Below are positions 1-64,000 of a stretch of 64,000 bases of DNA, one piece after another. Each line of letters begins with the position of its first letter. Within the stretch, counting starts at the first letter, position 1. The stretch is from Candidatus Omnitrophota bacterium (GTDB lineage: Bacteria; Omnitrophota; Gorgyraeia; 2-01-FULL-45-10): assembly GCA_028716065.1 (NCBI GenBank), contig JAQUQN010000001.1, forward strand, positions 13,266 through 77,265, read 5' to 3'. Under the pieces are notes generated by a model that worked only from the letters and a program-made list of their open reading frames with translations, was not told the DNA's origin and did not search any database. The position numbers and the translations under genes were made by a program.

Positions 1-492
1 AAGCGCCTTTACCGCAGAGACGGCTGGTACGAAGGTGATACCGTAAATTACGCCATCGGACAGGGTTATCTTCTGGTGACACCCATACAGGTACTGGAGA
101 TGATGACGATAATAGCGAATGACGGGATGGGCGTGAAACCTTTTGTCGCGAAGAAGGTCGATACGACAAATATATCCGCCGCTGGCAGATACAGGATCCC
201 CGTAAAGGCCGAGACGTTCAAAAGGGTGAAAGAAGGATTATACAAGGCGATCAATTCCGAAAGTGGCACTGCAAGAATGGCCAGGGTCGATGGCCTTTCC
301 GTAGCCGGAAAGACGGGGACCGCCCAGAATCCAGGCGGCAGGACGCACGCATGGTTCGCTGGATTCGCCCCGCTGGAGAATAGTAAGATCGCCGTGGTCG
401 TCTTCCTGGAACACGGCGGACATGGCGGAGGCGAAGCTAGCGAGATCGCGAAAAAGATCTTCGAAAAGGCGCGGGATAAAGGATATATTTAA
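1..492 (+). CDS. mrdA: Penicillin-binding protein 2 (transpeptidase), C-terminal fragment; the gene starts upstream of the window
   Basis: Frame 1 is open from position 1. PBP transpeptidase C-terminal motifs are present (GYxxVTPIQ, KTGTAQ). rodA follows immediately. Confidence 0.8.
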   Translation, partial: KRLYRRDGWYEGDTVNYAIGQGYLLVTPIQVLEMMTIIANDGMGVKPFVAKKVDTTNISAAGRYRIPVKAETFKRVKEGLYKAINSESGTARMARVDGLSVAGKTGTAQNPGGRTHAWFAGFAPLENSKIAVVVFLEHGGHGGGEASEIAKKIFEKARDKGYI

Positions 493-1590
493 ATGTTCGA
501 TAAAAGATTGCTGAGGGAACTGGATAAGGCGCTCATCGTGGCCGTATTTTTGATAGCCGTAATAGGGATCATCACTATCTACAGCGCCACGCACGCAAGA
601 GGATCGACCCCTTACGAAAGTTACGTATTTAGGCAGATGAATTGGCTCCTGATCGGAGGCCTCTTACTGATCGTGATGATCCAGATATCATATCAGAGGT
701 TCATAGATATGGTTTACCTTCTCTACTCGTTCAATGTCATTCTTCTGGCGCTTGTTCTGGTGATGGGAAATGCCAGGCTTGGCGCCCAGCGGTGGTTTTC
801 GCTGGGATCTTTCGCTTTTCAACCGTCAGAATTCATCAAACTGAGCCTTATACTGGCGTTATCCAGTTATATCGGTTCTAAAAAAGAAGAGATGGAGCAT
901 GCCGGAAGCCTTGTCGTGCCTCTATTGTTGCTTTTCATTCCGTTCATTTTGGTCCTGATGCAGCCGGACCTCGGAACGGCGCTCATGCTCATTCCGATAA
1001 CGCTTGTCATGCTTTTCGTAGGCGGGGTGAGAATCAAATATCTTCTGACGCTCACGGCCCTGGGATTATTATCGCTGCCGGTATTCTGGCATTTTTTGCG
1101 CGATTATCAAAAACAGAGGCTTTTGGTCTTCATCGATCCCAATATCGATCCGCTCGGAGCCGGTTACACGATAATACAGTCAAAGATCGCCATAGGTTCG
1201 GGGGGTCTCTTCGGAAAAGGGTGGCTGAGCGGTACGCAGAACAAGCTTAACTTCCTTCCCGAGCGGCACACGGATTTCATATTCTCCGTGATAGGCGAAG
1301 AGTGGGGTCTCTTCGGAGCGATGGCGCTCGCCCTCTTATATATCTTTATCGTAAAGAGGGCGCTCAATATAGCCTTTCTGACAAATGACATGTATGGCAG
1401 GCTGGTGGCTACTGGCGTAGCGTTATTGATATCTTTTCAGGTGATAATCAATATCGGGATGACGATAGGCCTCATGCCCGTCGTAGGCATCCCTTTGCCA
1501 TTGGTAAGTTACGGCGGCTCGAGCATGCTCTCTACATTCATAGCTGTCGGATTATTGTTAAGCGTAGGCATGCGGCGTTCAAAATTTTAA
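493..1590 (+). CDS. rodA: Rod shape-determining protein RodA (FtsW/RodA/SpoVE family)
   Basis: 365-aa polytopic membrane protein with the typical SEDS motifs. Its ATG sits 1 nt after the mrdA stop (TAAATG). Confidence 0.85.
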   Translation: MFDKRLLRELDKALIVAVFLIAVIGIITIYSATHARGSTPYESYVFRQMNWLLIGGLLLIVMIQISYQRFIDMVYLLYSFNVILLALVLVMGNARLGAQRWFSLGSFAFQPSEFIKLSLILALSSYIGSKKEEMEHAGSLVVPLLLLFIPFILVLMQPDLGTALMLIPITLVMLFVGGVRIKYLLTLTALGLLSLPVFWHFLRDYQKQRLLVFIDPNIDPLGAGYTIIQSKIAIGSGGLFGKGWLSGTQNKLNFLPERHTDFIFSVIGEEWGLFGAMALALLYIFIVKRALNIAFLTNDMYGRLVATGVALLISFQVIINIGMTIGLMPVVGIPLPLVSYGGSSMLSTFIAVGLLLSVGMRRSKF

Positions 1591-1608
1591 AATCATAATG
1601 ATAAACAA

Positions 1609-3366
1609 ATGACCGAGTTGAACCAGCTCCTATTAACGGTGCAGAAACCGGCCAGATATATCGGAGGTGAATGGAACGCGGTCCGGAAGGAATGGAACGC
1701 CGGTACCGTAAAGGTCCTGCTCGCCTTCCCGGATGTATATGAAGTGGGCATGAGCTATCTGGGGCAGAAGATACTCTACGGCATATTGAATGAAAGAGAA
1801 GACTGCCTGTGCGAACGCGTCTTTTCGCCATGGCCGGATTTTGAAGATGTTTTAAGGAAGAATGATATTTCCCTCTTCAGCCTCGAATCACGTAAACCGA
1901 TAAAAGAATTCGACATCATCGGTTTCAGCCTCGCCTACGAACTTAACTACACAAATGCCCTGAATATATTAGACCTCGGCGGCATTCCGAAAAAGTCTTC
2001 CGAAAGGACCAATGGCGACCCGCTTATCATCGCAGGAGGGCCTTCCTGTTACAATCCTGAACCCATGGCCGAATTCATCGACGCATTCGTAATAGGCGAC
2101 GGGGAAGAAGCGATCGGAGATGTCATTGATACGTATAAGAGAACGCAGTACGCTGTACGCAGTACGCGGTACGAGCTACTAAAAGAACTGGCGAAGATAG
2201 AAGGGGTATATGTGCCGTCGTTATACGAAGTCAATTATAATGATGATGGTACAATAAAAAAATTTTCTCCTTTGTCGGGCCAGGCCCCCGAGAGAATCAA
2301 GAAAAGAATACTTAAAGATATAGAGAACTCTTACTATCCCACCAAGCAACTTGTACCTTATATACAGATCGTCCACGACAGGATAGCTCTGGAGATAATG
2401 CGTGGATGCGTTCACAACTGCAGGTTCTGCCAGGCGGGAACTACTTACAGGCCATGCCGGCAAAGGTCTGAGGAGAGAGTGATGAGACTTGCCGAGGAGT
2501 CTTATGGCACGACCGGTTATGAAGAGCTATCGCTATTATCTTTATCGAGCGGTGACCATCCGAAGATAAAGGAGATAATAAAAGGGCTCAACCGAATATT
2601 CGAAGGCAAGGCCGTTTCTATCTCCGTGCCTTCCTTGAGGATAGAGGATATCCTGGGAGATCTCCCGGAACTTATATCCCGGGTGAAGAAGACGGGCCTG
2701 ACATTCGCTCCCGAGGCGGGAAGCGAATGCCTGAGAAAGAGGGTGAATAAGAACATCGACATAGAGAAGCTTTATGAGGCCGTTTTGAAATCTTTCCATT
2801 CCGGATGGCGCAGGATAAAATTATATTTCATGATAGGGTTACCCGCGGAGAATGATGAGGACCTTACAGCTATCGGGGAGCTCGTAAAAAAGATTTCTGA
2901 CCTGAAGAAAAATATAGACGGACGGCCCGGCCACGTCACGGCCAGCATAAACGCTTTCGTTCCCAAGCCACATACCTCTTTTCAGTGGGAGGCCATGGCG
3001 AGCATGGAAGAACTCGGCCGTAAAAAAGGGATTTTGCTGGGCAGTGTGAGATCCCGGAACATAGAACTTGATTTTCACCCGTTTGAGAGAGGGTTTGTAG
3101 AGGCAATATTTTCACGCGGCGACAGAAGGTTATCGGAAGCGATCTATAACGCCTGGCGTTCCGGATGCCGTTTTGACGGATGGAGGGATTTTTTTAATTT
3201 CGGGGCCTGGATGAATTCTTTTAAGAATAGCGGAATAGACCCCTTTTTCTATGCATATCGCAAAAGGTCCGGAGACGAGATACTCCCCTGGGATTTTGTC
3301 GATATAGGTATAGGGAAGGACTATTTTCTGAAGGAGGCGAAGACCGCCGGAAATACGGCAGTTTGA
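1609..3366 (+). CDS. B12-binding-domain radical SAM protein (TIGR03960-like)
   Basis: CxxxCxxC motif (RGCVHNCRFCQAG) and an N-terminal B12-binding-like region. This family normally sits next to DUF2344 and rng. Confidence 0.75.
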   Translation: MTELNQLLLTVQKPARYIGGEWNAVRKEWNAGTVKVLLAFPDVYEVGMSYLGQKILYGILNEREDCLCERVFSPWPDFEDVLRKNDISLFSLESRKPIKEFDIIGFSLAYELNYTNALNILDLGGIPKKSSERTNGDPLIIAGGPSCYNPEPMAEFIDAFVIGDGEEAIGDVIDTYKRTQYAVRSTRYELLKELAKIEGVYVPSLYEVNYNDDGTIKKFSPLSGQAPERIKKRILKDIENSYYPTKQLVPYIQIVHDRIALEIMRGCVHNCRFCQAGTTYRPCRQRSEERVMRLAEESYGTTGYEELSLLSLSSGDHPKIKEIIKGLNRIFEGKAVSISVPSLRIEDILGDLPELISRVKKTGLTFAPEAGSECLRKRVNKNIDIEKLYEAVLKSFHSGWRRIKLYFMIGLPAENDEDLTAIGELVKKISDLKKNIDGRPGHVTASINAFVPKPHTSFQWEAMASMEELGRKKGILLGSVRSRNIELDFHPFERGFVEAIFSRGDRRLSEAIYNAWRSGCRFDGWRDFFNFGAWMNSFKNSGIDPFFYAYRKRSGDEILPWDFVDIGIGKDYFLKEAKTAGNTAV

Positions 3367-3391
3367 CAACTCGTATTTTATAGAGTATACT
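3363..3391 (+). promoter_or_regulatory. Sigma70-type promoter TTGACA-N17-TATACT for the GGDEF-pilT operon; overlaps the stop of the upstream gene
   Basis: TTGACA at 3363-3368, a 17-nt spacer, TATACT at 3386-3391. A GGGAGG RBS and ATG 3427 follow. Confidence 0.45.
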
Positions 3392-3426
3392 TATCCTAAT
3401 ATTACATTATAATGGGAGGTAATCAT

Positions 3427-4842
3427 ATGAGAGGCATCTTCAAGAGCTTGGCCCTTATCCCCAAGGGATTGAGGTATAAATTGATGCTCGCCTTCAGCCT
3501 CATGTCCATCATACCGCTTCTTGTCTCCGTCTATCTTATCAATTTGTATATTTTTCCGCGATTGGATAATTTTGCCGACGTCAGTTTGGCAGTTCTATTT
3601 TCAGTATTGATAGCCTTGCTGGGCCTGATCCTGGCCAAGAAGCTCATCGACCCGATCATAGAGATAGCCATCGAAGCGAAGGTGATAGCAGGCGGCGGAT
3701 ATGATAAAAAGATCGCGGTTTCGAGCGATGACGAGATAGGTGTTCTGGGGGAATCGATAAATATCATGACGCAGAAGATAAAATCGAATCTTGACGAGCT
3801 CAAGAACTATGGCCAGAAGACAAGGGAGATAAATCTGGAGATACACAAAAAGGTCCTGGCGCTCACCAATCTTCTGCAGGTAGGAGACATGATATCGGCC
3901 GGTTCCATAGAGATAGACCGTGTTCTCGAATTGGCCGTTCAGAAGGCATCCGCCACCTTCGATAACGGTTACGGAATAATATACATGCCCAGGGATGGGG
4001 AAGGTGATTTTTATGTAAAGGCGTCCAGCAATATCGAGCAGGAGGCGTTGGCGGACCTCGTGATCAAAAAGAGAGGGCATAATCTTCTGGAAAAGGCGTT
4101 ATTCAACCGTTCCATGCTTATCATCGACAGCGGAGTGAAAGAATCGAAAGAGGTAGAGCATTTCAGATCTGCCTACAATGTGAAGAACATGGTAGCCTTA
4201 CCGTTATATTCCTCGAACACGGATCTGGCGGTATTGGTAATCGGAAACAGAGAGGACGATTTTAAATTCAGAAATGAAGATCTGGACCTGATCAAGGTCT
4301 TTGCCAAGCAGATCTCCATCGCCATAGAAAATGAGGTACTCTTCAGAAAGAACAAGGAACTCGTCATCAAGGACGAGTTGACGGGGCTTTATAATAAAAA
4401 CTATATTCTGCCCAGGATGGAGGATGAGATCAGGCGCGCGGTATTCTGTCAGAGGCCGTGTTCTTTTATGATCTTCAACATCGATGATTTCAAGAAGATG
4501 ATGGAACAGGGCGGAGAGCTTGAGGCCGAAGAGATAATAAAGAAGGTGGCCAAACTCATAAAGGACAATACCTCGCCGATAGGCAAGATAGCGAGGATAG
4601 GCGGAGACGAGTTCGCGGTCCTCCTGCCCGAAAAGAATAAAAAAGAGGCCATGGAGGCGGCGGAGGGTATAAGAATAGCCGTGGAGAAGACCTTTTCAAA
4701 AGACGGCAAGCCTTATCTTACGGTAAGCGCCGGAGTGAGCGAGAACCCCATAGACGGTGCCACGCAAGATGAGATACTGAAAAAGGCCCTTGAGGCTCTG
4801 CGTCAGGCAAAAAGTTCCGGAAAAAATAGAGTCTCGGCTTGA
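3427..4842 (+). CDS. Membrane-anchored HAMP-GAF-GGDEF diguanylate cyclase
   Basis: Two N-terminal TM helices, a HAMP-like segment, a GAF domain and an intact GGDEF motif (RIGGDEFAVLL). The GGGAGG RBS lies 6 nt upstream of ATG 3427. The ORF track's 3412 start would include the RBS. Confidence 0.8.
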   Translation: MRGIFKSLALIPKGLRYKLMLAFSLMSIIPLLVSVYLINLYIFPRLDNFADVSLAVLFSVLIALLGLILAKKLIDPIIEIAIEAKVIAGGGYDKKIAVSSDDEIGVLGESINIMTQKIKSNLDELKNYGQKTREINLEIHKKVLALTNLLQVGDMISAGSIEIDRVLELAVQKASATFDNGYGIIYMPRDGEGDFYVKASSNIEQEALADLVIKKRGHNLLEKALFNRSMLIIDSGVKESKEVEHFRSAYNVKNMVALPLYSSNTDLAVLVIGNREDDFKFRNEDLDLIKVFAKQISIAIENEVLFRKNKELVIKDELTGLYNKNYILPRMEDEIRRAVFCQRPCSFMIFNIDDFKKMMEQGGELEAEEIIKKVAKLIKDNTSPIGKIARIGGDEFAVLLPEKNKKEAMEAAEGIRIAVEKTFSKDGKPYLTVSAGVSENPIDGATQDEILKKALEALRQAKSSGKNRVSA

Positions 4843-4859
4843 AAAAAAAGGAGAGTAAA

Positions 4860-5924
4860 ATGGCTCATGACCTGAAAAAACTTTTAAAGGAGATGGTTGA
4901 AAAAAACGCCTCGGACGTTCACATAACGGTCCATTCTCCTATAAGGATGAGGATAGATGAAAAACTCATCTCCATAGATAATCATGACCTAACACCCGAA
5001 GAGACGAAGGAGATATCTTACAGCATCCTGAATAAACAGCAGATAGAGAGGTTTGAGAATGAGCTTGAACTTGACATGTCCTTCGGCCTTGAGGGCGTGA
5101 GCCGTTTCAGGGTCAACATATTCAAACAGAGAGGCTGTATAGGATGTTCCATAAGATTGATCCCCTATGAGATATGGACCTTCGACCAGTGCGGACTACC
5201 CGTCGATGTGGTGACCAATCTTTGCAATAAACCGAAGGGGCTGGTCCTCATAACCGGCGAGACGGGAAGCGGAAAATCCACGAGCCTGGCCTCGATGATA
5301 GACTGGATAAACAAACACAAGGCATGCCACATAATAACCGTGGAAGACCCCATAGAGTTTGTCCATAATAATAAGCAGTCGATCGTCGATCAACGCGAGG
5401 TGTACAGCGATACCTATTCGTTTTCGGCGGCCCTGAAACATGTGTTGAGACAGGATCCCGATGTCATACTGATAGGCGAGATGAGGGACCTGGAGACGAT
5501 AGAGTCCGCTTTGATAATCGCCGAAACGGGACACCTGGTATTGGCGACGCTGCATACTTCCGACTGCGTCCAGACAATAAACAGGATCATAGATGTCTTC
5601 CCGTCGCATCAGCAGCAGCAGATAAGGACCCAGCTCTCATTCGTTCTAATAGGGGTTTTGTCGCAGCAATTGATACCCAAGATAAAAGGCCCCGGCCGCA
5701 TCCTCGCGACGGAAGTATTGATAGTAAACCCGGCCGTCAGAAGCCTGATAAGAGAGACGAAGATACATCAGCTCTATTCCGTGATACAGACATCGCAGAG
5801 AGAGGGCATGAAGACGATGAATCAGGCTTTGTACGAACTCTATCAGAAAAAACTCATATCCTATGAAGAGGCCTTCGCGAGATCGACGGATCCGGATGAC
5901 CTCTCGAGGATCTTTAAAAGGTAA
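4860..5924 (+). CDS. pilT: Type IV pilus retraction ATPase PilT
   Basis: Walker A GETGSGKST, the PilT-specific AVRSLIRE motif, and a length of about 354 aa. The AAGGAG RBS lies 6 nt upstream of ATG 4860. The gene is tightly packed after the GGDEF gene. Confidence 0.85.
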   Translation: MAHDLKKLLKEMVEKNASDVHITVHSPIRMRIDEKLISIDNHDLTPEETKEISYSILNKQQIERFENELELDMSFGLEGVSRFRVNIFKQRGCIGCSIRLIPYEIWTFDQCGLPVDVVTNLCNKPKGLVLITGETGSGKSTSLASMIDWINKHKACHIITVEDPIEFVHNNKQSIVDQREVYSDTYSFSAALKHVLRQDPDVILIGEMRDLETIESALIIAETGHLVLATLHTSDCVQTINRIIDVFPSHQQQQIRTQLSFVLIGVLSQQLIPKIKGPGRILATEVLIVNPAVRSLIRETKIHQLYSVIQTSQREGMKTMNQALYELYQKKLISYEEAFARSTDPDDLSRIFKR

Positions 5925-5933
5925 GATATAGAT

Positions 5934-6383
5934 ATGATTCCCATAAGGCGAATAGTCTCCAAACAACTGGGTGAGCTTCTTCTTGAAAGGAATATAATAA
6001 ATAAGGCCCAGCTCGAGAAGGCCCTTCAGATACAGAAGGAAAAAGGCGGGCTGATAGGGCAGGTGCTTGTCATGCTGGGTTACGCCACCGAAGAACAGAT
6101 AGCCCAGGCCCTTACCGTACAGTATGGGTTTCCGTACCTGCCGCTCGATAACTATGAGATAAATACCGAAACCATCAAGATAATCTCGGAAAATGTCGCA
6201 AAACAATATAATCTGATAGCGATAGACAAGATAGGCGAACTCATGACCATCGCGATGTCGAACCCGTTGAATTATCAGGCCATCGAAGATATAGAGATGA
6301 TCACCAAGTGCAAGGTCCAGGTATTTGTGAGCACGATGACAGATATCAATAACGCGATAAAAAAATATTATACCAAGAGATAG
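5934..6383 (+). CDS. Stand-alone GspE/MshE N-terminal (T2SSE_N/MshEN-like) domain protein; putative c-di-GMP receptor
   Basis: 149 aa matching the N-terminal domains of the two downstream PilB proteins. Contains the MshEN-type motif QLGELLLERNIINKAQLEKALQIQ (RLGxxLxxxGxIxxxxLxxxLxxQ pattern). Confidence 0.65.
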   Translation: MIPIRRIVSKQLGELLLERNIINKAQLEKALQIQKEKGGLIGQVLVMLGYATEEQIAQALTVQYGFPYLPLDNYEINTETIKIISENVAKQYNLIAIDKIGELMTIAMSNPLNYQAIEDIEMITKCKVQVFVSTMTDINNAIKKYYTKR

Positions 6384-8123
6384 ATGATAGCTACATTAAG
6401 AGAACGCCTGACGAAGATACTTATCGAGAAGAAACTCGTAAAAGAGAAAGACCTCTCGAACGCCCTTGCCGCCCAGAAGGAAAGAGGGGGGTCCTTAAGC
6501 GACATACTCGTCGGCATGGGCCTTGTCTCCAAGGGCGACCTCATGATAACCCTGAGCCAGGAACTCGGTATCCCTCCGATAAATCTTTCCAGATGCAAGG
6601 TAGACCCGCAGGTGATCAAATTGATACCGAAGAAGACAGCCAAGCATTATAATATCCTGCCCATATCCAAGATGGGAGGGACCCTTACCGTTGCCGTGTC
6701 CGATCCGCTGAATATACTGGCGATCGACGATATAAAGACGCTTACCGGATTTAAGATAAATCTTGCGATAACCACCGACAAGGATATCAGGGACGCCATC
6801 GGGCAATATTATGAAGAGACGGCGTATATCGCAATCGAAAAGATCGTAGAGGGCATGCAGGAGGAATCGGATATAAAGATGATCGAAGCGCACGAAGGCG
6901 AGTCATCGGTTGCTTCATCGGAATTGTTGAAACTGACCCAGGAAGCGCCTGTCGTGAAGATCACCAATCTCATCCTTTCCGAAGCCGTCAGCCTGAGGGC
7001 AAGCGATATACTCATCGAACCCACCGATAACGCGCTTCGTATAAGATACAGGGTCGACGGTATCCTGCAGGAGGCCGAGAAACATCCGCCCAAAGTGCTG
7101 CATGGCGCTATAATCTCCCGCCTGAAAGTAATGTCCACTCTGGATATCGCCGAGCGCCGCCTGCCGCAGGACGGAAGGTTCAAGATAAAATTACACGGCC
7201 GCATCGTGGACTTCAGGGTATCGGTCCTGCCTTCAAGCAAGGGCGAAAAGGTCGCGTTGAGGATCCTGGACAAGTCACAGGCCATGCTCAACATAGATTC
7301 ACTCGGGTTCGATAAAAGGTCAGTGGACGAGATAAAACGATGCACGACAAGGCCGCATGGCATGATATTGATATGCGGGCCTACCGGCTGCGGAAAGACG
7401 ACGACCCTATATTCTATTCTCAATCACATAAATTCTCCCGAAGACAATGTCGTTACAGTAGAAGATCCGGTGGAATATCTCATAGAAGGCGTGAACCAGG
7501 TCACATCCAGGCCGGATATAGGGCTGACATTTGCCGGGGCATTAAGGTCGATCCTGAGACAGGATCCCGATATCATCATGATCGGCGAGATAAGGGATCT
7601 CGAGACGGTCGACATTGCCATAAAGGCCGCTTTGACGGGGCATCTCGTCCTGAGCACTCTTCACACCACGACTGCTCCCGGTTCGATAATAAGACTGGTT
7701 AACATGGGAGTGGAACCTTTTCTCATGACATCATCCCTTATCATGGTAGGCGCGCAGAGGCTCGTGAGAAAGATATGCCCGAATTGCAAGGAGCCGCATG
7801 AGTTGAGTGACGAGGTTCTGAAAAAACTTAAAATAAAACAGTCCGGTAAAAAAGCTGTATTCTATAGAGGCAAGGGATGCAATGCGTGTTTAAATACCGG
7901 TTATAAAGGGCGTGTCGGGCTCATAGAGGTGCTCGTCTTAAGCCCGTCTATCAGGGCTCTCATTCTGGAGGGTGCGCAGGAATACAGAATAATGGATCAG
8001 GCCAGGCGTGAAGGCATGATGAGCTTGAGAGAAAACGGTTTACAGGCCGCGCTGTACGGGATAACGACCCTGGACGAGGTTTTGCGCGTGACTGTAGGTG
8101 ACCAGGAGATAGAGGCGAAATAG
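6384..8123 (+). CDS. pilB: Type IV pilus assembly ATPase PilB/GspE, paralog 1
   Basis: N-terminal T2SSE_N domain, Walker A GPTGCGKTTT, Asp/His boxes, and a tetracysteine motif (CPNCKEP...CNAC). Confidence 0.85.
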   Translation: MIATLRERLTKILIEKKLVKEKDLSNALAAQKERGGSLSDILVGMGLVSKGDLMITLSQELGIPPINLSRCKVDPQVIKLIPKKTAKHYNILPISKMGGTLTVAVSDPLNILAIDDIKTLTGFKINLAITTDKDIRDAIGQYYEETAYIAIEKIVEGMQEESDIKMIEAHEGESSVASSELLKLTQEAPVVKITNLILSEAVSLRASDILIEPTDNALRIRYRVDGILQEAEKHPPKVLHGAIISRLKVMSTLDIAERRLPQDGRFKIKLHGRIVDFRVSVLPSSKGEKVALRILDKSQAMLNIDSLGFDKRSVDEIKRCTTRPHGMILICGPTGCGKTTTLYSILNHINSPEDNVVTVEDPVEYLIEGVNQVTSRPDIGLTFAGALRSILRQDPDIIMIGEIRDLETVDIAIKAALTGHLVLSTLHTTTAPGSIIRLVNMGVEPFLMTSSLIMVGAQRLVRKICPNCKEPHELSDEVLKKLKIKQSGKKAVFYRGKGCNACLNTGYKGRVGLIEVLVLSPSIRALILEGAQEYRIMDQARREGMMSLRENGLQAALYGITTLDEVLRVTVGDQEIEAK

Positions 8124-8126
8124 AAT

Positions 8127-9842
8127 ATGGCCGAATCTTTTAAAAATAAACTCATAGAAATTCTTATCAAAAGCAAGGGCCTGAAGGAATCAGACCTCAA
8201 TAAGGCGCTCGAGACCCAGAAGAAGTCCGGCGGGAGCCTTAGCAAGATAATGGTAGACAACGGGTTCATCACGCAGAAGTCATTGATGCTCGTCTTGAGC
8301 CAGCAGCTGAGCATTCCTCCCATCAACCTATCCAAATTCAAGATCAACAAGGAAGTCCTCGGCCTAATACCTGAGAAAATGGCAAGGCAGTATTCGCTCA
8401 TACCCATATCAAAGATCGGGAACGTCCTTACGGTAGCGATGGCGGATCCGCTGAATATCTTCGCCCTGGATGACCTGAAGATGATAACGAAATTCAGGAT
8501 AGATCCGGCAATATCCACCGAGAATGATATAAGGGAAGCCATAGATAATTATTACGGGCTCCATGCCCAGGACATATCGAAGGTATTTGAAGAGGCGCCC
8601 ACCGCGGATGTTGAGCTGGTGGAAGAAGAGCGTGTGGACGTGAGCGAGGCCACGGAAGAGAGCCAGAAGGCCCCGATAGTCAAGGTGGTAAATCTGATAC
8701 TGGACGAGGCCCTCAAGAAACGGGCGAGCGATATTCATATCGAACCTTGCGAGAATTTTTTGAAAGTGAGATACAGGATAGACGGCAGCCTTCATGATAT
8801 TCTCACGCTTCCCAAGAGCAATCAGAACGCCGTCCTGGCCAGGCTCAAGATAATGTCGAGGCTCGATATCACCGAGACGCGCCTTCCGCAGGATGGAAGG
8901 TTCATGATAAATTTCGAAGGCAAGCCGATAGATTTCAGGGTATCCGTCCTGCCGGTAGTTTTCGGAGGAAAGGTCGTGTTGAGGGTCCTGGATAAATCCA
9001 GCCTGAGCATCGGGCTGGAAAAGTTAGGATTTTTACCGGGGCCGCTGGCCACGTTCAAGACCGCGCTTGAAAGGCCTTATGGGATGATACTCGTTACGGG
9101 TCCTACGGGAAGCGGAAAGTCGACCACATTATATTCCATCATCAACCAGCTTAACAAACCCCAGCGCAACATAATCACCCTGGAAGATCCGGTCGAATAT
9201 GAACTGGACGGTATCACGCAGATACCGGCACGGCCGGAGATAGGCTTGACTTTCGCCAACGGCCTGCGTTCGGTGCTCAGGCAAAGTCCCGATATCGTGA
9301 TGGTGGGCGAGATCAGGGATTTTGAGACGGCAGATATAGCCATAAAGGCTTCTTTGACGGGACAGTTGATATTGAGTACGCTCCATACAAATGATTCTGC
9401 CGGAGCGATCACCAGGCTCATCGACATGGGTGTGGAGCCGTTCCTGGCCGCTTCCAGCCTCGTGTTGCTGACCGCTCAAAGGCTGATGAGAAAGATATGC
9501 CCGAGCTGTAAGACCGAAGAAGGTGTCCCGGCAAATGTCCTAGAACGCATAGGGTTGAAACATCAGGAATTGATAAAAAAAGGGACCAGGAAGTTCTATA
9601 AAGGAGCGGGTTGCGCAAGATGCAACAAGACCGGATATTATGGAAGGATCGGCATACTGGAGGCCTTCCTTGTCGATGACCACGTAAGGGACATGATAAT
9701 GAAAAAGGTTTCGAGCGACGACATAAAGGATTACGCCGTCAAAGAACTGGGCATGAAGACATTGAGAGACAACGCGGTGGAAAATTTCATGAATGGTCTC
9801 ACGACGCTCGAAGAAGTTTTCAGGGTTACCTCGGAGGATTAG
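8127..9842 (+). CDS. Type IV pilus assembly ATPase PilB/GspE, paralog 2
   Basis: Same architecture as paralog 1, with Walker A GPTGSGKSTT and CPSCK...CARC. Confidence 0.85.
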   Translation: MAESFKNKLIEILIKSKGLKESDLNKALETQKKSGGSLSKIMVDNGFITQKSLMLVLSQQLSIPPINLSKFKINKEVLGLIPEKMARQYSLIPISKIGNVLTVAMADPLNIFALDDLKMITKFRIDPAISTENDIREAIDNYYGLHAQDISKVFEEAPTADVELVEEERVDVSEATEESQKAPIVKVVNLILDEALKKRASDIHIEPCENFLKVRYRIDGSLHDILTLPKSNQNAVLARLKIMSRLDITETRLPQDGRFMINFEGKPIDFRVSVLPVVFGGKVVLRVLDKSSLSIGLEKLGFLPGPLATFKTALERPYGMILVTGPTGSGKSTTLYSIINQLNKPQRNIITLEDPVEYELDGITQIPARPEIGLTFANGLRSVLRQSPDIVMVGEIRDFETADIAIKASLTGQLILSTLHTNDSAGAITRLIDMGVEPFLAASSLVLLTAQRLMRKICPSCKTEEGVPANVLERIGLKHQELIKKGTRKFYKGAGCARCNKTGYYGRIGILEAFLVDDHVRDMIMKKVSSDDIKDYAVKELGMKTLRDNAVENFMNGLTTLEEVFRVTSED

Positions 9843-9843
9843 G

Positions 9844-11058
9844 GTGGCAAATTTTAAATATGCTGCGAAGGATAGTTCAGGCAAGACGATCACTGGTATG
9901 CTGGAAGCCAAGGACCGCGCAGGAGCCATGGAAATTTTACGGAGCAAGGAATTTATCATCGTTTCGCTGAATGAGACTTCCGGCGCATCCAAGGGTTCTT
10001 TTAGTTTCTTCAGTAAGTCCAAGGTCAAGCTGGACGACCTTGTCATTTTTGCCAGGCAGCTGGCGACGATGGTAGACGCCGGTATACCCCTGGTAAGCGC
10101 GCTCGATATATTGAGCGAACAGATAGAGAACAAGACTTTCGGCGACGTTATCATCAACGTGAGACAGGATGTGGAAACAGGATCGAGCCTTTCGGAGGCG
10201 ATGAATAAGCATAAAAAAGTTTTTTCAGCCCTATTTGTAAACATGGTAAAGGCCGGTGAGTCGAGCGGCATGCTCGACGAGATACTCGACCGTCTGGCGG
10301 CTTACCTGGAGAAGACGAGCGCGCTTCAGAAGAAGATCAAGTCTGCCCTCATGTATCCGGCCGTAGTTACCAGCATGGCCATAGGCATAACGCTGCTTTT
10401 ATTGTTAAAGGTCATACCGATATTCAAGGAGATATTTTCTGGTTTCGGGGCGGACCTGCCCGTGCCAACACTCATACTGATCACCATCAGCGATTCTTTG
10501 CGCAAGTATTTTGTTATTGTGGTGATCCTCCTCGCCGGGGCGGGATATCTCTTTTCGAGATATCTCAAAACGGACAAGGGCCGGTATCAGTTTGACGGTT
10601 TTTTGCTCAACATGCCGGTTTTCGGGATATTATTCAAGAAAGTGGCCATCAGTAAATTTACCAGGACATTATCGACTTTGATCAAGAGCGGCGTACCGAT
10701 CCTCGGAGCGCTGGAGATAGTCAGTAAGACCGCGGGTAATAAAGTTGTCGAGGCCGCGGTGGATAAGGTGCGCATGAACGTCAGGGAAGGCGAAAATGTA
10801 GCGGAACCTCTGGCCAAATCGAAGATATTTCCCCCCATGGTCGTGAGGATGGTGTCCGTGGGCGAGCAGGCGGGGGAACTGGAGAAGATGCTTTCAAAGA
10901 TAGCCGATTTTTATGATGAACAGGTCGATACGGCGGTCAGCGGATTGACCAGTATGATAGAACCTCTCATAATAGCCTTTCTGGGGGTGGTTATCGGTTC
11001 CATAGTCATATGCATGTTCCTGCCGATATTCAAGATCACTTCCATAGTAAGCGGATAA
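9844..11058 (+). CDS. pilC: Type IV pilus platform protein PilC (GspF family)
   Basis: Two GspF repeats on a polytopic membrane protein. GTG 9844 lies directly after the pilB2 stop. The ORF-track start at 9793 overlaps pilB2. Confidence 0.85.
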   Translation: MANFKYAAKDSSGKTITGMLEAKDRAGAMEILRSKEFIIVSLNETSGASKGSFSFFSKSKVKLDDLVIFARQLATMVDAGIPLVSALDILSEQIENKTFGDVIINVRQDVETGSSLSEAMNKHKKVFSALFVNMVKAGESSGMLDEILDRLAAYLEKTSALQKKIKSALMYPAVVTSMAIGITLLLLLKVIPIFKEIFSGFGADLPVPTLILITISDSLRKYFVIVVILLAGAGYLFSRYLKTDKGRYQFDGFLLNMPVFGILFKKVAISKFTRTLSTLIKSGVPILGALEIVSKTAGNKVVEAAVDKVRMNVREGENVAEPLAKSKIFPPMVVRMVSVGEQAGELEKMLSKIADFYDEQVDTAVSGLTSMIEPLIIAFLGVVIGSIVICMFLPIFKITSIVSG

Positions 11059-11087
11059 AACGCTGAAATAATCTCTGGCGCAGCCCC

Positions 11088-11116
11088 TTGACAATACGCG
11101 ATTTACCAGGTATACT
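11088..11116 (+). promoter_or_regulatory. Sigma70-type promoter TTGACA-N17-TATACT upstream of the major pilin
   Basis: TTGACA 11088-11093, a 17-nt spacer, TATACT 11111-11116. The AGGAGG RBS at about 11208 precedes ATG 11226. Confidence 0.5.
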
Positions 11117-11225
11117 TTAACACAAAAGGTCTACGCTGAAGTATAAATATATATATATTATCCGCTTCAGAGTAGGCCTTACAAGTCAATACCCAATTCT
11201 GGGAAGAAAGGAGGGGAAAAGTAAA

Positions 11226-11555
11226 ATGTTAAGAAGAAAGGGCTTTACGCTCGTTGAAATTATGATAGTAGTCGCAATTATCGGTTTATTAGCGGCGATA
11301 GCCATTCCTAACTTCATCAAGGCGAGAGAGACGGCCGAGAAGAACGCTTGTATCGCGAACCTGAAACAGATCCAGGGAGCGGTCCAGGTATGGGCGATAG
11401 ATAACGGCAAGACCAGTAGCGATACGCCCACGACCGGCGACCTCGTTCCGAATTACATTAAGGCATGGCCTAAATGTAAAGGGACGGCTTATGCCGTACC
11501 TGCTGTTAGCGCGGATCCGGCTTGTCCAGGTACTATATCCGGACACACGTTATAA
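11226..11555 (+). CDS. pilA: Type IVa pilin (prepilin, class III signal)
   Basis: MLRRKG|FTLVEIMIVVAIIGLLAAIAIP N-terminal methylation motif. C-terminal Cys pair. 109 aa. Confidence 0.85.
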   Translation: MLRRKGFTLVEIMIVVAIIGLLAAIAIPNFIKARETAEKNACIANLKQIQGAVQVWAIDNGKTSSDTPTTGDLVPNYIKAWPKCKGTAYAVPAVSADPACPGTISGHTL

Positions 11556-11596
11556 GATAGGAAGGTTACTGACGTTTATATTTAGTTAACGAGCGG

Positions 11597-11631
11597 CCCC
11601 ACACTCAGCTTGCTGGGTGTGGGGTTTTTTT
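11597..11631 (+). terminator. Rho-independent terminator after pilA
   Basis: 13-bp GC-rich stem (ccccacactcagc / gctgggtgtgggg), a 3-nt loop, then TTTTTTT. Confidence 0.7.
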
Positions 11632-11706
11632 GCGCATTTTGAGCTAAGTATTTTCATTCCTAACCTTGACAAAGTCCTCTTTATATGATAAATTCTTTTT
11701 AATAAG

Positions 11707-12180
11707 ATGAAAATTTGTTTTAAATATTATCGTAATGCATTTACCCCGTTAGAGAAAACCACCGATTTTAATCAGTGGTTATATCCGGATAAAGCTAACC
11801 CCGTTAGAAAAGATTTTTCTAAGGCGGTAAAAGAACCGCTAAATTCTCTAACGGGGTTTACGTTAGTTGAAATAATGATCGTTGTTGCCATAATAGCGAT
11901 CATAATAGCGATAGCCCTTCCGAATTATCTCAAAACGAGCACAGTTTCCAAAAAGACCATCTGCATAAATAATCTGAAACAGATAGACGCTGCCATAGAC
12001 CAGTGGGCCATGGAGAACGATATTCCCAAGGGCGCTCAGGCAACGGAAGAAGTCTATGATTATGTAAACGGCTCCAGGATAACTTGTCCGTCAGGAGGTG
12101 TATATACGTTACATTCGGTGGGAAGCAAGCCGCAGGTCACATGCAGTTTGGAAAATGAGGGGCATAAACTTCCGGAATGA
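11707..12180 (+). CDS. Second pilin-like protein with an unusually long 52-aa leader
   Basis: The mature part, G|FTLVEIMIVVAIIAIIIAIALPNY..., is homologous to pilA. ATG 11707 is the only in-frame start before it. Palindromic-element half-sites are embedded in the leader-coding DNA. Confidence 0.65.
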   Translation: MKICFKYYRNAFTPLEKTTDFNQWLYPDKANPVRKDFSKAVKEPLNSLTGFTLVEIMIVVAIIAIIIAIALPNYLKTSTVSKKTICINNLKQIDAAIDQWAMENDIPKGAQATEEVYDYVNGSRITCPSGGVYTLHSVGSKPQVTCSLENEGHKLPE

Positions 12181-12181
12181 T

Positions 12182-12592
12182 ATGCGTTTAACAGGCAAAA
12201 AGGGTTTAACGCTGGTAGAGAGTATCGTAAGCATTTTTTTGTTAAGTACTTTTTTGGTCAGCCTGCTAGGCGCTTTTTTTATTTCGCGGCTTAGTTTAGA
12301 TCTGGCTAAACATAGATTTATAGCGATGAGCGTGATAAAAAAATATATAGAGGAAGAAACGAGTTTTGGATTCAACGAAGGAACTTACGGCACAGTAACT
12401 TCGTCCGCTGACATAGCCATTCCGGAGTTAAGTGATGTGGGTGGTATTATCAGACCGGAGCCATATCCGCCTACCATAATGACCGTGGATTCGAGCTCTT
12501 TCCGCATTATAGGTTTTGCGGTAGAATGGCAAGAGAAGCTTATTAATAAGGCAAGCCCGTGGAGAGAAAAGGTTGTTGTATATGTTCAGTAG
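12182..12592 (+). CDS. Minor pilin/pseudopilin (prepilin-type N-terminus)
   Basis: MRLTGKKG|LTLVESIVSIFLL N-terminus. The ATG lies directly after the upstream stop. The ORF-track start at 12098 overlaps the upstream gene. Confidence 0.6.
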   Translation: MRLTGKKGLTLVESIVSIFLLSTFLVSLLGAFFISRLSLDLAKHRFIAMSVIKKYIEEETSFGFNEGTYGTVTSSADIAIPELSDVGGIIRPEPYPPTIMTVDSSSFRIIGFAVEWQEKLINKASPWREKVVVYVQ

Positions 12593-13238
12593 CGGCTCCG
12601 CGAAAAAAAAAGCTTTTACCCTGACAGAGACCATAGTCGCCATGGCGTTGATAGTCTATGTATTTTCCGGAGCGTGGCTTACTTATGCAACGATATGGAC
12701 ATGGTGGCATGAGATAGCGCCAAAGATAGAGGCGCAGCGTCTGGTGAAGGTGGCGCTTTCAAAGATTATGACGGGCGAGACAGATACCAGCGCCGGGACA
12801 GACTCGATAGAAGGCACGACATATAACAGGCGGGACGGCATTGGATGGGCCTCTACTCTTCTTGATGAAGATTTGGCGGTGGATGATGACGGTGATGGAA
12901 GCATCGATAGATTGATCTGGGAAAATAACAGGATAGATTTCCGGCTGGCAAGCGATAGCGCAGGGGACATAAGGTCTTTCTACGTGGCACAGGAGGATAT
13001 TTCAGGAAAGAACTGTATTTATTATTATTACATGATCACGCGAAACGGCATAGTTACCGAAGAGACACGACCTATAGTCAAGATGCCCAATTCCCGGGAC
13101 ATCATAAATATCGATTTCGAGTTCATAACGCAATATAGTATGCTGGTGGCCACAGTTACTTTACAAAAGAAACTCGATACAGCTACAGGCGAGTATACGA
13201 TAGCGCTCAATGATTACATGCATTTAAGGAATATCTAA
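12573..13238 (+). CDS. Minor pilin-like protein (PilW/GspJ-like)
   Basis: KKKA|FTLTETIVAMALI prepilin-like N-terminus with Ala at -1. The exact start is uncertain (12573 or 12582). Confidence 0.5.
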   Translation: MLYMFSSGSAKKKAFTLTETIVAMALIVYVFSGAWLTYATIWTWWHEIAPKIEAQRLVKVALSKIMTGETDTSAGTDSIEGTTYNRRDGIGWASTLLDEDLAVDDDGDGSIDRLIWENNRIDFRLASDSAGDIRSFYVAQEDISGKNCIYYYYMITRNGIVTEETRPIVKMPNSRDIINIDFEFITQYSMLVATVTLQKKLDTATGEYTIALNDYMHLRNI

Positions 13239-13242
13239 AAAA

Positions 13243-14595
13243 GTGGAAACAAAAAAAGGTTTTGTCCTGATCATAGTATTGGCGTTTTTAGCGGTGGTGT
13301 CTCTCATGGCAGGCGTTATTATATATATCGGCGTGAATGAGCTTTCGCAGGCGACAAGGAGGAATGATTTCGAAAGGGCTTATTATCTCGCCATATCGGG
13401 AGCTCAGATGCAGTATTTATACTATATAAAACAGGGCACATCCGATCTGGCCGAACAGGAAGTGTTGATAGATACGGTAGACGGTAAACAGGTCAAGGGA
13501 TATTTTAATCCTCGCGCCTATCCTCTAGAGCAAGATGGCGAAGTGGATATAGTATCGGTCGGATGCGTAAATAAAGGCGCGTTTAACGAGTGCCGTGTTA
13601 CCATGGTAGTTAAATATTATCAGTCCCCATCGATAGCGTCGCCGGGCATGATAACGATGACGGGACATAAAACATTGATCTTTATATCCAGAGTTACCGT
13701 GAATGAAAGCGTGGGAAGCAACACTGGTATAAATCCCATCCAATATGTGTCGCTCCCGGAATATAGAAAAGTAGCAAACCCCGATCTTACAGCACTTTCT
13801 TACTGGATAGACGCGAGTGATCCATATAACGTGAAAGCGCTCTATGACACGAATGGAAACGGAGCGCGTATCACGGATCAAAATACGGATGGGACGATTA
13901 CAATAGACGACGCCATACTTCAGGGGCAGGGAGATCCTATTCTGATAGAGCAGTGTAAATCTATATTCAGGGCGGACAATCCCTATCATCCGGGAGGCGG
14001 TGAAGAATACGGCGCGATAGACGACCTCGATGCCTTTTACGAATATTATACTCACGATTTGAATTATAAAGATCCCAGCCATCCACTGCAGGTAGCTCCG
14101 GGCGAGCTAAATTATTATCAGGGGGATCAGACTTTTGATCCGTGGTTTCATCCGAATAATAAAGAGATAACTTTCGTTGATGGCAATGTCACCATCTGGT
14201 TCAGCGATGAAAATTGGTCCGGAGACCCCAAAGACCACACGATAGTATCCACCAAAAATATCGCGGTTAATTATCTCACTAACCGCGCTAGCGATAGATT
14301 AACGCTCATAGCGTATGGTAACGTTACGTTTGATTACGGTATAAGTTTTCTTCAGGTAAACGGGGACGTGGTAGTGCAGGCCGGAGGCAATTTTATCGCG
14401 AAGTACGGCGGTCAGACAAACGGGACAATGTTTGCCAATACTGGCATAACAGTCGACACGATAGGTTCGATAGGCCTGATCTTTAACCGTATCCTTAATA
14501 ATGAAAAGTTTGACCGCTCCGATCCGGATCAGATACCTTTAGGATTGCATCCGGACTATCCTAAGCCTAGACAATCATTATGGCAGAGGCCTTGA
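13243..14595 (+). CDS. PilX/GspK-like large minor pilin
   Basis: N-terminus KKGFVLIIVLAFLAVVSLMAGVI is PilX_N-like. Large periplasmic C-terminal domain. Confidence 0.55.
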   Translation: METKKGFVLIIVLAFLAVVSLMAGVIIYIGVNELSQATRRNDFERAYYLAISGAQMQYLYYIKQGTSDLAEQEVLIDTVDGKQVKGYFNPRAYPLEQDGEVDIVSVGCVNKGAFNECRVTMVVKYYQSPSIASPGMITMTGHKTLIFISRVTVNESVGSNTGINPIQYVSLPEYRKVANPDLTALSYWIDASDPYNVKALYDTNGNGARITDQNTDGTITIDDAILQGQGDPILIEQCKSIFRADNPYHPGGGEEYGAIDDLDAFYEYYTHDLNYKDPSHPLQVAPGELNYYQGDQTFDPWFHPNNKEITFVDGNVTIWFSDENWSGDPKDHTIVSTKNIAVNYLTNRASDRLTLIAYGNVTFDYGISFLQVNGDVVVQAGGNFIAKYGGQTNGTMFANTGITVDTIGSIGLIFNRILNNEKFDRSDPDQIPLGLHPDYPKPRQSLWQRP

Positions 14596-14601
14596 GCTTT
14601 T

Positions 14602-15153
14602 ATGCAGAATAGAAGTATTCTTTTTATAAATATAATATTAGGCGTATGTTTGGTTATTATCGTTACGGTGATATTTTACAAGGAATTGCGGGTGGCGTTG
14701 TCGAGAAACGTAATTTCCGAAAAGAAGCCCCTGGAGGAGGGGACGGACGGTTATAATTTCCACGGCAGGGTTGAAAGAAAGTCCCAGACTGATCTTAAAA
14801 AAATAATAAGAGAGAAGATTGCTTCCGAAAAACGCAAAATGGCCGGAAAACCATTATCCAGAGGTACTGGTTTATCGGCGCAGTCCACGGATAAGGATGT
14901 GGGTGAAAATATGATGAGGCGGTGGGCGAAAGTAAGCCCGGAAGATAAAGAGAATTTCATTAAAAGTCTGGATGAGCAGATTTTAAAAGCCAAGGGTGTT
15001 TTAAAGTTGAATCCCGAGGACACGGAAGCAAAAAACGAGCTGTTTATGAGTGAAACCACAAAGAAGCTGGTCATGAGTGGTTTTGATTACAGGTCCATAG
15101 AGGCTGCGATAAAGGGTGAGGAAGATTTCTCCAAAGTCCAAATTAAAAAATAG
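14602..15153 (+). CDS. Hypothetical membrane-anchored protein inside the pilus locus
   Basis: One N-terminal TM helix and a charged, Lys/Glu-rich body. No recognisable domain. Confidence 0.4.
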   Translation: MQNRSILFINIILGVCLVIIVTVIFYKELRVALSRNVISEKKPLEEGTDGYNFHGRVERKSQTDLKKIIREKIASEKRKMAGKPLSRGTGLSAQSTDKDVGENMMRRWAKVSPEDKENFIKSLDEQILKAKGVLKLNPEDTEAKNELFMSETTKKLVMSGFDYRSIEAAIKGEEDFSKVQIKK

Positions 15154-15162
15154 GGCGCTATT

Positions 15163-16173
15163 ATGATATCGAAGCCGCAACTTAAATTAATAAATCGTGT
15201 AGGCCTAGACATAGGAAGTTCGTCTATCAAGTTGATGGAGGTTTCAGGCGCCTCCGGCGCGCAAAAGATAACGGCGCTGGGAACGAAAAAAATAAGGGAT
15301 CTTTCCAGACAATCGCTTACAAATTCTATTAAGAGTTTAACGCAGGAAATAAAAGTGAATTCAAGCGAGGCGGTTCTGTCCGTCTCCGGCGCATCGGTAA
15401 TAGTAAGGTTCATCTCGATGCCCAGAATGAGCGAAAAGGAACTTAAGGGCGCCGTCAGGTTCGAAGCTGAGAAATTCATCCCTTTCGATATAAAAGACTG
15501 CATGATCGATTTTCATATTTTAAGCCGGAACGAACGCGAAAATAAGACAGATGTTGTCCTGGCGCTGGCCAAGAAAGATCTTGTTGAGCAAAGGGTCAAG
15601 GCCGTGGAAGACGCGGGTTTCAGCGTAGGCGTGATGGATGTAGATTCGTTCGCCGTGACAAACGCGTTTTTGAAGAATTTTCCTTCTTTAGAGAGCGACA
15701 ATACGTGCGCCATTATCAATGTCGGAGCCAGTTATACTAACTTAAGTCTTGTAAAAGGGGGTCTACTCTGTTTCGTAAGGGATATAGCCATAGGCGGCAA
15801 CGAGTTTAACGCAGCCATGGCCAGGGAACTAGGGATGGATGAGTCAGGCTGTGAAGCTTTAAAGATCAGCCCCGGCCAGAAGGCTAAAGGCGTGAAGGAT
15901 TCCTTAAAAAATATACTCGGTAACCTGATAGACGAGATCAGGTTATCGTTCAGTTATTATGAAAACCAGTTCGGCAGGAACGTCGGATCGATCTATCTGT
16001 CCGGAGGAAGTTCGCGGCTTGTCGGTTTAGGCGATGCATTCGAAGATGCTTTCGGGCTTAAACCGGAGATCTGGGATCCGCTTAAGTTTTTAGATGTTTC
16101 TTCGATGGATGTAAAAAAACTGGAAGAATTGAGAAGTTCCATGGCCGTGGCGGCCGGTTTGATGCTGAGGTAA
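15163..16173 (+). CDS. pilM: Type IV pilus assembly protein PilM (actin-like ATPase)
   Basis: N-terminus IGLDIGSSSIKLMEV and an FtsA/actin fold signature. pilN follows. Confidence 0.85.
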   Translation: MISKPQLKLINRVGLDIGSSSIKLMEVSGASGAQKITALGTKKIRDLSRQSLTNSIKSLTQEIKVNSSEAVLSVSGASVIVRFISMPRMSEKELKGAVRFEAEKFIPFDIKDCMIDFHILSRNERENKTDVVLALAKKDLVEQRVKAVEDAGFSVGVMDVDSFAVTNAFLKNFPSLESDNTCAIINVGASYTNLSLVKGGLLCFVRDIAIGGNEFNAAMARELGMDESGCEALKISPGQKAKGVKDSLKNILGNLIDEIRLSFSYYENQFGRNVGSIYLSGGSSRLVGLGDAFEDAFGLKPEIWDPLKFLDVSSMDVKKLEELRSSMAVAAGLMLR

Positions 16174-16183
16174 ATTTAAATAG

Positions 16184-16861
16184 ATGATAGAGATCAATCT
16201 GTTACCGGAACAACGCAAGAAGAAGACAAGACAGGCCCAGCTGCCCAAATTGGATTTAGGGCAAATACCTGTTCTGAAGATCATGGCGGGGTTTCTTGTA
16301 ATACTTTTAGTTTTACAGACAGCCTTATTTTTTATCGGTATTTATTGCAGGATCAACCTTACTTCGTTGAACGCCAAATACAAGAAGATCCTGCCTGAGA
16401 AGCAAGAAGCCGATAGATTGAAAGCCATGACCGATTCGATGAGCAAGAAGGTGAAGAGCATCGATGACCTCATGGAGAACCGTCTGGATTGGGCCAGGAA
16501 ATTAAGCGACCTGGATGATTGCCTGACGCCCGGGGTGTGGTTGAGCGCGCTTAGCTATGATGAAGAGGCCGTTGAAAGGCCCATTGCTTCCGGCAGTGTG
16601 GCGATTACCGGTAAGGCAAAGGAAGGTAAGATAAAGACCGAAAGCGCCGTTGTAAGGCGTCTATTATTGTCGGGGTACGCGCTGACCATGGGCGAGGAAG
16701 GTACATCATTAATAGGCAGGTTCATCAAAAGCCTCAAAGATAACAGCGATTTTTATTCAGATTTTGGTAAGATAGAACTCGGATCAATAAAGAGAGACAG
16801 GTTTGACAAACAGGAAGTCATGAATTTCAGGATATTGTGTTTCTTCAAGGAGAATAGATGA
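16184..16861 (+). CDS. pilN: PilN
   Basis: MIEINLLPEQRKKK N-terminus and a single TM helix, typical of PilN. Confidence 0.8.
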   Translation: MIEINLLPEQRKKKTRQAQLPKLDLGQIPVLKIMAGFLVILLVLQTALFFIGIYCRINLTSLNAKYKKILPEKQEADRLKAMTDSMSKKVKSIDDLMENRLDWARKLSDLDDCLTPGVWLSALSYDEEAVERPIASGSVAITGKAKEGKIKTESAVVRRLLLSGYALTMGEEGTSLIGRFIKSLKDNSDFYSDFGKIELGSIKRDRFDKQEVMNFRILCFFKENR

Positions 16862-17451
16862 TAGATATTCTTGAGAGGTTAAATAAGAACAAAAAACAGG
16901 CCATGATATTTTTCATCGCGGCCTTTGTCATAGTCGTCATACTGTATTTTTATATATTGCTCTTGCCGCAAATAATGGCCTTGACGGATATCCTGGGTCA
17001 GACGGGCAAGCGGGTTTTCGAGTTGAAAGAGGCCCAGGCTGCCGTATCCAATATAGATAATCTTAAAAAGGCCGTGAAGGTCTATAATGAAAAGATAGAT
17101 ATTTACGAGAAGAGGCTGCCCGCGGAAAATGAGATCCCGACTTTGCTTGAAAGCCTTTCGATCATGGCAAGGGATTCCAACGTGAAGATAATCGGCATAA
17201 CGCCCGTGACACTTTTCGGTGATCAGAAAAAGCCAAGGGGCCGGATATATCAGGAATTCCCGATCCAGGTAAGCGCCAAGGCGGGATATCATGAGCTGGG
17301 GTGTTTTTTAGGCCGGCTCGAAAATGCGGACCGTTTCATGAAGGTTATAGATATAAATATAAATGCCGACGCCGCTACGCCAAAAAAACATGATGTGGAG
17401 CTTGTAGTCGCTACGTATATATTACTTAAAGAGGCCGGTAAGACGAGATGA
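16858..17451 (+). CDS. pilO: PilO-like protein
   Basis: Position after pilN with a 4-nt overlap. One TM helix, a coiled coil, and an appropriate size. Confidence 0.6.
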   Translation: MIDILERLNKNKKQAMIFFIAAFVIVVILYFYILLLPQIMALTDILGQTGKRVFELKEAQAAVSNIDNLKKAVKVYNEKIDIYEKRLPAENEIPTLLESLSIMARDSNVKIIGITPVTLFGDQKKPRGRIYQEFPIQVSAKAGYHELGCFLGRLENADRFMKVIDININADAATPKKHDVELVVATYILLKEAGKTR

Positions 17452-17834
17452 GGACAAAATATATCTGTTTGATGATAAGCATTTTCACTTTTGTCAGCGT
17501 AAATATACATGCCGGTAAGGCGCCCTTCAAATATGAAGCAAGGGGAAGGCGCGATCCGTTCATTCCCTTGATAAGCACCGACCGGTCGTCGCAGATCTCG
17601 CTGAAAGACGTCGTTTCCGTGGATGAATTAAAACTGGAAGGCATAGCCACTACCGGGTCCGGAGGCAAGAGATTTGCCATCATGAACGGCGAGATGCTCA
17701 AGGAGAATGAAAAGATAGGCAATGTAAAAATCAAACAGATATCCAATGCAGAAGTTCTATTGACGATATCTGAAAAGGAATATATAATCAGTTTACCTAA
17801 AAAAGAGGAGGGTCTGAAGAGTGGGAAAGAATAA
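17448..17834 (+). CDS. pilP: PilP-like lipoprotein
   Basis: Signal peptide, an RRDPF motif (PilP hallmark), and position between pilO and pilQ. Confidence 0.6.
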   Translation: MRTKYICLMISIFTFVSVNIHAGKAPFKYEARGRRDPFIPLISTDRSSQISLKDVVSVDELKLEGIATTGSGGKRFAIMNGEMLKENEKIGNVKIKQISNAEVLLTISEKEYIISLPKKEEGLKSGKE

Positions 17835-19476
17835 ACTTATTAGTTTCGGTTTGTTGTCCGTGGCGCTTTTTGTTTTTACCTCCATGGTTACGTCTTCGGC
17901 AGATGAAGGTCCCGCAACGCCGATGGCGGAAGAGGCCGAAGGAGCGGTTACTGAGCCGGCGGCAGCCGTTGAAGGAGCAGGATCTCAGTCTCCTGCCTCG
18001 GACGCGGAAATCGCCTCCGAAACGAACGAACCGGAAGAGGTTTCCAAATTAGAGCCGGGTTATATCACGGTCAATTTCAAGGGAGCGGATATAAGGACAG
18101 TGCTCGCCTATATAGCCGAGGTCTCCGGGATAGATATAGTTCCGGCGCCTGACGTCAAGGGCGTCGTCGATCTGAAGCTTACAAACAAGCCCTGGAAGGT
18201 GGCCATGGACCTCATAGCCAAAAACTATGGCCTGGCATATGAAAAGGAGGGCGACATAATAAGGGTCGTGACGCTCGACAAGATAAAGCAGGAGGAGCTC
18301 ATTACCCAGGCCTTTACGCTGAACTACGGAAAGGCGAAGGATATAGTCTCTTCGATACAAAATATCGTCAGCGAGAGAGGCAAGGTGATGTATGATGACA
18401 GGACCAACATCCTGCTTGTCACCGATATTCCAACCAACTTATATAAGATAGGCGAGATCATTGGCAAACTTGATAAAAAGACCGATCAGGTCCTCATCGA
18501 GGCCAGGGTAATTGAGACAGTGCTGGGCGAAGATGAAAAACTCGGCATAGACTGGAATATCAAATTCACGGCTACCGGAGCGAAGCGGCCGACCACACTG
18601 CCGTTTGAAGCGTTCAAGACACCTTTCAATACTAAGTCAGGCGAAATGCAGGCGTATTTCCCGCAGGTCCAGGTAGCGGCTCCGACGAGCACGACCGAGA
18701 CCGTTGGAGGCGCCACAGTGTCGACCGAATCGGCGCTATTCCCTTCCTCGGCTACAGGTGTTTTCAGCTTTCCATATGCAGCGGCAAGCGATTTTTCATT
18801 CGGCACTTTGGATTTTTCACAATTTCAGGCCGTTTTGGAAATGATAAAATCAAGGTCTGACACTGATCTCGTTTCCAATCCGAGGATAGCGACCCTGAAT
18901 AATACCGAAGCCTTAATCAACGTGGGGCAGACGATAAACCTGCCGACGTATGAACGGAATTCCACGACCGGTAAGATGGAGATAACCGGGTATGACGCCA
19001 AGGACCTGGGCATAATACTCAAGGTTACCCCGCACATAAACGATTCCGGAGAGATAGTCGTGGATCTCTTCCCGGAAATAAGCGATCTCATAAGATATGA
19101 CACACTGGATGCGGCCTCCGGGATCGTAGCGCCCGTATTCTCCGCAAGGCAGGCAAAGACCCAGGTGATGATAAAGGACGGCGATACGATATTCATAGGC
19201 GGCCTCATAAAAGAGAACAATGTGAACACGAAAAAGAAGATGCCGTTCTTCGGGGATATCCTGGGAGATGTCCCTTACCTGGGGCTCTTATTTACAAAGA
19301 AAGAGATAACAAAACGGAAGACAGAACTGGTATTCTTCATAACCGTCAACCTCATGAAGACGGGGAAAGAGATCAAGACTTCCCCCAAGCCGGAAAAGTC
19401 GTATCAACCCACGTTCGTCGCTACGCAGGAACCGGATAAGACTCCGAAAAAGAGAATGAAGAAGATGATGTTCTGA
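17821..19476 (+). CDS. pilQ: Type IV pilus secretin PilQ
   Basis: Signal peptide, an acidic low-complexity linker, an N0/Secretin_N domain, and a C-terminal secretin domain (NPRIATLNNTEALINVGQ..., GGLIKEN..., PFFGDILGDVPYLGLLF). Confidence 0.85.
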   Translation: MGKNKLISFGLLSVALFVFTSMVTSSADEGPATPMAEEAEGAVTEPAAAVEGAGSQSPASDAEIASETNEPEEVSKLEPGYITVNFKGADIRTVLAYIAEVSGIDIVPAPDVKGVVDLKLTNKPWKVAMDLIAKNYGLAYEKEGDIIRVVTLDKIKQEELITQAFTLNYGKAKDIVSSIQNIVSERGKVMYDDRTNILLVTDIPTNLYKIGEIIGKLDKKTDQVLIEARVIETVLGEDEKLGIDWNIKFTATGAKRPTTLPFEAFKTPFNTKSGEMQAYFPQVQVAAPTSTTETVGGATVSTESALFPSSATGVFSFPYAAASDFSFGTLDFSQFQAVLEMIKSRSDTDLVSNPRIATLNNTEALINVGQTINLPTYERNSTTGKMEITGYDAKDLGIILKVTPHINDSGEIVVDLFPEISDLIRYDTLDAASGIVAPVFSARQAKTQVMIKDGDTIFIGGLIKENNVNTKKKMPFFGDILGDVPYLGLLFTKKEITKRKTELVFFITVNLMKTGKEIKTSPKPEKSYQPTFVATQEPDKTPKKRMKKMMF

Positions 19477-19499
19477 AATCCGACCCTGCCGAGCCGGAA

Positions 19500-19808
19500 G
19501 TGAGCGTTCAAAAATTGAAAGTTGTATTCTCTAAATCAGGAGAGATGATCTTCATATCGCATCTGGACCTGGTCCGGCTTTTTCAGAGGGCATCACGGCG
19601 TTCCGGACTTCCCGTGGTCCTGACACAGGGGTTCAATCCGCACTACAAGATCAGCATAATGAAGGCATTGAAACTCGGCGTTGAAAGCAATGGTGAGGTT
19701 GCGACCTTTTACATGAATGAAAAGGTCGGGCCTGATCTGTTTATAAGACACATGAATGAAAAATTACCCGATGGGATAAGGATCATCGGGGCTGAGGAGA
19801 CAGTATAA
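19500..19808 (+). CDS. DUF2344 (TIGR03936-like) radical-SAM-associated protein, short form
   Basis: FISHLDLVRLFQRASRRSGLPVVLTQGFNPH motif with a GTG start. Only about 100 aa versus about 200+ typical. It directly precedes rng, as in the conserved neighbourhood. Confidence 0.55.
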   Translation: MSVQKLKVVFSKSGEMIFISHLDLVRLFQRASRRSGLPVVLTQGFNPHYKISIMKALKLGVESNGEVATFYMNEKVGPDLFIRHMNEKLPDGIRIIGAEETV

Positions 19809-19809
19809 T

Positions 19810-21330
19810 ATGGCCAGAGAGATATTCATTAATGTCACTCCGCAGGAAAAGCGCGTCGCGATCCTGGAGAATAAAAAGCTGGAGGAGTTTTACATAGAAC
19901 GGCCGGACTCCGTAAATCTCGTGGGCAATATCTACAAGGGGAAAGTGGAGTCTGTCCTTCAGGGCATAGACGCGGCGTTCGTGGATCTCGGCCTCGAGAA
20001 GAACGGTTTTCTGTACGTGTCCGATGTCGTGACGAGCGCCTCGAGTTATGAAAAATTACTTGAGGAACCCGATGAGGAGTACAAGGCGCAGATCGAGAAG
20101 GAGAAGGCGCTTCCGTCGATAACCGAGGTGCTGAAAAAAGGCGACGAGGTGCTGGTGCAGATCGTGAAGGAGCCCATACGGTCGAAGGGCGCGAGATTGA
20201 CCACGCATATAAGCATACCCGGCCGGTTTCTTGTGATGATGCCGTTCGATCCGAACATAGGCATCTCAAAAAGAATAGAGGATAAGCGCGAGAGGGCGAG
20301 GATACGAAAGATAATCGATGACCTGAAACTGCCGAAAGAGATAGGCTTCATCGTGAGGACCGCCGCGCAGGGGGCCACTCAAAAAGAATTTTTCCGGGAA
20401 GTGCGCTATCTCATGGGGTTATGGGGGAATATCAAATACAAGGGCAAGAAGGCCAGGGCGCCCCAGCTTGTCCACGAAGAGTATGACCTGATTCTGAGGA
20501 CGGCGCGCGATATTTTCAGAAGCGGCACTTCGAGGCTGGAGATCGATTCGAAGGTGGAATTCAAAAGGGTTTTAAGGTTTTTGAATATATGCGCCCCCCA
20601 GATGAAGGGGTCTCTAAAATTATACCACGAGAAGATGCCTCTATTCGAAAAGTACGATATCGAACGCCAGATAGAGAAGGTATATAACAGAAATGTCCAG
20701 TTGAAGAGCGGCGGTTACCTGGTCTTTGACGAGACCGAGAGCCTGGTTGCCATCGATGTCAATTCGGGCAAGTCCGTGAGGGGAAGGAATCTGGAGGATA
20801 CGGCCTTCAGGACCAACCTGGAAGCGGCCTCGGAGATAGCCAGGCAGCTCAGGCTTCGCGACATAGGCGGTATAATAATAATAGACTTCATAGACATGGA
20901 GATACACGGCCACCGCAAGACGGTCTTCAGGGCCCTGGAGAGGGCCCTTGAAGAAGACAAGGCAAAGACAAAGATATTGAACATATCGAGTATAGGGCTT
21001 GTCGAGATGACCCGCCAGCGGGTAAGGCCGAGCGTGGCAGGTAAGCATTATCAGAAGTGCCCCTATTGCAGCGGCAGGGGGGCGGTCAAGTCCGCGGAGA
21101 CGATATCGATAGAACTCATGAGAAAGCTGGGCGCCGTCCTTGCGGAGTCCTCGAGAGTAAGAGAGTTATTCGTCTTCCTGCACCCGGAAGTCGCTTCCTA
21201 CATCTGTGCGCCGGATAAGATCAGGAGCATGATAAAGCCGCTTGAGAGGAACTTCAGGAAGAATATACGCATAATAGAGGAACCCAGCCTTCACATGGAG
21301 GATATAAAGATCGAGCAAGGAAGGTCTTGA
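19810..21330 (+). CDS. rng: Ribonuclease G/E family (Rne/Rng)
   Basis: S1 domain plus the RNase E/G catalytic core, with a CPxCxGxG zinc link motif. Confidence 0.85.
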   Translation: MAREIFINVTPQEKRVAILENKKLEEFYIERPDSVNLVGNIYKGKVESVLQGIDAAFVDLGLEKNGFLYVSDVVTSASSYEKLLEEPDEEYKAQIEKEKALPSITEVLKKGDEVLVQIVKEPIRSKGARLTTHISIPGRFLVMMPFDPNIGISKRIEDKRERARIRKIIDDLKLPKEIGFIVRTAAQGATQKEFFREVRYLMGLWGNIKYKGKKARAPQLVHEEYDLILRTARDIFRSGTSRLEIDSKVEFKRVLRFLNICAPQMKGSLKLYHEKMPLFEKYDIERQIEKVYNRNVQLKSGGYLVFDETESLVAIDVNSGKSVRGRNLEDTAFRTNLEAASEIARQLRLRDIGGIIIIDFIDMEIHGHRKTVFRALERALEEDKAKTKILNISSIGLVEMTRQRVRPSVAGKHYQKCPYCSGRGAVKSAETISIELMRKLGAVLAESSRVRELFVFLHPEVASYICAPDKIRSMIKPLERNFRKNIRIIEEPSLHMEDIKIEQGRS

Positions 21331-21383
21331 CGGAAAAAGAGCTCTGTGATATAGTATTCGTCCTAACTTTATGGAGGTAATAG

Positions 21384-21704
21384 ATGTTCGCGATAGTTGA
21401 GACAGGCGGAAAACAGTATAAAGTGGCCAAGGATACTGTAATACTGGCAGAGTTAATAAAAGCGAAAGATGGCCAGTCGATAAAGCTTAATAAGGTGCTG
21501 CTTGTCAAAGAAGGCAACTCCGTTCATGTCGGGACGCCATATATCAAAGGCGCAACCGTGACATGTGAGGTATTGAGCCATTTGAGGCAGGATAAGGTAG
21601 TGGCCTTCAAGTACAGGAAGCGAAAGAGCAGCAAGAAGAAAATCGGCCATCGGCAGAATCTTATCAAGCTGAAAGTAAAAGAGATAGAGATAGCGAAGGG
21701 GTGA
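21384..21704 (+). CDS. rplU: 50S ribosomal protein L21
   Basis: MFAIVETGGKQYKV N-terminus. Confidence 0.9.
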   Translation: MFAIVETGGKQYKVAKDTVILAELIKAKDGQSIKLNKVLLVKEGNSVHVGTPYIKGATVTCEVLSHLRQDKVVAFKYRKRKSSKKKIGHRQNLIKLKVKEIEIAKG

Positions 21705-21710
21705 TTAGCA

Positions 21711-21941
21711 ATGGCTCATATGGTAAACGGCAGGATAAGCAAGCCCAAGTGGCTCGGCGTCAAGACATACGGCGGCGAGACGGTGAGGGCCGGAAATATA
21801 ATCCTCAAGCAGAGAGGCTTGCAATTTAAAGCGGGCCTCAATGTGGGTACGGGTAAAGATCATACTCTGTTTGCGCTGGTTGACGGCAAGGTAAAGTTCG
21901 ATCCCCGAAAAATAGTGAGCGTTATTCAGAGCGCTAAATAA
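21711..21941 (+). CDS. rpmA: 50S ribosomal protein L27
   Basis: MAH...LGVK..GG..V.AGNII.RQRG...[13 protein letters not shown] motif. Confidence 0.9.
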
Positions 21942-22915
21942 TGTTTATAGATGAGGTCAGAATATTCGTCAAGGCCGGCGACGGCGGCGACGGATGCGAC
22001 AGCTTCTACCGCGACAGGTTCAACAGGTGGGGCAGGCCCGATGGAGGTTATGGCGGTAAAGGCGGGGATATAGTATTCGCGGCGGATGAAAACGTCCAGA
22101 CGCTACTCGATTTTCAATACAGGCAGCATTTCAAGGCCCAGCGAGGCGGCCACGGCAGCTCCAATCATAAAAAAGGCAAAAGCGGAGAGGATCTTCATAT
22201 CAAAGTCCCGCCAGGTACATTGATAAAAGACGCCGATAATGACCTTCTTTTACGGGAACTTTTAAGGCCCGGTGATTCCGTGATCATAGCAAGGGGCGGG
22301 GCCGGAGGCAAGGGAAATTCAAAGAATTATCCGGCCGATCTCGGAGTAAAGGGCGAAGAAAAGATATTGTTCCTTGAACTCAAACTGATAGCCGATGCGG
22401 GAATAATCGGTTATCCAAACGCCGGAAAATCCACTCTCGTATCGAAGATATCAAGCGCCAAACCAAAAATAGCCAATTATCCATTTACCACAAAAGAACC
22501 GGTGCTTGGAGTGGTGAGACTCTATGATAGCGCGTCATTTGTCATCGCTGAGATACCGGGTTTGATAGAGGGCGCGCACAGGGGCAAGGGCCTCGGAGAT
22601 AAATTTTTAAGACACATAGAAAGGACGAAGGTCCTTGTTCATCTGATAGACGCCTCCGCTTGCGATGGCCGTTCTCCAGGCGAGGACTATGTGAAATTGA
22701 ACAAGGAACTCGAACTTTACAGCAAAGCGCTTGCCAAGAAGACCCAGTTCATAGTATTGAATAAAAGCGATCTGCCCACAGCCAGGGAGAATATCAAAAT
22801 ATTCAAGAAGAATTTCCCCAGGAAGAAGATATTCACGGTATCCGCTTTGAACGGCGAAGGCATAAAGGAGCTCCTCTCCGCCATTCATAAAAAATTAAAA
22901 GGCAAGAGCCAATGA
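21941..22915 (+). CDS. obg: GTPase Obg
   Basis: Glycine-rich Obg fold (GDGGDG..., GGxGGxGG) followed by a G domain. Confidence 0.9.
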   Translation: MFIDEVRIFVKAGDGGDGCDSFYRDRFNRWGRPDGGYGGKGGDIVFAADENVQTLLDFQYRQHFKAQRGGHGSSNHKKGKSGEDLHIKVPPGTLIKDADNDLLLRELLRPGDSVIIARGGAGGKGNSKNYPADLGVKGEEKILFLELKLIADAGIIGYPNAGKSTLVSKISSAKPKIANYPFTTKEPVLGVVRLYDSASFVIAEIPGLIEGAHRGKGLGDKFLRHIERTKVLVHLIDASACDGRSPGEDYVKLNKELELYSKALAKKTQFIVLNKSDLPTARENIKIFKKNFPRKKIFTVSALNGEGIKELLSAIHKKLKGKSQ

Positions 22916-24027
22916 GCGCGAAAAAGATCAGAAGGCTGGTAATAAAGATCGGAACAAAGGTCCTGACATCCGCCGACAAGACGCTGGACAGAGAGCGGAT
23001 CAAGGAGATCGCCGAACAGGTCTCAACACTTAAAGATAGGGGTATGGATGTGATGCTCGTGACCTCGGGCGCGATCGGCGCCGGCATGTCCATGCTTGGT
23101 TTCAAGAAAAGGCCCGTGAAGCTGGAGGAGCTTCAGGCGTCGGCATCCGTAGGACAGAATCGGCTCATGCACGTCTACAGCGAATCTTTCAGGGCGAAAG
23201 GGTATGCCGCCGGCCAGATACTACTCACGCAAGAAGATTTCAATGACAGGAGAAGGTACCTAAATATCAAGTATACCATCGAGAGCCTTTTGAAGAATAA
23301 GGCGGTACCGATAATAAATGAGAACGATACGGTCTCGACCGAAGAGATAAGATGCGGGGACAATGACCGGCTCGCGGCCCTGGTGGCGGATCTCTGCGGC
23401 GCGGATAAACTCATAATATTGACGGATGTGGACGGCCTGATCGGCGAAGACGGAAAGATAGTAAATGTCGTTAGTGTCTTTACGCCCAAGGTGTATAAAC
23501 TTGCCCGCGCGGTCAGTTGCGACATGGGGACCGGAGGGATGGCCACCAAGCTGGAGTCCGCCGAAAGAGTCACGCAGGCAGGCATAGAGTGCGTCATAGC
23601 GAACGGCAGGAAGAAAGGCAATATAATAAAGATAATCGAAGGCGAAGATATCGGGACGACGTTCAAGAGCGCTAGCGTGAAGATATTGGCCAGGAAGAGG
23701 TGGATAGCATTTTCCTCCAGGCCCAAAGGGGCTCTTCATGTGGATGAGGGCGCGAAAGAGGCGCTATTGAGCGGTAATAAGAGCCTTCTCGCATCAGGCG
23801 TTCTGGGCTCAAACGGGAATTTCGCATCCGGCGATGTCGTGAAGGTGGTCGATAAAGATTCCAGGGAGATCGCAAGGGGAGTCGTTAATTATTCATCGTC
23901 GGAGATAGCCAAGATAAAGGGTCTGAAGACAGGAGAGTTCAAGGCATTGGTAGCCCGCAAGGGCCGCGATGAGGTGATACATAAGGACGACCTGGTGATT
24001 TTATCCGCCTTCGCAATCAACACGTAA
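22912..24027 (+). CDS. proB: Glutamate 5-kinase with PUA domain
   Basis: AAK-family kinase motifs plus a C-terminal PUA domain. proA follows. Confidence 0.9.
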   Translation: MSAKKIRRLVIKIGTKVLTSADKTLDRERIKEIAEQVSTLKDRGMDVMLVTSGAIGAGMSMLGFKKRPVKLEELQASASVGQNRLMHVYSESFRAKGYAAGQILLTQEDFNDRRRYLNIKYTIESLLKNKAVPIINENDTVSTEEIRCGDNDRLAALVADLCGADKLIILTDVDGLIGEDGKIVNVVSVFTPKVYKLARAVSCDMGTGGMATKLESAERVTQAGIECVIANGRKKGNIIKIIEGEDIGTTFKSASVKILARKRWIAFSSRPKGALHVDEGAKEALLSGNKSLLASGVLGSNGNFASGDVVKVVDKDSREIARGVVNYSSSEIAKIKGLKTGEFKALVARKGRDEVIHKDDLVILSAFAINT

Positions 24028-24068
24028 TAGGCTAGGTGCTTCGGCGGATGTCACACTAAAGCAGGTAG
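24001..24068 (+). repeat. Copy A of a 68-nt duplicated segment (proB 3' end plus the proB-proA spacer)
   Basis: 62 of 68 positions (91%) match copy B at 25993-26060; the mismatches are two clustered 2-nt changes. Confidence 0.7.
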
Positions 24069-24070
24069 GC

Positions 24071-25324
24071 ATGAAGAGAGAAGATATTAAAAAATTATGC
24101 CGGAGGGCTAAGGCGGGATCCAGGAAGCTTGCCCTTCTTGACTCAGAGACGAAGAGCCGTATCCTGATAGCCATGTCCAAGGGACTGATAAGAGGGCTGC
24201 CGACGATACTCAAGGAGAACGAAAAGGATGTGGCCTCCGCCAGAAAAAGGTCTTTACCCGGCGCCCTGATAGACAGGTTGACGCTCAATCCATCCCGGAT
24301 AAGATCGATGGCCGATTCGTTGTTGAAGATAGCGGCTCTCAAAGACCCCGTGGGAGAGGTAACCGAGACCGTAAAAAGGCCCAACGGGCTTATTATCAAA
24401 AAGGTGAAAGTTCCCATAGGCGTGATACTCATCATTTATGAATCGAGGCCCAACGTGACCAGCGACTGCATAGGGCTGTGCCTGAAATCCGGGAACTCTG
24501 TCATCTTAAGAGGCGGCAGCGAAGCCATAAGGTCCAATATCGCCATATTCGATGCCCTGAACAGGGCGGCCCTCAGGCGCGGTCTTCCCGAGGATGCCAT
24601 GACGATGATCAAGGATACCGATAGAAAGCTGGTGAACGAGCTGTTAAAACAGGAGGGCTTAATAGACCTGGTCATGCCGCGCGGAGGAGAGTCGCTCATA
24701 CGCGAAGTTTCAGCAAATTCCCGCATACCAGTTATCAAGCATTATAAAGGGGTATGTCATACCTACATCGACAAGGACGCGGATCTAAAGATGGCCGAGG
24801 ATATCGCCTTCAACGCGAAGGTCCAGCGGCCCGGTGTCTGTAACGCCATGGAGACGATGCTGGTGCACAAGGATGCGTCAAGGGACTTCCTGCCGGTGAT
24901 GATAGAGCGGTTTAAACACGCCGGCGTAGAGATAAGAGGCTGTCCGAAGACCAGAAAGATAGTCAAAGGAATCCTAGCGGCCAGGGAGGATGACTGGTAC
25001 GCCGAATATCTTGATCTCATACTGTCCGTCAAGGTCGTCGAAGATATCGACGAGGCTATCGAACATATAATGCGTTACGGCTCGTATCATTCGGACACGA
25101 TCGTCACGGATAATGAGGCTGCTGCATCGAAATTCCTTAAAGAGGTAGACTCGGCTTGCGTATATGTCAATGCGTCCACGCGTTTTACGGACGGAGGTGA
25201 GTTTGGTAAAGGGGCCGAGATAGGAATATCGACCGATAAGATACACGCGCGCGGCCCGATGGGGTTAGAGGAGCTCACGTCGTATAAATATCTGGTTTAT
25301 GGGAACGGACAGATCAGGAAATGA
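24071..25324 (+). CDS. proA: Gamma-glutamyl phosphate reductase
   Basis: Aldehyde-dehydrogenase-family ProA signature. Position after proB. Confidence 0.9.
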   Translation: MKREDIKKLCRRAKAGSRKLALLDSETKSRILIAMSKGLIRGLPTILKENEKDVASARKRSLPGALIDRLTLNPSRIRSMADSLLKIAALKDPVGEVTETVKRPNGLIIKKVKVPIGVILIIYESRPNVTSDCIGLCLKSGNSVILRGGSEAIRSNIAIFDALNRAALRRGLPEDAMTMIKDTDRKLVNELLKQEGLIDLVMPRGGESLIREVSANSRIPVIKHYKGVCHTYIDKDADLKMAEDIAFNAKVQRPGVCNAMETMLVHKDASRDFLPVMIERFKHAGVEIRGCPKTRKIVKGILAAREDDWYAEYLDLILSVKVVEDIDEAIEHIMRYGSYHSDTIVTDNEAAASKFLKEVDSACVYVNASTRFTDGGEFGKGAEIGISTDKIHARGPMGLEELTSYKYLVYGNGQIRK

Positions 25325-25331
25325 GTTTACG

Positions 25332-25901
25332 ATGCGAATAGGAATATTGGGAGGCACGTTCAATCCGATACACATAGGGCACCTGATCCTTGCGGAAGAG
25401 GCCTGTTTCAAGCTTAAGCTCGACAAGGTGATATTCGTGCCGACATTCATTCCTCCACACAAAGAGATAGCGCCCAGCGTAAAGCCAAAGGACCGCCTTA
25501 AGATGGTAAAGTTGGCCATAGAAAAGAACCCTGCCTTTGAGGTATCCAGGTATGAGATAGACTCAAAGAAGAAATCGTATTCGATAGATACTTTAAAGGA
25601 GTTCAGGAAGAAATACGGAGAGGCAGCTCAACTATTCTTCATAACGGGGTCCGATTCGCTCAAGGACCTTTTTTCATGGAAAGACGTGAATGACATTTTC
25701 AAGATATCCAAGTTCATAGTGGCCAATAGGCCCGGCTACCCGGTCAGGGAAGTTCCGAAGGAAGTCGAGACGGTTGTGATAACGCCCATTGAGGTCTCTT
25801 CGGAAGATATCAGAAAGAGGCTCAAAGAGGCAAGGTCGATAAGGTATCTCGTTCCCGAAAAAGTTAGGAATTATATCATCAACCGCAATCTATATAAGTA
25901 A
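25332..25901 (+). CDS. nadD: Nicotinate-nucleotide adenylyltransferase
   Basis: MRIGILGGTFNPIHIGHL (HxGH motif). ATG 25332 follows the proA stop. The ORF track's 25299 start overlaps proA. Confidence 0.85.
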   Translation: MRIGILGGTFNPIHIGHLILAEEACFKLKLDKVIFVPTFIPPHKEIAPSVKPKDRLKMVKLAIEKNPAFEVSRYEIDSKKKSYSIDTLKEFRKKYGEAAQLFFITGSDSLKDLFSWKDVNDIFKISKFIVANRPGYPVREVPKEVETVVITPIEVSSEDIRKRLKEARSIRYLVPEKVRNYIINRNLYK

Positions 25902-25902
25902 A

Positions 25903-25931
25903 CCCCGTTAGAAAAATCTTTTCTAACGGGG
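25903..25931. repeat. 29-nt perfect palindromic element CCCCGTTAGAAAAATCTTTTCTAACGGGG (copy 1)
   Basis: 13-bp arms around a 3-nt centre, starting 2 nt after the nadD stop. An identical copy lies at 35616-35644, and split half-sites lie in the pilA2 leader (11747-11857). Confidence 0.65.
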
Positions 25932-25951
25932 TAAAAGAGATCCTTATTCCC

Positions 25952-25980
25952 TTGACCGTATGCGTTTCGTAGTGTATAAT
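25952..25980 (+). promoter_or_regulatory. Strong sigma70 promoter (TTGACC-N17-TGTATAAT) driving the structured leader and the small zinc-ribbon gene
   Basis: TTGACC 25952-25957, a 17-nt spacer, extended -10 TGnTATAAT at 25973-25980. Confidence 0.5.
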
Positions 25981-25992
25981 TTTATAAAATTT

Positions 25993-26060
25993 TATCCGCC
26001 TTCGCAATCAACGTGTAATAGGCTAGGTGCTTCGGCGGATGTCACACTGAAGCGGGTAGG
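25993..26060 (+). repeat. Copy B of the 68-nt duplicated segment
   Basis: See copy A at 24001-24068. The differences are two clustered 2-nt changes. Confidence 0.7.
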
Positions 26061-26062
26061 CG

Positions 26063-26152
26063 GATACCCCCACTGTTAGATTTGCGAAGCAAATCTGGTG
26101 GGGGTTGGCAGATACCCCCACTGTTAGATTTGCGAAGCAAATCTGGTGGGGG
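26063..26152 (+). repeat. Two tandem 42-nt imperfect-palindrome (hairpin) units separated by 6 nt
   Basis: Unit gataCCCCCACtgttAGATTTGCgaaGCAAATCTggtgGGGGG at 26063-26104 and 26111-26152, period 48. A further GTAA-tetraloop hairpin lies at 26166-26183. Confidence 0.7.
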
Positions 26153-26211
26153 TAAAGAAAGGAATCACGGGCGTAAGCCCGTGGGGTTCCATGAAAGAGG
26201 AGGTGATTTAA

Positions 26212-26355
26212 ATGGCAGAGACGGGATATTGCGTAAAATGTAAGACGAAGAAGGAGATGAAGGACACAGAGAAAGTCACGATGAAGAACAAGAGACAAGC
26301 GATGAAGGGTAAGTGCGTGACCTGCGGTACAGGCATGTATAAGATAATGAAATAG
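26212..26355 (+). CDS. Small zinc-ribbon protein (47 aa, CxxC...CxxC; DUF5679-like), not in the ORF track
   Basis: MAETGYCVKCKTKKEMKDTEKVTMKNKRQAMKGKCVTCGTGMYKIMK. A strong GAGGAGGTGA RBS lies 7 nt upstream. Confidence 0.55.
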   Translation: MAETGYCVKCKTKKEMKDTEKVTMKNKRQAMKGKCVTCGTGMYKIMK

Positions 26356-26399
26356 CAGCGAGAAGAGTAAAACAGCTTCATTAAAAACGGAGAGGTGCT

Positions 26400-26798
26400 A
26401 TAGAAGCGAAGAGAAAAGCAGGGGCTATAGCCCGGGCTGCCTCCAGCAAAAAGGCGCTTGATATAGTCATTATAGATATGCGGAAGATGCCGGGTATCTG
26501 CGACTTTTTTTTGATAGCGAGCGGCACGTCAACAACGCAGGTCAGGGCTATATCGGACAACATACAGAAAAAGCTCAAAGAATCCGGCGGAAAGCTTTAT
26601 CATATAGAAGGCGAAAAAGAAGCATTGTGGGTTCTTTTGGACTACGGCGATGTCGTCGGTCATGTCTTTTATGACCCGACACGCCGTTTTTATGATTTGG
26701 AGCGGCTATGGGCCGATGCCCCTCAGCAACATTTTAAAGAGAGAGTAGGGAAGAAGATTCGTCATGCCAAAAGGAAAAAGAAAAAAAGGCGCTCATGA
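26400..26798 (+). CDS. rsfS: Ribosome silencing factor RsfS (Iojap); start uncertain
   Basis: ALDIVIIDMRK...FFLIASGTSTTQVRAISDNI is the RsfS core. The homology extends upstream of the track's ATG 26478 as far as the in-frame stop at 26382. No canonical start codon lies in that stretch, and the 26400 start used here is a non-canonical ATA codon chosen only for its position after a GGAGAGG RBS. Confidence 0.6.
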   Translation: MEAKRKAGAIARAASSKKALDIVIIDMRKMPGICDFFLIASGTSTTQVRAISDNIQKKLKESGGKLYHIEGEKEALWVLLDYGDVVGHVFYDPTRRFYDLERLWADAPQQHFKERVGKKIRHAKRKKKKRRS

Positions 26799-27888
26799 CC
26801 TTCACAGGGTAGAGAGAACCTTAAGGAGCCGTTTAGACGAACTCACCGCTCTATACGAGGTATCCAAGTCCATAACCTCAGCCGTGAATCTGGATAAGAT
26901 GCTCAGCCTTATAGTGAGCAAGGTTGCCAGCATCATGAAGGCTGAGGTATGCATGATCCATCTCATAAACAAGGGGGACCTGAGGCTCAGGACCTCCTAT
27001 GGCATAACCGCGCGTCTGGCTGAGCTGAAGAATCCCCTGCCGGTAGACCATACCGTCGTCGACCAGGTCATAAGGACGAAGATGCCTGTAAGGGTCGAGG
27101 ACCTGCAGAAACATTCTAAAAATATATTTTTCCATGTAGCCAGGAAGGGCCGCCTTCACTCGCTCCTAATAGTGCCTTTGATAGAAAAGGGAGAGCTGAT
27201 AGGCGTGCTCAGCGTCATGAGCAAGCGCCGCGCGGCATATAGCATATCCGACGAAAAAGAATTGACGCTCTTCGCAAGCCAGGCCGCGGTGGCCATAGAG
27301 AATGCCAGGCTCTTTGAAGAAGTGAGGATCAATTATCTGAACACGATGAGGCTCCTGGCATGCGTGATAGACGCCAAGGATACATATACCGAGGACCATT
27401 CCGAGCGCGTCATGCGTTCGGCACTGGCGATCGCGGACTATCTGAGCCTGTCCGCAAAGCAGAGGTCGGTCATAAGGTACGCGAGCCTTCTTCATGACAT
27501 AGGAAAGATAGGCATAGACATGAGTGTCCTGCGCAAGCCGACGACCCTTAGCAAAGAAGAATGGCGGCAGATGAAACAGCATCCAAAGATAGGCGCGGAT
27601 ATCATCAAACGCGCCGGATTTCTCGATGATCTTGTACCGGCGATCCTGTATCATCATGTCAAATATTCCGGCGGCGGTTATCCGATCACGAAAAAGACTA
27701 AAGAGGACCTGCCGGTAGAGGCCAGGGTGCTGGCGGTGGCCGACGCCTATGAGGCGATGGTGACGGACAGGCCTTACAGGCGCCGCATGACGAAAGACCA
27801 GGCGATAGCGGAACTGAAGAGGTGTTCCGGTTCGCAGTTTGACCCGAAAGTGGTCAACGCTCTATTAAGATATTTAACCAATACCTAG
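26764..27888 (+). CDS. GAF-HD-GYP c-di-GMP phosphodiesterase
   Basis: GAF domain plus HD (LLHDIGK) and GYP (GGGYP) motifs. Confidence 0.8.
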   Translation: MPKGKRKKGAHDLHRVERTLRSRLDELTALYEVSKSITSAVNLDKMLSLIVSKVASIMKAEVCMIHLINKGDLRLRTSYGITARLAELKNPLPVDHTVVDQVIRTKMPVRVEDLQKHSKNIFFHVARKGRLHSLLIVPLIEKGELIGVLSVMSKRRAAYSISDEKELTLFASQAAVAIENARLFEEVRINYLNTMRLLACVIDAKDTYTEDHSERVMRSALAIADYLSLSAKQRSVIRYASLLHDIGKIGIDMSVLRKPTTLSKEEWRQMKQHPKIGADIIKRAGFLDDLVPAILYHHVKYSGGGYPITKKTKEDLPVEARVLAVADAYEAMVTDRPYRRRMTKDQAIAELKRCSGSQFDPKVVNALLRYLTNT

Positions 27889-27897
27889 AATGCAAAA

Positions 27898-29580
27898 ATG
27901 TATTATGGCGGAATCGAAAACAATATTATCTCTTTTCTCGAAAAGTCCAGCCGGTCTGTATTTTCGGACCTGAAAACGGTTCAGCTGCCGCCTCACGAAT
28001 TCAAACCCGAACTGGAAATCCCGAAAGACAAGATACACGGAGACCTCGCGACGAACATAGCGATGCGGATATGCAAGTTCTCCGGTACCAACGCCATGGC
28101 CTTCGCGGATCTGTTGCGGCAGAAGATGACAGAAGGCCTTTCGGCCACTCCCCTTGCCCGCGTGATAGATAGATTGGAAGTCAAGCCACCGGGTTTCATA
28201 AACTTTTTCTTCTCCAAGGATTATCTCGCCAGATCGCTTCTGGAGATAAAGCGCAAGAAGACCGAATTCGGCCGCGCGGCCGTAGGCAGGGGCACGAAGC
28301 TCCAGATAGAATTCGTAAGCGCCAACCCCACCGGGCCCCTTACCATAGCGCATGGCAGGCAGGCGGCAATAGGGGATTCCCTGGCGAGCATTCTGAAATT
28401 TCTCGGTTACTCCGTCGCCAAAGAGTATTATATAAACGATGAAGGCACGCAGATGGATATCCTCGGCAACTCCATCAGGATGCGGTATCGCGCACTTTGC
28501 GGCATCAAGGAAGATTTCCCCGAGGAAAGTTACAAGGGCGCTTATGTTCTTGATATAGCCAGGGCCTTCAAGGCAAAGCATAAGAAGAAATATTTAGACA
28601 CGGCCGATCTTAAGGTCTTCAGGGATTTCGGGTTGAAATGGATGATGGATGACATAAGAAAGGACCTTAAAGATTTCGGAGTGAAGTTCGATGTGTGGTA
28701 TAGCCAGAAGGCCCTCGCGAAGTCCGGCAAGGTCGAAAAGGCCATCCGTTTTTTAAAAGAGAAGGGGTATATATACGAAAACGAAGGCGCCGTATGGTTC
28801 AAATCAACGGCCTTCGGCGATGACAAGGACAGGGTGGTATACAAATCAGACGGAAAACCGACATATCTGGCGCCTGACATAGCGTACCATCTCGATAAAT
28901 ACAAAAGAGGGTTCAAGAAACTGATCGATATATGGGGGCCCGACCATCACGGATATATCCCGCGGATGAGATCGGCGATAAAAGCGCTCGGCTATTCGCA
29001 GGATTCCTTATCGGTGATAATAGTCCAGCTGGCCACGTTACTGAGAGGCGGACAGCCCGTTTCGATGTCCACCAGGCAGGGCGAGTTTATAACACTCAGG
29101 GAGATCATGGATGAAGTCGGAAAGGATGTCACGCGGTTCTGCTTTCTCATGAGGAGGGTATCGAGCCATCTTGACTTTGACGTGGAAGTGGTGAAAAAAC
29201 AATCATCGGAGAACCCCGTATACTACATCCAATACGCTCACGCGCGTATCTGGTCGATACTGGAATATTCTAGAAAGAAGAGCCTTTCGACAAAATTTGA
29301 TTCCGGCCTCCTGAAAGAGGCCGAAGAGATATCGCTTTTGAGGTTATTGAGGCAGTTTCCGATGGTAGTGAGTTTGAGCGGAAAATCATTGGAGCCGTAC
29401 ATGGTCCTTCAGTACCTGCAGGACCTGGCAGCGGTCTTTCATTCTTTTTACAATAAACATAGAGTAGTCAACGATGACCCGGAGCTTACAAGGGCGCGCC
29501 TGGTGCTGGTAGATTGCGTGCGCATAGTCCTGGCAAACGGCTTGCGATTACTCGGTGTCTCCCTTCCGAAGAAGATGTAG
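27898..29580 (+). CDS. argS: Arginine--tRNA ligase
   Basis: HIGH-like (ANPTGPLTIAHGR) and KMSK-region class I aaRS motifs. The DALR anticodon-binding C-terminus is typical of ArgS. Confidence 0.9.
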   Translation: MYYGGIENNIISFLEKSSRSVFSDLKTVQLPPHEFKPELEIPKDKIHGDLATNIAMRICKFSGTNAMAFADLLRQKMTEGLSATPLARVIDRLEVKPPGFINFFFSKDYLARSLLEIKRKKTEFGRAAVGRGTKLQIEFVSANPTGPLTIAHGRQAAIGDSLASILKFLGYSVAKEYYINDEGTQMDILGNSIRMRYRALCGIKEDFPEESYKGAYVLDIARAFKAKHKKKYLDTADLKVFRDFGLKWMMDDIRKDLKDFGVKFDVWYSQKALAKSGKVEKAIRFLKEKGYIYENEGAVWFKSTAFGDDKDRVVYKSDGKPTYLAPDIAYHLDKYKRGFKKLIDIWGPDHHGYIPRMRSAIKALGYSQDSLSVIIVQLATLLRGGQPVSMSTRQGEFITLREIMDEVGKDVTRFCFLMRRVSSHLDFDVEVVKKQSSENPVYYIQYAHARIWSILEYSRKKSLSTKFDSGLLKEAEEISLLRLLRQFPMVVSLSGKSLEPYMVLQYLQDLAAVFHSFYNKHRVVNDDPELTRARLVLVDCVRIVLANGLRLLGVSLPKKM

Positions 29581-29606
29581 TTAATTTTCAACATCCCGCG
29601 TACGAT

Positions 29607-31505
29607 ATGTTCGACTCAATCAAAATATACCTTAATGAAGAGATAGACGTGGAGAAGCTGTCGGCGGACCTCGTCGATTACGGATATCGCCATTGTAAGC
29701 GCGTCGCCGAAGAAGGCGATTTTTCCCGTCTGGGAGATACGATAACGATATACCCGCTCACATTTGAGTATCCCCTGAGGATCGAGCTTGAACATGATAA
29801 GGTCGAAAAGATACGAAGCGTCGATCCGATAACCTATGAAGTTGCCGAAGAACATAACGTAGCCATAATACTTCCCATAAGGGGCATTGCCAGGACCAGG
29901 ATACGGCGTAAGACGGCCTTAAGCGGCGAAGAGTCGCCCATAGATAATTTCGTGGACATCGAACCCGGCGACCACGTGGTCCACATAGACCATGGGATCG
30001 GGTTATATCTGGGCATAGAGAAGATAAAGGTAGATAAAAATTACGCCGACCACCTCGTCGTGGAATACTCGGGCGGCGACAGACTATATGTCCCGTTTTC
30101 CGACCTAGACAAGATACAGAAATATCTCGGTTTCGAAAAGAGGCCGCCGAGACTTTATAAGCTGGGGTCCAAACTATGGAAGAGGGCCAAGGACGCGGCC
30201 AGGTCCGGCGTGTACAAGGTGGCGGTCGAACTTCTGGAACTCGAGGCCAGGCGTAGCGCCGCGGAAGGTTTTAAGTTTTCCTACGACAAAGAGTGGCAGA
30301 CGGATTTCGAAAAGGAATTTCCTTATAAGGAGACGCCGGACCAGGCTCGTTCAACGCTTGAGGTAAAGAGCGACATGGAGTCGGCCAAGCCGATGGACAG
30401 GCTCCTCTGCGGTGATGTGGGATACGGAAAGACCGAGGTGGCGCTTCGCGCGATCTTCAAGGCGGTCATGGATAATAAGCAGGTCGCGATGCTGGTGCCC
30501 ACGACGATACTGGCGGAGCAGCATTACAATACATTTACGGCCAGGATGAAGAAATATCCGGTGAATGTGGAGATGCTTTCGAGATTCCGTTCCAGGGAGG
30601 AACAGTCGAGGACCGTGGAACGCATCGCAGGCGGTCAGGTGGATGTCGTCATAGGAACGCACCGTTTGTTGTCGGGAGATATAAAGTTCAGGGACCTTGG
30701 CCTGGTGGTAATAGACGAAGAACAGCGTTTCGGCGTGCGGCACAAAGAACACCTGAAGCGCCTCCGCGCGACCGTGGATGTCCTGACTCTTACGGCCACG
30801 CCCATACCGAGGACGCTCTATCTGGCCCTCATGGGCGGAAGGGATATATCGATAATAAACACGCCTCCTTCCGAAAGGCAGCCCATCGAGACGCAAGTGG
30901 CCAATTATGACGAATCCCTGATAAGAGACGCCATATTGAAAGAGAAGAAGAGAAGGGGGCAGGTCTTTTTCGTCCATAACAGGATAGAGGGAATAGAAAG
31001 AATAGCCGAAAATATATCCCGGCTTGTTCCGGAAGTGAGTGTGGCGGTGGGGCACGGCAGGATGCCCGAGAAGGCCCTGGAGAAGACCACCTTGAGTTTC
31101 ATGAAAGGCGATATCGACTGCCTGGTATCGACGACCATCATCGAATCCGGCATAGACATTCCCAATGCCAATACCATCATAATCAACAGGGCCGACACGT
31201 TCGGACTGGCCGACCTTTATCAGTTAAGGGGCAGGGTGGGCCGCTTCAACCGCGCCGCGTACGCCTATCTACTGATACCTAAAAAATTTGTCCTGAGCGC
31301 CGAATCCCAGAAGAGGCTCTCCGCCATAAGGAAGTTTCAGGAACTCGGTTCCGGATTTAAGCTCGCGATGGAGGACCTCCAGATACGCGGAGCCGGGAAC
31401 ATCCTCGGCACCGAACAGCACGGCTATATTTATGCCGTAGGTTTCGATCTCTACTGCCGGCTGCTCAAGGGCGCTGTCGAGAGCTTCAAGAAAAATACGA
31501 AGTAG
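29607..31505 (+). CDS. mfd: Transcription-repair coupling factor Mfd, short form (lacks the N-terminal D1 region and C-terminal D7)
   Basis: Partial UvrB-homology module, CarD/RID domain (IDNFVDIEPGDHVVHIDHGIGLY), RecG-like SF2 helicase (GYGKTEVA, DEEQRFGV), and the TRG region ending ...GFDLYCRLLKGAV. Only 632 aa. Confidence 0.75.
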   Translation: MFDSIKIYLNEEIDVEKLSADLVDYGYRHCKRVAEEGDFSRLGDTITIYPLTFEYPLRIELEHDKVEKIRSVDPITYEVAEEHNVAIILPIRGIARTRIRRKTALSGEESPIDNFVDIEPGDHVVHIDHGIGLYLGIEKIKVDKNYADHLVVEYSGGDRLYVPFSDLDKIQKYLGFEKRPPRLYKLGSKLWKRAKDAARSGVYKVAVELLELEARRSAAEGFKFSYDKEWQTDFEKEFPYKETPDQARSTLEVKSDMESAKPMDRLLCGDVGYGKTEVALRAIFKAVMDNKQVAMLVPTTILAEQHYNTFTARMKKYPVNVEMLSRFRSREEQSRTVERIAGGQVDVVIGTHRLLSGDIKFRDLGLVVIDEEQRFGVRHKEHLKRLRATVDVLTLTATPIPRTLYLALMGGRDISIINTPPSERQPIETQVANYDESLIRDAILKEKKRRGQVFFVHNRIEGIERIAENISRLVPEVSVAVGHGRMPEKALEKTTLSFMKGDIDCLVSTTIIESGIDIPNANTIIINRADTFGLADLYQLRGRVGRFNRAAYAYLLIPKKFVLSAESQKRLSAIRKFQELGSGFKLAMEDLQIRGAGNILGTEQHGYIYAVGFDLYCRLLKGAVESFKKNTK

Positions 31506-31647
31506 GGCATTCTGCTTCGCCCTTCAAGTAGCAATAGATGGTAGGGCTTCGCAGGAATGTCCCTACAAAGCCATACCCGAATTTTACGTGTTGATTGGCG
31601 AAGTAGGACAACTTTATCGGTTGATAACAACGGATTTTCGTGGTATT

Positions 31648-32535
31648 ATGAATTACATGAAATACAAAATATCGATATTATTACTGATAAGCGTGATCGG
31701 CGTATCGCTGTGGACCGGTTGCGTGAAAAAACCTTCGCCCGATGATAAGGTCCTGGCGGAGGTGAGCAGCAAATTTATCACGGTAAACGACCTGAAGAAG
31801 AGGATAAGTAAATTACCTCCCTATTATCAGGATATAATCAACAAAAATAAGAAAAAATTCCTGGACGAGACGATCGTGGAGATACTTTTTTACGAAGAGG
31901 CCATCAGAAAGGGCCTTGACAGGGATAAGGAATTCAAGGAGATCATGTATGAGGCAAAGAAGAAGATCCTTATAGCCAAACTCATAAAGACGGAGGTCGA
32001 GGACAAGATAACCGTTTCCGATGAGGAGGCACGGAAGTTCTACGAGGCCAACAAGGAGAATTTCAAATCACCGGAACTCTGGCGGGCCTCGCACATTCTC
32101 GTCGCTACGGAAGGCGAAGCGAAAGAGATCCAGAATGAACTGGCGAAAGGCGCCAGTTTTGAAGAACTTGCCAGGACGCGCTCGATGGACGCCACTGCCA
32201 GCCGCGGAGGAGATGTCGGGTATTTCCGGATGGGCCAGGTCGTTCCGGAGTTCGAAAAGGCCGCCCTCAAGTTAAAACCCGGCGAAGTGAGCGGTATAGT
32301 GCAGACCCAGTTCGGTTACCATATTATAAAACTTACGGATAAGAAAGAACCCGGCGTAGAGACTTATGATAAGGTCAAGCAGGCCATCGAGGATGAATTG
32401 AAGAAGCGCAGGCGAAGCGAGTTATTCGATGAGCTCGTGGAGAAGCTGAAGAATAAATACAGGGTATCGATCAAAGAGAATGTTTTTAACGCCCTGGAGG
32501 ACCTGGAAGGCGGTAAAAGAGTGGATGAGAAATGA
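31648..32535 (+). CDS. PpiC-type peptidyl-prolyl isomerase lipoprotein (SurA/PrsA-like)
   Basis: Lipoprotein signal ...LWTGC, a SurA_N-like region, and a PpiC domain (GDVGYFRMGQVVPEFE, FGYHIIK). The start could be 31648 or 31657. Confidence 0.7.
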   Translation: MNYMKYKISILLLISVIGVSLWTGCVKKPSPDDKVLAEVSSKFITVNDLKKRISKLPPYYQDIINKNKKKFLDETIVEILFYEEAIRKGLDRDKEFKEIMYEAKKKILIAKLIKTEVEDKITVSDEEARKFYEANKENFKSPELWRASHILVATEGEAKEIQNELAKGASFEELARTRSMDATASRGGDVGYFRMGQVVPEFEKAALKLKPGEVSGIVQTQFGYHIIKLTDKKEPGVETYDKVKQAIEDELKKRRRSELFDELVEKLKNKYRVSIKENVFNALEDLEGGKRVDEK

Positions 32536-33491
32536 AGAGTGTTAAGAAGGCCGTAAACTGCGCGCTATTCATCTTTTTCATGACTGCGTCCTGTCTATCG
32601 TTCGGCGATGTCATAGATAAGATAGCTATCGTCGTGAACAACGAAGTGATAACGCAGAGAGAGATAGATTCGATGCTTCAGCCGGTATACGAACAGTACC
32701 GGACGATATATTATGGCGATGAATTGATCAAAAAGCTGGAAGATGCCAGAAAGAGGATAGTGAACCAATTGATAGAGGATAAGCTCATATTCAGCGAGGC
32801 CAAGAAGTTGAACATGGAAATAGGCGAGAAAGAGATAGACGCCAAGGTCCAGGAGACGATAGAACGCGTTGGCGGAAACAGGCAGTTCGAGGCGTTGCTG
32901 AGAGAACAGAATATCACATTGAAGAGCCTGAAGACCCGTTATGCGGAACAGCTGATGGTGAGGCGCCTGGTAGACCAGAAGGTGGGTTCGACGATCGTCG
33001 TCTCTCCACTCGAGATAAGCGAATATTATGAAAAACATAAAAGCGAATTTATACAGCCGCATGAAGTAAAATTGAGCAATATATTGGTAAGGCCGAAACC
33101 CGGCGCCGAACCGGCCGAAGCGCTGAAACTCGCCAGGGACATCCACCAGCGGCTGCGTGACGGCTGCGACTTCGCGGGCCTGGCCAAGGAATATTCCGAA
33201 GGGCCGAACGGGTCCGGCGGCGGTTCGATGGGCTACGTGAAGAAAGGCGACCTGATGCCGGAAATAGAAGAGACCGTATTCAAGCTTAAAGAAGGCGAGA
33301 TATCCCCAGTCATACAGACGAGCGTGGGTTACCACATATTCAAGGTAGACCAGAGAAAGGACCGGGCCTTCAGGCAACTTTCGGAAGTCCGCCATGAAGT
33401 AGAGAACGCGTTGTTCAGAGAGAAAGTAAAAGAGAAGCTCAAAGGCTGGCTTGAGAATCTGAGAAAAAATGCCTACATCGCCTTCAAGTAG
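32532..33491 (+). CDS. SurA-like chaperone/PPIase, second paralog
   Basis: Signal peptide, a SurA N-terminal domain, and a PpiC domain (GGSMGYVKKGDLMPEIEE, VGYHIFK). Confidence 0.7.
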   Translation: MKSVKKAVNCALFIFFMTASCLSFGDVIDKIAIVVNNEVITQREIDSMLQPVYEQYRTIYYGDELIKKLEDARKRIVNQLIEDKLIFSEAKKLNMEIGEKEIDAKVQETIERVGGNRQFEALLREQNITLKSLKTRYAEQLMVRRLVDQKVGSTIVVSPLEISEYYEKHKSEFIQPHEVKLSNILVRPKPGAEPAEALKLARDIHQRLRDGCDFAGLAKEYSEGPNGSGGGSMGYVKKGDLMPEIEETVFKLKEGEISPVIQTSVGYHIFKVDQRKDRAFRQLSEVRHEVENALFREKVKEKLKGWLENLRKNAYIAFK

Positions 33492-34434
33492 ACGGGCCGT
33501 CTTAGTAACGATAGGTGATCCCGCGGGTATCGGCCCTGAAGTCACGCTGAAAGCCATCTCAAAGATAAAACCCTCCTTAAAGAAACGCCTCCTCGTCATC
33601 GGAGACAGATTCGTGGTCGATGAGGCCAAAAAAGTCCTGGGCCTTAGGATCGACATTCCGTTATTGGACATCTCAAACATATCACCCAAAGATTTTACCT
33701 ACGGGGTCTCCCGGCCGGAATTCGGCGCCGCTTCTATGGAATATATCGACAGGGCCCTGGAGATACTGAAAAAGGGCGGGGCCGGCTCTTTGGTCACGGC
33801 GCCGGTGAATAAATATTCGATAAGCTCCGCGGGATACGCCGATTTCCAGGGGCATACCGAATATCTGGCCGGCAAGACATCCACCAGGGATTATGCCATG
33901 ATGTTCGTGGGCGAAAAGTTGAAAGTTGTATTGGCGACGAGGCACATCCCTTTAGGAGATGTGCCTAAAACGCTTTCCGTAAAATCTTTATCCGCATCGA
34001 TCGCGCTGGCGCACGAGAGTTTAAAGAGATATTTCGGCATACGTGATCCTAGGATCGCAATTTGCGGGCTCAATCCCCACGCCGGAGAAGGCGGTAAGTT
34101 CGGCGATGAGGAAAAGACCATCATCAAACCGGCCATGCGTCTCGTCTCAAGGAAAGGGGGGAAGGTTTACGGTCCCTATCCTTCCGATACCGCTTTTTAT
34201 CAGGTGCTTCAAGGGAGGTTTGACGCGGTGGTCGCGATGTATCACGACCAGGGGCTCATCCCTTTCAAGATGCTCTATTTCACGACCGGCGTGAACATGA
34301 CGCTGGGGCTTCCGTTCATCCGGACATCACCCGACCACGGGACCGCGTTCGACATAGCCGGCAAGGGCAAGGCCGATCCCGCCTCCATGGCGGCAGCGAT
34401 TGGGCTAGCCTGCCGCCTGACATTCAAAGAATAA
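33469..34434 (+). CDS. pdxA: 4-hydroxythreonine-4-phosphate dehydrogenase
   Basis: VTIGDPAGIGPEV N-terminal motif and a PdxA-family core. Confidence 0.85.
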   Translation: MPTSPSSRRAVLVTIGDPAGIGPEVTLKAISKIKPSLKKRLLVIGDRFVVDEAKKVLGLRIDIPLLDISNISPKDFTYGVSRPEFGAASMEYIDRALEILKKGGAGSLVTAPVNKYSISSAGYADFQGHTEYLAGKTSTRDYAMMFVGEKLKVVLATRHIPLGDVPKTLSVKSLSASIALAHESLKRYFGIRDPRIAICGLNPHAGEGGKFGDEEKTIIKPAMRLVSRKGGKVYGPYPSDTAFYQVLQGRFDAVVAMYHDQGLIPFKMLYFTTGVNMTLGLPFIRTSPDHGTAFDIAGKGKADPASMAAAIGLACRLTFKE

Positions 34435-34435
34435 C

Positions 34436-35275
34436 ATGCTGAAAGAGAGCGAACTGAAAACCCTGTTTTTGAAGCACGGTTTCAAACCCCTTAAAAGGTT
34501 CGGCGAAAATTATCTTATCGACGGGAACATAAAGGACAAGATAATAAAAGAAGCCGGGGTCAAAAAAGGTGAGACGGTCCTTGAGATAGGGCCGGGCATG
34601 GGCGAGCTGACCATGGACCTGGCGGAGAGCGCGGCAGATGTATACGCCGTCGAGAAGGACCCGAAGGCCTTTCTGATACTGAAGGGACTGACAGGCGTCG
34701 TCCGCCCGAATTTAAAGATCTTTCAGCAGGATATCCTGGATTTCAGTTTCAAGTCCATCTCTTCGCCCAAAAATGTCAGGGTGATAGGGAACCTGCCGTA
34801 CTATATCACGACTCCTATAGTAGAATATCTCATCCGGAATAAAAGATATATAAAGGACATACTCATCACCGTGCAGAAAGAAGTGGCCGACCGCCTGCTC
34901 GCCTCTCCCGGAAATAAAGATTACGCCTCCATAAGTTGTTTTGTTCAATATCATACCAGGCCAGCCTATATCTACACGATAAAACGCACCTCTTTTTACC
35001 CGGAACCGGGCGTGGATTCCAGCCTCATACGGCTCGATGTGCTCGAGAAGCCATCTGTGAGCGTGGATGATGAAGAGTTATTCTTCAAGATAATCAGGGG
35101 CGCGTTTAACCAGAGAAGAAAGACGGTCATCAATTCGCTTTCCCGCCGCGATGTTCTCGACATGCCTAAAGAAGAACTGGCTAAGATCCTCCGCGAGGCT
35201 GAAATAGACCCTACCCAGCGCCCCGAACATTTGAGCCTCGCAGATTTCGCCAGGATCGCGAACGCCGTGGCGTAA
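34436..35275 (+). CDS. rsmA: 16S rRNA (adenine1518/1519-N6)-dimethyltransferase
   Basis: KsgA/Dim1 motifs (VLEIGPGMGELT, VIGNLPYYITTPI). Position after pdxA as in many genomes. Confidence 0.9.
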   Translation: MLKESELKTLFLKHGFKPLKRFGENYLIDGNIKDKIIKEAGVKKGETVLEIGPGMGELTMDLAESAADVYAVEKDPKAFLILKGLTGVVRPNLKIFQQDILDFSFKSISSPKNVRVIGNLPYYITTPIVEYLIRNKRYIKDILITVQKEVADRLLASPGNKDYASISCFVQYHTRPAYIYTIKRTSFYPEPGVDSSLIRLDVLEKPSVSVDDEELFFKIIRGAFNQRRKTVINSLSRRDVLDMPKEELAKILREAEIDPTQRPEHLSLADFARIANAVA

Positions 35276-35388
35276 TATTATTTTTGTATCTCCTCGCTTA
35301 GCGGCTTCTCGATAAGGTTCCCCCTCTTAAAACCGAGTGCATCGCCCGAACATTATATGGCCACGAGGCCAGGACCCTTCGCCTAATT

Positions 35389-35417
35389 TTGCTCTCATGA
35401 ATTTTGGCTACTATAAT
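35389..35417 (+). promoter_or_regulatory. Candidate promoter TTGCTC-N17-TATAAT inside the long rsmA-gatC spacer
   Basis: Located at 35389-35394 and 35412-35417. It would give a roughly 550-nt untranslated leader before gatC. Confidence 0.35.
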
Positions 35418-35615
35418 AGGTAGTTATAGAGTTATTTTGGCCTTACGCTAACGAAGTCGCTAATTTGCTTTAGGAGGTAATTAAGTACTTAGCAAAATTT
35501 TACGGCTCAGGGCCCATGGCCTCATGGCCACCTAAAGTATGCTCTGCTACATCGGCCTTAAAGGGGACCCCTTTTAGCGAAGAAGCCACCCTCGACCCGG
35601 ACATAAAATATCTTA

Positions 35616-35644
35616 CCCCGTTAGAAAAATCTTTTCTAACGGGG
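35616..35644. repeat. 29-nt palindromic element, copy 2 (identical to 25903-25931)
   Basis: Exact match CCCCGTTAGAAAAATCTTTTCTAACGGGG. Confidence 0.65.
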
Positions 35645-35664
35645 TGAACTTGGGGAACTGGGGT

Positions 35665-35897
35665 GGGAAATTTACGGGTGACACGACTAAGACTTTTGCG
35701 CGCACAAGCGAAGCGCGGGATGGGGGTGTCCGCCGTTTAGGATTACCGAAAAAACGCGTATACGTTTTATATAGTCGGACGTTCCGTTAATCCTGGCGGA
35801 CATACAGACACCAAGTGTCTATTGCCGGTCTATTGTGAACCCCGCGCGGAGTGCGGAGCACAAAAGTCTTAGTAGTGGCAGGACCCGTAAATTTCCC
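35665..35897. other. 233-nt element closed by 14-bp perfect plus 11-bp terminal inverted repeats: candidate structured ncRNA or MITE-like mobile remnant
   Basis: GGGAAATTTACGGG (35665-78) pairs with CCCGTAAATTTCCC (35884-97). TAAGACTTTTG (35688-98) pairs with CAAAAGTCTTA (35861-71). Several internal hairpins (for example GTCCGCC..AGGATTA / TAATCCT..GGCGGAC). Confidence 0.4.
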
Positions 35898-35974
35898 ATA
35901 TAAGACTTGCGGAGAATTTGACTTTGGCGGGGAAGTGTGGTAAGTTATACAAAAAGGCGGCTAAAGTGACGAAA

Positions 35975-36268
35975 GTGATTGATAAAGCTACGGTTAAGCA
36001 TGTGGCGCTGCTTTCAAGGCTGGCACTCGATGAAAGAGAAGAGACCACCTATTCGACGCAATTAGCATCTATTTTATCATATATAAATAAATTGAATGAG
36101 TTGGATACTAAAGATACGCCTCCGACCAGCCATGTCCTGTCCAATTTAAGGAACGTGGATAGGGCAGATGTTTTAAAGGAGTCGCTCAAGGCCGAAGAGG
36201 CGCTCGCCAACGCGCCTGAAAAGGAAGGGGATTTCTTCAGGATCCCCAAGGTCATCGAAGGAAAGTAA
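35975..36268 (+). CDS. gatC: Asp/Glu-tRNA(Asn/Gln) amidotransferase subunit C
   Basis: VIDKATVKHVALLSRLALDEREE from a GTG start. It directly precedes gatA. The track's 35918 start adds a non-homologous N-terminus. Confidence 0.75.
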   Translation: MIDKATVKHVALLSRLALDEREETTYSTQLASILSYINKLNELDTKDTPPTSHVLSNLRNVDRADVLKESLKAEEALANAPEKEGDFFRIPKVIEGK

Positions 36269-36275
36269 TTTATAG

Positions 36276-37727
36276 ATGGAGAATCTCTACGATCTGCCGG
36301 CTAATCGGCTGGCAGAAAAGCTGAAGTCCAAAACCCTCAAGCCCTCCCATGTTGTCGAAAAGATCATCCAGAGAATAAAAGAATTAAACGGCAGGATAAA
36401 TTCATTCGTATTCATAGATGAGCCGCAGGCTTTAAAAGCCGCCAAGGCGGCCGACGGTTCGGACCTGAAAGGAGACCTCTCGGGGATCCCGATAGCCGTC
36501 AAGGATAATATTTGCGTGAAAGGTCAGGATACTACCTGTTCATCCAGGATATTAAAGGGCTTCAGGCCGCCTTACGACGCCACGGTCATAAAAAAGATAC
36601 GCGAGAATGGCCTCATCCTCGTAGGCAAGACGAACATGGACGAATTCGCTTTCGGCTCTTCATGCGAGACGTCCTGTTATGGCCCGACGAAGAATCCGTG
36701 GGACCCGGACAGGATCCCGGGCGGTTCCAGCGGCGGTTCGGCAGCGGCGGTCGCGAGCGGCCAGATAGTGATGGCTATCGGTTCCGATACGGGCGGTTCC
36801 ATAAGGCAGCCGGCGGCAATGTGCGGAGTGGTCGGCATGAAGCCGACATACGGGCTCGTCTCCCGGTACGGACTCATCGCCTTCGCTTCGAGCCTCGACC
36901 AGATAGGGCCGATCACCAAAGATGTCACGGACGCGGCGGCGCTTCTCGGGGTAATAGCGGGACACGATGAGATGGATTCGACATCCGCGGATATCGAAAC
37001 ACCCGATTATCGCAAGTCCCTGGTGAATGATGTAAAGGGATTGAAGATAGGGATACCGAAAGAATATTTCATAGAAGGGATAGAGCCGGACGTGCTGAAG
37101 GCCGTTAAGGAAGCGATAGAGCTTCTTAAAAAGATGGGTGCTCAGATAAAAGAGATAAGCCTTCCGCATACGGAATACGCGGTCAGCACCTATTACATCA
37201 TCGCCCCGGCCGAGGCAAGTTCGAATCTCGCCAGATTCGACGGCGTGCAGTATGGTTTCCGCGCTCCGCATCCGAAAGATATAATAGATATGTACACGAA
37301 GACGCGTTCGCAGGGCTTCGGCGAGGAGGCGAAGAGAAGGATATTATTGGGAACCTACGTCCTCTCTAGCGGCTATTATGAAGCCTACTACCTCAAGGCG
37401 CTCAAGGTCAGGACGAAGATAAGGGTTGATTTCACGAGGGCATTCAAAGAGGTCGATTGCATCGTGACGCCGACCTCACCCACGACGGCGTTCAAAATAG
37501 GCGAAAGAATAGATGACCCGTTAAGCATGTACCTGTCGGACATCTTTACGATCCCCGCAAATCTGGCGGGGATACCGGCGATCTCCATACCATGCGGTTT
37601 TGACGGCAAGGGCCTGCCGATAGGCCTTCAGATAATCGCAGACGCGTTCAAGGAAGAGAATATATTCACCGCCGCCTATGCGTACGAACAGAATACGGAT
37701 TGGCATTCAAAGCGGCCGGGGATATGA
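36276..37727 (+). CDS. gatA: Glutamyl-tRNA(Gln) amidotransferase subunit A
   Basis: Amidase signature ([12 protein letters not shown]), 483 aa. Confidence 0.9.
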
Positions 37728-37744
37728 GTATATTTTTAGGAAGT

Positions 37745-37858
37745 AATATTGGTAATGGTAAGGGTTACGAAGCCCGTATCGGTTACGGTAAAGGTTACGT
37801 AAAGACGAATAACGTAGCCGAATTACGAAACGGGCATCGTTACCGTTACCCAACAACG
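37745..37858 (+). promoter_or_regulatory. Imperfect long inverted repeat with GGTTACG direct repeats between gatA and gatB
   Basis: ttggtaatggtaagggttacgaagcccgtatcg... is mirrored by ...cgaaacgggcatcgttaccgttacccaa. Confidence 0.3.
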
Positions 37859-37865
37859 TGAATTT

Positions 37866-39296
37866 ATGAAATACGAACCTGTGATAGGACTGGAAGTTCA
37901 TCTGCAGCTCAAGACTAAGACGAAGGCCTTCTGCGGTTGTTCGACTCTTTTCGGGCAGAGGCCGAATTCTCAAAGTTGCCCCGTCTGCCTGGGCCTTCCG
38001 GGATCGCTTCCCAAACTGAACCATGAGGCCTTCGGCCATTCGATAAAAGTAGCCCTTGCCCTCCATTGCTCCGTACAGAAAGAGATAAAATTCGACAGAA
38101 AGAATTACTATTATCCGGACCTGCCGAAGAACTTTCAGATATCCCAATATGACAAGCCGGTAGCGCATGACGGTTTCGTGGATATATCATCATGCGGGAA
38201 GATCAAAAAAATACGGATAAAGAGGGTCCATCTCGAAGAGGATGCTGGAAAACTCATACACCAGACCGGAGGGCCTTACAGTCTCTTCGACTGCAACAGG
38301 GCTGGCATGCCGCTTCTGGAGATAGTGACGGAACCGGATATAAATTCTCCGGAAGAGGCCTATGATTATCTGACAGGTCTCAAGTCTATCCTGAAGTATC
38401 TTGAGGTATCGGACTGCGACATGGAAAAGGGGAGCCTGCGTTGCGACGCCAATATCTCGGTCAGGCCCGCGGGAAGCGATAAACTGGGTTCGAAGGTAGA
38501 ACTTAAGAACATGAACTCTTTCAAGGCCGTGAGATTGGCGCTGGAGCATGAGGTCTCCAGGCAGATGGAGGCCGTATCGGCCGGCGAAAAGTTACAACAG
38601 GAGACGCGCCTCTGGGACGCCGGCAAGGCCGTGACGTTATTGATGCGTACCAAGGAAGAGGCGCACGACTACAGGTATTTTCCGGAGCCGGACCTCGTTC
38701 CTTTTGTCCCCGACCCTTCTTACGTGGAAGATATAAGGAAGACTATTCCAGAGATGCCTGATGCGAAGGCAAAGCGTTTCAAGGAGCGGTTCAATCTTTC
38801 GGATTATGACATAGCCGTATTGGTGAGCGATAAGGCTGCGGCCGATTATTTCGAGAAGTGCCTGGAGTCATATGATAATCCGAAGACGGTAGCGAACTGG
38901 ATAATGGGCGATATCACGGCTCAATCGAATCTCAAAAATACCGGTATCCGGGAACTGGGGATCTCTCCCCAGGGCCTGGCGGAACTCCTGAAGATGATAG
39001 ACGGGCAGCTGATAAGCGGGAAGATGGCAAAGGAGGTCTTGCTGGAGGCGATCGAAAAGAGATGTGAGCCTGCCCAGATCGTAAGATCGAAAGGACTTGA
39101 GCAGTTAAGCGATAAAGGTGAATTAGAAAAAATAGTAAAGGTCATACTGGGCAGGAACGAAAAATCCGTGCAGGACTATAAAGGCGGCAAGAAAAACGCC
39201 CTGACGTTTATCATCGGACAGGTGATGCGCGAGACGAAGGGCAAGGCGAATCCCGCGGTAATAAACGAGATCTTAAAAAAGAGCCTGGGAGAATAA
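37866..39296 (+). CDS. gatB: Asp/Glu-tRNA amidotransferase subunit B
   Basis: MKYEPVIGLEVHLQL N-terminus, a GatB/YqeY C-terminal domain, 476 aa. Confidence 0.9.
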   Translation: MKYEPVIGLEVHLQLKTKTKAFCGCSTLFGQRPNSQSCPVCLGLPGSLPKLNHEAFGHSIKVALALHCSVQKEIKFDRKNYYYPDLPKNFQISQYDKPVAHDGFVDISSCGKIKKIRIKRVHLEEDAGKLIHQTGGPYSLFDCNRAGMPLLEIVTEPDINSPEEAYDYLTGLKSILKYLEVSDCDMEKGSLRCDANISVRPAGSDKLGSKVELKNMNSFKAVRLALEHEVSRQMEAVSAGEKLQQETRLWDAGKAVTLLMRTKEEAHDYRYFPEPDLVPFVPDPSYVEDIRKTIPEMPDAKAKRFKERFNLSDYDIAVLVSDKAAADYFEKCLESYDNPKTVANWIMGDITAQSNLKNTGIRELGISPQGLAELLKMIDGQLISGKMAKEVLLEAIEKRCEPAQIVRSKGLEQLSDKGELEKIVKVILGRNEKSVQDYKGGKKNALTFIIGQVMRETKGKANPAVINEILKKSLGE

Positions 39297-39299
39297 AAT

Positions 39300-40577
39300 A
39301 TGAGTAAAAGTCTAAGAACAGCGTCCCTTCTGACCGTGGCGGTCATATTGGGTTATTTTGCCATAACCGGAGGATGCAAGGACGTAAAGGACGATAAGCC
39401 GCCGGCGAAGGATGATATCTATTCACAGGTAGAGTTGTTCGCCAACGGCGTGGCCATAGTAAGGGGCGAGTACGTCGACGAGGTCGATTCGAAAAAACTG
39501 ATCTACGGGGCCATGAAAGGAATGCTTTCGGGCCTGGACGATTTCAGCGCCTTCATGGAGCCGGATGAGTATAAGGAGATAAAGGACGAGACGAAGGGCC
39601 AGTTCGGCGGCATAGGCGTGGAGATATCCACCAGGGACGGTATCCTGACGATAGTCGCGCCGATCGACGGCACACCGGCCGACGCAGCAGGCATAAAAGC
39701 GGGCGACAAGATAATAAAGATCGATGACAAGGTGACGAAGAAGATGACATTGAGCGACGCGGTCAAACTGATGCGCGGGGACGCGGGCACCACGGTGAAA
39801 CTTACCATCTGGCGCGAGAAGGACAAGAAGATACTGGATATACCGATAAAACGGGCCATCATAAAGATCAACAGTATCAAGAATGCCGAGTTCATCGAAG
39901 ACAAGATCGGTTATCTGAAACTTGTGGAATTTCAGGAGAATACCCCCCGCGACATGGAGGAGGCGCTGAAGAGACTGGAAAAAGAAGGCATGGACTCGCT
40001 GATACTGGATCTGAGGAATAATCCCGGAGGCCTGCTTGATGTCTCGGTCGATGTTTCCGAGAAATTTTTACCGAAGGAGACCGTCATAGTCTCAACCAAA
40101 TCGAGGACCCCCAGCCAGAACCTGCTCTTTAAATCTTCGGGAAAATACCAGCATCCGGATTATCCGATAGTCGTGCTTGTGAACGGGGGTTCCGCCAGCG
40201 CCTCGGAGATCGTGGCGGGGGCATTGCAGGATAATAAGCGGGCTGTCATAATCGGCACGAAGACCTTCGGAAAGGCATCGGTCCAGACGGTCATACCGCT
40301 CAGGGACGGTTCCGCCATCAGGCTGACGACAGCGTCCTATTTCACGCCCAGCGGTAAATTAATAAGAAACGAAGGCATCATGCCGGATGTGGTGGTGGAA
40401 AGAGAAGAAGCGCCCGCGAAGGATGTCGAGAAGGAAGATGTATTCGAGAAGCTGGAGGAGAAGGAGAAGGTTGGGAAACCTTCTGAGGCCGCTAAGATGG
40501 TAAAAGAAGATAATCAGCTGGAGAGAGCCCTGGATATCATAAAGGCCATAAAGGTTTATAGCCAAGAGAAGAAATGA
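39300..40577 (+). CDS. ctpA: Carboxyl-terminal processing protease (S41, PDZ)
   Basis: Signal/lipobox, a PDZ domain, and an S41 catalytic region (GGSASASEIVAGAL, KTFGKASVQ). Confidence 0.85.
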   Translation: MSKSLRTASLLTVAVILGYFAITGGCKDVKDDKPPAKDDIYSQVELFANGVAIVRGEYVDEVDSKKLIYGAMKGMLSGLDDFSAFMEPDEYKEIKDETKGQFGGIGVEISTRDGILTIVAPIDGTPADAAGIKAGDKIIKIDDKVTKKMTLSDAVKLMRGDAGTTVKLTIWREKDKKILDIPIKRAIIKINSIKNAEFIEDKIGYLKLVEFQENTPRDMEEALKRLEKEGMDSLILDLRNNPGGLLDVSVDVSEKFLPKETVIVSTKSRTPSQNLLFKSSGKYQHPDYPIVVLVNGGSASASEIVAGALQDNKRAVIIGTKTFGKASVQTVIPLRDGSAIRLTTASYFTPSGKLIRNEGIMPDVVVEREEAPAKDVEKEDVFEKLEEKEKVGKPSEAAKMVKEDNQLERALDIIKAIKVYSQEKK

Positions 40578-41443
40578 TCATGAGGCCGAAAACCCTTATA
40601 GTAATAATTTTGTCGCTTCTGATTCTGGCGATGAGTTTGTTCTATCTGAGTAATTTACGAAGACGCGTGAGCGAACTGGAGAGAAGGTATGTCAGCCTTG
40701 AGGAGGAGAAGAAGCCCTCGCCCAGGAAGAAGGTTCCGGTTTTACCCGTAGCGGCGGCGCCTGTGATAACGAAACGTTACAGCAGTCCTAAAGTAGCTAT
40801 TGTCATGGACGATTTCGGATACAACATGAATAATTTAGACACATTTTTCGATATAAAAGAACCGGTGACATTATCGATCCTGCCCAACCAACCATATTCA
40901 CAGAGAATAGCCGAACTGGCAGCGGCCAGGGGTTATGAGGTGATACTTCACCTTCCCATGGAGCCGCATAAGAAAGACGGGACCGAAGAGCGAGGCACGA
41001 TAAATTCCGCCATGAGCGAAGAAGGGGTGAGGGCCATTCTGGTTGCGGACATGAAGAGCGTGCCGGGCCTGAAAGGCGTATCTAATCACATGGGTTCGAA
41101 AGCCACGGAAGAGATGGGCCTCATGTCGGTCATAATGAAAGAATTGAAGCCCAGGGATCTTTATTTTTTTGACAGCCTCACTTCCACGAGGTCCGTATGC
41201 CGTCAGGCCGCCGCCGCCGCAGGCGTCAAGTATGCCAGGAGGGACATATTTCTGGATAATGATAATAATATTAACGCTATAAAGAGAGAGATGATGAAGT
41301 TAAGAAAGTTAGCTTTTAAAAATGGCGCCGTCATAGCCATCTGTCATGACAGGCCCAACACCATAAAGGCGCTTGCCGAAACGATGCCGCAGTTCGCGTC
41401 CGAAGGCATAACATTCGTCCGCCTTTCGGAGATGGAGAAGTGA
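40574..41443 (+). CDS. Divergent polysaccharide deacetylase family protein (YibQ-like)
   Basis: One TM helix, then VAIVMDDFGYN...LPNQPYS...LHLPMEP motifs. Confidence 0.7.
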   Translation: MIMRPKTLIVIILSLLILAMSLFYLSNLRRRVSELERRYVSLEEEKKPSPRKKVPVLPVAAAPVITKRYSSPKVAIVMDDFGYNMNNLDTFFDIKEPVTLSILPNQPYSQRIAELAAARGYEVILHLPMEPHKKDGTEERGTINSAMSEEGVRAILVADMKSVPGLKGVSNHMGSKATEEMGLMSVIMKELKPRDLYFFDSLTSTRSVCRQAAAAAGVKYARRDIFLDNDNNINAIKREMMKLRKLAFKNGAVIAICHDRPNTIKALAETMPQFASEGITFVRLSEMEK

Positions 41444-42486
41444 AGAAGGCGCTCACCCTGGGCATAGAGACTTCATGCGACGAGACGAGCGTATCGCTGG
41501 TGAATGAGGGGCGCGTGTTGTCGAACGTCGTCTCTTCAAGCGTCCATCTGCACAAGAAATACGGCGGCGTGGTGCCGGAGATAGCTTCGAGGTTTCACGT
41601 GGAGTATATACTTGAGGTCCTTTCCAGGGCGCTTGAGGGCGCCGGTAAGGGCCTCGGCGATATAGGCCTCGTTGCCGTGACGAACGGGCCGGGGCTAGTG
41701 GGAGCATTATTGACGGGCATATCGCTGGCGAAATCGCTCAGTTACAGCCTGGATCTGCCGCTCATCGGCGTCAACCATGTATTCGCGCATCTTTACAGCG
41801 CGTTCCTGAATGATGAGAAACCGCGTTTTCCGTTCGTGGGCCTGGCGATATCAGGCGGACACACGGCGCTATTATATTGCGAGGACGTGGATAGGTATAA
41901 ATTGCTGGGGCAGACCCAGGATGACGCTGTCGGAGAGGCCTACGATAAAGTCGCCAAGATACTGGGCCTGGGATATCCTGGAGGGCCCGTGATAGAGAAG
42001 ATGGCGGCGCGTTCGAAAAACCGTAACAACCGGCTTTTCCCTAAAAGTTTCATGGGCGAAAATTCGTTAGATTTTAGTTTCAGTGGAGTCAAAACTGCGG
42101 TATTATATTATGTCAGGGGCAAGGGGCAAGGGTCCAGGGTCCAGGGTAGAGTAAAAAGGAAGATGGCGAAGGATGAGATAAGCGATGTATGCTATTCGTT
42201 TCAGGAAGCCGTGCTGGACATGGTGGTAGAGAAGGCATTTCAAGCGGCTGAGATGAAGGGCGTTAAGGATATAGTGCTCGGCGGAGGCGTGACCGCCAAC
42301 TCAAGGCTGAGGGAGAAGTTTTATGACATGGCAAGATTTTATCACAATAGAAGTGTCCATTTTCCAGATTTTCAGTATTGTCTCGACAACGCGGCAATGG
42401 TAGCCGCTTTGGGCCGGAGGCTTTACGCCAAAGGATATAGATCGGATCTTTTTCTTTCCGCCAAACCTAATCTGGAGGTAAGTTGA
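41440..42486 (+). CDS. tsaD: tRNA N6-adenosine threonylcarbamoyltransferase
   Basis: LGIETSCDETSVSLV N-terminus and a Kae1/YgjD core. Carries a GQGSRVQGRVKRK insert. Confidence 0.9.
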   Translation: MKKALTLGIETSCDETSVSLVNEGRVLSNVVSSSVHLHKKYGGVVPEIASRFHVEYILEVLSRALEGAGKGLGDIGLVAVTNGPGLVGALLTGISLAKSLSYSLDLPLIGVNHVFAHLYSAFLNDEKPRFPFVGLAISGGHTALLYCEDVDRYKLLGQTQDDAVGEAYDKVAKILGLGYPGGPVIEKMAARSKNRNNRLFPKSFMGENSLDFSFSGVKTAVLYYVRGKGQGSRVQGRVKRKMAKDEISDVCYSFQEAVLDMVVEKAFQAAEMKGVKDIVLGGGVTANSRLREKFYDMARFYHNRSVHFPDFQYCLDNAAMVAALGRRLYAKGYRSDLFLSAKPNLEVS

Positions 42487-43160
42487 TGCTTAGCGACTGG
42501 GTCGTCATGTTCAGGCTGCTCCTGGCGGCGGTCTTGAGCGGAGTCGTGGGGTACGAAAGGGAATTTCACGGCAGGGCCGCGGGATTCAGGACCCATATCC
42601 TATTATGTGTGGGTTCAACGCTGGTGATGCTCACTTCCATACATGTATTCGAGGCCTTTTATGATAAAGTGCCATGTGACCCGTCCAGGATAGCGGCCGG
42701 AGTGGTGACGGGCATAGGGTTTCTGGGCGCCGGCACCATCATGCGTTTCAGGGCGTCCGTCCGGGGATTGACTACCGCCGCTAGCCTGTGGGTGGTGGCC
42801 GGCATAGGCCTTGCCATCGGTTCAGGCATGTATTTCGGTGCCATCATGGCAACATTATTGACGGTCGTGGCACTCATGATGTTTTCTAAAATAGAACATT
42901 CCATGATCCGGAAAGACTGGTACAAGACGATGGTGATCGAGATGAGGGAGGGCATGGACCGTTTAAAATATATCAGGGAGGTGCTTGCGGAACACGGGGC
43001 CGAGATAACGGATTTTGAGGTGGAGCGCTCCAGGGACGGGGCCAACATCATATTCAAGGTCGGCCTTAGGCTCCACGTAGTGAAAGACGATGAAGGAATC
43101 CTGAATGATATCGGCCGCCTGGACGGTATCAATTACGTGAAATGGGGAAAAGATTTATGA
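42483..43160 (+). CDS. mgtC: MgtC/SapB family membrane protein
   Basis: LLLAAVLSGVVGYERE...GFRTHILLCVGSTL motif and a soluble C-terminal domain. Confidence 0.8.
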   Translation: MMLSDWVVMFRLLLAAVLSGVVGYEREFHGRAAGFRTHILLCVGSTLVMLTSIHVFEAFYDKVPCDPSRIAAGVVTGIGFLGAGTIMRFRASVRGLTTAASLWVVAGIGLAIGSGMYFGAIMATLLTVVALMMFSKIEHSMIRKDWYKTMVIEMREGMDRLKYIREVLAEHGAEITDFEVERSRDGANIIFKVGLRLHVVKDDEGILNDIGRLDGINYVKWGKDL

Positions 43161-43164
43161 CTGG

Positions 43165-43728
43165 GTGCATAAAAAATGGAGGTGGCATATGCTGAACCGG
43201 AAGGATAAGAAGCAGACGGCGGAGAGAGTCCTCGATGTAGATGCCTCTATGCAGGGCAGCCTGGTATTCAAGGACCCGGTTAATTTAAAGATAAACGGCA
43301 GATTTGACGGCACTCTAAGCACGAAAGGCAACCTCATGATAGGCGAGCACGCAGTCGTGAACGCCGACATCATGGGAGATTCCATAGTCGTGGCCGGCAG
43401 GATCAACGGGAATATCAAGGCCACGAAAGAACTGAAACTGATATCGCCGGCATGCGTTATAGGTGATATAAAGACTCCGCTCTTGAGCGTCGCCGAAGGC
43501 GCGGTGCTGGAAGGTAATTCCAGCATGATCTCCCGCTCGAAACAGGAAACCGCTCCCATCACGAGCATGATGACGGCGGAGGAACTGGCCAAATACCTGG
43601 AAGTGGAGATGTCGATGGTATTCGAATGGGCTAATAACGGCAAGATACCGGGCGTCAGGGACGGGAACAACTGGAGATTCGAGCGGACGAAGATAGACGA
43701 GTGGGTGGCGACGGAGAAGATAAAATAA
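43165..43728 (+). CDS. Bactofilin-domain protein fused to a C-terminal HTH_17 (excisionase-type) DNA-binding domain
   Basis: Central bactofilin beta-helix repeats (VNLKINGRFDGTL...MIGEHAVVNADIMGDSIVVAGRINGNIKAT...VIGDIKTP...EGAVLEGN) and C-terminal MTAEELAKYLEVEMSMVFEWANNGKIPGVR..WRFERTKIDEWV. The start could be 43165 or 43189. Confidence 0.65.
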   Translation: MHKKWRWHMLNRKDKKQTAERVLDVDASMQGSLVFKDPVNLKINGRFDGTLSTKGNLMIGEHAVVNADIMGDSIVVAGRINGNIKATKELKLISPACVIGDIKTPLLSVAEGAVLEGNSSMISRSKQETAPITSMMTAEELAKYLEVEMSMVFEWANNGKIPGVRDGNNWRFERTKIDEWVATEKIK

Positions 43729-43861
43729 GCGTAAAGTGTAAAGCGAAAAGCGCAAAATTTCCCGCTGTGGCGGGATCCCGCAAAAGGCGGGAAAAACTTA
43801 GAGTTTAAAGCGTTTTAAGTTTTACGTTTTAATTTTACGTTTTGCGCTTTGCGTTTTACAC
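43728..43861. promoter_or_regulatory. About 22-bp imperfect inverted repeats (GTGTAAAGCGAAAAGCGCAAAA / TTTTGCGCTTTGCGTTTTACAC) flanking a set of mutually exclusive CCCGC/GCGGG hairpins
   Basis: 43758-43796 reads tttCCCGCtgtgGCGGGatCCCGCaaaagGCGGGaaaa. It lies between two HTH_17 genes, making it a candidate operator or centromere-like site. Confidence 0.4.
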
Positions 43862-43887
43862 TAAAGGTAGTTATAGGGGTATTAATT

Positions 43888-44289
43888 ATGCCTGAGAAAC
43901 TGTTCAATATAAAAGAGGTCGCTCAATATCTGAAACTTCCGGAAGAAGAGGTGAAGCGCCTTGTCGATATCGGAGAGATACCGGCGTACAGGATAGGCGG
44001 GACGTTCCTGCGTTTCAGGAAAGAACAACTTGACGCGATAAAGAGAGAGATCTCTACCATAGAGGAGGCGGAACCCGAACACGCCAAACCCGTCCTCGAT
44101 TCGAAGGGGCATCCGACCCATCCTTATACCGACCTGGAAAGAGAGATAAAGCGTAAAGAGCCCATCACGAGGCAATACGATTATACTTTGTTGGAGAGGT
44201 TGCGGGATTTTTTCTATTTTTATGATTTTTATCTCGTCTGTTTTCTTATAATTGGCGCGTTATTTTACGTGATTTTTTTCAAGAGTTGA
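43888..44289 (+). CDS. HTH_17 (excisionase-family) DNA-binding protein with a C-terminal TM anchor
   Basis: LFNIKEVAQYLKLPEEEVKRLVDIGEIPAYRIGGTFLRFRKEQL, then a hydrophobic C-terminal helix (FFYFYDFYLVCFLIIGALFYVIFF). Confidence 0.6.
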   Translation: MPEKLFNIKEVAQYLKLPEEEVKRLVDIGEIPAYRIGGTFLRFRKEQLDAIKREISTIEEAEPEHAKPVLDSKGHPTHPYTDLEREIKRKEPITRQYDYTLLERLRDFFYFYDFYLVCFLIIGALFYVIFFKS

Positions 44290-44293
44290 ACGA

Positions 44294-45034
44294 ATGTCAG
44301 AAAACATAGAGAGATTACTTAAAGGGGTCAGGGCGGGGCGCCTCTCCACGGACAGGGCGCTCGGCGTATTGAAGGACCTTCCCTATAAAGACCTGGGCTT
44401 CGCGCGGATAGATAACCACAGGGCCTTGCGCCGCGGTTTTCCGGAGGTCATCTTCGGAAAGGGCAAAACTCCCGACCAGATAATAAAGATAGCCAGAAGG
44501 ATCATCTCTAGCGACGGCATACTCCTCATAACCCGCACCGATACAAAGGTCTATTCGCGGCTCAAGAAGATATATCCGAAAATAAAGTTCGACAAGAAAT
44601 CCGGCATCATATACTACAGGACCACGCCGCCTCCGATCAAGACCGGCAAGGTCCTTATCATTACCGCCGGTACCGCGGATCTGCCGGTGGCTGAAGAGGC
44701 GAGGGCCACGCTCGAGATAATGGGCGATCCGGTGGAGATATTGTGTGATGTTGGCGTCGCGGGCCTGCACAGGTTACTGGACAAGATGAAGGCGCTTGGT
44801 GAGGCGGATGTCATAATAGTCATAGCTGGCATGGAAGGGGCCCTGGCGAGCGTCGTCAGCGGCCTGGTGTCCAAGCCCGTCATAGCCGTTCCCACGAGCG
44901 TCGGTTATGGTGCGAGTTTCGGCGGGGTGGCGGCACTCCTTACCATGATGAATTCCTGTTCGCCGGGCGTCTCGGTAGTGAATATCGACAACGGTTTCGG
45001 CGCGGCATATTTCGCGAGCATGATCAATAAATAA
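44294..45034 (+). CDS. larB: LarB (nickel-pincer cofactor biosynthesis carboxylase/hydrolase, PurE-like)
   Basis: PurE-like GKVLIITAGTADLPVAEEA...VIIVIAGMEGALASVV. It directly precedes larC. Confidence 0.7.
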   Translation: MSENIERLLKGVRAGRLSTDRALGVLKDLPYKDLGFARIDNHRALRRGFPEVIFGKGKTPDQIIKIARRIISSDGILLITRTDTKVYSRLKKIYPKIKFDKKSGIIYYRTTPPPIKTGKVLIITAGTADLPVAEEARATLEIMGDPVEILCDVGVAGLHRLLDKMKALGEADVIIVIAGMEGALASVVSGLVSKPVIAVPTSVGYGASFGGVAALLTMMNSCSPGVSVVNIDNGFGAAYFASMINK

Positions 45035-45047
45035 GGTTACCTTTTGT

Positions 45048-46217
45048 ATGCGAATAGCGTATTTCGATTGTATGAGCGGCATAAGCGGGGACATGACCAT
45101 CGCGGCGTTTCTTGATGCCGGATTGAGCATGAAGACGCTTAAGGCGCAACTTGCCAGGCTGAATCTCAAAGGTTATGAAATTAAAGAGAGCAGGACGAAC
45201 AGGGGCTCTATCGATGCGGTAAAATTCGATGTCATCTGTAAAAATGAAAAACACAGCCATAGAAAACTGAAAGATATTTTGAGGCTTATAGATAAAAGCG
45301 CGCTTGATGCGGAGATAAAAAAGACGGCAAAGGATATCTTCAATAATATCGGTAATGCGGAGGCGAAGGTCCACGGCCTATCCAAAAATCAGGAGATAGA
45401 TTTTGACGAGATCGGACAGGTAGATTCCATAATAGATATAGTGGCTGTGGCGATAGCGGTCCATGAGCTGAAGATAGGCGAAGTATATTCCTCGAACATC
45501 ACGTTCGGAAGGTCCTTTACGAAAACGGCCCATGGCAGTCTGCCGATACCCGCCCCGGCGGCCCTGGAACTTCTGAAAGGCGTGCCGGCCAGGATATGCG
45601 AAATCGAGGCCGAACTCGTGACACCCACGGGCGCAGGGATACTCAAGACGCTTGCCAGGGGTTTCGGCGACATGCCGGAACTGAAGATATCGCAGATCGG
45701 TTACGGCGCCGGGACTAGAGTTTTGAAGAACATGCCGAACCTGCTTCGCGTGGTGATAGGTGAAAGGGTTCCTGCCTACATGAAGGACAGGGTAACCGTT
45801 CTGGAAACTAACATAGATGACATGAATCCGCAGAATTTTGAATATCTCTTCGAGAGGCTCTTCAAGGAAGGGGCGCTCGACGTATTCCTGGCCAACATAA
45901 TAATGAAAAAATCCAGGCCAGCGTTTAAGTTGACCGTCCTGGCCGAGCCGGTGTTGGCAGAAAAGATGAAATCGGTGATATTCAGCGAGACCTCGACCAT
46001 CGGGATAAGATATTACGAAGTGAACCGCTCAAAGCTCGAGCGTGAAACCCGTAAGGTCCATACGGGATACGGAGACGTGACCGTTAAATTTTCCTCCGGC
46101 CCCGGCAATTTACGCAATGTCGCTCCTGAGTATGAGGATTGTGTCAGGCTCGCGAAAGCGAAAAAAATACCATTAAAGGTGGTCTATGAAGAAGCTAAGA
46201 AGGCTATTAAAGTTTAG
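45048..46217 (+). CDS. larC: LarC nickel insertase (DUF111)
   Basis: MRIAYFDCMSGISGDMTIAAFLDAGL N-terminal signature, 389 aa. Confidence 0.8.
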   Translation: MRIAYFDCMSGISGDMTIAAFLDAGLSMKTLKAQLARLNLKGYEIKESRTNRGSIDAVKFDVICKNEKHSHRKLKDILRLIDKSALDAEIKKTAKDIFNNIGNAEAKVHGLSKNQEIDFDEIGQVDSIIDIVAVAIAVHELKIGEVYSSNITFGRSFTKTAHGSLPIPAPAALELLKGVPARICEIEAELVTPTGAGILKTLARGFGDMPELKISQIGYGAGTRVLKNMPNLLRVVIGERVPAYMKDRVTVLETNIDDMNPQNFEYLFERLFKEGALDVFLANIIMKKSRPAFKLTVLAEPVLAEKMKSVIFSETSTIGIRYYEVNRSKLERETRKVHTGYGDVTVKFSSGPGNLRNVAPEYEDCVRLAKAKKIPLKVVYEEAKKAIKV

Positions 46218-47169
46218 CGTATTACTGGTTACGAGTTACTGGTTACTGGTTACGATAGTTAACGCCGACACGATATACACCAATGATGGAAAAGAGATAA
46301 AAGGCATCGTCGTGGAAGATTACAAGGACAGACTGGTATTCTCGACGCCCGACGGCGAGATCATGCTGATGAAATCCGATATCCGGGAACTCTATATCGA
46401 CAGCGAAGAGGATAACCTGATAAAGCTCGCGGAACAGGCATTCGAAAGAAAGGACTACGCCAGAAGTTATAGTTATTACGATAAGGCCCACAAATTGAAT
46501 CCGGATTCCAGCCGCGCCAAGGATGGACTGGTTTATGTCAGGTCTTACCTCTATCGGCAGGGTGAGGCGGCCAAGATGGAGGCGATAAGAAGGCAGGCGG
46601 AATTTGAAAAGAGCGGGAAGGCCGTTATCAGGACCGAATATGCCGAAGAGGAAGAGACGCGGATTAAAGAGGAGAAACTCAAGAACTCATTGGGATTTAC
46701 CTTGACCCTCAAGGACGGTTTTCCCGAGGTCGATAATATAGGTAAGGACTCTCCCGCATCCCAGGCAGGTATATCGAAAGGCGACCTCATAGTCTCTATA
46801 TGGGGAAGATTGACCGGTTACATGTCGCTGATCGAAGTGATAGACAGGCTGCTGGAGCGCTCGTCGTTCGAGATAAAGTGCCTAATAGAGAGGACCGTCA
46901 GGGTCGATATAAGCGATAATAGAAATATTCTGTCCGGGCCCAAGGAGCTTATCGGCGCCGAACTCAAGATGGAATTTGACGGCCTGACCATTACCGAGGT
47001 GACAAGAGGCGATACGGATCTAAGAAAGGACGACCTCATCACGGCCATAGACGGCAAATCGACACGCTACATGCCGATAAAGCAGGCGATCGAAATGATA
47101 AAGAATTCAAAGGGCAAGGATATTAAACTGACCATAAGAAGAGAAGTCGTAATATGGAGAAAGGGTTAA
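46186..47169 (+). CDS. Secreted protein with two PDZ domains
   Basis: Signal peptide, then two PDZ-like segments (GFTLTLKDG...ISKGDLIVSIWG; GAELKMEFDGLTITEV...DDLITAIDGKS). Confidence 0.5.
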   Translation: MKKLRRLLKFSVLLVTSYWLLVTIVNADTIYTNDGKEIKGIVVEDYKDRLVFSTPDGEIMLMKSDIRELYIDSEEDNLIKLAEQAFERKDYARSYSYYDKAHKLNPDSSRAKDGLVYVRSYLYRQGEAAKMEAIRRQAEFEKSGKAVIRTEYAEEEETRIKEEKLKNSLGFTLTLKDGFPEVDNIGKDSPASQAGISKGDLIVSIWGRLTGYMSLIEVIDRLLERSSFEIKCLIERTVRVDISDNRNILSGPKELIGAELKMEFDGLTITEVTRGDTDLRKDDLITAIDGKSTRYMPIKQAIEMIKNSKGKDIKLTIRREVVIWRKG

Positions 47170-47172
47170 AAC

Positions 47173-47775
47173 ATGGAAAAAAGAGAAGTCCCTTATATTA
47201 AAAGAAAGAAGTACCTGGTAGCCAAGCAGTTCCAGTTAAAGTACGCCGGCCTCTTTTTGCTCTTCATGTTCCTGACAGGCGCATTATGTTCTTACACGAT
47301 CTATTATACGGTCATGGTGCTGATGGGCGAAAAATTGGCGAGTGTATATCCGCAGGGGCGGCTCGTGGCCATCATAAACACGGTAAATCTGCGTATCCTC
47401 TTGAGCCTCATAGTGGTAGCGCCTTTCGTGGCAATGTTCTCCATATTTTTATCGCATAAGATAGCCGGCCCAATGTACAGGATGGAAAAGTTCCTGACAG
47501 GCATGGCTGAAGGCGATTTCAGTTCGCGCATAACCTTGAGAAAAGGTGACGAACTCATGTCTCTCGCGAATAAGATAAACGGTGTCATCGACAGCCTCAG
47601 GTCCAACATAATAAAACAGAAGGATAGCATCAGGAGCATAGCCTCTGAACTGGACGCGATAAAGAAGGCCATGACCGGCACCAAGCATGACAGGGAAGTC
47701 ATAGTCCAGGATATAGAGAAATTGGCCGGTAATATTGATAACCTTTCCGGCGAGTTAAATAAGTATAAAATATAA
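47173..47775 (+). CDS. Membrane protein with a stand-alone HAMP-like domain
   Basis: Two TM helices, then the HAMP-like AGPMYRMEKFLTGMAEGDFSSRITLRKGDELMSLANKINGVIDSL. Confidence 0.5.
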   Translation: MEKREVPYIKRKKYLVAKQFQLKYAGLFLLFMFLTGALCSYTIYYTVMVLMGEKLASVYPQGRLVAIINTVNLRILLSLIVVAPFVAMFSIFLSHKIAGPMYRMEKFLTGMAEGDFSSRITLRKGDELMSLANKINGVIDSLRSNIIKQKDSIRSIASELDAIKKAMTGTKHDREVIVQDIEKLAGNIDNLSGELNKYKI

Positions 47776-47839
47776 TATCAGTAACTCCTTCAGCATCAAC
47801 GAATTACGGATTTTCCACTCAAAATCCAGTTCCTAACTA

Positions 47840-47867
47840 TTGACAATCAAAAAATCTCGGGTATACT
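47840..47867 (+). promoter_or_regulatory. Sigma70-type promoter TTGACA-N16-TATACT upstream of the HTH_17 gene and lipid operon
   Basis: TTGACA 47840-45 and TATACT 47862-67. The flanks resemble the pilA promoter (TTGACAAT...GGTATACTTT). Confidence 0.45.
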
Positions 47868-47979
47868 TTGTATCACCCTAAGTTAATGGGTCTGTTCTTG
47901 TACATATCGGTATAATGCTGTATTAATGTGTATCAATGGAGGATAGGATATACTAATCGCATAAGAAGGTGGTGGCGCC

Positions 47980-48174
47980 ATGCCCGAAGAAACTCTATTT
48001 ACAGTTGATGAATTGGCCACCTATCTGAGGATGAAGCCTGTTACCATATATAAACACGCTAAAGCAGGCAAACTTCCGGGATTCAAGGTAGGGGCCAACT
48101 GGCGGTTCAAGAAGTCGACTATCGATCGCTGGATCACTGACCAGGAAAAAGAACGAAATCATATCACCAAATAA
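47980..48174 (+). CDS. HTH_17 (excisionase-family) small DNA-binding protein
   Basis: FTVDELATYLRMKPVTIYKHAKAGKLPGFKVGANWRFKKSTIDRWI, 64 aa. Confidence 0.65.
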   Translation: MPEETLFTVDELATYLRMKPVTIYKHAKAGKLPGFKVGANWRFKKSTIDRWITDQEKERNHITK

Positions 48175-48175
48175 T

Positions 48176-48214
48176 ACCCAATTACTATATAGTTAATTGG
48201 GTATTTTAGTTTTA
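48176..48214 (+). terminator. Weak terminator-like hairpin after the HTH_17 gene
   Basis: ACCCAATT / AATTGGGT 8-bp stem with an 11-nt loop, followed by a T-rich run (ATTTTAGTTTTA). Confidence 0.35.
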
Positions 48215-48255
48215 GGGGAGCTGATAAGCGCGAGATACCGATCAGATTATAACCT

Positions 48256-49509
48256 ATGAATAAGAGAATAGTGATAACGGGTATAGGGGTGCTGGCATCT
48301 AATGGTATAGGTAAGAAGGCCTTCTGGGATGCGCTCAAAAAGGGCCGTTCCGGAATAAAACCGGTAACGTTATTCGATACGGGTAATTTGAGGGCAAAGA
48401 CGGCTGGAGAGATCAGCGATTTTAAACCGGAGGACATATTGGGGCCGAAGGGATTACGGAATCTTGATAGAAGCACGAAGCTCGTTCTCAGCGCCTCAAA
48501 ACTGGCGCTGGACGATGCCGGTATAAAATACCCGCTTTCAGAGGACGAGACGGATCTTTTCGGTGTTTCATTAGGTTCGACCATGGGTTCGGTGTGGTCC
48601 ATAAGCGAATTCGATAAGGAAGCGCTACGCGAGGGGCCGCGCTCGGTCAACCCGGCGCTCTTTCCAAATACCGTGATAAATTCGCCCGCGAGCCATGTAT
48701 CGATAAATTTCAATATACAGGGATTTAACGCGACCATCTCGACGGGCTTCTGTTCGAGCGTCGATGCCATCTATTATGCGATGAACATGCTGGAATTATA
48801 TGAATATGAGGTTGTTCTCACCGGGGGCGTTGAGGAATTATGCGAACAGACCTATAAGGGTTTTCATAAGATAGGACATCTGGCCGGCTCAAGGGACGGC
48901 AAGCAAGAGATCAACTGCCCGTTCGATAAACGGAGGAACGGCATCGTCTTTGGCGAAGGCGCCTGCATAGTCGTATTGGAAAAACTAGAGCATGCGCTCA
49001 AGAGAAAGGCCAGGATTTACGCGGAAGTGCTCGGTTATGGCACATCCTTCGACCCCGATAGCAGGAATATCTATAGCCCCAAAGCAAAAGGAGCCGCGGA
49101 GGCGATAAGGGCATGCCTGGCGGACGCGAAAATAGGCGCGGATGATATCGGCTATATAAGCGCGAGCGCAAATTCGACGCTCGATTGCGACGCGATGGAG
49201 GCGAAAGCAGTGACGGACGTATTCGGTGAAAGAGGCAAAAGCGTGCCGATGAGTTCCGTAAAATCGATGATAGGCGAGTCATTTTCCGCCGGCGGCGCGT
49301 TCAATGTCGCGGCAAGCGTGGGCGTATTGGAGGAGAGCTTCCTGCCGCCTACGATAAATTACGAAAAGAAGGACCGGCGCTGCGACGTCGACTGCGTGCC
49401 GAACAAGGCAAGAGACGCGAAGGTCGATAAGATACTAGTGAATTCCTTCAGCCCGACAGGTGTGAATTCGAGTTTATCAATATCAAAATACAATTATCAG
49501 GATAGCTAA
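48256..49509 (+). CDS. Beta-ketoacyl-ACP synthase homolog lacking both catalytic His residues (chain-length-factor-like KAS partner)
   Basis: KAS fold with the active-site Cys context (ISTGFCSSVDA). The HGTxT motif is replaced by SASANSTLD and the GHxxGAAG motif by GESFSAGG. Confidence 0.75.
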   Translation: MNKRIVITGIGVLASNGIGKKAFWDALKKGRSGIKPVTLFDTGNLRAKTAGEISDFKPEDILGPKGLRNLDRSTKLVLSASKLALDDAGIKYPLSEDETDLFGVSLGSTMGSVWSISEFDKEALREGPRSVNPALFPNTVINSPASHVSINFNIQGFNATISTGFCSSVDAIYYAMNMLELYEYEVVLTGGVEELCEQTYKGFHKIGHLAGSRDGKQEINCPFDKRRNGIVFGEGACIVVLEKLEHALKRKARIYAEVLGYGTSFDPDSRNIYSPKAKGAAEAIRACLADAKIGADDIGYISASANSTLDCDAMEAKAVTDVFGERGKSVPMSSVKSMIGESFSAGGAFNVAASVGVLEESFLPPTINYEKKDRRCDVDCVPNKARDAKVDKILVNSFSPTGVNSSLSISKYNYQDS

Positions 49510-50633
49510 TGATAAATAAAGTAGGTTTTATAGGTCATCCAATAGATCTGGAGCATCTATACAAAATGCTTGGACCATGGGCATTTTTTGCCAGGAAGAT
49601 AGCACCTTATCAACTTAATGCGATGCTTAAAAATATTCCGCCATATAGGCTTGTTTCGGTTAAAAATATACGATCCGCTAAGAACGCATTGATTGACTGC
49701 CACACGATTATCTGCCCTCTCATGCCTACAGCTATGGTAAGCCTTGACGAAGAGTTTGTACTTAAGAAAATAACACAAGCGGTAAAAGTTGCCGAGCGGC
49801 TAGGTGCGAAAATAGTTACGCTTGGCGGTTTCACGTCTGTGGTAGGCAATGAAGGTGAAACGGTTTCTAAACGCGTCGGTGTGCCGATTACAAGCGGTAA
49901 TACTTATACCGCGGCCCTTGCCATTGAAGGCATATTAAAGGCCGCGTATTATATGGAGATAGACCTTGCGCGGGCGACGCTTGCTGTAATAGGCGCCACA
50001 GGAGACATAGGTTCGATATGTACGAAGGTTTTATCCAAAAAGATGCAAAAGCTTAATATCGTTGCTCGGAATGAGGAACGGATGAATGTACTAATGCGGG
50101 AAGTGCAACATGATGGCAGGGTTCAAGTTGAGACATTTAAATATTACAAAGACGCCGTTAAAAACGCTGACATAATACTTGCCGTTACAAGTGCCGTTTC
50201 TACTATAATCGAGCCGGAAAATTTAAAGCCCGGTTCTATCGTCTGCGACGTCGCTATCCCGGCGAATATAGCCAAAGAAGTTGTTAATGTAAGGAATGAT
50301 GTGTTTGTCTTTGAGGGTGGATTGGCGAAACTTCCTTATCAACATGAAATAAAGGACAGGGTTTTTAACGAACTTATGCCCTCTGGAAGTATCTATGGTT
50401 GTCTTGCCGAAGGAATGGTTCTTGCTTTCGATGGAAAGTTCGAAAATTACTCTATCGGGCGCGGAAATATAACAGAAGAGAAAATTAATGAGATATCTAA
50501 AATAGCAAGAAAGCACGGCCTTCATCTTGCGGACTTTTTTTGCGGATATAGATTTTATTCCGAAGATGACATGGAATCAATCAAACGAAATGCAAAAAGG
50601 AATATCTTAAGTGGAAAATTCGTTAAAAGATAA
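49509..50633 (+). CDS. Acyl-ACP reductase (AAR) family homolog (fatty aldehyde-forming)
   Basis: Recalled cyanobacterial AAR blocks match: GFIGHPIDLEHL~GLIGHLTSLEQ; IVTLGGFTSVV~ISALGGFTSII; TSGNTYTAAL~TTGNTHTAYV; LAVIGATGDIGS~VAVVGATGDIGS; catalytic-Cys context IYGCLAEGM~MFACFAEAM; GRGNITEEKINEI~GRNQITIEKMEAI. The start overlaps the KAS1 stop by 1 nt. Confidence 0.65.
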   Translation: MINKVGFIGHPIDLEHLYKMLGPWAFFARKIAPYQLNAMLKNIPPYRLVSVKNIRSAKNALIDCHTIICPLMPTAMVSLDEEFVLKKITQAVKVAERLGAKIVTLGGFTSVVGNEGETVSKRVGVPITSGNTYTAALAIEGILKAAYYMEIDLARATLAVIGATGDIGSICTKVLSKKMQKLNIVARNEERMNVLMREVQHDGRVQVETFKYYKDAVKNADIILAVTSAVSTIIEPENLKPGSIVCDVAIPANIAKEVVNVRNDVFVFEGGLAKLPYQHEIKDRVFNELMPSGSIYGCLAEGMVLAFDGKFENYSIGRGNITEEKINEISKIARKHGLHLADFFCGYRFYSEDDMESIKRNAKRNILSGKFVKR

Positions 50634-51354
50634 AGTAGTGGTTGTTACGGGTGGTTCGCGAGGAATCGGCAGAGCGATCGTCTTTGAATTCATATATAAC
50701 GGAGCAAAGGTTGTCTTTACGTATTTAAAGAGCGATGAAGCCGCCGGTGTAGTTTTAGATGAGATAAAGGAATTAAAAGGAGAGGCAGAAGCTATAAAAT
50801 CCGATTCAAGAGATTTTATTGAGGCAAAAAAGGTCGTAGAAGAAACGGTAAAAAAATTTGGGAGGCTCGACATACTCGTAAATTCCGCCGGTATAATCAA
50901 GGATAAGGCATTAATGATGATGGAGCCTTCGGAATGGCAGGAAGTGATTAATACCAACTTAACGGGTTACTTTAATATGGCAAAGGCCTCGATAGTTACT
51001 ATGATGAAGCAAAAGAGTGGTTCGATAATAAATATATCATCAGTCGCGGGAGTCATCGGGACGGCCAGACAGGTAAATTACGCAAGCGCAAAGGCAGGCA
51101 TTATAGGTTTTACAAAATCGTTAGCCAAAGAGGTGGCTTCTTATAATATACGTGTTAATTCTGTAGCACCAGGATATATCGAAACAGACATGACAAAAGA
51201 TTTAAAGCAGAAAGAAAGCTTGCTTAAGATTATACCAGTTGCCCGTTTTGGCACACCTCAGGAAGTGGCGAAAGTGGTAGCCTTCTTAGCCAGCGAAAAG
51301 GCAAATTACATTACCGGTCAGGTAATAAAAGTAGATGGGGGATTAGCAATTTAA
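50611..51354 (+). CDS. fabG: 3-oxoacyl-ACP reductase (SDR)
   Basis: TGGSRGIG cofactor motif, NSAG, and a YxxxK catalytic dyad (YASAKAG). Confidence 0.85.
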   Translation: MENSLKDKVVVVTGGSRGIGRAIVFEFIYNGAKVVFTYLKSDEAAGVVLDEIKELKGEAEAIKSDSRDFIEAKKVVEETVKKFGRLDILVNSAGIIKDKALMMMEPSEWQEVINTNLTGYFNMAKASIVTMMKQKSGSIINISSVAGVIGTARQVNYASAKAGIIGFTKSLAKEVASYNIRVNSVAPGYIETDMTKDLKQKESLLKIIPVARFGTPQEVAKVVAFLASEKANYITGQVIKVDGGLAI

Positions 51355-51369
51355 AAATAGGAGTTATAT

Positions 51370-51624
51370 ATGCCAGAGATTAATTCGCAGAATTTGGAAC
51401 AAGAATTAAGATCGCTCATAGCCAGTATTGTCGAGATAGATGAGAAGAAGATTACACCGGAAGCAAAGTTTATCGAAGACCTGGGAATGGATTCGATGAT
51501 GGCGCTTGAAATATTAGCATCGGTGGAGAAAAAATATAAGATAAGAATACCGGAAGAAAATTTAGCAAAAATGACAAATTTAAATAAAGTTGCTGACCTC
51601 GTGAAAGGATTTTTATCAAAATGA
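51370..51624 (+). CDS. acpP: Acyl carrier protein
   Basis: DLGMDSMMALE phosphopantetheine-attachment motif, 84 aa. Confidence 0.85.
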   Translation: MPEINSQNLEQELRSLIASIVEIDEKKITPEAKFIEDLGMDSMMALEILASVEKKYKIRIPEENLAKMTNLNKVADLVKGFLSK

Positions 51625-52835
51625 AAAGGCGTGTTGTCGTGACAGGATTAGGCGCTGTAACGTCAATAGGAATCGGCAAAGATGAATTTTGGAAGAATCT
51701 TATAGCCGGAAAATCAGGGATAGGTAACGTTACCACATTTAATACATCTGATTATCCAATTAATAAAGGCGGCGAGGTCAAAAATTTTAAACCAACGGAT
51801 TTTATTTCCAAAAATAAGTTAAAAGATATGGCCAGGGCGTCTCAATTTGCTGTTGCTGCGGCAAAAATGGCACTGGAAGATGCGAAATTGAGTATAAATG
51901 AGATAAGGGAACAGAAAACCGGAACTATAATTGGGACAACAATGGCAGATATCCAATCTCTCGAGCAGATTGATAAATACTGGACTAAAAACGGCGAAGA
52001 TGAAGTTTGGCCTATAAATGTTATTAAATATCCAGGTAATGAGTTATCAGAAAATATAGGCTATTTTTTTGATATAAGCGGACCTAATTATACGATACCA
52101 ACTGCATGTTCAGCTGGTAATTACTCTATTGCATATGCATTTGATCTTATTCGTGAAAATAGATCGCATATTATGATTGCAGGAGGTACGGATCCATTTT
52201 CTAGAATTACGTTTACTGGATTTAATCGTCTTTATGCTATGGCGCCGGAAAAGTGCCAACCATTTGATAAAAATAGAAAAGGAATGATGATAGGAGAGGG
52301 TTCTGGTATTTTGATTTTAGAAGAATTGGAAGCTGCTAAAAAAAGAAAGGCAAATATTTATTGTGAGATATTAGGATATGGGTTGAGTTGCGATGCTTAC
52401 AATATGACAATTCCGCGAGTCGAAGGAGTTGTCAAAGTCATGGAAAAAGCAATAAAGAATAGTGGAGTTGCTAAGGAGGACATAGATTATATTAGCGCCC
52501 ATGGAACCGGCACTCCGGCAAATGATAAGACAGAATGTGAAGCTATAAAAAAAGTATTTGGCAATTTAAGCAAAGACTTATCAGTTAGTTCGATAAAATC
52601 GATGCTTGGTCATACTATGGGTGCCGCAAGCGCATTAGAGGCGATAACATGTTGTCTTGCCATTCAAAATTCAACTATGCCCCCAACTATTAACTACGAG
52701 ACACCCGATCCAGACTGTGATTTGGATATTACTCCTAATAATGCCAAGAAAAAGATGCTTAAAGTAGTTTTAAACAATTCTTTTGCTTTTGGTGGAAATA
52801 ATGCATGTGTGGTGTTAGGAAGGTATAGAAATTAA
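51621..52835 (+). CDS. fabF: Beta-ketoacyl-ACP synthase II (complete Cys-His-His triad)
   Basis: TACSAG (Cys), SAHGTGTPANDK (His) and GHTMGAASA (His). Confidence 0.85.
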   Translation: MKRRVVVTGLGAVTSIGIGKDEFWKNLIAGKSGIGNVTTFNTSDYPINKGGEVKNFKPTDFISKNKLKDMARASQFAVAAAKMALEDAKLSINEIREQKTGTIIGTTMADIQSLEQIDKYWTKNGEDEVWPINVIKYPGNELSENIGYFFDISGPNYTIPTACSAGNYSIAYAFDLIRENRSHIMIAGGTDPFSRITFTGFNRLYAMAPEKCQPFDKNRKGMMIGEGSGILILEELEAAKKRKANIYCEILGYGLSCDAYNMTIPRVEGVVKVMEKAIKNSGVAKEDIDYISAHGTGTPANDKTECEAIKKVFGNLSKDLSVSSIKSMLGHTMGAASALEAITCCLAIQNSTMPPTINYETPDPDCDLDITPNNAKKKMLKVVLNNSFAFGGNNACVVLGRYRN

Positions 52836-52840
52836 AAAAT

Positions 52841-53431
52841 ATGAGCACAGAATCTTTATTATTAAATTTAATAAAATCAAGAAGGACGATTAGGAAATAT
52901 AAAAAGCTGGATGTTAAAGATGACTTGATTAATAAAATATTAGAAGCAGCTAGATGGGCGCCGTCGGCGCATAATATACAACCTTGGAAATTTGTTGTTG
53001 TGAAAGATACGAGAGTAATTAATGAAATATATGAGATTATGATGAAAAAGGAAAAACAGTTGTTGGCTGGATTCAATATAGTTTTAAAGGAAACTGCCAA
53101 GTGTTTAATAAACTGTAAATGTGTAATTGTAGCTTATACAGATGGTAGCATATTAAGAAAATTCAATAGATTAGAAGAGCCATATGCGTCTATCGGAAGA
53201 ATATATGAAATTCAATCGGTGTCTTTTGCAATAGATAATATAATGTTGTATGTACATGCCTTAGGCTTAGGCACAGCATGTTTGGGAATGGCTCTATTTT
53301 GCGAAAAAGAAATCAACAAATTACTTAAACAGAAGGGTAATCTTATAGCTCTTTTATCGTTAGGTTTTCCCGATGAGACGCCTGCTGCTAGAGCACGAAA
53401 GTCTTTATTACAAGTTAGCCAAACAATATGA
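52841..53431 (+). CDS. Nitroreductase-family flavoprotein
   Basis: RRTIRKYKK...AARWAPSAHNIQPWKFVVV motif. Confidence 0.75.
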   Translation: MSTESLLLNLIKSRRTIRKYKKLDVKDDLINKILEAARWAPSAHNIQPWKFVVVKDTRVINEIYEIMMKKEKQLLAGFNIVLKETAKCLINCKCVIVAYTDGSILRKFNRLEEPYASIGRIYEIQSVSFAIDNIMLYVHALGLGTACLGMALFCEKEINKLLKQKGNLIALLSLGFPDETPAARARKSLLQVSQTI

Positions 53432-54879
53432 AAATAAGCACTAAATACGATGTGATTATTATAGGTAGTGGGATAGGGGGACTTGTTAGTGGATGCTATT
53501 TGGCAAGGGCCGGCATGAAAGTTCTAGTTGCAGAACAACACGTTAGTCCAGGAGGCTATTGTAGTTCATTTAAAAGAAGAGGATTTACTTTTGATTCGAG
53601 CATTCATTATATAAAATTTAGCGAGAAGGAAAGTTTGCTTGCCAGGATAATAGAAGATTTTAAAATAGAAAAACACATTAGATTTTATAATCTTAATCAA
53701 TCAGATTTAATTATTACACCAGCTGGCCAGTTTTATATTAATAGTGACATATCAAAAACAATAGCCAATTTAATAGATATTTTTCCTAGTGAAGAAAAGG
53801 GAATAAAGGACTTCTTTGATTTTTTGAATACAAAAAATATAGCGTTTTTATATTCTAGAACGAGAAACAGAACATTATTTGATTTGATGAAAATATATTT
53901 CAAGAATAAGGAATTGATAGCAATATTTAATTGTCTTTTAATGAATATAGGTTTGCCTATAGATAGGGTTGATGCACTAAAGGCGTATTTCTTTTTCAAG
54001 GAATTTTTCTTTAATCAAAGTTATTATCCAAGAGGTGGTATGCAAAAATTTGCAGATACATTAGCCTCTGTGTTAATAGGTTACGGGGGAGAAATAATGT
54101 ATTCTAATAGAGTTGATAAAATAATAACGAAAAATAATAAAAGTAACGGCGTGATAATTGACAAAATGAAGATTCGGTCGAATTATGTAATTAGCAATGC
54201 AGATCCTCATAACACATTCATAGAGTTAGTAGGTAAAAACAAAATATCAAAAAAATTATTGAATCGAATAAAGCGCTTAATTCCATCTATGTCCGCATTT
54301 ATTGTATATATAGGGCTAGATAGTAGTGTTAAATCGAATTATTCTATAAATAATAGTATATGGTATTTCCCATCCTCAAACTTTAACAGAACCTATGATG
54401 CGATAAGAAATGGAAAGCCAATAATAAAAGATGATTACTTAATATGCTCGTTTCCATCTTCCTATGATAAAAATCTAGCACCTAGCGGAGGCGTTTCAGT
54501 TGCCATATTTTCTGGCGCCACATTTAATACAAAAAAATATTGGGAAAACCACAGAAGAAAATTTGAAGAAAATATTATAAGGAGAGCCAGAGCCATATTT
54601 CCATGTATCTCCGAACATGTAAAAGTTTTATTATCAGCTACACCCTTTACGCTTTATAGATATACACATAATCTTAAGGGAGCTTGCTATGGGCTTGCTT
54701 CTTTAAGAACACAGATGCGCAAGACTTTTATGCCACAACAGACAGAAATAGAAAATCTTTTTATGGCTGGACATTGGACTACGCATGGAATAGGTCAAGG
54801 TGGGCTATCAATGGCAGCATTTTCTGGAGTTTCCGCCGCCAAGCGTATAATTAAACTAAAACCAGAAGGTAGATTATGA
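53428..54879 (+). CDS. FAD-dependent oxidoreductase, phytoene-desaturase (CrtI/CrtD)-like
   Basis: N-terminal dinucleotide-binding motif DVIIIGSGIGGLVSGCYLARAG...GGYCSS and a CrtI-family length of 483 aa. Confidence 0.75.
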   Translation: MKISTKYDVIIIGSGIGGLVSGCYLARAGMKVLVAEQHVSPGGYCSSFKRRGFTFDSSIHYIKFSEKESLLARIIEDFKIEKHIRFYNLNQSDLIITPAGQFYINSDISKTIANLIDIFPSEEKGIKDFFDFLNTKNIAFLYSRTRNRTLFDLMKIYFKNKELIAIFNCLLMNIGLPIDRVDALKAYFFFKEFFFNQSYYPRGGMQKFADTLASVLIGYGGEIMYSNRVDKIITKNNKSNGVIIDKMKIRSNYVISNADPHNTFIELVGKNKISKKLLNRIKRLIPSMSAFIVYIGLDSSVKSNYSINNSIWYFPSSNFNRTYDAIRNGKPIIKDDYLICSFPSSYDKNLAPSGGVSVAIFSGATFNTKKYWENHRRKFEENIIRRARAIFPCISEHVKVLLSATPFTLYRYTHNLKGACYGLASLRTQMRKTFMPQQTEIENLFMAGHWTTHGIGQGGLSMAAFSGVSAAKRIIKLKPEGRL

Positions 54880-57008
54880 CAATTTACGCATTATCTTCCT
54901 TTTCAGCATCTTTTCTTTTATATTTTCTAGCGCTTTTTGTTTATTTGAATAATAAAAAAAGATTTTTAAATCAAATTTATGCTGTTCAGGCAGTTATAAT
55001 AGGATCTTGGATATTTGGATGCTTTGGGGAAAGCGTTATAAATAACTATCAGTTTATAACCATTTGGGATAAAGCGCTAAATATTTTTGCGATATTTTCT
55101 CCACCCTTATTTTTGCATACTTATTATGCCATTCTAGGAGAAAGGGCCACTAAGCCAGTAAAATTTCTATATGCGCTATCAGTCATTTTACTATTTTTAA
55201 GTTTTAATCCTTTGTATATTAAGAGTGTTGAGTATCGATATGGTGTTAGATTTATTTCTAATCCTGGTCCGCTTTATAGCATTTTTATATTTGCTGTTTT
55301 ATTCGCTTTTTCAATTAGCTTCTATAAAATTTTTAATGCATTAAAGAATGCAGATAGTCAGAAAAAAACACAGCTTAACTATGTAATAATTGCAACAGCA
55401 AGTATGTTTATTGCGGCAGTTATATATTTAGCAATGGTTTTAAATGTAGCAATATCACCTCTTGATAATACTTTAAACTCTATATATGGGCTTCTTATTG
55501 CCTATGCCATTGTTCGTCATCAGTTGATGGATATTTCAGTAATCATAAAAAAGACCCTCGTCTTTGCGGGGCTTTTGGCTTCTGTCTTTGCAATACTGAT
55601 TTTACCTACCTTGATTATACAAGAATACTTGTTAAGAGGAGCAGGGTTTAAGGGTAGGATGATAGGCCTTACCATAAGCGGTATAATAATAATATTAACC
55701 ATGCGCAGGATCGAGAACTTTCTCATTAATATAACCGACAAATACCTCTTCCAGAAGAAATACGATTATAAGGAACTGCTCAAGACATTCACAGCAGAAG
55801 TATTAACAGTTCTAAACCTTGACAGGTTGGTGGACCTTACAATAGACAAATTATCGGATATAATCAAACTAATCTCTGCGGCAGTATTGTTATTCGATGA
55901 TGATAAACAGGAATTTAAGATAGCCGCCTCCCAAGGCATAAAAGACCCATCGCTGACGCTGATAAGGCCTGACGGCATAGTGACATTCTTAGAACAGACA
56001 CATGGTTATTTATTGAGGAAGGAATTGGTTGAAAAGAAGATATTTATACCGGATACCATAAAAGATATCATGGATAAGTTGAATGCAGAGCTCATCATAC
56101 CGATGGTGCTCCACGAAGAAGTAATAGGTGTCTTATCCCTGGGCAAGAAAAAATCAGATGAAGATTACTCTCAGGATGATTTAGATATATTACTGCCCCT
56201 GGCCAGAACCCTTGCCATCGCTATCTCGAACGCAAAACTATTCGCCGAACTCGGTAAGACTCAAGCCGAAGCTGCCCAGAGAGAGAAGATGGCGGTCATA
56301 GGGACGCTCTCGGCAGGGATAAATCACGAAATATGTAATCCGCTGGGAATAGCAAGGGGGCAGTGTGAAGCGTTCTTGTTGAATATTAAGGACGGGCTCT
56401 ATAAAGACAAGAGCCAGGAGGACCTGTTAAAAAAGGCGCAGGAGATCATGACGAAGGTCATCAAGGAGACGGACAGGGCTACGGCCATAACGAAGAAACT
56501 CTCCGGTTTTGCCAAACCCGCTAAGGGTGAAGCTGAAATGATCAATATAGATAAAGAGGTGGACGAAGTTTTGGGCCTCGTCGGTTATGAATTAAAACTG
56601 GAAAAGATAGAGGTTGAGAAACGTATCGAACAAGGCCTCCCGAGCATCTTTGTTGACAGGAAACAACTTCAGGAGGTACTGTTCAATCTCATAAGGAACG
56701 CAGGACAGGCGATAGGCGAGAAAGGCAAGATCACGGTTATAGCTAAGCAGGAGAAGAATACGATATCGATAGACATTAAAGATACGGGCTCGGGTATTCC
56801 GCAGGAGAAGATAAGAGAGTTATTCAACCCTTTCTTTACTACTAAAGAGCCGGGCAAGGGGACGGGGCTCGGGCTCTTCATAGTCCGCCAGGTCGTTGAA
56901 AAGAACGGCGGCCGTATCTATCTTAAAGAGACGAAGGTCGGCGAAGGGACGACGTTCACGCTTGAATTTCCGGCGTCCGTTTCTCAGGAAGCGAGGGTCA
57001 GGGCATGA
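54876..57008 (+). CDS. Sensor histidine kinase with a multi-TM N-terminal sensor and a GAF domain
   Basis: About 7 N-terminal TM helices, a GAF domain, HisKA (GINHEICNPL), and HATPase_c (GSGIPQE...GTGLGL). Confidence 0.8.
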   Translation: MTIYALSSFSASFLLYFLALFVYLNNKKRFLNQIYAVQAVIIGSWIFGCFGESVINNYQFITIWDKALNIFAIFSPPLFLHTYYAILGERATKPVKFLYALSVILLFLSFNPLYIKSVEYRYGVRFISNPGPLYSIFIFAVLFAFSISFYKIFNALKNADSQKKTQLNYVIIATASMFIAAVIYLAMVLNVAISPLDNTLNSIYGLLIAYAIVRHQLMDISVIIKKTLVFAGLLASVFAILILPTLIIQEYLLRGAGFKGRMIGLTISGIIIILTMRRIENFLINITDKYLFQKKYDYKELLKTFTAEVLTVLNLDRLVDLTIDKLSDIIKLISAAVLLFDDDKQEFKIAASQGIKDPSLTLIRPDGIVTFLEQTHGYLLRKELVEKKIFIPDTIKDIMDKLNAELIIPMVLHEEVIGVLSLGKKKSDEDYSQDDLDILLPLARTLAIAISNAKLFAELGKTQAEAAQREKMAVIGTLSAGINHEICNPLGIARGQCEAFLLNIKDGLYKDKSQEDLLKKAQEIMTKVIKETDRATAITKKLSGFAKPAKGEAEMINIDKEVDEVLGLVGYELKLEKIEVEKRIEQGLPSIFVDRKQLQEVLFNLIRNAGQAIGEKGKITVIAKQEKNTISIDIKDTGSGIPQEKIRELFNPFFTTKEPGKGTGLGLFIVRQVVEKNGGRIYLKETKVGEGTTFTLEFPASVSQEARVRA

Positions 57009-57376
57009 ATAAACCGCGGATCATAGCTATAGACGATGAAGCCGAGTTCATAGACATGCTGAAGAATTATTTCGCGCCGAGAGGCTATGATATCGAAGTG
57101 GCCCTGCGCGGAGCGAGCGGCATAGAACTGGTGAAGGATAAGAAACCCGACGTCGTCCTGATGGACCTGAAGATGCCGGGGATAGACGGGGACGAGGTAT
57201 TGAAGCTGCTTAAATCGATGCAGCCGTCGTCGAAGATAATATTCATAACAGCTTACGATGATGGAGGAAAGACTAAGGAGCGCCTTTTAAAGACGGGCGC
57301 TTACGCGTGTTTCGATAAACCGCTCTCATCGCTGCGTGAGCTTGAGGAGACGATCTTGCGCGCAGCCAACGAATAG
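57005..57376 (+). CDS. Single-domain response regulator (CheY-like receiver)
   Basis: IIAIDDE...DLKMPGIDG receiver motifs, 123 aa. Confidence 0.8.
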   Translation: MNKPRIIAIDDEAEFIDMLKNYFAPRGYDIEVALRGASGIELVKDKKPDVVLMDLKMPGIDGDEVLKLLKSMQPSSKIIFITAYDDGGKTKERLLKTGAYACFDKPLSSLRELEETILRAANE

Positions 57377-57378
57377 AG

Positions 57379-57786
57379 GTGGTATGTATGCCAAAACTCT
57401 TGGTTGTTGATGATGAACATGATATCTGTGATTTTGTAAAAAATTTCTTTCAGGAGAGAGGTTTCGAAGTATTCACGGCTTCGAACGGAGATGAGGCATT
57501 GGCCATGGTCAAAGAGGATAAGCCGGACATAGTCCTCCTGGATGTAAAGATGAAGGGCATGGACGGTATCGCGGCCCTGAAGCATATTAAGGACATAGAC
57601 AGGTCATTGAAGGTGATAATGGTGACCGCTCTCGAAGACCAGGATAAGATGGTGGAGGCGTCGAAACTGGGAGCGTGTGATTATATCACGAAGCCGCTCG
57701 TCCTGGACCATCTGGAGCAGACAGTAGATAAGAGGTTAAAAGAGATGCCTGATCAGGGATTAAAGGGAGAATTCAGTGAGCGCTGA
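57379..57786 (+). CDS. Single-domain response regulator (CheY-like receiver), second copy
   Basis: LLVVDDEHD...DVKMKGMDG receiver motifs, 135 aa. Confidence 0.8.
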   Translation: MVCMPKLLVVDDEHDICDFVKNFFQERGFEVFTASNGDEALAMVKEDKPDIVLLDVKMKGMDGIAALKHIKDIDRSLKVIMVTALEDQDKMVEASKLGACDYITKPLVLDHLEQTVDKRLKEMPDQGLKGEFSER

Positions 57787-59173
57787 TAAGAAAGCACCAA
57801 GCTGGGACCAGCTGCATACATGGTTCGTCGACAGGTTGTCGCACCATCCTCATGGTTCGGCCGCTGCGGGCCAGAAAGATGGTTCAGCTCCAGCGCCAGA
57901 CGGTAAGGAACGGTCAGAGCCAAGGCTGGATTATCAGTCATTTCTCGAGCGTGCGTCCAGGACCATGATCCGTTTCAAGAAGCCGGAGCATCTCATAAAG
58001 ATGATAGTCCGGACCATCGACGAACAGCTCAAGGTGACCCATACGGCGGTATTATTATTCAAAGAAGAGAAGCAATCCTTCATATTGATCGATTCGAAGG
58101 GTAGCGAAGGGAAGAAGATACCCGTCGGATTCATAAAATTAACTACGGACAACCCTTTAATAGCCGCGTTCAGCGAAAGACGTTCCTACCTCATATCGGA
58201 TACCGGTATCGTTAATTATCGCGACATAATCGAGAGCTTAAAAAACAGGGATATCTTGGAACGTCAGCCCGATCTCTATGATAGATTGATTGCCATCAAG
58301 AAGCAGATGGATCTGATAAAGGCGAACCTTTGCATTCCGTGCTACTTTAAGAGGGACCTGCTTGGCATATTGGTATTGGGTGAAAAGATATCCGGAGAGC
58401 CGTTCAGCAGGGAAGAGATGGGATTCTTCGTAACGCTGGCCAATGACGCAGCCATGGCGATAGCAAATGCGCTACTCATCGATAACCTTCAGCAGAAGAT
58501 AGAGGAGATAAAGGAACTTTTCATAAAGGAGCACAGGATATTCATACATACCTCCATAGCGCTCGCCGCTGCCATCGATGCCAGGGATCCCTACACACAC
58601 GGCCATACCGAACGTGTCACGAATTTCTGCCTAGCCATAGCGAGAGAGCTGGAAGGCGTGCCCGAAGTATCCAATTATCCTAATTTCAGGGAGACGCTGC
58701 AGATAGCCGCGCTTCTTCATGATATAGGTAAGATCGGTATTCCCGATCATATATTGAATAAGCACGGCCGGCTCACGCCGGAAGAGTTCGAAGAGATAAA
58801 GAAACATTCCGTAATAGGAGCGACTATCCTGTATCCGATCAAGGAGCTGGGAGACGTGGCAAGGGAGGTCCGTTATCACCAGGAATGTTTCGATGGTTCC
58901 GGCTATCCGGATGGCCTTAAAGGTACCGACATACCTTTGGTAGCCAGGATAATAGCCGTGGCTGACGCTTTCGATGCCATGACCACCAATAGGCCCTACC
59001 GCAAGAAGAAGACGATAGAAGACGCTATACAGGAGTTAAAACGCTGTTCCGGAACACAGTTCGACCCTTTAATAGTGAGCGCATTCCTTCTGGCCTACGA
59101 AAAGGGCAGCATCCTCAACGGTGTCAATAGAGCCATTAACGGTTCTACTAATGGTAATGGTATAAAGAAGTAG
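57776..59173 (+). CDS. GAF-HD-GYP c-di-GMP phosphodiesterase (second in the window)
   Basis: GAF domain plus HD (ALLHDIGKIGIPD) and GYP (GSGYPDG). GTG start overlapping the upstream RR gene. Confidence 0.8.
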   Translation: MSADKKAPSWDQLHTWFVDRLSHHPHGSAAAGQKDGSAPAPDGKERSEPRLDYQSFLERASRTMIRFKKPEHLIKMIVRTIDEQLKVTHTAVLLFKEEKQSFILIDSKGSEGKKIPVGFIKLTTDNPLIAAFSERRSYLISDTGIVNYRDIIESLKNRDILERQPDLYDRLIAIKKQMDLIKANLCIPCYFKRDLLGILVLGEKISGEPFSREEMGFFVTLANDAAMAIANALLIDNLQQKIEEIKELFIKEHRIFIHTSIALAAAIDARDPYTHGHTERVTNFCLAIARELEGVPEVSNYPNFRETLQIAALLHDIGKIGIPDHILNKHGRLTPEEFEEIKKHSVIGATILYPIKELGDVAREVRYHQECFDGSGYPDGLKGTDIPLVARIIAVADAFDAMTTNRPYRKKKTIEDAIQELKRCSGTQFDPLIVSAFLLAYEKGSILNGVNRAINGSTNGNGIKK

Positions 59174-59192
59174 GGGACATTTAAATGTCCCC
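59173..59192. terminator. Perfect 20-nt palindrome GGGGACATTTAAATGTCCCC immediately after the HD-GYP stop (no U-tract)
   Basis: 10-bp arms with zero loop. A possible operon-end hairpin or protein site. Confidence 0.3.
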
Positions 59193-59321
59193 GATCCCCA
59201 CCATTAAATAAAACAAACATCAAACTTTTGTATAACCTTACCTACTTTTATAACTTATTGTATTTAAATAAGTTACATTAATCGATTTTATAAAATTCTA
59301 ACTTTCTAAAATTTAACACTA

Positions 59322-59349
59322 TTGCAAGACGATATCTTTGTGCTATACT
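59322..59349 (+). promoter_or_regulatory. Promoter TTGCAA-N16-TGnTATACT
   Basis: Located at 59322-27 and 59341-49, upstream of the RBS AAGGTGA and ATG 59400. Confidence 0.4.
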
Positions 59350-59399
59350 TATATATGCTTACACTCACTTGCACCTTACAAAGAAAGAAGGTGATTAGG

Positions 59400-59639
59400 A
59401 TGAGAGTATTGCTAATTCTAAAAAATAGTCCTGCCCAAAGGTACGTGGTAAATCTCTACACCAAATCTCTAATCAGGGAAGTGAAGGATCTGATAAACCG
59501 GCGCCGGCTAGAACAGGCGATGGAGATGATCGTCAAAAAGGGTAACTTTGAGGGTATGATCTCAGATACGGAACTTCCCACACTTGAGGCGGATTTGATA
59601 CTTTCGAAGACCGCGGCCAGCTGGGACATGACGAAATGA
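59400..59639 (+). CDS. Small hypothetical protein (79 aa)
   Basis: ORF with a good RBS. No recognisable domain. The track's TTG start at 59322 overlaps the promoter. Confidence 0.35.
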   Translation: MRVLLILKNSPAQRYVVNLYTKSLIREVKDLINRRRLEQAMEMIVKKGNFEGMISDTELPTLEADLILSKTAASWDMTK

Positions 59640-59662
59640 CGGGATTTTTAATGCGGGATATC

Positions 59663-60214
59663 TCAGACCGCGGGCGGGCTCATGACAGAGATGAGCACGG
59701 TTTCACCGGTAGCGAGATTCCTGAAATGATGCGGAATGGATGAATTAAAATATAGAGTATCTCCTTTTATCAGATTATGTTTTTCATTTCCTATAACCGC
59801 TTCAATCTTTCCTTCCAGTATATAAATAAACTTTTCGATCCCCGGCTTCGTCTCCTCTTTATGTGTGGCGCCGCCCCTTTGGAGCTTTATCAAGACAGGC
59901 AGCATTTTCTTATTAAGGGCATTGGCAGCCAGCATCTCCGACGAAGATTTCTTATTATGGACGAAAACATCGCTGTGGCTTTTGCCGGTCTTGACTTCAA
60001 CGGTCTTTTTGGAAGGGGCCAGGTCCTTGTAGAGGTCTGGCAGGGTTATGCCGAGCGCTTCGCATATCTTCATGTGAGATTCAAGCGTGCCGGTCATCTT
60101 GCCGTTTTCCATCCGGCTTAACGTGGCGAGGGCAACACCCGACTTATCAGCCAATTCCGCGAGCGTCATCCCTTTTTCTTTCCTCAAATCATGCAGCACA
60201 CTTCCAATTTCCAT
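59663..60214 (-). CDS. XRE-family HTH transcriptional regulator with a C-terminal cupin domain; the only minus-strand gene
   Basis: GMTLAELADKSGVALATLSRMENGK HTH_3 and a cupin fold (GDTLYFNSSIPHHFRN). It has its own TTGACA-N16-TATACT promoter on the minus strand at 60237-60264. Confidence 0.8.
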   Translation of the reverse strand: MEIGSVLHDLRKEKGMTLAELADKSGVALATLSRMENGKMTGTLESHMKICEALGITLPDLYKDLAPSKKTVEVKTGKSHSDVFVHNKKSSSEMLAANALNKKMLPVLIKLQRGGATHKEETKPGIEKFIYILEGKIEAVIGNEKHNLIKGDTLYFNSSIPHHFRNLATGETVLISVMSPPAV

Positions 60215-60309
60215 ATCAATCCTCTTTTTGTTTTAAAGTATACCTTAAGTTTAATAATTGTCAAGGCGGATTTGATTAATATGAAATTTGATAAAAAATC
60301 AAAATTGAC

Positions 60310-60338
60310 TTGACAAATCTGAAAATCAATGATATACT
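60310..60338 (+). promoter_or_regulatory. Sigma70-type promoter TTGACA-N17-TATACT for the leader and adhesin transcript
   Basis: TTGACA 60310-15 and TATACT 60333-38. Confidence 0.5.
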
Positions 60339-60506
60339 TATGGTAGTTTAGAGATAAAAAAGTCAGCTTATATTTCTTGTAAAACTTTTAAAAAAATGCT
60401 ATGCTTAATTTATAAACAAAGGCGTGCTTGGCAGCAAGGAAGCAATGGCCATACCAATTAATCACAAGGCGGTTGTTGTGAGGTTAATCTGGTATTACAA
60501 AAACTC

Positions 60507-60543
60507 AAGCTTATCAGGCCGGGTTGTGTTTAAAACCCGGCCT
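60507..60543 (+). terminator. Intrinsic terminator/attenuator located between the promoter and the adhesin start codon
   Basis: GGCCGGGTT / AACCCGGCC 9-bp stem with a 7-nt loop, then TTTTTCTTTT. It ends 38 nt before ATG 60581. Confidence 0.6.
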
Positions 60544-60580
60544 TTTTCTTTTATGTATTTAAAAACATTTATTTAACGCC

Positions 60581-63500
60581 GAGGTGACCCATGTTACTAC
60601 CAAACAAATTGAAGTTTCTTTTCAGGACGATATCGGTTTGCGTCATCTTTCTCTTTCTCTGGCAGCAGATAACGTGGGCGGCAGGCGCTGATTTATTGAA
60701 TAACACCGTAACTACCACCGAAACCACCTCTGACGGAATGACGCCGGAGGCTCTAAAATCCAGCCAGAATACGGTAGAGTCGATCATAACCACAAAGAAC
60801 GCGATAGAGACATCGAAGGCTTCCTCGACCCCTTCTTATACGTATACTTATTATAAAAGCGGTCTCATCCAGTCCGTCACCTTAAGTTCGCCCGACCAGT
60901 TCGGCAATATCTATTATTATTATCTCAATGAGAACTGGAATGGCCAGGGCCACGGCAGGATCTTCAAAACCAAACGTCAGGACCCATTAGATGGAGAGCT
61001 TTCCTATATATACTATTACTATGGGAAGACGGACAGGATAAGAATTCGCAGGGGCTATGCCACCTCCACCTGGACCAAGTTGTCATCCAACTACTATTAC
61101 AACAACAACGCCGCAAACAGGCTATCATACAGGCAGCTTGCGGCCCCCGATTCTCAAGGCTTTATCTACTACCACTATATAGATGAAGACTTCAACGGCC
61201 AGGGATACGGAAGAGTCGATAAGACAAGGCGTAAAGTTGCCTTAAACGGGGAACTCTCTTATACCTATATATATTATGCCAACTCCGACAGGATCCAGAC
61301 CGCCAGCGCCTATGGTACGGCTTCATGGACCAAACTTCGTTCTACATACACTTATTATAATAATGACAGTAATAGAATAGAGTCGAATACCCTCATAACC
61401 GCCGATAAATCGGGCAATGTCTATTATCACTACCTGGATGAGAATTGGCAGTCCCAGGGTTATGGCAGGGTGGATAAGAAGGTTCGTAAAACCGCCGATT
61501 TGAGCGACGCCAAGTCATATACGTTTATCTATCATCCCGGCATGGACAAAGTGAAGTACGAATATGATTATAGAAACAGCGACTTCACGTCATTGTTCGT
61601 AATAAAGGAGTATAACACGGCCGGAGTTATTATAAAAACGACGCAGGTTTCCGACGGAACTTATACCTTTTACGCCTCAGGCCGATTCGAATCCGTTACC
61701 TATGCTGTTCCGGATGCCTCCGGTAACACCTACTATCACTACTTGGATGAGGACTGGAATGGCCAGGGCTATGGCAGGGTAGACAAGTCCAGAAGACAGA
61801 CCGCATCGAATGGAGAATTAACCTACGCTTATATATATTATGCTGATGGCACGGGAAGACTCAAAGAGAAGAGGTCTTATTCAGATAACAATTGGACGAG
61901 CCTCGTATCCATTTATACCTATTATAACGATTCCAACGGAAGGCTCCAATCAAAGTATGACCCCTCTACAGGCATAACAACCGCTTATTACAATGATTCA
62001 AATAACAGGATAGAGTCAAGAACCTTGGCCACGCCCGATGCTGGAGGTAATATCTATTACCATTATCTGAATGAGGATTGGAATAATCAGGGATATGGAA
62101 AGATAGATAGGCAAGATGCGTCGAATGGCGATTTCGTCACTTTCGAATACTGGTCATCCGGGAATAAAAAGGTGGAGGCTTTCTTTGAACAAGACAGTAC
62201 CTGGCAGAAGACGATCGAATATTGGGAAGATGGTATAACCTTGCGCCGGTACGAGATTGCCGATTATAATCCCAGCCCGACGGGAATAGAAGTCTGTTAT
62301 GATTATGATAATCAAGGGCAACTCATAAAGAAGACATTCGATAACGGTGATTTCATTACCTACGAATACTGGTCTAGCGGAAATGAGAAACAGGAAGCAT
62401 TTTTCGATGTAAACTGGAACTGGCAAAGGACGATTGAGTATTGGGAGGATGGTAGCACCTTACACCACCAGTGGTTTGCCGATTACGATCCTACACCTAC
62501 CAGATACCTTGTTTATTGTGAGTACGATGACCTCGGCAGAGTAATAAATAATAGTTTCGATAATGACGATCGCCTCCTGATTGAATACTGGTTGTCGGGT
62601 AATAAAAAACAAGACGCATTTTTTAAGGAAAACTGGACCTGGCAATATACGATCGAATACTGGGATAACGCTACTTCCATTAAACACTATGAGTGGATCG
62701 CTGATGCAAATACCGGCACCGCAGGTGATATTACTAACTACGAATACGACGAACAGGAAAGGGTGGTGGCCGAAAGATTTGATACTGGTGATTTTGTCCT
62801 TATTGAATATTGGTCTTCCGGCAATAAAAAACAGGACGCATTTTTTAAACAAGATTGGACATGGCAATATACCATCGAATACTGGGATAGCACTACCTCT
62901 ATTAAACATTATGAGTGGATCACCGACGCAAATCCAGGCGCAGAAGGAGATGTAGTCTATTGCGAACATAATTCCACAGGCGCTGCGATAAAGCTGACAT
63001 ATGATAACGGTGAAACATGCGAATACGATGATCAGGGCAGAGTTACAAAGAAAACGCTTCCGAACGGCGATTTTATTCTCACCGAATATTGGTCCTCCGG
63101 CAACAAGAAAATAGATGAATTCTTCAGCGCAGAAAATGTCTGGCAGAAGACGATCAAATACTGGGATGACGCTAATAACTATATTGAATCCGTATCATTA
63201 GCTATACCCGATACCGATGGTAATAGCTATTACCACTATCTAGATGAGAATTGGCAAAATCAGGGATATGGAAAGATAGATAGGTTGCGGAGATCTGATG
63301 CCGATGAGGAAGGCGCTATCGGCTATGAGTACACTTATTATTATAATGGCATGACAACGGGGGATTCGGAGAGTGACGGACAAAATGAGATTATAGCCGA
63401 TTTCGGCTATGACGGCCTTTGGATATATAGAAATAACGAATGGACCCGTCTTTCTACTTATGATGCTGATGCCTGTAGCATAGCAGACGCCACAGGTGAC

Positions 63501-64000
63501 GACAAGAACGATATAATTGTAGATTTTGGAAGCAAGGGTTTCTTTGTATATTCCAACAACGGCTGGACACAACTCTCAACTTATGATGCTGAAGTTTTTA
63601 CAATAGCAGATGCCACTGGTGACGGTAAGAACGACATAATCGTAGATTTTGGAAGCAAGGGTTTCTTTGTATATTCCAACAACAGCTGGACACTGATCTC
63701 AACTTATGATGCTGAAGTTTTTACAATAGCAGATGCAACAGGCGACGGCAAGAACGATATAATCGTAGATTTTGGGAGCAAGGGTTTCTTTGTATATTCC
63801 AACAACGGCTGGACACAGCTTTCCCAATGGGATGTTGAAATATTCAGTATAGCAGACGTCACGGGAGATGATAAGAACGAAATAATAGGAGATTTCGGAG
63901 ACAATGGTTTTTGGGTCTATTCCAATGGTTCATGGAATGAACCTTCTATCTGGGATGCTGAGGCCTTTACAGTGACGGAGGTTACCGGCGACGGTAAAAA
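60581..64000 (+). CDS. Giant secreted repeat protein (adhesin-like): signal peptide, six YYHYLDENWNGQGYGR-type modules, five EYWSSGNKK...WQ.TIEYWD modules, then FG-GAP/VCBS-like repeats; continues past the window end
   Basis: Open in one frame from ATG 60581 to position 64000 with no stop. Absent from the ORF track because no stop is reached. Hydrophobic signal-like N-terminus. Confidence 0.8.

Follow-up and report, generated by a model that had tools for sequence, protein, structure and literature searches.

A FabF-like protein lacking the catalytic triad in an Omnitrophota bacterium, a probable chain-length-factor-like subunit of a heterodimeric ketosynthase

We analysed a 64-kb stretch of DNA (hereafter the window) from an Omnitrophota MAG, in which the open reading frame at positions 48256 to 49509 of the plus strand encodes a FabF-like protein of 417 aa (hereafter the triad-less KS). 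By analogy with characterised relatives, this protein most likely serves in a heterodimeric beta-ketoacyl synthase (KS) as the subunit that lacks catalytic activity and resembles a chain-length factor; the active subunit would be the protein encoded at 51621-52835. It is most likely a further member of a recently described kind of heterodimeric KS, represented by the amxFabFmut/amxFabF2 pair of anammox bacteria. This pair, named amxFabFhet, is a KS/chain-length-factor-like heterodimer belonging to the anammox 'Cluster I' (KustE3603-3608); the Kuenenia and Brocadia proteins co-purify and are active only if co-expressed, and a crystal structure of the heterodimer has been obtained. Malonyl-ACP is decarboxylated only by the two proteins as a pair and the heterodimer itself carries out priming; in vitro, only priming (acetoacetyl-ACP) was observed, and elongation was not seen (bioRxiv 10.64898/2026.05.19.726425).

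The triad-less KS is a full-length, real ORF with the two domains of a beta-ketoacyl synthase (PF00109, 9e-38; PF02801, 2e-26), which together span residues 3-370, and it aligns over its full length with FabFs and with chain C of the Brocadia structure 9s5h. To assign its active-site residues, gap-free HMMER and MAFFT alignments were made against Thermus thermophilus FabF, the window's own KS and the chains of the Brocadia structure. The column of the first catalytic His (His1) is occupied by Ser304 (nt 49165-49167), within the string ISASANSTLD, and that of the second (His2) by Glu341 (nt 49276-49278), within the string IGESFSAGG. The replacement of both His residues, read by eye in the preliminary description of this DNA, was thus borne out, and they are not merely shifted. 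That description had also held that the nucleophilic Cys is retained, unlike in a canonical chain-length factor (CLF). This was an off-by-one reading: the nucleophile position is occupied by Phe165 (TTC, nt 48748-48750), in a motif TGFCSS instead of TACATG or TACSAG, and the Cys is residue 166, at the +1 position. A 'retained Cys' judged by eye can therefore be misplaced by one residue. The active-site Lys is kept as Lys336, and the residues corresponding to a tunnel pair of the anammox protein are Phe136 and Val140.

The same columns are altered across 120 Omnitrophota homologues, so the loss of the triad is no accident of a single sequence. The nucleophile column is Phe in 119 of the 120 and the +1 column is Cys in 115; the His1 column holds Ser, Thr, Ala, Gly or Cys; the Lys is retained in 119; and the His2 column is acidic throughout (Glu in 94, Asp in 26). 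The triad has been lost completely from the protein, and this loss is real, conserved and far beyond chance. Such a loss might be expected of a decaying, functionless paralogue. The ORF is, however, full-length, and more than 120 clusters at the 90% identity level match it at 71-79% identity over 97-100% of its length. When the four closest Omnitrophota loci were compared, the triad-less KS was the most conserved enzyme of the cluster (73-78% identity), above the active KS (63-70%) and the flanking housekeeping genes (47-64%). The protein is under strong purifying conservation; this effectively refutes decay, which we regard as hardly credible.

In a search of one genome per species (185,579 species), the nearest relatives of amxFabFmut outside the anammox bacteria were Omnitrophota proteins, which come next after those of the Brocadiales. 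The window protein is 48% identical to amxFabFmut and the two active KSs are 54% identical to each other, against 34-36% when triad-less and active proteins were compared crosswise; over all such comparisons with FabF/KS proteins the range was 34-38%. In a neighbour-joining (NJ) tree, which is a distance tree only and leaves out the paralogues Kuste2805 and Kuste3348, all triad-less KSs were split from all KSs with a bootstrap of 200/200, and the window protein and amxFabFmut fell on the same side; it does not cluster with ordinary FabFs. A wider NJ tree was built from a library of representatives at 50% identity, which includes about 40 proteins of roughly 750-870 aa in which an N-terminal Cys-His-His KS is fused to a C-terminal triad-less KS-like domain. 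One clade of 100 domains (bootstrap 69) contained 100 of the 101 triad-less domains, whether fused or standing alone, and none with Cys-His-His; the inner nodes of this tree are unsupported, and its usable result is the monophyly of the triad-less domains. Across this whole clade, the Lys and an acidic residue at the His2 position are almost invariant.

This near-invariance and the very strong constraint on the protein could also be read as the mark of a stand-alone enzyme that performs new chemistry through Cys166 and/or Glu341, for instance as an acyltransferase or in a non-decarboxylative coupling; a similar idea was raised for Kuste3606 by Rattray et al. 2009 (PMC2649909). Besides its presence in nearly all of the Omnitrophota homologues, the +1 Cys occurs again in about 10 other clusters at 50% identity. 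However, the +1 residue is Thr in all of the anammox-type sequences examined and Thr, Ser or Ala in many other members of the family, and, since canonical KSs have small residues (Ala/Ser/Thr) there, the Cys is in keeping with a role in packing. Both His residues, which serve decarboxylation and the oxyanion, are missing, and on its own amxFabFmut was inactive and gave no reaction with mechanism-based probes (bioRxiv 10.64898/2026.05.19.726425). We consider a stand-alone enzyme highly improbable, and favour a subunit of a heterodimer.

The predicted partner, an active KS of the amxFabF2 type (51621..52835, plus strand, 404 aa), has the complete triad Cys163/His294/His331 noted in the preliminary description, together with Lys326 and the gate residue Phe390. 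Its best solved match is 9s5h_B (E 2.1e-155, 520 bits), followed by the ishigamide KS Iga11 (6kxd_A, 351 bits), while the best solved match of the triad-less KS is 9s5h_C (E 2.8e-115, 389 bits). The two genes thus match the active and the inactive subunit, respectively, of one heteromeric Brocadia entry. We infer that PDB entries 9s5h and 9s5i are the amxFabF2/amxFabFmut structures of the preprint; the codes themselves do not appear in its main text (bioRxiv 10.64898/2026.05.19.726425), and chain C of 9s5h is 94% identical to Brocadia genomic loci. A dedicated ACP (51370..51624, plus strand, 84 aa, PF00550), with the phosphopantetheine Ser42 in the motif GMDSMM, is encoded immediately before the active KS; its best solved relatives are 7qv0_D, 7auf_A and 9s5i_E, the last being the chain that represents the ACP in the heteromeric Brocadia entry. 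Compared with the cluster of B. pituitae, the active KS is 54% and the ACP 43% identical.

Phe135 and Val139 of the inactive anammox subunit affect the chain-length preference (bioRxiv 10.64898/2026.05.19.726425). The corresponding Phe/Val pair, Phe136/Val140 in the window, is invariant in 85 of 85 triad-less KS sequences from anammox and non-anammox loci, and the Val position is Pro in 66 of 69 sequences of cluster KSs and FabF. A count-based test failed to recover the asymmetry known from the publication in the Brocadia proteins as well, which makes its outcome uninformative and not negative.

The triad-less KS, active KS, FabG and ACP occur together in all eight Omnitrophota loci of the window type. 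This company argues against the alternative that the triad-less KS acts without the downstream KS, as a homodimer that binds ACP or regulates but does not catalyse, as do the natural fusions of a KS with a triad-less KS. Homodimers can exist, since Scalindua amxFabFmut was crystallised as one (bioRxiv 10.64898/2026.05.19.726425), and many other, 'split' Omnitrophota loci carry the triad-less KS with FabG and FabZ and have neither an active KS nor an ACP within 9 kb. Weighing these points, we hold an independent homodimer to be highly improbable and the pairing with the active KS to be the better account.

From the triad-less KS gene to position 57008, the genes lie on one strand and adjoin or overlap each other. 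The active KS is the fourth gene downstream of the triad-less KS, and three genes lie between them, a separation that counts against the pairing. The first (49509..50633, plus strand, 374 aa) encodes an acyl-ACP (thioester) reductase-like protein akin to cyanobacterial AAR and to the N-terminal domain of PigE, with the catalytic Cys aligned (Cys298); its role is probably reductive chain release, and the gene is common, though not universal, among the related clusters. The second (50611..51354, plus strand) encodes a FabG-type 3-oxoacyl-ACP reductase (TIGR01830, 299.5 bits against a cut-off of 297.75; Pfam adh_short), and the third is the ACP gene. No FabZ gene is present between the ACP and KS genes of the window, and FabZ was found in 5 of the 8 related Omnitrophota loci. 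Downstream of the active KS follow a nitroreductase-family flavoprotein of 196 aa in a variable 'tailoring' slot (52841..53431, plus strand; PF00881, 2e-29), present in 3 of the 8 related loci, and a phytoene-desaturase/CrtI-family flavoprotein of 483 aa (53428..54879, plus strand; PF01593, with TIGR02734 below its cut-off). The latter occupies the position of the anammox 'PDH' and is 32% identical to that of B. pituitae; between the Omnitrophota relatives themselves its identity is only 26-37%.

The cluster is followed on the plus strand by syntenic signalling genes, namely a 7TM-GAF histidine kinase (54876..57008), two response regulators (57005..57376 and 57379..57786) and an HD-GYP-type protein (57776..59173). 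A histidine kinase follows the cluster in 6 of the 8 window-type loci, and response regulators and an HD-domain gene are annotated behind it in L002, L004, L005 and L006; the signalling genes at 54876-59173 are tied to the cluster by this conserved neighbourhood only. Directly 5' of the triad-less KS gene lies a small ORF of 64 aa of the HTH_17 type (excisionase/MerR-like; 47980..48174, plus strand). A homologous gene (62-66 aa) has the same position in Omnitrophota loci L002-L007, L078, L085 and L086; among five loci that were compared, L086 showed 39% identity and the other four 70-80%. The best sigma-70-like promoter match upstream of the cluster (47840..47867, plus strand; TTGACA-16-TATACT, 11/12) is a match to the consensus only, and the total of promoter-like sites in the region was not above the shuffled expectation. 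An Rfam scan of the window gave no match.

The GC3 falls sharply just 3' of the triad-less KS gene, and for this reason an assembly chimera was considered. It was ruled out, because both junctions are spanned, at 100% identity, by an independent Logan contig and the same GC3 gradient is found in the unrelated assemblies L005, L006 and L086.

The preliminary description had compared the two genes with the KS/CLF heterodimers of type II polyketide and aryl-polyene (APE) clusters. The architecture stood, in that a triad-less partner and a complete KS lie in one operon-like cluster and their closest characterised relatives form the anammox heterodimer; the assignment to type II PKS or APE clusters did not. 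A true CLF (KS-beta) of such a cluster would share the same logic, a triad-less KS with an active KS, a KR, in some cases a DH, an ACP and no ER. The polyene KS Iga11 is indeed the second-best solved relative of the active KS, and sub-threshold matches were obtained to the flexirubin SDR FlxB, for FabG, and also to cispentacin AmcF/AmcB. However, the triad-less KS scores 260 bits against the best ordinary FabF (1j3n) and 153 bits against the actinorhodin CLF (1tqy_B), and its 60 best solved relatives include neither Iga12 nor an APE CLF. Aromatic CLFs have Gln at the nucleophile position, which is Phe here. APE clusters carry accessory genes for aryl starter activation, a second KS, a thioesterase and LolA/MMPL-type export, and Pfam and NCBIfam scans of all genes of the window's cluster detected no accessory gene of either an APE or an aromatic-PKS cluster (cyclase, aryl starter enzyme or LolA/MMPL export gene). 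Since its nearest relatives genome-wide are the anammox Cluster I proteins as well, we judge a true polyketide or APE CLF to be very unlikely indeed.

For the heterodimer reading, formation of the complex and decarboxylation in this Omnitrophota bacterium, the order of the steps and the product are inferred from the anammox pair. By homology with that pair, the triad-less KS and the active KS would each be inactive alone and would jointly form one active site, located in the KS. The pair would prime by decarboxylating malonyl-ACP; elongation would follow on the ACP encoded in the cluster and would favour short to medium chains. The beta-keto group would be handled by FabG, and by FabZ where this is encoded. 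Since no enoyl reductase is encoded in the cluster, an unsaturated chain is the likely product; it could be modified by the CrtI-like flavoprotein and the nitroreductase-like protein and freed as an aldehyde by the AAR/PigE-like reductase.

What may this cluster be in relation to ladderane synthesis? The combination of a FabF with a catalytically dead FabF was presented in 2026 as peculiar to ladderane-producing anammox bacteria and as the first case of a chain-length factor acting in a fatty-acid pathway (bioRxiv 10.64898/2026.05.19.726425). We tentatively suggest, with somewhat less than even confidence, that the Omnitrophota cluster is a sister of the ladderane 'Cluster I' without the radical SAM enzyme, that is, an older, multi-phylum module (heterodimeric KS, special ACP, FabZ and CrtI-like enzyme) making an unsaturated acyl chain of short or medium length, which here would be freed as an aldehyde; to this module the anammox bacteria would later have added the B12-radical-SAM step for ladderanes. 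If so, ladderane producers would not be, as has been stated, the only bearers of the cluster, the ladderane-specific step would be identified, and an uncharacterised lipid would be widespread in an uncultured phylum. The Omnitrophota clusters, with the KS pair and ACP, usually FabZ and a PDH-like gene and never the B12-radical-SAM gene, offer a natural comparison for separating generic from ladderane-specific steps, and flag a strongly conserved, uncharacterised lipid pathway in a phylum without a pure culture. For annotation, triad-less ORFs of this type should not be called beta-ketoacyl-ACP synthase II.

Compared with amxFabFmut, the window protein agrees, as far as sequence can tell, in fold, loss of the triad, clade, the company of a KS and an ACP, and tunnel residues. 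Both are FabF-derived, have lost all triad residues, keep the Lys and have Glu at His2, and both clusters contain a partner KS with an intact triad, a dedicated ACP of the same type and a CrtI-like gene. They differ in the nucleophile position (Phe here; Val or Thr in anammox, Val in Brocadia), in the His1 position (Ser here; Asn or Cys in anammox, Asn in Brocadia), in the host (Omnitrophota versus Brocadiales) and in the gene order, the triad-less KS coming first and three genes from the KS here, whereas the KS genes are adjacent in anammox. As a whole, the cluster does not correspond to the ladderane Cluster I (ACP, FabZ, KS, triad-less KS, PDH and B12-radical-SAM), as it has neither FabZ, which many Omnitrophota versions do share with anammox, nor the B12-radical-SAM gene. 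The latter lies beside PDH in all of the 48 anammox loci that could be evaluated, and in none of the 5 evaluable Omnitrophota loci of the window type. A search of the 64-kb window for a homologue was negative; the sole radical SAM gene there (1609-3366), a PF19864-type gene that lacks a B12 domain, is 46 kb off. FabG is always present in the Omnitrophota clusters, and an AAR-like reductase, nitroreductase, WbuX-like protein or LuxD-like acyltransferase variably so.

A second paralogue of Kuenenia stuttgartiensis, the triad-less FabF Kuste2805, resembles the window protein in having Phe at the nucleophile position, a kept Lys328 and Glu at His333, and has Asn at position 300 (Rattray et al. 2009, PMC2649909, Table 2). 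Its neighbours are acpS (Kuste2802) and a B12-radical-SAM gene (Kuste2803) and not the KS/ACP/PDH set. The window protein may be orthologous to either Kuste3606 or Kuste2805, the latter having been compared by its listed residues. 'Ladderane'-type clusters have also been called by antiSMASH, and found expressed, in non-anammox MAGs of Omnitrophota, Desulfobacterota, Verrucomicrobiota and others (Geller-McGrath et al. 2023, PMC9902471); surveys of this kind come without gene-level analysis, a link to the heterodimer or a product.

The principle itself, by which an active KS and an inactive paralogue pair obligately as a heterodimer and the inactive subunit shapes the acyl tunnel, is common to actinorhodin KS-beta (1tqy_B), Iga12 and ApeO-ApeC. 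The KS-alpha and KS-beta genes of type II PKSs are adjacent and usually translationally coupled, whereas three genes separate the pair in the window, and the triad-less KS lineage appears, from its sequence relationships, to have been derived from FabF separately from the CLFs of type II PKS and APE clusters.

The ORF at 48256-49509 on the forward strand encodes a protein of 417 aa carrying both ketoacyl-synthase domains (PF00109 and PF02801, Pfam), which scores 359 bits against the NCBIfam fabF model, under the cut-off of 494 bits. Its active-site residues were assigned by gap-free alignments to the T. thermophilus FabF (1j3n), the downstream ketosynthase (KS, 51621-52835) and both chains of the PDB entry 9s5h. 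As the preliminary description had claimed, both catalytic His are lost (Ser304 and Glu341 stand in their places), and the downstream KS has a complete triad (Cys163, His294 and His331), besides Lys326 and the gate Phe390. The Cys thought to be retained in the first protein is off by one residue: its motif TGFCSS aligns with TACATG or TACSAG, which places Phe165 at the nucleophile position and the Cys at 166. The active-site Lys336 is still present in this triad-less protein, hereafter the dead KS. The residue columns were tallied over 120 Omnitrophota homologues, 71-79% identical to the dead KS. The nucleophile column is Phe in 119 of them, the next column Cys in 115 and the Lys column Lys in 119; the first His column holds Ser, Thr, Ala, Gly or Cys, and the second Glu (94) or Asp (26). 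Cys166 (48751-48753, motif GFCSS) also occurs in some 10 further clusters at 50% identity, and is Thr in amxFabFmut, the inactive KS subunit of the anammox ladderane cluster.

Among all solved structures, the best match of the dead KS was 9s5h_C (E 2.8e-115, 389 bits), compared with 260 bits for the top ordinary FabF and 153 bits for the actinorhodin chain-length factor (CLF). The downstream KS best matched 9s5h_B, the other KS chain in that entry (E 2.1e-155, 520 bits), followed by the ishigamide KS 6kxd_A (351 bits). The top three solved relatives of the acyl carrier protein (ACP, 51370-51624) were 9s5i_E, which is the ACP chain of the 9s5h/9s5i entry pair, 7qv0_D and 7auf_A. Brocadia genomic loci match the reconstructed chain C of 9s5h at 94% identity. 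From these matches we infer that 9s5h/9s5i are the Brocadia fulgida heterodimer of amxFabFmut and its active partner amxFabF2 described by Granatino et al. (bioRxiv 10.64898/2026.05.19.726425); the main text of that preprint does not give these codes. Neither anammox subunit is active singly; the two co-purify and crystallize as a heterodimer, and as a pair they are able to decarboxylate malonyl-ACP and to form acetoacetyl-ACP (10.64898/2026.05.19.726425). The pair prefers C6-C8 chains to C16, a preference influenced by Phe135 and Val139 of the dead subunit (10.64898/2026.05.19.726425), and the dead-KS counterparts of these two tunnel residues are invariant in 85/85 sequences. The dead KS has each testable defining feature of the amxFabFmut type. 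The earlier proposal of a KS/CLF-type partner thus needs to be divided: by analogy, the protein probably works like a chain-length factor, but in membership tests it did not belong to the CLF families of aromatic type II PKS or aryl-polyene clusters.

The cluster genes lie on one strand and overlap or abut. A gene for a 64-aa HTH_17 protein (47980-48174) precedes the dead KS, which is followed by an AAR/PigE-like thioester reductase (49509-50633, catalytic Cys298 aligned), FabG, the ACP, the KS, a nitroreductase-family protein, a CrtI-family flavoprotein (53428-54879, the counterpart of anammox PDH) and, within 54876-59173, a 7TM-GAF histidine kinase, two single-domain response regulators and an HD-GYP protein. 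Neither the cluster nor the rest of the 64-kb window has a gene for an enoyl reductase, FabD or FabH; outside the cluster, the window is made up of housekeeping genes (pilus genes, RNase G, Obg, ProB/ProA, ArgRS, Mfd, GatA/GatB and LarB/LarC). The HTH_17 gene, directly upstream of the dead KS, shows 70-80% identity in 4/5 loci compared and 39% in the related locus L086; the region's best promoter-like site (47840-47867, 11/12 match) is just upstream of it, and its product may be a cluster-specific regulator. The histidine kinase follows the lipid cluster in 6/8 related loci, and the kinase, response-regulator and HD-GYP genes may form a membrane-state sensing circuit tied to the cluster. LarB-like (AIRC) and LarC-like (Ni_insertion) genes for nickel-pincer cofactor synthesis are located just upstream (44294-46217) and are syntenic in the locus L005. 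A large type IV pilus/type II secretion block (4839-19476) contains PilC-like, PilM, PilO and secretin genes, three T2SSE ATPases, two of them with MshEN domains, and several ORFs without Pfam match (11707-15153).

Downstream of the dead KS gene, the GC3 value drops from about 0.6 and stays at 0.25-0.39 from the AAR-like gene to the 7TM part of the kinase gene (about 49500-56000). It is 0.60 (host-like) in the dead KS and 0.60-0.70 in the flanking genes, compared with 0.38 in the AAR-like gene, 0.39 in FabG, 0.38 in the ACP, 0.28 in the KS, 0.27 in the nitroreductase and 0.25 in the PDH-like gene. The GC content is also lowest in the 7TM part (0.29), and the C-terminal part of the kinase gene is back at background. 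An assembly chimera is unlikely to lie behind the drop, because a Logan contig is identical across 48090-56876 and the gradient recurs in the independent relatives L005, L006 and L086. The drop may stem from exchange of a 3' module between Omnitrophota or from codon-usage selection.

Eight related Omnitrophota loci all contain HTH_17, dead KS, FabG, ACP and KS genes, with HTH_17 always in the position that it has in the window, and six a PDH-like gene; genes that only some of the loci have are those for FabZ, the AAR-like reductase, the nitroreductase, a WbuX-like protein and a LuxD-like acyltransferase-methyltransferase. What follows the KS or PDH gene differs between relatives: a LuxD-like acyltransferase fused to a methyltransferase in L005 (15546-17231), a WbuX-like PP-loop amidotransferase in L002 (13930-15009), and a ferredoxin and a third KS-like gene in L007 (15338-17490), which suggests lineage-specific release or tailoring chemistry. 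In the four closest loci compared, no cluster enzyme is as conserved as the dead KS (73-78% identity); the KS reaches 63-70%, the PDH-like protein 26-37% and the housekeeping proteins on the flanks 47-64%. Many other Omnitrophota genomes (L063-L077, L079, L081, L084; e.g. L064, 8992-11426) have a split arrangement of dead KS, FabG and FabZ only, with a dead KS of the signature Phe-Thr-Asn-Lys-Glu, 52-57% identical to that of the window. L064, the sole split locus with annotated flanks, has riboflavin genes on one side and a phosphoesterase-family gene, then ligA, on the other. Since no active KS or ACP was found within 9 kb of the split loci, the partner must be encoded elsewhere.

The dead KS is 100% identical to an NCBI protein of a Candidatus Omnitrophica MAG, and it shares 71-79% identity with over 120 clusters at 90% identity, all organism-named ones being Omnitrophica/Omnitrophota. 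When one genome per species (185,579 species) was scanned with an alignment that had the Brocadia dead subunit as its first sequence, Brocadiales came top (62-94% identity), followed at 46-51% by Omnitrophota and a few MAGs labelled Planctomycetales or Thermodesulfovibrionales, labels which, like other MAG labels in these results, may be wrong. Several 'uncultured Planctomycetales' TPA MAG loci have the split arrangement of Omnitrophota. L045, labelled Thermodesulfobacteriota, shares its gene order with the anammox loci and 65% identity with the Brocadia protein, and therefore probably represents a Scalindua contig placed in the wrong bin. In L080 and L083, which are labelled Thermodesulfovibrionales, the order is dead KS-FabZ-KS-ACP(-PDH); either the core cluster occurs in Nitrospirota too or the binning of these contigs is wrong.

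Between the window and B. pituitae, identities are 48% (dead KS), 54% (KS), 43% (ACP) and 32% (PDH), and 34-36% for dead KS-KS cross-pairs. A neighbour-joining tree was built from 85 dead and 68 active cluster KSs, with the FabF of T. thermophilus as reference and Kuste2805 and Kuste3348 left out. Dead and active KSs separated in 200/200 bootstraps; monophyly was supported in 200/200 for the anammox dead subunits and in 157/200 for the non-anammox dead subunits. Duplication and inactivation therefore came before the anammox and Omnitrophota versions diverged. A 50%-identity representative library holds many triad-less KS-like proteins of the 'Lys + Glu' kind: more than 60 clusters are standalone, and about 40 clusters (about 750-870 aa; e.g. 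P0121, P0125, P0129, P0131) are natural fusions of an N-terminal Cys-His-His KS to a C-terminal triad-less domain. These C-terminal domains group with standalone dead KSs; one 100-domain clade (neighbour-joining, bootstrap 69) contains 100 of the 101 triad-less domains and zero Cys-His-His domains.

By analogy with the anammox pair, the dead subunit would associate with the downstream KS and form part of its acyl tunnel, and the pair would prime by malonyl-ACP decarboxylation and elongate on the dedicated ACP. FabG and a cluster-encoded or housekeeping FabZ would process the chain, which would probably be left unsaturated, modified by the flavoproteins and released by the AAR-like reductase or, in some relatives, the LuxD-like acyltransferase. 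The support in Omnitrophota is homology, synteny and conservation, the complex and its activity being known from the anammox proteins only. The invariant tunnel residues and the high conservation of the dead KS argue for a constrained structural role and not decay.

'Ladderane-type' BGCs of Omnitrophota and other phyla have been listed in antiSMASH surveys with no interpretation (PMC9902471, PMC11968836), and a table of FabF paralogues without the triad was published in 2009 (PMC2649909); the dead KS therefore belongs to a recently described kind. The order ACP-FabZ-KS-dead KS-PDH-B12 radical SAM is kept in 56/56 anammox loci, and the radical SAM gene is present in 48/48 evaluable anammox loci but in 0/5 evaluable Omnitrophota loci. 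Because this gene and, in the window, FabZ are missing, the window cluster is not the ladderane cluster. The anammox cluster has been described as unique to ladderane producers (10.64898/2026.05.19.726425); in contrast, Omnitrophota conserve its core of KS pair and ACP, usually together with FabZ and a gene of the PDH-like type.
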